Shown here: positions 1 through 33,779 of the stretch, in pieces
Layout of the letters: every line of letters begins with the position of its first letter
How positions within the stretch are numbered: position 1 is the stretch's first letter
Source of the DNA: Rhizaria sp. SCN 62-66
Lineage: Eukaryota
Direction of reading: 5' to 3'
Assembly: GCA_001724265.1 (NCBI GenBank)
Contig: MEDY01000101.1
Coordinates: 124,001-157,779, forward strand
Length of the DNA stretch: 33,779 bases
Made by a program: the position numbers and the translations under genes
Notes under the pieces: generated by a model
Database searches by the model: none
Seen by the model: the letters and a program-made list of their open reading frames with translations, nothing else
What the model was told of the DNA's origin: nothing

Positions 1-2
1 AG

Positions 3-3000
3 CAAGGCTTTGCCTGGCCCCGCGCCGCGTCGGCCTGGGCCACAGTCGCCGCGACCGTTGTCCCTGCATCACAGTCTCATGACAGCGCTGCGCAGACGAG
101 CGAGAGCACCTCGGGATCAGCGCCCGCTGCTGTTTCCTTGGCTGCCAGCGTTATCGGTATCTCTGGTAGCTCGAGTGCGCAGGCACAGCAGGCGGTTCAG
201 CACCAGTCACATCTACAGTCGCAGCTCGCCTTCGCCACTGGTGACGCCTCGCGCCGCCTGCTTCCCTGGCTCCCGCCCCCCGCTCTGCCCTCGACGCTCG
301 CGCCCAGCTCCACCATTAGTGGCCGCTTCGCGTCTGTGGCTAGCCCGCCTAGCGTGCGCTACACAGTCACCGAGATCGCGGTCCGCGTTTCCGACTCGCT
401 GCTCGACTATAACCCCGCCAACGCGGCCGGCCGCGCCGCGCTGCGCGTCGGGCTCGTCACCGTAGACCTCGCCAAGCAGCGCCAGCGCGCCGCTTGGCGC
501 CTGCCCCAGTTCGCCACCGCGGCCGCGCTCGCAGCCGCCAACGACAGCACAGCGCCCAACAGCAGCGCCAGCAGCGCTGCAGCCCTGGCGGGTGGTGCTG
601 TGGCGGGCGCGCTCACCGCCGCGCTGCTGCCCGGCGGCGCGGGCGAGCTGACCGCGGCGACCTCTTTGGGCGGGCTCGCGCTCACGGTCACCGCGCGCGG
701 GCTCGCGCTACACGTACTCGACAGGGCGCAGAAGACCGGCTTTGCCGCCGTCGCGCCTGTGCCGGACTACCTGCCATGGCGCAAGCACGGGCGCTTTACT
801 TCACATAACATCGCAGGTGTCAACGCCGGTAGCAGCAGTAGCGCTGCACGCAGCGTGAACACTGCGGCGAAAACCGCCGAAACTGCTGTGAATAAGCCGT
901 TCTTGAACCAATACCAGCAGCAACAGCAGCAATCCCAGCAGCAGACCCTCTCACCCGAGCCCTCGGCCCCGGACGCGTCTGCGTCAGCCCTCGCGGCAGA
1001 CGCCGCAGTCGCCGACGCCTTCGGCGGCCTCGCGTCCGGCCAGGAAGCGCTGGCCCGCGACGTGCGGCGCTCTCTGCCCGCGGCCGTCGTGTCCCGCGCC
1101 GGCGAGGACGAGGAGGCCGCGTCAGACCCGCTGCTGCGGCCGCCACGCGCGCGACAGGGTCCCGCGCCGGTGTACGTGCCGTGGGCGCTCGCGCTGCTGC
1201 GTGCACGCGCCGAGGCTGTCGCCGCCTGTGCTCCCACTGGCCTGTACGTGTCGTGCCTGACGTCGCCGTTCCTCGCAGCCGTGCCGCGCCCGCGCCTGCT
1301 GCTGCCCGTCAGCGACAACGATGCGGGCAGCGCGACGGCCGCGACTGCTGCTGCGGCCGAGGACGCGACGGTGAGCGACTTCGTGGGCGCGTTCCTGCGC
1401 TCGCACTGCTTCATCAAGGTGTTCACCGTCGCATCCCTCTCGGTCTCCGTCGACAGAGAGCCCGGATGCGACTGCAACGGGGCGGACTCGGGCGCCACCG
1501 CAAAGGACACAGGTAGTGCGAGTGCAAGTGCTGACGGTAAATGCGGGTGCAATGGCGCGTGTGATGAGCGTCGCTACGACGTCGAGTCCGGCTGGAACTA
1601 CGCGACTCAGGTTACAGACCGGCTGAACCGCTACATCTCCGCTCTGCAGCTCGCGCGCGTCACCTCCACCAGCGCGAATAACACCGCGCCCGCGCTTGTG
1701 CTGCCGCTGTGTCTGTACTCGCGCGACACCACCGCGGCGCTGACCCCGGCCGCGGAGAGGCTGTTCCCGCCCGCCGCGCCGCCCGCGCCCGTGACGGCGC
1801 TGTCGCGCGTGCTCGCGCTTGCCTCCGAGGCGGGCCTCTCTGCACCGATGGGAGCCGCGACGTCGGCGGCCGCGGCGCACTGCAACGCGGTAGCCGTGGG
1901 CGCGACCTGCGTCAGCGCCGCCGCGGTGCTGCTCGGAGACATGGCACGCGCTCTCGGCCTCAGCAGCAGCGCGGGCACTGCGACGGACTCCGCAGCAGTG
2001 CACCGCGGGCTGGGCCTTGACCTGTCTGCGCTGGCGCCTCTGGCCCACACGGACCCGCGCCTGTTCGGGCTGCCATCGGCCTTTCCCCGCGCTCGCTCGC
2101 ACACGCACGGTTACGGCTTCAGCCACGGCTACGGCGGCGGGCTGGGCACAGTGGGCAGTGGCGGCCTCAGCACGAGCACCGGGGCGAAGTGCCTGGCCGT
2201 GCGCGTTAGCGGCGTGACCGCGGATGTGTGTGCCGATTCGCTCTCGGTGCTCATCACGCTGTCGAGCAAGCTGTCCGCGCTGGTCATCTCGCCGCCCACG
2301 GAGAAGGAGGTCGCCGTTCTCACCGCCGTCTCCGACGACGCAGACAACGCTACGCTTAGGCGCGGCAGCGTTATCGGCGCTGATTGCGCTGCATTAGCCT
2401 CGCCAACCTGCGGTGGTGCGCCTTACGTCTGCCCGTCGTGTGCCTCGCTCTCCGCCGACTACAACGCGAACGCTGCAACCGGCACAGGCACGCAGTGCCC
2501 GCCATCGCCCGCGCATGTCTCCGCCTCGGACGCCCACGCCGCCGCGTCTAGCAACAGCGCGGCGGCGAGCCCCAGCCCCGGCTCGGCACTCGCTGCGGCG
2601 CTCGGTGCTGCTCTCGACAACGCTGCGGTCACTGGCCCTGGTACCGTCGCAGGGCTCGGCTTCGGCAACGTTGCCGACGGTGGCCTCTTCGCGGGTGCGA
2701 GCGCTGAGTTCTTCGCGCACACGCTTACGCCGGCGCCCAAGGCGGCTACACACGTGGGCGCCGTGACTACGCCGCAGCGCGCGCCTCAGCCTGATGCGTC
2801 TACTCCTGCCCGTGACAGCTGCGCTAATAGCATTGAGAGGAGTAAGACTCTGAAGGCGGTCATTGCTATTGATGATGGCGAAGGCGATGACGACCTGTTC
2901 GGCGACCGCGACCCCCTGTTCGATGGCAACACCGGTCTCCGCACGCGCGGCGTAAGCGCCTTCACAGACTCGCCGTCCTCGGGCACGCGCGGCCTCACAC

Positions 3001-6000
3001 ACATTGCTGACGGTCCCGGCGTCGGCGGCGGGTTCGGGTACCACGTCATCGACGAGTACGACGGCACCCGGGCCCCGAACAGCAGCTCTATTGCCAGCGC
3101 CCACGCCGACGCGAGCGGCAGTGCGACCGGCCTCGACCCCGCTGCGGCCGCGATCGCGAACGCCGTGCGCAATGCCGCCGGTGCTGGGGTCAGCGACGCG
3201 GGCGCGAGTATGTTTGCTCCTCCCGGTGCCATCGGCTTGCCGGCGGCGCTCGCAGACGACTACTTTGACTCGCGCGCATATGCTCGCCACGGCTCTGTTA
3301 CGGCGACGGCAACCACGAATAACACTGGTGTTGCTTCTGCTCATCTGCAGCCTCGACCCCAACAACTGCAGCAGCAGCAGCCTAGCAACCGCGGTACCGC
3401 GCCGCAGCAGTATCAACCGTCTGCGCGCCAGCACCACGCCCCCGGTGCACGTGCTCCTGCCCCGCTTTCCACCAGCGCGACGACGTCTTCCAGCAGCATG
3501 TTCGCGGCATCCCCCAGCGGCGGCGGCGGCCTGTCCGCGCCCGTGACCTTCGACCAGCGTGGACTGCCCGCCGGGTTTGTGGCGAGCCACCACGCCGCGC
3601 TGCCGGCGCCGCTGCTGCACGCAGCCGTGCTGCCGGGCTACGCCGCCGCGCCCGCGCTGCCCACGGCCGAGGCGTGGTGCCGCGACGAGCTCGCGCCCGC
3701 GCACGCCGCTGCCGCGCTCGCGCCCGCGCCGGTCATGGGCTGGCACCTCTGCGTGCTGCCGTCCTCCGTGCCGTGCCCTTTTGCCGCGGGTCTGCCGCCA
3801 CCGCTCGCGCACACGCATAGTGGCGCCAACAGTGGCAGCAAGAAGCGCAGCGGTGTGACGCAACGGTGCGTGTGCTGTGGCGCTCCTGCGCTCAATAGCG
3901 CTAGTGCCGAAACCGGCAGCACGAGCAGCGACTCCTCTGACGAAGATGACGACGACTGCAGCACGAGCGCCAGCGCCACCGCGCCGCTGCGCCGCCTGCG
4001 CCGCGCCTGGGCTCGCGCCTCGGCCGCGACGGCGTCGCTGCGCGCGGCCACCGCGGCCGCCATCGCCGCGAGCAGCGTTCTCACGGTCACCGTCGATGCC
4101 GTCACGCTCACGCTCCACGGCGGCCGCGACTGGCGTGACAGCTATCTCGGCGCTTACGGCACCAGCGCCAGCGCCAGCGCAAGCAGTGCGAACGCGGGCG
4201 GCAGCGGCGTCAGTGGCCGGCGCGGCAGCGGTAGCGGCGGCGCTGCGGCTCGGTCGAGTGGCAGTGCGGAGGAGCTGACGCGGCACCACTACGAGCGACA
4301 GCAGCTCAAGGCCAGTCGCAGCCGCCGCTCGAGCCTCGCCGCCGCTGTCGGCGGCGCTGGCCACGGCGACAGCAGGCCGCGCGGCGGCTCGCGCGACGGG
4401 GGCGCAGGTGCTCCAGACGCCGTATACGTCTTCCACTACAACAACAGCGCAAGCAACAGCAACGCTGGCTTGAGTCATGCCAACGCGGATGGGCTGTCCA
4501 ACGGCGCCGATCTCCCCGCGAGCGCGTCTGGCGACGCCGGTCTCCGCGCTGCGCTCAACTCGCTGACCAGCAACGGCAGTCTCTCAGCGGGCCACCACGG
4601 GCACAGCTCTGCAGCGGCCCGCGCGCACGCCGAGGCCGAGGCCGCCGCCCTGCAGCGCGCGTTCCGCCTCACGCCGTTCGACTGGACGCCCGACGTCTTC
4701 TCGCTGCGCCGCGGCCGCGCGCGCGTGGTGTCCTCGGCCGCCGCGCTCGCGCTGCTGTACGACGAGCTGACTGACGCTGAGGCCATTCTGCTCTGCGCCG
4801 CCGTGCCCGACGCGCGCCGCGGCCGCCGCGACCCCGCGCGGCGCCTGCAGCTGTGCGTGCGCGGCATCGCGGTGCGCCAAGACGCCTTCTCACGCCCCGC
4901 GCCGCCGCCGCTGCTCACGGCCCCCGCTGCGGCTGCGCTGGCCCCGCCCGTACTGTCGGTCGCGATCGTGACGGCGGAGCAGCGGCTGCGCGCGCACAAG
5001 GCCGCACGCGCCGCCATCGCCGCGTCGGCGCCCGCGCACCGCCCCGCCGCGGCTGCCCTTGCGATTGTCGCCGAGGCTGAGTTCGCGGACGCGCTCTGCG
5101 CTGCGGCGCGTGCGGCGGAGCTGTACGACCTCCGGGGCGCGCGGCTGCCGCAGAAGCTGCGCGGGCTCGACACGGGCGGCGCCGGGTGGTTGGCCACCCG
5201 GATTGCGGTGGCTGTGGAGGACATCTCAATCGACGACCTTGTGCAAGCGTCGCTGGTGAACAAGCTGCTCGCCAGGCTTCCCGCGGCCGCGTTCGCGCCC
5301 CCTGCCGCGTACGGCTACGGCGACGGCGGCGGCAAGAACGGCAAGTCAGCCGGCCGCGGCAACACGCGCAGTGCAGGCAAGTCGGCCAACGCGAGCGGCA
5401 CCAACGCCGGTTCAGGCGTCGTGTCGCGGTTCATGTCCACGCATGGCAACCCGACTGTGCGCGCCACGGGCGGCGCGCGCCCCGCCGTGGCCGTGGAGGT
5501 CTGCGCAGTGCGCCCCAGCGGCGCCGCGGCGGCGACGCGCGAGGAGCTCCGCGTGCGGCTCGCGCTGGCTCCGCTCAAGGTCAATCTCGACCAGGACGCC
5601 GCTGATTTAGTTGTGGAGGCCGCCCTTGGCTGCATCGGCTACAGGCCGCTGCAGCCGGACTGGGAAGTGCTGGCTGCCGCGGCCGAGGACGACTTCGCGG
5701 AGCTGGCGATGCAGCAGCAGCAGGACGAGGATGAGGACGAGGGCTACGTTGTGGACGCGCGCTCCCGTGCGACGCACCGCCGCGGTAGCTCGACTGCGAC
5801 TGCGGGGCTGCTCGACACCAACGCAGCGCCCGAGTCCGGATCTGACTCAGACTCCGAGTCAGAGCATTCCCGCAACATCGCAAGTCGCGGCAGCGTCGCC
5901 GATGGTGACAAGTCCGCCGCCGGCCCCGGCGTTACCGCCCACAGTGAGACCGAGCATGAGGGCGATGAGAGCGAGAACGACGGCGTGGCCGAGGTTGCAG

Positions 6001-7139
6001 TGGTGGCTTTCATCCAGCGCCTCGAGATCGCGCCCCTGCTGCTCAACATCGACTACATGCCCAAGCGGGTCAACTACGCCGACCTGCAACGCGGCTCCGT
6101 CGCCGAGCTGTTGCACCTGTTCCCACTGGAAGACTTCCTCATCGCGCTCCCCGCGCTTGCCGCGGACTCCATCTCGGGCCCTGACGTCCCCGCGTGGCTA
6201 CTGCGTGCCGTGCAAGCGAGTCTGCCGCGGCAGGTGGCGAGCTACCTGGGCGCGATCCAACCCGTGCGCGCCGTCGCCGAGGCCGCGAGCGGCGTTGCGG
6301 ACCTGGTGCTCGTCCCGCTCACGCACGTGCGCCGTGACGGGCTTGCGCGCGGGCTGCTGCGCGGCGTGCGCTCGCTCGGCGTCGGGCTCACCAAGGCCAC
6401 GCTCACTGCCACGATGCAGGTGCTCACGCTCGCCTCCACGGCCGTCGACGCGCTGGGTGCCGCCGCGGGGCCAGACCTGCTCTCGCGCCGCATTGAAGAG
6501 GCGCGGCGGGAGCGCGCATCGCGGCTTGCGCAGGGCCGTGCGGGCGGGCGGCGCCTGGGGCCCGTGCCCGAGGCCGCGCGCGGGCACATGCTGGCGCACC
6601 AGGCCGCGCAGCGGCAGCGCGGACCTGTGCCGCGCGGACTGGCCGAGGGCGCCGCGCAGGGCTGGGCCGCGCTGACCGAGGCGCTGCAGCGCGCGGCGCA
6701 GAACATCGTGGCGATCCCGCTGCAGGACTACGAGGAGCACGGAGCCGGCAAGGCCGCGGTGTCGGTGCTGCGCGCGCTGCCCGCCGCGGTGCTGCAGCCG
6801 CTGGCGGGCACGGCGGCAGCGCTGAGCAAGGTTGCGCAGGGTGCGGCGCACGCGCTTGACCACGGTAAGCGCGATGTGCAGGTCGGCAAGTTCAAGAAAC
6901 TTGCTAATGCGAGGACCTCGAGCTCCAACGCCAACTCCAGCTCACAACAACCGCCGCAACAGCGGTCATCTGTTTTGAATGCAGGTGACGGTGATGGCGA
7001 TGATGGGACTGGGCGCGGAATCTTCGACGATGAAGGTGATGTGCGCGAGTTTGGCTTCGATAGCAATGGCGATAGTAATGACGAAGATGAGGAGGAGGAA
7101 GAGGAAATGAGCAACGGCAGCAACAACAGGCGGTACTAA
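3..7139 (+). CDS. ATG2: Autophagy-related protein 2 (lipid-transfer protein), 5'-truncated; one continuous >7.1 kb reading frame
   Basis: The frame is open from position 3 (upstream of the ORF track's TTG at 138) to TAA 7137-7139, so the gene starts before the window. The C-terminal region has ATG2 hallmarks: LRVRLALAPLKVNLDQDA, FIQRLEIAPLLLNIDYMPKRVNYADLQRGSVAELLHLFPLE, GVADLVLVPL..GLARGLLRGVRSL, and ATG_C-like GAAQGWAALTEALQRAAQNIVAIP..VLRALPAAVLQPLAGTAAALSK. Long Ala/Ser/Gly/Gln low-complexity stretches lie between these blocks. Confidence 0.85.
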   Translation, partial: QGFAWPRAASAWATVAATVVPASQSHDSAAQTSESTSGSAPAAVSLAASVIGISGSSSAQAQQAVQHQSHLQSQLAFATGDASRRLLPWLPPPALPSTLAPSSTISGRFASVASPPSVRYTVTEIAVRVSDSLLDYNPANAAGRAALRVGLVTVDLAKQRQRAAWRLPQFATAAALAAANDSTAPNSSASSAAALAGGAVAGALTAALLPGGAGELTAATSLGGLALTVTARGLALHVLDRAQKTGFAAVAPVPDYLPWRKHGRFTSHNIAGVNAGSSSSAARSVNTAAKTAETAVNKPFLNQYQQQQQQSQQQTLSPEPSAPDASASALAADAAVADAFGGLASGQEALARDVRRSLPAAVVSRAGEDEEAASDPLLRPPRARQGPAPVYVPWALALLRARAEAVAACAPTGLYVSCLTSPFLAAVPRPRLLLPVSDNDAGSATAATAAAAEDATVSDFVGAFLRSHCFIKVFTVASLSVSVDREPGCDCNGADSGATAKDTGSASASADGKCGCNGACDERRYDVESGWNYATQVTDRLNRYISALQLARVTSTSANNTAPALVLPLCLYSRDTTAALTPAAERLFPPAAPPAPVTALSRVLALASEAGLSAPMGAATSAAAAHCNAVAVGATCVSAAAVLLGDMARALGLSSSAGTATDSAAVHRGLGLDLSALAPLAHTDPRLFGLPSAFPRARSHTHGYGFSHGYGGGLGTVGSGGLSTSTGAKCLAVRVSGVTADVCADSLSVLITLSSKLSALVISPPTEKEVAVLTAVSDDADNATLRRGSVIGADCAALASPTCGGAPYVCPSCASLSADYNANAATGTGTQCPPSPAHVSASDAHAAASSNSAAASPSPGSALAAALGAALDNAAVTGPGTVAGLGFGNVADGGLFAGASAEFFAHTLTPAPKAATHVGAVTTPQRAPQPDASTPARDSCANSIERSKTLKAVIAIDDGEGDDDLFGDRDPLFDGNTGLRTRGVSAFTDSPSSGTRGLTHIADGPGVGGGFGYHVIDEYDGTRAPNSSSIASAHADASGSATGLDPAAAAIANAVRNAAGAGVSDAGASMFAPPGAIGLPAALADDYFDSRAYARHGSVTATATTNNTGVASAHLQPRPQQLQQQQPSNRGTAPQQYQPSARQHHAPGARAPAPLSTSATTSSSSMFAASPSGGGGLSAPVTFDQRGLPAGFVASHHAALPAPLLHAAVLPGYAAAPALPTAEAWCRDELAPAHAAAALAPAPVMGWHLCVLPSSVPCPFAAGLPPPLAHTHSGANSGSKKRSGVTQRCVCCGAPALNSASAETGSTSSDSSDEDDDDCSTSASATAPLRRLRRAWARASAATASLRAATAAAIAASSVLTVTVDAVTLTLHGGRDWRDSYLGAYGTSASASASSANAGGSGVSGRRGSGSGGAAARSSGSAEELTRHHYERQQLKASRSRRSSLAAAVGGAGHGDSRPRGGSRDGGAGAPDAVYVFHYNNSASNSNAGLSHANADGLSNGADLPASASGDAGLRAALNSLTSNGSLSAGHHGHSSAAARAHAEAEAAALQRAFRLTPFDWTPDVFSLRRGRARVVSSAAALALLYDELTDAEAILLCAAVPDARRGRRDPARRLQLCVRGIAVRQDAFSRPAPPPLLTAPAAAALAPPVLSVAIVTAEQRLRAHKAARAAIAASAPAHRPAAAALAIVAEAEFADALCAAARAAELYDLRGARLPQKLRGLDTGGAGWLATRIAVAVEDISIDDLVQASLVNKLLARLPAAAFAPPAAYGYGDGGGKNGKSAGRGNTRSAGKSANASGTNAGSGVVSRFMSTHGNPTVRATGGARPAVAVEVCAVRPSGAAAATREELRVRLALAPLKVNLDQDAADLVVEAALGCIGYRPLQPDWEVLAAAAEDDFAELAMQQQQDEDEDEGYVVDARSRATHRRGSSTATAGLLDTNAAPESGSDSDSESEHSRNIASRGSVADGDKSAAGPGVTAHSETEHEGDESENDGVAEVAVVAFIQRLEIAPLLLNIDYMPKRVNYADLQRGSVAELLHLFPLEDFLIALPALAADSISGPDVPAWLLRAVQASLPRQVASYLGAIQPVRAVAEAASGVADLVLVPLTHVRRDGLARGLLRGVRSLGVGLTKATLTATMQVLTLASTAVDALGAAAGPDLLSRRIEEARRERASRLAQGRAGGRRLGPVPEAARGHMLAHQAAQRQRGPVPRGLAEGAAQGWAALTEALQRAAQNIVAIPLQDYEEHGAGKAAVSVLRALPAAVLQPLAGTAAALSKVAQGAAHALDHGKRDVQVGKFKKLANARTSSSNANSSSQQPPQQRSSVLNAGDGDGDDGTGRGIFDDEGDVREFGFDSNGDSNDEDEEEEEEMSNGSNNRRY

Positions 7140-7965
7140 TGTCTCGGAGTTTGTTGTTGTAATTTGCCTATCACACTTTACGAAGACAACTGTTACAGAA
7201 TATGACACCTTTACATTGATGAACGATTAATAAACAGAACTTATGAATTTGTATCAGCTAATTTTATATTTGACATTATTGCACTTTAGAAAATAGTTCC
7301 TACCTGCTGCAGATGAGGGTTAGGGGGGGGACTAAATTGATCACGGATTTATCACCTTTAAAGTTGTTCCCATAAACAAAAATAAAATCGTAAATTAAAA
7401 ACAACAATGGCAAATATAAGTGGTATGCTGAACACAACTTGTGAACTACTCATTACTCCTAGCCTATTCGCACGTATTTTGAATCACAAAAATGTCACCG
7501 GAGCTGAAGCGTGAGGAGGGCTCTGAGTCGGTCGCAACCCTTTAGCGTTTCAACGGCGATTGGTAGCCCAGCGTTGCCTTTTCAGAGAATTCGGAGGCGT
7601 CTATGATGTTGGCAAGCCCGGCTGAGCGTTGACAGTTGTTAAAGAGGGAAGATCACGACGCAATTAGAGTGAGACTGGGTCAGCTGTGACCTGAAGTGTG
7701 ATTTGTTGAACCAATTTTGGGTGATTAAAAAAAATGATAGAATGATGCAAGTGCGTCAAAACAATATTAATTTTGTATTCTCTTTATCGTGATCCTTCGT
7801 TGAAGTGCAGGAAGGCACGACGTTGTGTAATACAACAAGCACATGCGTACTACACTTAAACAAACGGCACAGAACAAATTATAATCTATAGAAAACCAAA
7901 ACACAAGCATACTATTAATACGTATTATCATCGAATGTAATCTGGCACCTCTCGCGCCGCGCTAC

Positions 7966-10900
7966 TCACTCCGCGAGCGAGAAAACGGGCAGCCCGCGGT
8001 CGCCCGCCCCGCCCGCAGCGCCCGCGGCAGCGGCGGCGACGGCGCCCTGAAGCTGGTCGACCCGCGTCTGGAGGTCGAGCACCTGCCTCTGCGCGGCGGC
8101 GACCGTGGCGGCCGTCTCCGCGTCCTCCTCGACGTGCGCACGCGCGCGGAGCACGGTCTCATCGTAGTGGCGCGCGAGGTGCTGCAGCTGACGCACCAGC
8201 TCCGCGCGCTGCACCAGCAGCACGTCGCGGTCCACCGCCAGCTGCGCCGCCACGCCCACATTCGCAGCAGCATCGGCGCCGACAGCCGCGCCCGCGGGCG
8301 CAGCACCGCTGGTGTTCGCGTCAGTAGAACTCGCGTTCATGCCGCTATGAGCGCTGCCAGTGTTGGAGCTCGCGGTGGCGTTAGCGCTGTGCTGGTAGTC
8401 GAGCGCTGGCACAGCCATCACCACGGGGCAAGGCGCCTTGTGAATCAGCTTCAGGCGCGTCTCGCAGTCGCTCGCGTCGACGTCGAACACAACCTGGCGC
8501 ACCTGGCCGTGCCACAGCGCGGCCTCGCTTCCCGCGGCGCGCACTGCGCGCGCGACGGCCACAGTGCCCCGCGCCGCCGCGGCCGCGAACTCGCGCGACG
8601 AGGCGGTGACTGAGAGCAGCGCGGCGCGCGTGGCGAGCGCGTGCTGCCACAGTCCCGAGATCTGGGACTGGCACAGCGCGCCGCGCTCCGACAGCCGGCC
8701 AAGCTCGGCCGCCGTGTTGCTGTTGGGGTCGCGGAGCCGGAAGCGCGCTTGGAGCGTGTTGAGCTCGCTCCAGACCGAGGACAGCGCCTCGAACAGTGCG
8801 GAGGACACCGCGGAGACGGTGACTGAGGCCGGGAGCAGCGCCGTAAAGGGTGCAGGCGCGGGGCCAATCACGCGCGACACAGCGCTACTGCTACCGCTTC
8901 CGCCGCCGCAGCTATTCTCGAGCGACTGGGCCTCGTCGTAAAGCCCCAGGGAACGCAGCACGCGCGCGGCCTCGCCCGCGTTGGCACTCGCGCTGCCCGC
9001 CGCGGAGCCGGCGACGACGTCGTCGGTGCCGGCGGCGGGGCGCGGGTTGAGCATGCCGAGGCAGACGCTGCGGACGAGGGCCTGCTCGGTGGCGAGCGTG
9101 TCCTCGACCGAGGCCAGCGCGGCGCAGACCGACTGCAGCGCGCGCTGGGCCGCGGCCACCTCGGGCACGCTCAGCTCGCTGCCGTCAACGACGGCGCCGT
9201 GCGCAGCGCCCTTGCTCGGGGAGCTCGCGCCCGCGGAGGCCGCGCCGGCGACACGTGCCATGGCGGCGCGCACGGCGTCAGCGTCCTTGGCGACGGCCTG
9301 CTGCGCGGCGGTGAGCGAGGCCTGAAGCCGGGCGACGTCGCCGGCGGCGCGCTCCTCGGCCTCGGCCCATTCACCCTCGCGTGCGGCCAGCTCGGTCTGC
9401 GCGACGAGCGCGCGCTGCTGCGATGCCGCCGCGCGGGCCTCGAGCTCGGCGACGGCCGCGGCGTGGCGCGCGGTCGCGGAGGAGAGCTCGGCCTCAGCGG
9501 CGGCGGCGGCGCGGCGGTGGGACTCGCCCTGCTCGGCCGTCGTCACCAGACGGGCGTATACCTAAAAATCAAACATCGTAAGAAGACAATCATATCGGTG
9601 AGACAATGCTAGAGATAATAGACAAAAGCATGTAAGAACAATTGGTTGACATGGAATTAATGACATACCTGGTTGTGCTTCTCGCGCGCAGTAGCGAGAT
9701 CGGCGGAGAGCTCGGACTCCCGCTGGCGCAGTTGCGACACAGTGGCGTGCGCCTGCGCGGTGAGACGCTCCTTCTGCACCAAGTAAAGGTCGCGCTCGCG
9801 CGTGACCTTCTCGAGCATCGTGTCGGGCTTGTCGAGCGCCTCCTTCATGCGGCGCAGCGACGAGTCCTTCTCGGCGATGGTGCCTTCGAGGGCCTTGTTG
9901 ACGGCGGCGACGCGGTCCAGCTCGGCCTGCGCGCGCTCCATGTGCGCGCGGTACGCCTGCGCGTCGCCGAGCTGGCTCTGTAGCGACGAGATCGACGCCT
10001 GCGCCTGGCGCTCGGCGCCGACCGAAAGCTCCAGCTTCTTGCTGCACTCGAGCAGCGCAAGCTTGAGCTGGCCCACCGCGGCCGTGGCCTCGGCGTTGTC
10101 GCGGGCGTACTGGTCGAGTCGCTGCGCAGCGAGGGAAAGCTTGCGCATGGCGTCGCAGTATTTGCTCTTCATGTCGTCGCGCGCCGCATCAGCGGCGTTA
10201 ATCTAAGAAAGTTAAAACCAAAGGTACAATCAATAGCGGTGAGCTTCATTCAAACGTTTAGAATGTCGCAACAAGAGATGAAACAACGAAATTAAAAGAG
10301 TCAACAATAGAAATAAATGCGTACCTGAGCGCGAAGAGCGGGGTGGCTGTGCGCGTCCCGGAGCTGCTGGAGCTCGACCTCCGCATCCTGCACGCGCGAC
10401 GAGAGGCGTTCGGCCTCCGACTTAGCACTGGCGAGCTTGAGCCCCAGCTGCGCCTCGCCCTGGCGGAGGCGGCGGACCTCGCCCTCGAGCTCGACGATGA
10501 GCGCGCGCGACTCCTCCAGCGACACGACCTGCTGCGAGGCCGCCTTGCTGAGCAGCGCCTCGACCTTGAGCTTGAGGCACTGGATCTCGCCCTCCTTCTG
10601 CGCCATCGCGGTCGCGGCCTCGGCGATCTTCCCGCGCAAGTCGCGCACGAGCTCGTCGGCCTTTTCGCCTGCCGCCTTAAGCGCGGCCTGGGCGTCGTCC
10701 TTGAGCCGGTCCGCGCGCTCGCTCGCCGCGGCCCGCTCGGACCGCAGCAGCCGCTCGGCGGCGACGACGTCCTCGCGCGCACTGACGGCGGCGCGCTCGG
10801 CCTCGTCGGCCTGCGCCGTGAGCCGCGCGACGTCAGCCTTGCTCACGCGCAGCTCCGCCTGCGAGCGCGCGTTGTCGTCCTCGCACTGGCGCCGGGCCAC

Positions 10901-13900
10901 GACCTCGGCCTGGAACGCGTTCTCCAAGTGCTTAAGCCGGTTCACCTCGTGCGGCAGGAACTGCAGCGCAGCCACGCGCTCCTCGGCGCCGCGCAGCCGG
11001 GCCTCGAGCTCGCGCCGCGCGCGCGCAGTGTCCTGCAGCTCCGCCTCGCGGTGGCGCAGCTGGAACTCGAGGTTGAGCGCGCGGGCCTCGGCCTCGTTCG
11101 CGCGGCGCCGCGCCATGTCGCTGACGTCGGTGCCCTTGAGCGACTCCATGTTCTTGATGCGCTCGTTCAACGACGCGACCTGAAGATCGCGCTCCTCGAC
11201 GTCAAGACGCAGCTTGTTGAGCTTGTGTTTGGCGCGCTCGAGCTCCTCGCCGCGCTTGATAATCTCGGACCGCAGCTCGCTTGCCAGGCTCTCGAACTCC
11301 TTCTTGGCGCGGTTGTTTTCGTCCTCGAGCTCCTGCAGCGCGCGCTCGGTCGCCACCAGCCGCTCGTTCTGCAACCGCGCCGCCGCGGCCACGTCGACGA
11401 GCTCACCGGCGCGCGCCGCCGCCTCGGCCGCGGCCGCCTTGGCGCGGCGCTCGCTCTCAGCCAGCGCTGCGCGCGAGCGGTCCAGCTCGCCCTCGACGCC
11501 GGCCAGGTCGGTCGCCGCGCGGTGGCGAGCCTCGACGCCCTCGCGCTCGCGCGCCGCCACGGTGTCCTCGGCCTGCTTCGCGCGCGCCTCGAGCCCGTTG
11601 CCGCGCTCGGTCGCGCTGTGCAGCTGCTTGGCGGTCAGCGCCAGCTCGGCCTCCTTGCCCTGCAGCTGCACGCGCTGCTCGTCCAGCGCGCGCGCGGACT
11701 CGCGACGCGTCTTGTCCAGCTCCTCCTTGACCGCGGCCAGCGCGTCCGCCCGGTCCTGCAGCGCGGTCTTAGCGTCCGCCAGCGCCGACTCGAGCCGCTT
11801 CACGCTGCTGTCGAGCGCGCGGCCCTCGGTCAGCGCGCGCTCGGCACGCTCGCGCTCGCCCTCAAGCGCGTGTTTGGTCTCGGCCACGGCGCGCGTGGCA
11901 GCCGCGAGCTGCTGCGTGAGCTCCTGCTGGCGCGCCTCGGCGTCCGCGATGCGCTCCGCCGCACGCTCGGCCTTGCCTTCGAGCACGGTGACCGCGGCCG
12001 AGTGCTCCGAGCGCAGCACCATGAGCTCGCGCGCGTGCTCGGCCGCCAGCTGCTGTACCTCGCGCGTGTGCGCCGCCGCAGCATCCTGCACTTCGCGCGC
12101 GCGCACCGACGCCGCCTCGCTCTGCTCGCGCGCGCGCGTCGTCGCCAAGTCGTGCAGCTCCTTGGCGTGCGCCGCCGCGGTCGCCTGCGCTTCCTTGGTG
12201 CGCTCGGCCGCGGCGGTGGACGCCTCGCGCGCCGCGGTGGCGTCGCGCTGGGCCAGCTCCTTCGCGGCCGCGGCCTCGCGGGCGGCCGATTCCTTGGCGG
12301 CGGCCGCGGCGGCCGAGGCGGCGGCCTCGCGCGCGGCGATGAGCTCGCGCTGGTGGTCCTCCTTAAGGCGCGCGGCCTCGGCGAAGGAGTGCTCGCGCAG
12401 CTGGAACACGTCCTGTGTGTGCGCGTCGCGCAGCTTGGCCATCTCGCGCGCGTTGTTCTCGCGGATCGCTGCCAGCTCGGCGTTGACGGCGTCGCGCTCG
12501 CCGCGCAGCTGCGTCACAAGCCGCTGCGACTCTTCGATGCGCGTCGCCGCGGCAGCCAGCTCCGTGTTGGCGCGCTCGCGGGCGAGCTTGAGCCCTTCGC
12601 CGGCCTGCGTGAGCGAGTCGAGCAGCGCCGTCTGCGAGCGCGCGACTTCCTCGGCCTTTGTCAGCGCCAGCTCGAAGTGCGACACCTGCGCCTTGGCGCT
12701 GCCGAGCTCGGCCGTCGCGCGTGCGTACTCTTGCTGCAGCGCGGTGAGCGCCTCGGCCAGGTCCTCGCCGCGGCCGCGCGCCATGTGCACCTCGTCGGCG
12801 AGCTCCTGCTTCTCTGCGTGCAGCTTGTCGACGCGCATGAGGCACTCCTCGTAGCGCGCCTCAAAGTCGCGGCAGCTCGCCACGGCGGCCTGGCGCGCGG
12901 CCTCAGCCTCGGCGAGCAGCCCGGCCTGCTGCTGCTGCGCCGCCAACTGCTGCGCCTGCGTCAGCGCGTCGAGCTGCGCCTGCACCGCCGCCGTCGCCGC
13001 GTTGGCATGACTGCTCGCGGTCGCCACCTGCGCCGCGGCCACGGGCTGCTGCTGCACCGTGATCTGCAGCGAGTGGAGCTGCTGCGTCTGCGCGTCGATG
13101 CGTGTCTGCAGCGCCGCGTTGCGCGCAGTGAGGTCTTTGGCCTCGGCCTCCCAGCGGCGCACGTCCGCGCGGAGGTCCTTGACGACTGTGTCGTTGATGT
13201 GCGCTACGGCGGCCTGCTCGCCGCGCAGCTTGCTCTTGACTAGCGCCTCGTACTCCTTCAGCAGCGTCTCGAGCCGCGACCGCAGCTCGGTGGTCTCGCG
13301 CGCGTGTTGCTCAGTCGCGGCGCGCCGCTCCTTCTCCGCGGACTCCTTCCCGAGCGCCATGTGCCGCTCGGCCTCGGCCAGCACGGCCGCGCGTGTGCGC
13401 TCCGCGGTGAGCTCCTCCTCGAAGCGCGTCTTGGCGGCCGCGGCCTCGGCCAGGCGCTGCGCGTATTTCTGCCGCAGCGCCTCGTGCGCGCGCGCCAGCC
13501 GCGTGCGTTCCTCAACGGCCGTGTCGCGCTCGCGCGCGGCGGCCGCGGCGGCGGCGAGGCTCTCAGCCACGCGCGCACCCAGCTCGTTCGCGCGCGCCTG
13601 CATCACGCGGGCCTCCTCGTTGGCCTCGCTGGCCGCCGAGCGCATCTCGTCGTAGGCGCCCGCGGCGTCGGCCCAGGCCGCGCGCAGCTGCGGCACAGCC
13701 TCAACGCGCGCCTCCAGCTCGCCCACGTGCCGCTGCAGCGCCGCGATGAGGCCGTGCAGCTGGTCCTGCTTGCCGCGCATCGCGTGGCACTCGTCGCGCG
13801 CCGACAGCACGCCCTGTTGCGCGGCCGCCAGCTGCGCCACGGCGTCCTGCGTACCCGCGCGCGCGCTGCGGAGCTCGGCCTCGAGCGCCTCGTTGCGCGC

Positions 13901-16645
13901 CGCGATCTCGTACGCACTGCGCATGTGTTGCGACGCCTGCTCGTGGTCGCGCTGCCGCCGCTGCTCCAGCGCGGCCAGCTCGTCGCGCAGCGCGGCGGCC
14001 TCGGCCTCGGCGGCGCGGCCGCGCTCGCCGGCGTCGGTCAGCCCGTCGAGCGTGTGCGAGTACGCCGCCGCAATGCGCTCGTTCTCGCGCACGGCGGCCG
14101 CCAGTTCGGCCTTGAGGCGCGCGTGCAGGTCGCGCCACTGCCGCTCCAGCTGCGCGCCCTGTGCCGCGCCGGACTCAGCGCCCGCGGCGCGAGCGGCGGC
14201 GGCGTCGTCGCGCGTCTTCTGCAGCTGCGCCGCAAGCTTCTCTGCGCGCGCGTCGGCCTCGGCCGCGCGCTGCTGCGCGAGCGGGATCTGTGAGAGCTGC
14301 AGCTTGTAGCCCTCGATCTGCTGTGCGTACGCGTCCGCCTGCAGCCGCAGCGCGGCCCCGGCGTCCTTGTCGCGCTGCGCGCGCAGCTCTGCCTCGACCG
14401 TGGCGGCGCGCGCGGCCACCTCCGCGTTCTCGGCGCGGCGTTGCGCCGTCGCCAGCGCTGCCTCCAGCCCCGCCGCGCGGGTCTCGGACGCGCGCAGCGC
14501 CGCGGCCGCGGTCTCGGCGGCGGTCGTGGTGGCGGCACGCGCCTCGGCGGCGACCGCGCGCTCGGACTCGACGGCGGCTGCCACTGCGGCGCGCTCGGCG
14601 GCGGCGGCCGAGGCCAGCTCGCGGCTGTGCAGTTCGGCGCGGCGCTGCAGCTCAGCCTCGAGCCGGTCCGCGCGCGCGGCGTCCTCGGCGCCGCGGCGGC
14701 GCGCGTCGTCAAGCGCCGTGTTAAGCGCGGCGGCCGTGGCGGCCGTGTCGCCGTGCGCGCCGCGCAGCGCGTCGAGAGCATCTTCGGCCGACGCGAGGTT
14801 GCGCGTGGCGACCTCGAGCAGACGCTCCGTCTCCTCGCGCGCGCGCGTCAGACTGGCCACGCGCGCGAGAGCGTCCGAGAGCTCCGCGGTGCGGTCCTCG
14901 GCCACCGTGCGCGCGGTGGAGAGCTCCACCGACAGCGTCTCGGTCGACGTGTGCAGGGTCGTGACCGTGAGCGAGACCTGAACGGAGTTGAAAAAAAGGA
15001 GATAAAACGAGGGATATAATCAATTAGATGAAAATACAATAGTAAATCCACGCATTGTAAAATCGTATACAAATGATACAGGAAATCAATTTGTGAAATA
15101 ATAAAACTTCAGTCGAGACATATCGACACATACCTGAGTCAGCTGCTCGGTCAGCTCGGCCTCGCTCTGCTGGAGCTCCATAATGCGCGTATACGCTTCC
15201 TCAAGCTGTTGTGCCTGCAGCGCGGACCCACTGTCGCCGGGGCCCGCGCCGCCCACGCCGCCGCCGGCGGCCACCGCTGCTCGCAGGGCCTCGTTCTCAG
15301 CGCGCGTCTCGGCCAGCCGCTCCTCGAGCGTCGCCGCGCGCGCGGCTAGTTCGTCCAGGTCACCCGCGCGCTGCTGCGCCGCGGCGCCCAGCGCGCGTAG
15401 CTGCGCCTCCGCGGCAGTCCGCGCGGCGCGCGCGTCGGCCAGCTCGGCCGTGACGGCCGCGTTCCGGTCGATGAGGTGCTCCAGCGAGCACGCCTGGTCG
15501 TACATAGCCGCCACCACGGCGTTCTGCTGCTGCAGCTGCTGTTGCTGCTGCTGCTCCGACAGCGCACCGCCCGGACCTGCGCCCGCGGCGGCCGCAGCGG
15601 CGGCGACAGCGGTCCGCTCCTGCTGTGCGGCGAGCGTCTGCGCGTTGGCGAGCGCCGTCTGCAGCGCCAGCAGTTGCTCCGAGAGCGCGGCCTTGTCGCG
15701 CCGCAGTGCGTCGCAGCCACGCTGCAATTCGCCCAGCGCCGACGCGGCCTGCGCCTCCTGCGCGGCGGCGCGCGCGGCCAGCGCCGTGGCGCGCGCCTCG
15801 GCGTCCGCGTGCGCCGTTTGCAGCCGCGCGCGCTCGGCCGCCGACGCGGACGTCGCGGCGGCCGCGGCCGCGGCCGCGGCGGCGGCCTCGCGCTCAGTGT
15901 ACTGCAGCTGCAGCAGTCGACTGGCCTCCTCCTGCTCCGAGGCGGCCTGCGAGACGAGCGTCGACTGGTGCTCCTGCAGCGTCGTCAGCCGCGTCTCGGT
16001 GGCGCGGAGCTGCTGCGACAGGCGCGAGCACTCGTCGGTGAGCTCGGTGATACGTGCGCCCATGGTGGCACCTTCGCGCTGCGCCATCTCCAGCTCTCCC
16101 TGCCGCAGCTTCGAGAGCTCGGAACGCACCTCGGCCACCTGCATGGCCGCGGCCGCGGCCGCGGCGGCCGCGACGGCGGAGGTAGCCGGGGAGCCCGGGG
16201 ACTGGACCTGCGAGTGCGCGGCCGCCGTCGCGGGGTGTGAGCGCGGGAAGGCTGGCGTGGCGCGCATGGCGGCGTCGGGCGACCAGGAGAAGGCCGAGGC
16301 CGCCGCGGGGGCTGCCGAGCTCGACGGCGTGGCGTGCGGGTCAAGCGGGGCGGAGGTTGAAGGGGTGGTAAAGCCGTCGCGGGGAGCGCGCGCGGGACCA
16401 GTCTGTTGGGGGCGTTATAAGCAAGGATGTGGCGAGGATGGGGAAAGTTAGCTTGTGGGTGCTCAAGTGAGGAGTTGTAACACAGTACGACGAATGGATC
16501 GAAATGGAAGATGATTTGGCTGTCAAGATGTAGATTTGTTGCGTAATAGCCGTGAATGAAAGCGTACGGATGTTTGGTGGGGTGTGGAGGGAGGCAGGAA
16601 CCCAGTGTCTGGGTTCGGTGCCTGCCCTGAGGGATGATGCGACAT
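7966..16645 (-). CDS. Giant coiled-coil protein (~2709 aa, 5 exons), function unassigned
   Basis: Exons (minus strand): 16645-16568, 16402-15134, 14977-10325, 10202-9669, 9561-7966. Four phase-0 GT..AG introns: 16567-16403, 15133-14978, 10324-10203, 9668-9562. Junctions read HQTS|TGPA, LTQ|VSLT, LRAQ|INAA and HNQ|VYAR, joining the 393/1542/171/526-aa ORFs in frame. A CTAAC branch-like site is at 16451-16447. The protein has a Pro/Ser-rich N-terminus, then long A/E/R/Q/L-rich helical sequence. Exon 1 (ATG 16645) is less certain than the rest; the next in-frame ATG is at 16267. Confidence 0.85.
11969..12451 (-). repeat. Coding 11-residue (33-nt) degenerate repeat block inside the coiled-coil gene
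   Basis: Units: AREMAKLRDAH, TQDVFQLREHS, FAEAARLKEDH, QRELIAAREAA, (short Ala linker), AKESAAREAAA, AKELAQRDATA, AREASTAAAER, TKEAQATAAAH, AKELHDLATTR, AREQSEAASVR, AREVQDAAAAH, TREVQQLAAEH, ARELMVLRSEH, SAAVTVLEGKA. Confidence 0.7.
15855..15887. repeat. (GCGGCC)n coding microsatellite (poly-Ala); a second copy lies at 16145-16172
   Basis: Tandem gcggcc/gcg units are visible directly and encode Ala runs on the minus strand. Confidence 0.7.
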
Positions 16646-17530
16646 GACGCAAGCCCGTGCGACGGAACAAACGTGGATTTAAAAATCCAACGCACCACTA
16701 AGGTCTAACTAATAAGAATTACGTGCTAAGTCTCGTTAAAGTCACTAAAGTATTTGGGGAAAGGCAGGGAAGAAGATGGAAAGACGGGAGCGCGCCGGTG
16801 AGATGAGCCCAGTCAGAGCAATGAGCAAGGTAGCCAGAACACTTAGATGCCGCACCCGTATATAAAAATTATTAAACAAATCGGTAGATTCTCACGAATA
16901 AACAGCATGCATTCAGTAACATTTCAAACCAACGGTTTCCTGACGCTCTGCACGCGGCCAAGAATCGTCTTTTGGTTTGAACTTGACTTGGCGGCAAACG
17001 ACTGTGGCCACAGCCAACGGGCTGGACTCGGTCGGCTGCTTGCTGTGGCCGAGTGGCGGACCGCGAGGGGGCGGCGACGTGCACCCAAACTGCAAATAGA
17101 TTTGTAGCGGTGGGACTTCGGTCAATGCTCGATCTGGTTGTTTTTTAGGGATATTGGCGTGTTTTATTGTCTGATTCTATTTCAAAATCTGTGTTAGGCT
17201 TTTCTCTGACGTGTAACGGTGGTGGCGACGCCTGTCCTTGCTCAACCGCCGATGCTCGCACTCTGCTTCGCTCATTTACGATCCGGGATATGAAATATCG
17301 AGTTCAATACGACTTATCTTTGGATATGTTAACTTTAATCGCGTAACTCATTTCTGCGCTAAGCTAAATCTTCATTGGCTTTTATGATGCTTGTCAGTGG
17401 CGGTCTCAATCCCATCGGCCTCTGACGTTACCATACTTCCATCTACTTCTCGCTCACTGTTTATTCTACAACATGACTCTCTTTACAATGATTGCCTTTT
17501 GCCATGGTGCTGTGCCTGCTTAGCTTTCCG
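16646..17530. promoter_or_regulatory. Divergent intergenic region (putative bidirectional promoter and 5' UTRs)
   Basis: Lies between the head-to-head starts at 16645 (-) and 17531 (+), and is AT-richer than the exons. A TATATAAAA element is at 16859-16867. Function is inferred from position only. Confidence 0.35.
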
Positions 17531-18452
17531 ATGCGCGTTATCGCCGTCCTTCTCCTTGCGCTTGTCGCGTCTGTCTTTGCGTGCTCCGTCACGACGCCCT
17601 CCGGTTCGTTTCCCCTCCTGACTCGAAACAACTGCATATCTCTGCGCCACGACCCTCGATCACGACTAGACTTTAGTCGTGTATACTGGACTTGATTTCA
17701 ACACAGTACACGCAATCTCAATTTATATTGGCTTGATCTCATTTCGGTACACTTTCTCTATGCGCTTCTCCTTTGTGTAACCACCTTTAGGCAAGAAGTT
17801 CTCCTTCCCCACCCTGTCGTCCAAGACCTTCACTGTCCCCGGCGCCGACTTCGGCCAGGGCTCTGCCTTCACTCTGTCTTACAAGTTCTGCGGCAACACC
17901 GACTCCCCCTGCCTCAACGGCGAGTCGGCGTCGGTGTGCCTGAACCGCGACGTGTCGCCCATGGCCATCGCTGGCTTCTGGGACGCCTCGCACGCCGTCG
18001 ACGTGTCCGACCTGGAGGGGGGCGGCGTCAGCATCCTCGTCACGGGCAAGCCGCTCTTCGGCGAGCAGGTCTGGACCACCACCTTCAACGTCTACTGCGG
18101 CAAGGAGACCTCGCCCGTGGGCTCAACCGAGACCACCAAGATCACTCTCGGCTTCTCGCACCCCGACGCGTGCGGCGGCGGCGACTCCGGCCTCTCGGGC
18201 GGCTCCATCTTCCTCATCATCCTGCTCTGCGTGACGGTTGTCTACGTCATTGCCGGCTGCGTCTACAACGTTAAGCGCAACCAGACGCCCCTCGGCTGCG
18301 CATCGTGCCCGAACAAGGACTTCTGGTTCGCTATCCCCGGGCTCGCTAAGGCCGGCTGCGCATTCACCGTTCTCAAGATCAAGGGCTGCGTCGGCGGCAG
18401 TGGCAGCAGCAGCGCCGCCGCCGCTGAGGGCTCCGGCTACGGCTCTGTCTGA
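17531..18452 (+). CDS. MRH-domain type I membrane protein, cation-dependent mannose-6-phosphate receptor / Atg27-like (244 aa, 2 exons)
   Basis: Exons 17531-17603 and 17791-18452, with a phase-1 intron GTTCGT..TTTAG at 17604-17790. Features: signal peptide MRVIAVLLLALVASVFA; lumenal domain with 6 Cys ending HPDAC; GLSGGSIFLIILLCVTVVYVIAGCVYN transmembrane segment; family-typical tail PNKDFWFAIPGLAKAGCAF; terminal YGSV (YxxPhi sorting motif). Confidence 0.85.
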
Positions 18453-19379
18453 GTGCGCTAAACACGCTAAATGCGCTCAGTGGACTCAACAACGACGCTG
18501 TTGACAGCTGGTAAAACAACTTCATGACATGTATCGAAACAACTCCAATGCCTCTGCGATCACGCGCATCGATCAACAAGCATACCTACTAAGTACTGTA
18601 CTAACGTGGCTCTTGACGGACTCTGTGTTTGCACAGTGGCTGCGGGGTTAAACTGTTTGTGCAGAGTGAGGGCCTGTGGGCGCTGTGTACTGTTGCGTCT
18701 ATTGCTCTCGTCGTCATTGTTCATTTTAACGTAGAATACGGTTTTTTTTGCCGCGTACTTCCGACTCCTTTATTGTGATGTATGATCAGACTAATAGCAA
18801 CATTAATACACGCCTACATAGCTTTTCGCGACGCATTATGATTTGAATTTGTTGATGGATGAAGCAGAAAATTTGTATTTGTGTTATTGTTTGATATATT
18901 GCGATGCGTTATCGACTTTCTTTGGTTGAAGAGTGATACTAGTAAAAGTGAAATGAGATTCGCGACGAAAGCGAAATGAGATACTACATACTATTGTGTT
19001 AATATTCATACGTATATATGGAGTGGCTGATGCACGAAACAAGGAAATAAAATAAAATACTGGTAGTTGCTACTTCGACAACAACAGTGTGTGCGTTGGC
19101 AAAGCTAATGAGAGAGAACGTGCGCGAATGAGATGTTAAGATGTGAAACTGAAAAGGTAAGAAAGGGGAAGACATGATCCAGACTTGGCAGCATCACTCA
19201 CTTGCAATACCCCTTTTTAGCGCTGGAAGATGATAAAACGTACATGATATGTAGCAATGGCGCGACCATAGCGTGGCAACGGGCACTGATTTAGTAGAAG
19301 AAGATAGAGAAGTCCGACTACGCTCACCGTAGCACCGCGCCACAGACGCGGGATCATTTATACAAGGCATGAGTAAAGC

Positions 19380-19870
19380 GTGTGTCAAAAGTGGTGGTGC
19401 GGTTTGAGACGGTCACGGGGACTGTGGAGGTCGAGAATGGCGGCCGCGAGTGTGAAAGTGACCGAAGGAGTGACAACGCCTCAAGCAGACACGCTGACTA
19501 AGTGAGCAACGGAGTACAGAAAATGATGAAAAGGGGACTGAGGGGGACTAAACAAGCTTAAAAAGGACACTCAGGTGTTGAGGGCAGACTGGATGGAGAA
19601 AGATGGCGTAAACTCCGCGCAAGTTGAGACTGCTCAGTGACGACACACGGCAACTTGCCTGCATTCCTGCAAGGATTAGTAAATACGACAGCTGTGAGGA
19701 TCTTGCTGTCGGCGTTGTTGTTGATGAGAATGGTATTAGTAAGACGTATTATGCTGATAATGATGCAATCGTCGAGATAGACACCCAGGATCCGAAGACC
19801 AACAGAGTTGTCGAATTGTTGCGGCTGAAGAAGCAAAGATTAGCATTGACTGTGGGCCTCGGTGAGTCTC
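19380..19870 (+). pseudogene. Possible degenerate beta-propeller/NHL-repeat-like coding remnant
   Basis: Fragments interrupted by stops and at least one frame change: VVVRFETVTGTVEVENG, GHSGVEGRLDGE, and LAVGVVVDENGISKTYYADNDAIVEID (in ORF 19624-19947). They resemble NHL blade motifs by eye. There is no ATG, and the codon usage differs from the GC-rich genes. Confidence 0.2.
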
Positions 19871-20822
19871 AAAAGCATGTAACAATACTACTGATCAGTA
19901 ATACTGCTACAACTCGGATAGCAAACGAAAATGACAGAACAAAATAACGGAAAAATTAACGCAAAACACAACAACAACAAAAGCGGCATGAAACTAACAA
20001 CAGCTGGCCCGTTACAGAGCCGTATTGATCGATCAAGTGGCTGCAAGCGCGCTATTATGCAATTATAGACAGGAACGGAGCATCGAAAAAAGGTGACTGA
20101 GAGCCGATATGAGGATATGAAATGCTGGAAGTCTTTAGCACAGCCTGGTGACGCTTGCGATAGCGGGAGCGGCACCAGCAGGAGCAAGAGCAACAGCGAT
20201 GCGCAAAAGAGCGACGACAGTCCGGACGAACATGTCTCAACATACACAACAAGCTACGCACAATCAACCCCGAAAAGTAACGAAATATACCCAGGGGAAA
20301 CAAAGAAAATGGCGAAGCCAACTCAGACTGAGAGTTGACCGAAGAAAAATGCATATTGTGAAAAGCAGCGCAGATCCATGCAGAGCAACGTAAAGCAACG
20401 TACAGACAGCAAAACAACGCAACGCAGATAGCCAAAACAAAACAAAAGCTCAACACAACATACCGGAAGCAAAAGCACAGAAAAAGCGAGGAGGCAAAAC
20501 AAACGCAACTGAAGCGTCAACCAATGCAGGAGACAGCGCAACAAGACGCGACGCAGCACGCAGAGCGTTGCATTGCATGGTGCTGTGAATCAATCCTGAC
20601 ATGATTAGACACATAGGTCGTCCAGAGAACTTAGTTGGAAGGTTGTACATACGCAACGGCTTACCTCAAATCTCGAATAAGTTGTTTAAACAAAGAAAAT
20701 AAAATTTAAGCTGAGAATAAAAACAAGCGGATATATAACGACAAACGCAAGAGAGAAAGACCGCAGATAATGCAGATCCTGACGAACCCCGCATATCTCT
20801 ACGAATTGGCAGATAGTGTCGC

Positions 20823-23480
20823 TCAGCAGCAGTCGCCCATGCCCTGAAAGACGTCAACAATGCAGTCGCAGTCGCACTCATTGCAACATCCGAGCGCGTT
20901 GGCGGCGACGGTGCCGAAGCCGCCGGCAATTGCACTGGCGGCGTTGGTCATTGTAGCGCCGACGTTGCCGAAGACCGCGGCCACGGCGCCGACGGCGACG
21001 ACGGCACCGATGGCCGTGGCGGCGATGTACTCGGTGCGGCGCTCGCTGTTGGATAACATCGCGCGGCTGACTGCGAGGCGCTTGGCCTCGGACTGCTGCT
21101 GCGAGGCCTTGGCGTCCTCGTCCTCCTCGGCGGCCGTGGCGGTACCGTCGCCCTTCTGCTGCGCACGCTCGCGCTCGTCGGCCTCGCGCGTCTTCTTGAC
21201 GGTGCGCGTCTCGTCCTCCTCTTTGCCCGCGCGCTGCATCTCCTGCTCGTACTTGGCGCGCTCGCTGGGTGACATCTCGAACGTCACCATGGTCGTGAAG
21301 GGCGACGGGATACGCGACTTGATCGAGAGGTCGATAACTTCCTGCTTAATCTCACGCGTGTCTTCGAGCCAGGCCTTGGCGATGAGCAGGTCCATGCGCT
21401 GCTTGAGGAACACGCGCGCCACCGGCACCGACGGGTCCTCGGACACGGGCAGGAACACCGTCTGCGACATGCCCGCCGCGTCGTCGCCGCGCAGCGTAAT
21501 GCCGGCGGGGAAGCCGCGGACGGCAGAGTACTTGCCGGCGACCACGAGAGGCGCGCCCAGGAAGAGATCGGGCAGCGGGAAAGGGTACAGCTGGCAGTCA
21601 TCAACGTTCTCAATGTCCATGGTAAGATCCGTCAGCACGGGCAGCTCGGCCATCGACAGCAGCATCGTCACCTGCTCGTAGATCTGCTCGTGGTACACCA
21701 CGTTGGCGTTGAAACCGCGGGTAAGCGAAGCCAGCATCTGCAGGAAGTACCAGTTGCAGTAGGTGCCGATGCCGAAGGTGAGGATACGCGTGTTGCCGGC
21801 CGCCTGCACCACCATGCGGCAAATCTCACGGTCGTTTTCCACGGCGCCGTCAGTCAGCAGGAAGACGAAGTTGAGGCCCTTCTGGATCTTGCCCAGCAGA
21901 GACAGCGCCCAGCGCAGCGGCGCCTCGATCGTGGTGCCGCCGAAGGTGGGCTTCTTCTCGCGGACCCAATTAAAGGCGACCTCGACGTTGCGCGCGGTCG
22001 CGGGCACCATGTCCTCGTGCAGTGCCATCATGTTGTGGTCGAACGCCATGATATTGAACTTGTCGTAGGGCCCGAGTTTCGACAGCGCGACGCGCAGCCC
22101 GCGGAGCGCCTCTTCGAAGGGCTGCCCCACCATGGAGCCGGAGCGGTCGATCAGGAAGACGAAGTTGCGCCGGAACTGCTTCTCGATGCGGTCCACCGAG
22201 GGCGGCGTGACGAAGGCCACAAAGGAGCCCTCCTCGCGGACCGACTCGACGCGCCCGTCCGCGCCCAGGATCTCGGTCCGCCGGTCCACGGACTTGAGCA
22301 GCGAGCCCGAAATATCGCCCAGCGGCAGCTCGAAGTGCAGGTTGAAGATATCCAGCGGGGGCGCGGCGGTGGCGGCCGCGGCGGCGCCGGCGTCGCTGCC
22401 GCTGTGCGCACTGGCGAAGTTAGCGGCGGCCGCGGCGGCCTCGGCGTCGGATAGCAGCGCGAGCGCGGAGGCCTCGGCGGCGGCGGCCTCCTCGGTGCTG
22501 GGGATGATGACGTTGAAGCGTTTGTGCGTGCCCATGTTGGTGACCTCGAGCGCGTGCGAGGCCGACATGATGCGGACCTGCGACGACATCGCGAAGACGG
22601 AGCCGCGGATGGCAATCGCGCTGGGGTCGGGGCGCAGCCCGGCGGGGAAGGACAGCGGGAGATTGAAGCCGTAGCTGCCCTGGAAGAAGGAGAGGGACTC
22701 GACGTAGTCGACCTCGATCTGAACGACCTCCTTGGCGTTGACGCCAAGGATGGGCAGGCGGAACAGGTCCGGAACGTACTCGTTGATGTTCTCCAGCGGG
22801 ATCTGGCGCGACACGCGCGGCGGCGCGAGCTGCGAGTTGAGGCGCAGCATGTCCTCTGTGTTGATGATCTCGGACTGCACGTAGCGGTCCTGGCCGATCT
22901 TGGCCTGAATGGCCGTGACGGTGCCCTTGAGCGGCAGCGCGAAGACGCCGTCGATCGGCCGGTCAGAGGTGTTCGCAAAGGCCACGCGCATCGAGATGAT
23001 GGCCGTGGAGAGGTGGATGCTGACCGTGACGTCGACGTACACGGCGGGTAGCGAGAAGACGGATTCGCGGTTGTAGTACCAGAAGCACGGCGCGGCGGGC
23101 TTGTTCTGCAGGAACGTCTCCGCGGGCACGCTCACCAGTGGCTTGTTCATGATCGTCGGCAGCGTCGTGCGCATCGTGTTCTCGATCGCGTCCATGCTCT
23201 GCGTCTTGAGCGTCGCGTCGAGCTGCTTCGCGCCAGCGGGGGCTGCAGTGGAGGAGGCGGCAGGGCCAGGAGCAGCGCCAGCGTTGGTACTAGCGCCAAC
23301 GGAAGTGGCGCCGGGCGCGGGGCCAGAGCCAGGGGTGGCTGGCACGGGGGCGATGGGTGCGGAGGGCGGGGGAGGCGGCAGGGCGGTGGCGTTAAGGTTC
23401 GGGTTGCTGTTGTTGTGGGGGGGAGCGGGAGCGTTGCCGCCGCTGTGCCCGTCGTGCGGGGATCGAGCACTAGAGCTCAT
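20823..23480 (-). CDS. VIT + von Willebrand factor A domain protein (inter-alpha-trypsin inhibitor heavy chain-related / VWA5-like) with Cys-rich C-terminus (~885 aa)
   Basis: Single open frame from ATG 23480 to TGA 20823. VIT-like region: RVAFANTSDRPIDGVFALPLKGTVTAIQAKIG. vWA domain with complete MIDAS: VFLIDRSGSM, GGTTI, FLLTDG, followed by RILTFGIGTYCNWYFLQMLA, YPFPLPDLFLGAPLVVAGKY and PSPFTTMV. An in-frame acceptor (TTTCCCAG at 23496) lies 15 nt upstream of the ATG, so an additional 5' exon is possible. Confidence 0.85.
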   Translation of the reverse strand: MSSSARSPHDGHSGGNAPAPPHNNSNPNLNATALPPPPPSAPIAPVPATPGSGPAPGATSVGASTNAGAAPGPAASSTAAPAGAKQLDATLKTQSMDAIENTMRTTLPTIMNKPLVSVPAETFLQNKPAAPCFWYYNRESVFSLPAVYVDVTVSIHLSTAIISMRVAFANTSDRPIDGVFALPLKGTVTAIQAKIGQDRYVQSEIINTEDMLRLNSQLAPPRVSRQIPLENINEYVPDLFRLPILGVNAKEVVQIEVDYVESLSFFQGSYGFNLPLSFPAGLRPDPSAIAIRGSVFAMSSQVRIMSASHALEVTNMGTHKRFNVIIPSTEEAAAAEASALALLSDAEAAAAAANFASAHSGSDAGAAAAATAAPPLDIFNLHFELPLGDISGSLLKSVDRRTEILGADGRVESVREEGSFVAFVTPPSVDRIEKQFRRNFVFLIDRSGSMVGQPFEEALRGLRVALSKLGPYDKFNIMAFDHNMMALHEDMVPATARNVEVAFNWVREKKPTFGGTTIEAPLRWALSLLGKIQKGLNFVFLLTDGAVENDREICRMVVQAAGNTRILTFGIGTYCNWYFLQMLASLTRGFNANVVYHEQIYEQVTMLLSMAELPVLTDLTMDIENVDDCQLYPFPLPDLFLGAPLVVAGKYSAVRGFPAGITLRGDDAAGMSQTVFLPVSEDPSVPVARVFLKQRMDLLIAKAWLEDTREIKQEVIDLSIKSRIPSPFTTMVTFEMSPSERAKYEQEMQRAGKEEDETRTVKKTREADERERAQQKGDGTATAAEEDEDAKASQQQSEAKRLAVSRAMLSNSERRTEYIAATAIGAVVAVGAVAAVFGNVGATMTNAASAIAGGFGTVAANALGCCNECDCDCIVDVFQGMGDCC

Positions 23481-24176
23481 GGGGCTTCCAGTGATCTGGG
23501 AAACACAAAAAGAAAGCAATGAAGCGAAAACACAATGTAGCAGAAGAGGGCAGGGTGAAGGGGAGTGAGGAAGAGCGAAGGAAGAATGACAGCGGGAGAA
23601 ACGTAAAGGGGCGCTTCAGAAAGCTGGGAGGGTGCGCAGGAAGACGCGCCAGGTCAGATAAGGGCAATGATACGACGAGAAACACTAAAAGATTGAAATG
23701 AAATAACATGGACAAGAGAAATCATGTGTGTGCTGAAACGAATGTGAACCGTAGAATGCGCAGGCAATGCGCCAAAGTCCAAGGCTTCGGCCGGCGGTGA
23801 TGAGGAACGAAAGTGGAGTCGCAAGGACCGTGTCTGGAACACCGGGAAGCGTTCATCGACTCGGTGCCAAATAAAAACACAGAGTCTGTTCTAGTTACAT
23901 CCCATAATATCAGTAATAAGCGTGCGAAGCGACGTCAATGTGGCAGGGTAAGGGCGCAAATCATAACGACCGAACACCTCTCCTTCGCTCGTTCGCCGAG
24001 GCATCCCTTTTTTCGGTACGGCGAGTGCTTTCACTCGACAAACGCATCAAGAAGTTCGCTAGTGGCAACAAAAATCATGTTGCATGTATTATTTGATAAA
24101 AGTTCACTTAAATAAATATCAATTCGCTCACTATTCTGTTATTGATCACTCGTATGCTTTTCACACTTGTTTGGCG

Positions 24177-26790
24177 TTAATTGGCGGCGTCCTCAGGGTG
24201 CCATCCGCATTCGTTGATGATGAACTGCGCCATCTTGTTCATGGCGGCCTGACTCTCGGGCAGGAAGGGAACCAGCGGGAACACGTGGAACATCCCGGGC
24301 CACACCTCAACCTCCCACTTAGACGCCCCCAACACACCTTTAGACGCATCAGCAGCAACCATAGTCGCCGCGGTAGCAGTGGGTCCACTCTTCGTTGCCC
24401 GCTGCCGCTGCTCGTGCCTCTCCCGCAGGTGCCGCTGCAGCTGCAACTGCGCGCGCTGCCGCGCCGCCCCGGGCACTGCCAGCTGCAGCACCACGGGCGC
24501 AGCGCATCTCGCCACCGCGCCTGGGGGGTCCGGCGCGGTCAGAGCGGCCCAGTCCTTGGCAGTCATGTTGCCACCTCCGTCGCCGCTGCCGCCGCTGCTG
24601 CCGTCGGCGTCGGTCTCCGGCGCGCTCGTCGCTGTTGCGAGACCGCCGCCATTGGCTGCAGTTGCGGCGGGACTGCTGGTCGCAGCAGGGGTCGCGTTGA
24701 CGAGGTTGTTGCTCCCGGCTATAGCCGAGGTGCCTGTTGTGGCCTTGATGCTGATGTGAGACTTCTTGCCGCCCTTGAGGGGGCACAAGCCCTCGCAAGC
24801 CTTCCCATCATCACTGCCAACGCTGATGCTAACAGAAGCATTGTCAGCACTCGCACTCACAGTCGCACTCTCATTCGACCTGTCTGCGCCTAGCCCGCCG
24901 TTGCCGTCGGCTAAGTACCCCTTGACGGCCTCGAAGGGCGCGAGCGCGTCCGACAGCAGCACCTCGCGGCCGCCAACCTGCACCAGTGTCGGCGGCAGCA
25001 GCGCCAGCTCCAGCGCCGTCGCGCGCGCGGGCGACGCCAGCGGGTGGCTCAGCACGGCGAAGGCGGCCGCAGAGTCCACGGCATCGGCCTCGGCGGCGCT
25101 CAGCTCGTGAACCGCGTCGTTATCGCTATGGAGGTTGTTCGACACAGCGTCGTGGCTACTGTTGCTGATGCTGCTCGTATTTGCGCTGTGGACATGGCTA
25201 TTCGCTGTCACGGTGTTAGGACGCTCACTCTCAGCGTCATCGCGATGGTGGCGACTGCTGTCGTCAGACAGCCCGATGAGCCTCTCTGTGGCTCTATGTA
25301 GCGCGCCCGCGACGGCAGCCGTGACTCTGGCGCCCGCCCGCCGCCCCTCGCTCTGGTTCACGGTCACCGCGCCAACGGCGGCCGCCACGGCGCCGCCCAG
25401 CGCGGCCGCCACCGCGTCCTCGGCCCGGTGCGCGGCCTGCCCCACGGCCCGGATGCCCTTGGTCACAGTTGCGGCGGCGGCGGCGGAGGCGGTGGGGAAG
25501 GCAAAGCGGCCGGTGAGCGCGCGCGCGGCAACGGCGACGGCGGCGGCGGGGATCATGGGGTCCGCGTCCTGGAGCGTGGTGACGGACTCGCCCGCGCAGG
25601 CCAAGTCGCCCCACGGGGATAACACGGCCACGGCCGCGGGCGCGGGCAGCCCCGCGCGGGAGATGGCCAAGGAGAGCGACAGGGCAAGGTTGCCGCCCGC
25701 CGAGTCGCCGGCGAGGCATATGCGGCTGGGGAGGACGCCGCGGCGCAGCAGGGCGGTATAGGCGGCCAGGGCGTCCTCGAGCGGCGCGGGAAAGAGATGC
25801 TCGGGGGCCAGACGGTAGTCGATCGACAGGATGCCGAGACTGGACGCAACGTTGTTGGTCTCGTCGCTATTGTTACTATTGCTGTTGTTGCTGTGTGAGC
25901 CGCCGAGTTGCGCAGCGAGCTTGAGGAGCAGCGTGGAGCAGAACTCCTCGTAGACAGACCAGCGCGGCGAGCCCATGACGTAGGCGCCGCCGTGCATAAA
26001 GAGCACAACGCGCGACTCCGGGCCAGGACCGGAGGCGGGGCCGGGAGCGGGACCAGAGCTGGGGCTCGAGACTGAGGCAGATGCGGCATGCGAGCTCGTG
26101 TGCTGGGCGTCACTTGCGGCGGGATGACTCGGACTCGCAGCGGGCGCGAGGTCAGGCCACTTGGCGTCGACGGCGCGCCTCAGGGGCCCGCAGACCGTGG
26201 GCAAGGTGGCATGCACGAGCGCGCGTTCACGGTCGCGCTCGCGGTCGCGGCGGGCGGCGGCCACGGCGGCGGCGACAGCGGCCGAGTCCTCGGTCGCGGA
26301 GTGACCGTGAGCAGCGGAGTGACCGTGGACAGGAGGGGTCAGAGAGTACCACTGGGCCTTAATGGGGAACGGGACGTCACTAGGGGCAGTATAACTTTCA
26401 GTACCCAAGATACCTGTGACCCCTGGAGTGCTGCTGAGAGGTGAAGCCGCCAGAGCAAGCGCCTCGGCCTCAGTTTGCAGCAGCGCCGACAGATGCTCAC
26501 GCTCGCTGCCGCTGCCCCCGCTCGACTCAGACTCGCTGTTGCTGTTACTGCTGTTGCTGTTGCTGTTGTTGCTGTTATTGCAATTCTTCAGGTGCGGTAA
26601 ATACAGCTGTTCATGTTGGAGCGAGAGCAGGTAAGCCGCGTGCTCTGCCGAAAAGTCAAGCCGCGCGAGGCAGGCGGGCGAGACGGAGCACGCCCCCGAA
26701 GCGCACGTGGCGCACTGTGTCTGTGCGCTGCTGGGAGGCATCGCGACGGTCGTCGAGCTCTCAGCAGCAGCACGGGGGGCGTCGGTGCCG

Positions 26791-26822
<32 letters not shown>

Positions 26823-27655
26823 CGTCGTTGCCGCTTGGGGGGCGATCGTGTGATCGACGGCAGCCTTGACGGCCGCGGCCGCCGCGTCGGCTTTGTGCGA
26901 GCTAACGCGCACGTGCACCTTACCCTTAGCGTGCGCTCTAGTCTCTCCACCAGTGCCAGCGCCAGCGCCAGTGCCAGTACGAGTGTCAGTGCTAGTGTGA
27001 GTGTGTGTGTTGATGGGCAGCGAGAGCGCGCGCGCCAGCTCGGGGCTATGCTGCGGCAGCGGCACCGGCACGGCGCGCTCCGCAACCGCGGCCGCCGCCA
27101 CGGCAGCCGGGCGGTCGCCAGCGCCGCTCTCGCTCGTGTGCTGCTGCTGTTGTTGCTGCGGCGTCGTCTGCGGCGGCGGGAACAGGGTGTACGGCGACGA
27201 TACCAGGTCGGCGGCGATGGACGCGCGGATCTGGCGCGCCGAGGGGCAGTAGTACGCCGGCGGGAGCGTGAGGGACCGCGAGACAACGCCGCGGGAGGCG
27301 AAGTGGCGCGCGCGCAGCTGCCAGGGCTTCTGGAGCGTCCAGTTAGTGCCCCAGCGAGTCGTGCGGAACTGGTCTGAAATGCGATAAATAGCAACATAAA
27401 CAAAACCCCAAACAATAAGTCTCTTATAAAATATATGAATCAATACATATTATGTTTTTGCAAGATTTTGTTCGGATTTGTGTTGATCACGGTACCTAGC
27501 GGGAGCTTGGAGAGCACGGTGAGGTGCGTCTTGATCATGCGCGTGGCGGTGCGGATGAATAGGTCCGACTTGCCCGACAGGGCGCGCTTGTCGAGCGATT
27601 TGGTCGCAGCGGCAAGCACGTCAGCAAGCGCATTGGGCGCGCTGCGCTTCGGCAT
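24177..27655 (-). CDS. Alpha/beta hydrolase, hormone-sensitive lipase (HSL/GDXG) family esterase-lipase (1118 aa, 2 exons)
   Basis: Exons 27655-27496 and 27373-24177, with a phase-1 intron GTACCG..TTTCAG at 27495-27374 (junction KLPL-D-QFR). Motifs in order: VLFMHGGAY (oxyanion hole), IDYRLAPEHLFPAPLED, LAGDSAGGNLAL (nucleophile), LSPWGDL, LPPTLVQVGGREVLLSD (acid), WPGMFHVF (His). Confidence 0.9.
26535..26581. repeat. (GCTGTT)n-type coding microsatellite (Asn/Ser run in the hydrolase)
   Basis: Imperfect tandem hexamers encode NNSNNSNSNSSNSNS. Similar tracts occur at about 26788-26822 and 25866-25893. Confidence 0.7.
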
Positions 27656-28145
27656 TGCAGGTGGAAAATGATAAGACGCGGTCGAGAGGGGCCGAAGACG
27701 TGGGTCTGGGATAGGATAGGGGACGCGAATGGCCGAGGTCAGGAAATGAATGATGTGATCAGCTATCAAGCATCAAATGGTACAAGAATTCAATATAATG
27801 TTCATCCGCCGTATGAAAAAGTGCTGATGTGTAATAAAGGCTAGAATACCCCTTGGTTATATTAGAATGGGTCTTATTGGTTGGGGCTGGAGAGCGTCGA
27901 CCGCAAACGTCTCGCGAGCCAGTGCCGCACCCAAGAACATCTTCATGTTTTAGTATAGATATCGCTGTAGAATCCGTCAGCGACTATGATATAACGTCAA
28001 CGTATACCTACTTATTATATGTATATAATATATTAATGATTCTTTCTTTAAAACTAATCTTGCCTCTCTACGCGCTTCGTCTCGCAATCACCCCACCCTG
28101 TTGCTGACTCGTCTCCGTCGCCGCCCCCGCAGAGCCCGCCGCGCG
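27656..28145. promoter_or_regulatory. Short divergent intergenic region (putative bidirectional promoter, hydrolase/SRP9)
   Basis: 490 nt between head-to-head ATGs, with an AT-rich core at about 27950-28060. Inferred from position only. Confidence 0.35.
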
Positions 28146-29272
28146 ATGCAGTGCGAGACCCTGGTGGACTTCCTCGGCAAGGCCAAGGAGTTCTTTCTCG
28201 AGGACCCCTACGAGGTACGGCTTTACTCTCAACCCTCCTGTCTACGGCCTCTATCACCTCTCCCTGCTTGTTCGAGGTGACTCTGCCTGCCAACACTCAC
28301 TCGCTCTGTATCGCTCGCAATCTCACTGTTTTTTGTCGTTACTATCTGTGTGTTGATGCCCATAGACCCTGTTTAAGATGAAGTACTCCCCGTGCAACCA
28401 GCGCGTGACATTCGCCGTGCGCCTCAACTCCAAGGTCCGTCGCTACTTCCCCGCATCCCTCTCACTCGTGACTCACACACTCATGGCCACCACTTCATGG
28501 GTCGAGATCGATATCTCGATGAAACAAGGTCTCATGTTGCCAATACGTGGAAAATAGTATTTCACTGTTGGACTACTTCTTTTTGGAACAGCTTGGCTCT
28601 GCTTATGATCGTCCTGTGTGTCTGTGCTGTTTTGCAAGCCCTTTTCTCTTTTCTTTTGTTATCTTGAACCCTGCTCTCACTCTCAATCTCTCTCTGCACG
28701 TTGCATTGTCCTGTTTGTCTTGTGTCTTGCCCCGTTACAGCACGCGTCGTACACCACGCAGTCGCAGGAGGAGGCCAAGAAGGCTGACGTCATCAACTCT
28801 GCCTTCATCCAGGTACGTATCATTCACATCGCTTTCGTACAGCTACAGCTATCATATAACCTGTTCAAATAGCTCACTTTGCACTTTTATGTTTTCTTGT
28901 GCTCTTTGCTTTGGACCGTTGTAGCTTGCTGCGTGCCCCAAGATTGACGCGGCGACCATCGATCTGATGTTCCAGCAGCCCGAGGAGGCGGCAGAGGTAC
29001 GCAAACTGACTTAAGCTTAAGCAAAGATGCAATGAAATCAAATGACGCAATTCGAGTATCACTCGATTAAACTAGTGCAGTGTGGCATGAAACTGTGTAA
29101 ACTACTTTTAAATGCATTAAATAGCAATCACTTTGCGAAATTCCGTCTGTCAGCTCGGACTGTAACGATGGTACGATCTGACACCACCACACATCCGCGC
29201 CTTTTTGTCATTTATCGCATGTTAAAGGAAAAGAAGGCGCCCGCCAATGCGCCCAAGCACAAGAAGGTCTAA
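28146..29272 (+). CDS. SRP9: Signal recognition particle 9 kDa protein (108 aa, 5 exons)
   Basis: Exons 28146-28214, 28366-28434, 28741-28812, 28925-28996, 29228-29272, all joined by phase-0 GT..AG introns. Protein: MQCETLVDFLGKAKEFFLEDPYETLFKMKYSPCNQRVTFAVRLNSKHASYTTQSQEEAKKADVINSAFIQLAACPKIDAATIDLMFQQPEEAAEEKKAPANAPKHKKV. It is colinear with the SRP9 pattern as I recall it (F..A..LF..DP..T...MKY..C.....[YF].T.Q.Q[DE].KK....N..F..L, basic tail). Confidence 0.8.
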
Positions 29273-30240
29273 GTCAGCTCTCTACGACGCAGCCAGCATC
29301 TCAGTGTCCCATTAGACTGCGCAACGAACGAAGCGAAGCCACAGCAAGCAACTGGAACAGTCATGTTCTGCGAGTGAGCTTCGGAACAGTACAATAGTAT
29401 TATATCTCCATGTATGAATAAGAATAACGACAAAATCAAACTTGTTTATTTCAATAACCATTCAAAACTAGCAAATAAAACTCAATCCTTGAAAACACTG
29501 CACTGGCGAGCTTGTTTGTAGCAATGTAGGCTGTTCGCAACGAGAGAAGAGTGTTAACAATATTTGAATTCGTTGAATGTGTGTTATTTTGTATTTTTGG
29601 CTTGCTACTCGTCGTATGGCGCAACTTGTGCATACAACGAGCAGTGTTGATGAGTACGTATAATCCCGTACACATGTCGATACGCTTTAAGCGTACTTAT
29701 TAATGCTACTTCGTCATGCAACTTAGTCATGCAAGCGCACGCGGTGGTGGCATTATTACATAACTGGGGTACACAGCCGAGCAAACGACCCTGTCGCCGC
29801 CCCCCCAGCCCCCGTGCCAGCTCCACCCAGGCCGCAGTATCTAATGAGAAAGCACAGTGTCCACATGCGTGAACATGTCCAACTTAGAATGCGACTCGGA
29901 TAAAGCCGGAATAACGGACAGATCATGTGCGTCAATCCACGGAGTGAAAGAAACAAAACATAAACGAGGACAAAAAGTGAAATTTGATTCACAGAACAAA
30001 AGAAACTCAACTCGCGTGACGTGAAATGTTATGAAAAGCAAAACGATTCACGCCTGGGAATAAGATTATCAATAAACGCGTCGGCAAACGGCCGATACAG
30101 ATGGACAGTACAGATGTACTGTTGGCTCCTTGTGCTAAATCAAACCCGCCCAACTAAGTACCCCCAGACAAGTCTAAGCTGTCACTAAGACGAGTCTCAT
30201 AAACAAGTGCAGTCGTATGCCCAATGTGTGCGTGTCTCAT

Positions 30241-30276
30241 CATGTGTGTGGAGATGTGTAGATGTGTGTGTGTGTG
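30241..30276. repeat. (TG)n-rich microsatellite
   Basis: atgtgtgtg/gatgtgt units ending in (TG)7 at 30263-30276, in the convergent intergenic/3' UTR region. Confidence 0.6.
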
Positions 30277-30618
30277 CGACCGAAAAACAAAAAGAAAATA
30301 ACTAAACTATCAAACTAACTATTACTAACTCTCAAGGAGAGAAGGAAAATGAAACAAAATAGCTCATGCTGCCTTAGATATACCACGCAAGCACGACTCA
30401 CAAAAACGAACAACATGTACAGAACTACAGGAACGAGAAACAGTATACAGTATACCAATATACACGCAAGAAAGCAAGAAAAAGACTTAAAACCTTAAGA
30501 CTGAATGAAAAACAAAACAAAAACACACCTTTGATATGAAGAGGAAAAAAAAAAGCACACATCCACAGAAACGCAAGGGACGCACTCAAGAGTACCCGGC
30601 CCCTCAGCCCTCGGAGGT

Positions 30619-33197
30619 TTAGACGGGCGGCACGGTGGCGGTGGCGCTGGCACTGGCGCCGACGCCGCCGGTGAGCATGCCCTGCTCGCGCATCATGCCC
30701 AGCACCGACTCGTAGGCGAGGAAGCCTGCGGCGTTGGCGGGCCACGCGCGCAGCGTGCACACGCCGAAGCCGCGCCACAGCTCGCCCCAGCCCTTGCGGC
30801 GCACGGTCTGCTGCACGGCGGAGAAGAACCCACCGTCCAAAAGCCAGGGGTTCTTCTTGAAGAGCGTGGGCTTGTTCCACGGCTCGGCCTGGATCTGCGA
30901 CTTGATGTAGTCCATCGGGTAGGAGGCCACCCAGGCTGCCATGCCCGCCGCGCCGCCAGAGAAGAGCAGCTCGGCGACGGACAGCTCCGACTCGACGCGG
31001 TTCCCGTTCGCCATGAAGCGGCGCTTGAGGTACTCGTAGCAATAGAACTGGCCCGCGTAGCCGGGGATCTCGCGGTAGACCGTCGCCGCCATGCCGCGAA
31101 ACAGGCCTGGGGGGGAAAACGAAGAACAAGAGAAACAGTGAGAGTACATGATGAGAGACGAACATTTGGGGAAACACACAGAATTAGTCATATATGCCTA
31201 TTATGAACGGATATTTAGTCGTGTTCTGGTACTTCGATACAGAATACGTCTATCCATATGTGATATCTTGCGTACCCTTGATGCCCGAGGCCTTGAGGAT
31301 GTGCTGCACGCAGTCGAGCGGGCCCTGGAAGGCGCGCCCGGCAGACGTGTTGCCGTACTGGATCTGCAGGCGCGTCTTGATCAGCTCCACGGGCGACACG
31401 ATCAAGCTGTTGATGGCGCCCGCGTACGCGCCCGCGGCGGCAATCTGCCACAGCTCCAGCTCCTTACCCACGCCCGCCTGGCGCTGGAAAAAGTCGCGAC
31501 CCTGTAGTTCAAAGAAAGAAAGCCGCCACCGGTCAGCAAAGATCAGGCAAAATAAGTAAGCGGAATGAATTATATAATCACAAAGACGATATGTTTTGAG
31601 GCTGAAACTTTGATATAGTAAAATATAATAATATCAAAAAATGTAAATATTATTGTAATTAAAACGGGCAGCCTTATGGTCGAGAAACCCCATTTTTTGT
31701 TTCTCACTCTCTCCTTCCGCGAAGGTCTTGATATCTCGAGATAGATAGACGTACCTGTGCGTATGCGGCAAAGACGAGCGCGTTGAGCAGCGGGATAGTG
31801 GCCATGGGCGATGCCATGCCCTTGTACAGCGCCCAGGGCCCCTCCTTGCGCACGGTGTCGAGCACGACCTGCATCGCCGTGCGCGACCGCGCCGCCGTCT
31901 GCATGCGCACCTTGACCGTGTCGAACGGGTGCCCCACAAGTGTAATAGCCACGCCCGCGGCCGTGCCCGCCACGAAGTCCTGCAGCGGCGACGCCTCCAG
32001 GTGCATCTTGTGGTGCAGGAAGTCGCTGCGGCCCGCCTTGTACCACGATTGCAGGAAAAGCTCGCCCTCGGAGCGCGGGGAGCGCAGGTAGATCTTGAGA
32101 ATCTGTCATTGTTGAGATACCAAAACAGAAATACACAAAAGATATTAATAAGACATATGATTAGCGTAATTTGAAATAAAAACAAATACTGTGGTGTAAT
32201 TGAAAGTCTAAATTTGAAATATAATACTAATTTTCAATTTTACTGAAATCATTAGGAAATATCTTGGTTTTAGTAAAATGACGTGGGAATTAGGCGCACG
32301 TACCTGCGCGAAGTGGATCTCCTGCTGTTCGCCGCCCTTGTTGACGGCGCGAAACATGTGGCTGAGCTGTTTGTCGCTGGGGTTGAGTCCGGCCTCAAGG
32401 AAGGCGGACTTGACCTGCGTGGGCGTGAGCAGCATGTCGTGCTTGAGACCGAACTTGTTCTGCATCAGCGTTAGGCACGCGTAGATGGCGTAGAACTCAG
32501 CAAAGCTCACGCGGCCCGAGCGCGTGGTGTCGGCGATGCGGAAGATGCGCTCGGCGTCGGCGCGCGTGAAGCTGATGGACGCGTCGAACATGCCCAGCCC
32601 CACGACCAGGTCGTCAACCGTGATGGTCTGGTCGTTGTCCGAGTCGAGCTGCGTGAACACGTCAAAGGCGCGCTGGATGCACGCCAAACGCGACGAGTCC
32701 ACGTGTCGCCGCTTGATCGGGCCGAACGCGTGCGACGCCGACCCGAACGCAGGCGGCAGCGCAGACTGAGCAGCCTCGGAGCCCGAGCCCGAGTCAGCAG
32801 CAGCAGCGGTAGAGGCAGAGGCAGAGGCAGAGGAGGGGGCGAGTGCGGCGGTGGTGGCGGCAAGGCTGCCGTCGTCGTCCTCATTCTCGTCGTCATCGTC
32901 GTCATCGTCGTCGTCGTCGCCCTCGAGAGAGAGCATCACCCGTTGTGGCTGTTGTTGTTGATGTGTCCCTGTAGTTGTGGCAGTCGAGACGGCGGCCGCG
33001 GTGGACTGGGCGAGCGCGGACGCGGCGGCGACGGCGGCGGCGGCAGCGGGGTTGGCGCCGGCCCCGCTGCCGTTTGCGGCTGCTGCGCCGCCGTCCGGGC
33101 CCGTGGCCGCGAGCGCCGATGCGCAGAGCGCGACGGGGTAGAGCGCGCTGAAGGCCCGCATGACGCGCGCGTACAGCACCAACGACGCGCGGCTCAT
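30619..33197 (-). CDS. EF-hand-containing mitochondrial carrier (SLC25), carrier domain carnitine/basic-amino-acid type (>=651 aa, >=4 exons)
   Basis: Exons (33197 or upstream)-32304, 32102-31755, 31501-31276, 31106-30619. Junctions: HFAQ|ILKI, AYAQ|GRDF, GIK-G-LFRG. Three Px[DE]xx[KR] signatures: HPFDTVKVRMQ, SPVELIKTRLQ, YPMDYIKSQIQ. EF-hand loops DSDNDQTITVDD and DTTRSGRVSFAE, plus two degenerate helix-loop-helix units. The start is uncertain: the first in-frame ATG is 33197, but the frame is open up to 33281 and an upstream exon (ATG 33506) is possible. Confidence 0.9.
32811..32918. repeat. Coding simple repeats: (AGAGGC)n (Ser-Ala) and (TCG/TCA)n (poly-Asp)
   Basis: Hexamer run at 32811-32833 and trinucleotide run at 32871-32918, encoding SASASAS and DDDDDDDDDENEDDD upstream of the EF-hands. 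Confidence 0.7.
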
Positions 33198-33779
33198 CGA
33201 CGCAAACGGTGACGCGTCCGACACGGCGGCAGCGGCGGCGACAGCGGCGGCGGGTGCGGCGACGGCGCGCGGCGGGGCGCGCTAGGGAGACGACGCCAGA
33301 GGCGCGGCAGGCGAGCCGGAGGGGACGGGGCAGCGGAGCACGTCGCGGACGCGAACGGGCGCGTTTAGCGGCAAAGGCGCGCGGGAAGGGCCATGGGTGG
33401 CGGTAGTAGCGTGGGAAGTTGAGATTTCATGTTCGAAGGCGCGTGCGGGGGCGGTGCACGAGTTCAAGGAAAGAGAGGCTAGCTTGCCTTGACCGTTGGG
33501 GTCCATTTTGATCGCGAAGCTTACAGCGGAGACAAACAAGTCTGTTTGGTTTTTTCGTTGTGGGAAAGCGTAAAAAGTGCGTTCTTCTTCACTAACCAGC
33601 AATAAGACATCAACTAACGGACGGTTAAGTGACGTTGAGTGAGGTTTAAAAGGCTCGGCCCTCTAGCCTCCGAACCACACCTCACACGGGGGTCGCGAAT
33701 TGGGCCGTTTGCCTCTCCCACCCCACATGTTTGTGATGTTGAGGCACCCCCCATCCCCAATAAACATCCCTAGATTACC

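Follow-up and report, generated by a model that had tools for sequence, protein, structure and literature searches.

Reviews of the mitochondrial SLC25 family, in the passages cited here, mention EF-hand domains in just two carrier types, the ATP-Mg/Pi carriers (APC) and the aspartate/glutamate carriers (AGC) (PMC12410006, PMC7611774). The same passages describe the APC mechanism and its module order of EF-hands, helix and carrier. AGC has eight EF-hands and a C-terminal helix domain according to the cited part of PMC7611774, and the regulatory role of its EF-hand domain is now disputed (cited parts of PMC12410006 and PMC11539162); for citrin, the latter reports that the domain does not regulate transport. 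At contact point II, R-[DE] marks the amino-acid class of carriers and G[IVLM] the nucleotide type, as stated in the cited part of PMC6769469, which also describes a helix-2 contact segment without an acidic residue in SLC25A29. In the literature searched we found no CAC/A29-type carrier described as bearing an EF-hand domain; supplementary tables, such as the Andalucia carrier table S1 of PMC7050145, were outside the scope of that search and may list such architectures.

The window, that is, the whole stretch of 33,779 nt analysed, contains on its minus strand a gene that joins an EF-hand domain to a complete carrier. The best overall explanation, to which we assign a probability of roughly 0.6, is a spliced three-module carrier with a putatively Ca2+-responsive N-terminal domain. 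The features are as follows, in the direction of transcription.

30619..33197, minus strand: whole coding sequence of the EF-hand/carrier fusion gene, 4 exons, 651 aa plus stop.
32304..33197, minus strand: exon 1, N-terminal extension and EF-hand domain, ending in the loop of the fourth, degenerate hand (open reading frame and translation; Pfam EF-hand_7).
33105..33182, minus strand: N-terminal hydrophobic segment, residues 6-31, lineage-specific (YARVMR..F.AL.PVA motif also in homologue P0302).
32871..32918, minus strand: poly-Asp/Glu tract, residues 94-109, within an Ala/Ser-rich low-complexity region (translation).
32610..32645, minus strand: EF-hand 1 loop DSDNDQTITVDD, residues 185-196 (matches an EF-hand loop pattern after PROSITE PS00018).
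32496..32531, minus strand: EF-hand 2 loop DTTRSGRVSFAE, residues 223-234 (best Pfam EF-hand_1 stretch).
32304..32396, minus strand: second lobe with two degenerate EF-hand-like loops, residues 268-279 and 286-298 (helix-loop-helix in homologue models).
32103..32303, minus strand: intron 1, 201 nt, GT..AG, 27% GC (cDNA-type contig).
31755..32102, minus strand: exon 2, rest of EF-hand 4, linker and carrier repeat 1 (Pfam Mito_carr).
32019..32072, minus strand: linker helix SEGELFLQSWYKAGRSDF, residues 309-326, with the family-invariant Trp (alignment and homologue models).
30685..31991, minus strand: carrier domain, residues 336-630, signatures PFDTVKVR, PVELIKTR and PMDYIKSQ (motifs and Pfam).
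31502..31754, minus strand: intron 2, 253 nt, GT..AG (cDNA-type contigs).
31276..31501, minus strand: exon 3, first part of carrier repeat 2 (Mito_carr).
31107..31275, minus strand: intron 3, 169 nt, GT..AG, phase 1 (homology only).
30619..31106, minus strand: exon 4, remainder of repeat 2, repeat 3 and TAA (Mito_carr).
31060..31077, minus strand: YREIPG, contact point II, R-E (alignment column).
30826..30858, minus strand: family-specific insertion of about 8 residues, KKNPWLLDGGF, in the matrix loop of repeat 3 (alignment).

The exons, spliced by script, form an open frame of 1956 nt, and the product is collinear with fused homologues over its full length in the alignment. A first-pass annotation of this DNA had placed the feature at 30619-32680. 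Its 5' limit does not hold: the frame is open to 33281 and the first ATG lies at 33197, a start backed by an N-terminal motif conserved with P0302, the closest homologue. The stop codon is TAA at 30619-30621. The EF-hand loops, the GTACGT...ACAG intron, the junction 32304/32102 and the carrier motifs that it quoted were all found on the minus strand, and they exceed chance expectation by far. The three-repeat carrier that it described as intact is complete, with three Mito_carr matches, but two further GT..AG introns (31502-31754 and 31107-31275) interrupt its coding sequence. Removal of intron 3 restores ...ILKASGIKGLFRGM..., which is colinear with homologues P0006 and P0007. Rfam and tRNA scans of the whole window gave no matches. 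The locus is best explained as a genuine nuclear gene of a GC-rich protist, possibly a rhizarian, found in wastewater and activated-sludge data.

Intron 1 is precisely excised (32102|32304) in a 300-nt cDNA-type contig from run X1, and intron 2 (31501|31755) in 246-nt contigs from runs X1 and X2, each with 0 mismatches; the two runs represent one wastewater sample at a depth of about 5-6, with a library labelled 'RNA? (probably DNA)'. The junction 32304/32102 of the first-pass annotation is thus matched exactly by a spliced contig. The DNA-like run X4 retains introns 1 and 2, the former in a contiguous contig. Because the cDNA-type contigs span 32102|32304 and 31501|31755, a single transcript carries both the EF-hand part and the carrier part, and they belong to one gene. 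Among the contigs matched, none was spliced at intron 3, and one contig (31016-31270) of the poly-A run X3 retains it. No spliced or exact RNA-type contig was matched to exon 1 upstream of 32470, to intron 3 or to most of exon 4, and these uncovered parts are uninformative. Many contig joints at about 32870-33260 were disregarded, as they arise from simple GAC/GCC repeats.

In the P0302 model, the stretch matching the N-terminal hydrophobic segment forms a helix at 17-43 with pLDDT 54-71. The poly-Asp/Glu simple repeat further downstream draws hundreds of unrelated contigs in the read-contig search. Pfam EF-hand_7 (PF13499) matches exon 1 with E 2.4e-14 and 53.8 bits against a gathering cut-off of 30, and the N-domain comprises about 135 residues (170-304). 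Canonical loops were scored with an EF-hand loop pattern after PROSITE PS00018. The domain has a four-hand layout: hand 1 fits this pattern, hand 2 nearly does, and hands 3 and 4 are degenerate. Position 12 of the first loop is Asp, not Glu, and the second loop departs from the pattern at position 3 alone (Thr). The second lobe of the fusion protein has no match to the loop pattern, and this lobe is degenerate across the family. A canonical loop is kept in 8 of 20 family members, the present protein included, and the other 12 have none.

Lobe 1 of the P0302 model has pLDDT 94-98. A structure search with its N-domain, effectively model residues 159-245, aligned calpain PEF, centrin, Cdc31 and calmodulin lobes with Z 10-12 and rmsd 1.5-2.5 A over 72-83 residues. 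Foldseek matches of the P0009 model include the APC regulatory domains 4zcu, 4zcv and 4n5x, with 156-163 aligned columns. The structure searches on these two homologue models returned generic EF-hand lobes and generic carriers and did not separate an APC-like regulatory domain from calmodulin/centrin. By sequence, the EF domain matches the SCaMC-1 regulatory domain at E 5e-3, no closer than calmodulin. The linker Trp (W171 of P0009) is invariant in all 18 aligned sequences, and the linker helix is predicted in both models, spanning residues 164-177 of P0009 (pLDDT about 57-60) and 310-330 of P0302 (pLDDT 80-87); EF-hand 4 and the linker region of the P0009 model are of low confidence (pLDDT 47-63).

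The carrier has the three repeats of SLC25 (PF00153), with Mito_carr matches on exons 2, 3 and 4 at E 2.8e-17, 2.6e-12 and 7e-25; the third signature, PMDYIKSQ, ends in Q. A six-helix barrel was found in the model of homologue P0009 (pLDDT 79), which is 60% identical and served as a stand-in for the protein of this gene. Foldseek matched this model to UCP1 8hbv with E 1.4e-8 and TMt 0.75, and UCP1 and AAC structures span E 1.4e-8 to 1e-5. Only about 20 low-complexity residues follow helix 6, without a C-terminal helix domain. At contact point II, all 18 aligned sequences have both the R and the E; the YREIP column of the alignment reads RE in SLC25A29, BOU-like and ORNT rows and RD in the BAC2 row, in agreement with the motifs given in PMC6769469. 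The nucleotide-type G[IVLM] of APC carriers is absent from this position. The predicted binding site combines R-E (contact point II), Arg (contact point III) and an uncharged helix-2 contact segment, and is probably of the amino-acid type. The repeat-3 insertion is present in fused rows and EF-less near relatives, partial in the Andalucia row, and absent from CAC, A29, BAC2, BOU-like and ORNT rows.

Among the matches listed, the carrier comes closest to those of the CAC, SLC25A29, BAC2 and BOU types, with 33-44% identity. The spliced carrier is 43% identical to Andalucia 'CAC' and to a Balamuthia 'basic amino acids transporter'; its identity to the BAC2 and BOU-like rows from plants is 35-40%. 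The carrier region of a related family member, P0008, scores 158-206 bits against named proteins of the CAC/BAC group. The JGI label of P0005, P0126, P0127, P0131, P0338 and P0339 is of the K15109 type, 'carnitine/acylcarnitine transporter 20/29'. All subfamily-specific names among the matches listed in two sequence searches (120 + 120) fall in the CAC/SLC25A29/BAC2/BOU/ORC group. With these names, the JGI labels and the R-E contact point, the carrier is nearest to the SLC25A20/29/45, BAC2 and BOU group, rather than SCaMC/APC or AGC, which supports the association with SLC25A20/29/45 and BOU made in the first-pass annotation. In an Atlas structure search, too, the top rank goes to a cluster of carnitine/acylcarnitine carriers, with TM 0.91 by target. 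The P0009 sequence gave 10 matches in the PDB, to AAC, UCP, GTP/GDP and OGC carriers only, with no CAC-type or APC carrier domain among them.

In the carrier-only tree, the fused proteins and their EF-less relatives form their own protist clade (99/97), apart from A29/BAC2 (100/96), animal-fungal CAC (100/96) and BOU-like carriers (99/98), and these clades are arranged as a polytomy. The tree covers carriers of the CAC, A29/BAC2 and BOU types, not the other SLC25 subfamilies (APC, AGC, AAC, OGC and so on), so the superclade placement rests on best matches, automatic labels and contact-point logic. Taken together, these suggest that the carrier is probably a member of a protist-specific clade inside the CAC/SLC25A29/BAC2/BOU superclade. 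The tree does not place the fused family as orthologous to any one characterised member (SLC25A20, A29, BAC2 or BOU). Since the family is a separate clade, acylcarnitine or basic-amino-acid specificity is not to be assumed, and the automatic label 'carnitine/acylcarnitine transporter 20/29' conceals a distinct clade.

The fused architecture occurs in at least 24 of the 120 database proteins listed in the profile search, including every one of the top 21 rows. Precomputed Pfam annotation gives EF-hand and Mito_carr domains together on 8 of 12 matches to exon 4, and the N-region (residues 151-345) matches 22 of 121 proteins compared, at 23-57% identity. Named, transcriptome-derived fused members come from Paulinella, Mataza, Leptophrys and Luapeleamoeba, three Rhizaria and one amoebozoan. 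EF-less carriers of the same clade come from Colponema, Lapot, Plasmodiophora, Saprolegnia/Aphanomyces/Achlya and Picozoa, with Andalucia as sister. Domain shuffling had been suggested for this gene; an EF-hand domain is indeed joined to a CAC/A29-type carrier, but with this distribution across Rhizaria and Amoebozoa the fusion is no one-off of this genome. A single origin is not rejected (AU p = 0.155), and the fusion is probably a single event that predates the divergence of the fused clade. The EF domain is without specific sequence kinship to the SCaMC-1 domain (E 5e-3), which points to an independent fusion. The fusion is probably independent of both that of APC and that of AGC. The family is a conserved third kind of EF-hand-bearing carrier beside these two, apparently undescribed so far.

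The protein would be an inner-membrane transporter of three modules, an EF-hand domain, a Trp helix and a complete SLC25 carrier. The EF-hand domain appears calmodulin/centrin-like: two of its loops retain Ca2+-ligand residues, and the other two hands are degenerate. The N-domain would face the intermembrane space and sense cytosolic Ca2+. On the model of the ATP-Mg/Pi carrier, the Ca2+-loaded domain may hold the linker helix and leave the carrier free to cycle, and at low Ca2+ the helix would be released onto the carrier and block transport. The substrate may be an alpha-amino-acid-like zwitterion: a basic amino acid, glutamate, carnitine or a methylated amino acid. We advance more tentatively, as a plausible view somewhat short of probable, that these proteins represent a third class of Ca2+-gated SLC25 carriers, one that evolved independently and occurs in Rhizaria and at least one amoebozoan. 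In it, the calmodulin-like domain, together with a pin helix bearing the Trp, would place mitochondrial uptake of an amino-acid-type substrate under cytosolic Ca2+.

The fusion could be real and its EF-hand domain still not a Ca2+ switch. The domain would then serve in import, folding, oligomerisation or anchoring, a role of the kind now suggested for citrin, and Ca2+ binding would be constitutive or absent. We consider this unlikely, though it deserves real weight: the 12 of 20 members without a canonical loop and the degenerate second lobe fit it, EF-less near relatives (Colponema, oomycetes, Plasmodiophora, Lapot) evidently function without the domain, and citrin is a precedent for a carrier whose EF-hand domain does not control transport (cited part of PMC11539162). 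However, in this gene's own subclade both lobe-1 loops keep ligand-type residues and the EF-hand 2 loop is nearly identical in P0007, P0006 and P0302, the Trp found in 18 of 18 linkers is what would be expected of a captured helix, and the order EF-hands, helix, carrier is that of APC and not AGC.

Two readings that would make the locus ordinary are far less probable. If the carrier were really ATP-Mg/Pi (SCaMC/APC) or aspartate/glutamate (AGC), the gene would encode a familiar calcium-binding mitochondrial carrier, and the Atlas feature (language-model) search does rank SCaMC clusters first (0.93), with an Aralar cluster at 0.89. We rejected this apparent SCaMC kinship: the ranking mirrors domain architecture, and the sequence searches, contact point and Atlas structure row disagree with it. 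APC regulatory domains among the Foldseek matches also favour such an identity, yet no SCaMC, APC, ATP-Mg/Pi, aralar or citrin name occurs among the matches listed in the two sequence searches (120 + 120), contact point II is R-E and not G[IVLM], and the N-domain is no nearer to SCaMC-1 than to calmodulin. The best match to a solved AAC has 74 bits with P0009 as query, against the 158-206 bits to the CAC/BAC group obtained with a different query, P0008. An N-domain of about 135 residues is also not the eight EF-hands of AGC, whose C-terminal helix domain is absent here, and we regard this identity as very improbable. Slighter still are the chances of two separate genes or a gene-model artefact, with an upstream EF-hand protein and a carrier starting from ATG 32006. 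That ATG is in frame, and the contigs are compatible with a carrier-only isoform from an internal start; but a cDNA-type contig joins the EF-hand and carrier exons exactly at GT..AG with a continuous frame, and homologues, de novo transcripts included, hold both parts in one ORF.

The spliced three-module carrier would add a third EF-hand family, on an amino-acid/carnitine-type carrier, with EF-less sister proteins as natural built-in controls. The system bears on whether an EF-hand-plus-helix design is a general, transferable gate for mitochondrial carriers, and on which metabolic step protists tie to Ca2+ signals. If Ca2+ gating is true, the 'locking pin' design of APC arose by convergence on a carrier lineage other than that of APC, and Ca2+ governs mitochondrial uptake of an amino acid (basic or methylated), glutamate or a carnitine ester.

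Compared with carriers of known type, the EF-less protist carriers of the same clade are 45-54% identical and have the repeat-3 insertion and R-E in common with the fused family; their N-termini are short or unrelated, without EF-hands, and all are uncharacterised. CAC (SLC25A20) and plant BOU have the RAxPANAA motif on helix 6 in common with it, and neither is known to carry a regulatory domain. The CAC rows of Nematostella and Schistocerca have R-D where the fused family has R-E, and the animal-fungal CAC and BOU-like clades are separate from it. SLC25A29, plant BAC2 and SLC25A45 are 33-43% identical and have the same R-E and a helix-2 contact segment without an acidic residue; the SLC25A29/BAC2 clade (100/96) is separate from the fused family (99/97) and lacks both the N-terminal domain and the repeat-3 insertion.

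In AGC (aralar/citrin; SLC25A12/13), too, the EF-hand domain sits on a carrier of the amino-acid class, and contact point II reads R-[DE]. Unlike AGC, the fusion protein has a single domain, about 135 residues long, and ends in a short low-complexity stretch, and the best matches of its family among those listed are in the CAC/A29/BAC2 group. The ATP-Mg/Pi carriers (APC/SCaMC; SLC25A23/24/25, yeast Sal1) have the same module order, a calmodulin-like EF-hand domain followed by a short helix and the carrier, and their N-domain structures 4zcu, 4zcv and 4n5x overlap in fold with the P0009 model over 156-163 columns. The APC carrier is AAC-like, whereas that of the fused family, with its R-E contact point II, belongs to the amino-acid/carnitine type; APC has four Ca2+-binding EF-hands, whereas two of four look competent here, and specific sequence kinship between the N-domains is absent (E 5e-3). 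By analogy, the fused family probably works like the ATP-Mg/Pi carriers.

The minus-strand frame that contains both EF-hand loops is open from 33281 to intron 1, and its first ATG is at position 33197. Joining the four exons (66-69% GC) gives an unbroken frame of 1956 nt, comprising 651 codons and a TAA stop at 30619-30621. The introns are listed below.

Introns of the EF-hand carrier gene
32103-32303, minus strand: intron 1, GT..AG, 201 nt, 27% GC
31502-31754, minus strand: intron 2, GT..AG, 253 nt, 36% GC
31107-31275, minus strand: intron 3, GT..AG, 169 nt, 40% GC, phase 1

Exon 1 matched Pfam EF-hand_7 (E 2.4e-14, 53.8 bits against a cut-off of 30) as well as EF-hand_1 and EF-hand_6, and exons 2, 3 and 4 matched Mito_carr (E 2.8e-17, 2.6e-12 and 7e-25); all three carrier signatures (PFDTVKVR, PVELIKTR and PMDYIKSQ) are intact. 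The Pfam matches and the continuous spliced frame thus bear out the first-pass annotation, which had placed an EF-hand block and a three-repeat carrier in one gene at 30619-32680. The single intron it claimed is present but is one of three, and the 5' limit of the gene has to be moved about 500 nt further upstream. The homologue P0302, the nearest relative in the N-terminus, shares the hydrophobic YARVMR..F.AL.PVA start, an acidic tract and both loops, and conservation of this start motif supports ATG 33197 as the start codon.

Coding regions in the window have about 65-77% GC, and intergenic regions and introns 27-53% (noted at 7001-8000, 16001-21000 and 27001-30600), a contrast so sharp that composition alone shows the exon borders. 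The neighbouring frames are as follows.

3-7139, plus strand: one open frame of 2378 codons, cut by the window's 5' edge, an intron-free gene for an ATG2-like lipid-transfer protein (about 70% GC; C-terminal part matches Pfam ATG2_CAD, E 2.3e-40)
10301-15019, minus strand: open frame of 1572 codons, 67-77% GC, strongly negative AT skew, nothing in Pfam at E 1e-3; the frame is either of low complexity or encodes a large protein, as yet uncharacterised
20823-23615 and 24177-27449, minus strand: two large frames, each a single exon: a VIT/VWA-domain protein (VWA_3, E 1.1e-17) and a protein of 1090 codons whose core is of the Abhydrolase_3 (hormone-sensitive-lipase-like) type (E 2.4e-33)

Contigs of four public sequencing runs (X1-X4) were placed on window 30400-33300. 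X1 is labelled as metagenomic RNA-Seq cDNA of wastewater origin. One of its contigs, 300 nt long, passes from 31977-32102 directly to 32304-32470 with 0 mismatches and skips the 201-nt intron exactly, with ends CT..AC on the plus strand; the 32304/32102 junction predicted earlier is thus found in RNA data. A second junction, from 31346-31500/1 to 31754/5-31844, is spanned with 0 mismatches by a 246-nt contig in X1 and X2. X1 and X2 are one sample, which provides the spliced contigs at a depth of about 5-6. An intron-less DNA copy was considered as the source of the skipped form and was ruled out for X4, whose contiguous contigs (31409-31842 and 31813-32558, 0 mismatches) hold introns 1 and 2; because X4 keeps both introns, the skipped form is spliced RNA. 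The EF-hand exon is thus on the same mRNA as the first exon of the carrier.

No contig of the four runs is spliced across intron 3, and its splicing is supported by colinearity with homologues in the alignment at ...ILKASGIKGLFRGM.... A contig of X3, a poly-A metatranscriptome, retains this intron, running unspliced from exon 4 into it (31016-31270); a retained intron, pre-mRNA or carried-over DNA could each account for this. If intron 3 were retained and translated, the protein would stop after ...SGIKGTQDITYG. Over exon 3 (31337-31505; also 31788-31794), X4 has further contigs that are 90-95% alike with many third-position-like differences, and one joins 31505 to 31750, the intervening letters not being known. 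These contigs suggest that the sample also contains a related strain, or an allele or paralogue, with a differing intron 2.

Searching with the carrier region of the homologue P0008 returned 298 proteins at E <= 1e-10, and the only subfamily names among the 120 matches listed were carnitine/acylcarnitine carrier(-like), arginine transporter BAC2, basic amino acids transporter and SLC25A45. A profile built from 18 fused proteins, searched against a 90%-identity collection, further gave SLC25A29-type and ornithine transporter names. SCaMC, ATP-Mg/Pi, aralar and citrin names were absent from the matches listed in both searches, and the names present agree with the earlier placement of the carrier nearest to the SLC25A20/29/45-type group and not to SCaMC or aralar. 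The spliced carrier is 65% identical to P0007, 43% to the 'CAC' of Andalucia godoyi (P0041), 43% to a Balamuthia 'basic amino acids transporter' and 35-40% to plant BAC2 and BOU-like proteins.

According to the available text of PMC6769469, contact point II reads G[IVLM] in nucleotide, R[QHNT] in carboxylate and R[DE] in amino-acid carriers, with RE in ORC1, BOU and SLC25A29 and RD in BAC2. These four motifs share one alignment column, where the window carrier has R-E (YREIP), and both residues are invariant in 18/18 aligned family members. No residue of its helix-2 contact segment (PMATIPLLNALVF) is charged, a trait that the same text gives for SLC25A29, and helix 6 bears the Arg of LRAWPANAA. 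The substrate would be an amino-acid-like zwitterion. An insertion of about eight residues in the repeat-3 matrix loop (KKNPWLLDGGF) is a common mark of the whole clade, fused and EF-less.

With exon 4 as query among longer proteins, 12 matches of 387-765 aa were obtained, eight with precomputed EF-hand and Mito_carr domains. The N-region (residues 151-345) matched 22 of 121 stored proteins at 23-57% identity; the N-domain is therefore homologous across the family, and repeated capture of unrelated EF-hand domains was rejected. The top 21 rows of the profile search were fused or N-truncated fused proteins, and lower rows added P0266, P0302 and P0141, giving at least 24 fused proteins among the 120 matches listed. 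When 1.84 billion representatives at 50% identity were searched, the best 150 rows included 10 carriers with a match extending into the N-domain part of the profile. The fused family is real but small; four members bear organism names, the rhizarians Paulinella micropora, Mataza sp. D1 and Leptophrys vorax and the amoebozoan Luapeleamoeba hula (Acanthamoebidae). Four fused proteins (P0010, P0013, P0025 and P0017) have 60-130 low-complexity residues inserted in the repeat-2 matrix loop, which the window protein lacks.

The carrier tree (IQ-TREE, LG+C20+F+G4, 66 rows, 300 columns; ultrafast bootstrap/SH-aLRT) was rooted on one long-branched ornithine-carrier row, and the fragment P0302 was left out. 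It grouped 25 fused rows with 16 EF-less near relatives (99/97), with Andalucia as sister (95/92), next to SLC25A29/BAC2/Balamuthia (100/96), animal-fungal CAC (100/96) and plant BOU-like (99/98) clades; the node uniting the four did not resolve (95/77). In this tree, whose named rows are CAC/A29/BAC2/BOU-type or ornithine carriers, the family is distinct from characterised members of the CAC/A29/BAC2/BOU group; its membership of that group does not follow from the tree alone. The window protein joins P0006 and P0007 (98/90), then P0005 (100/94). One weakly supported group (84/70) takes in 23 of the 25 fused rows, and P0131 and P0133 lie apart in the basal polytomy. Forcing all fused rows together, the N-truncated fragment P0265 included, cost 3.3 log-likelihood units (AU p = 0.155). 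This grouping is not rejected, and a single fusion event therefore agrees with both the tree and the shared ancestry of the N-domain. Among EF-less members, the oomycete proteins P0268, P0269 and P0276 carry a His/Cys-rich stretch of about 80 residues where the EF domain would be, including the motif HHxWCPRHNHYYDDR, which Saprolegnia, Aphanomyces and Achlya all conserve; the stretch might be a regulatory head of another kind, one that binds metal.

A PDB sequence search with the N-domain returned generic EF-hand proteins (URE3-BP at 1.4e-6, a PDCD6 homologue, CDPKs and calmodulin), and SCaMC-1 (4zcu) at only 5e-3. The AlphaFold model of the homologue P0009 (pLDDT 79) has eight helices in a four-hand layout, then helix 164-177 and a six-helix carrier, with low confidence from hand 4 to the linker (pLDDT 47-63). 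Foldseek matched its carrier part to UCP1 and AAC, and its N-domain to centrin/Cdc31, APC regulatory domains and calmodulin (E 2.6e-3 to 3e-2). In the P0302 model, lobe 1 (pLDDT 94-98) precedes a long linker helix (310-330, pLDDT 80-87), and VIA-align gave calpain PEF, centrin, Cdc31 and calmodulin lobes (Z 10-12, rmsd 1.5-2.5 A, 72-83 residues). As modelled, the N-domain is a calmodulin-like EF-hand domain, with no specific tie to the APC regulatory domain by sequence or structure matches.

The gene is real and conserved. The available text of two SLC25 reviews (PMC12410006, PMC7611774), a study of APC evolution (PMC6283063) and an amino-acid carrier review (PMC6769469) names no EF-hand carriers other than APC and AGC, and a literature search of main article texts yielded no description of a CAC/A29-type carrier fused to an EF-hand domain.

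We infer by analogy that the window carrier may be regulated by Ca2+. Judged against the canonical EF-hand loop pattern, loop 1 (DSDNDQTITVDD) fits, loop 2 (DTTRSGRVSFAE) misses at position 3 alone, and one or more fitting loops occur in 8 of 20 family proteins. In the main rival reading, the EF-hand domain would be structural or needed for import, a role now reported for citrin (PMC11539162); this reading is favoured by the many degenerate loops across the family and by the fact that sister proteins without EF-hands exist. For regulation by Ca2+, the parallel is the ATP-Mg/Pi carrier, which, as described in the available text of PMC12410006 and PMC7611774, has the same domain order as the window protein: EF-hands, helix (with a conserved Trp in the window family), carrier. 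There, the Ca2+-loaded domain binds the helix, and at low Ca2+ the helix is released onto the carrier and transport is blocked; a pin mechanism of this type would act on the window carrier.
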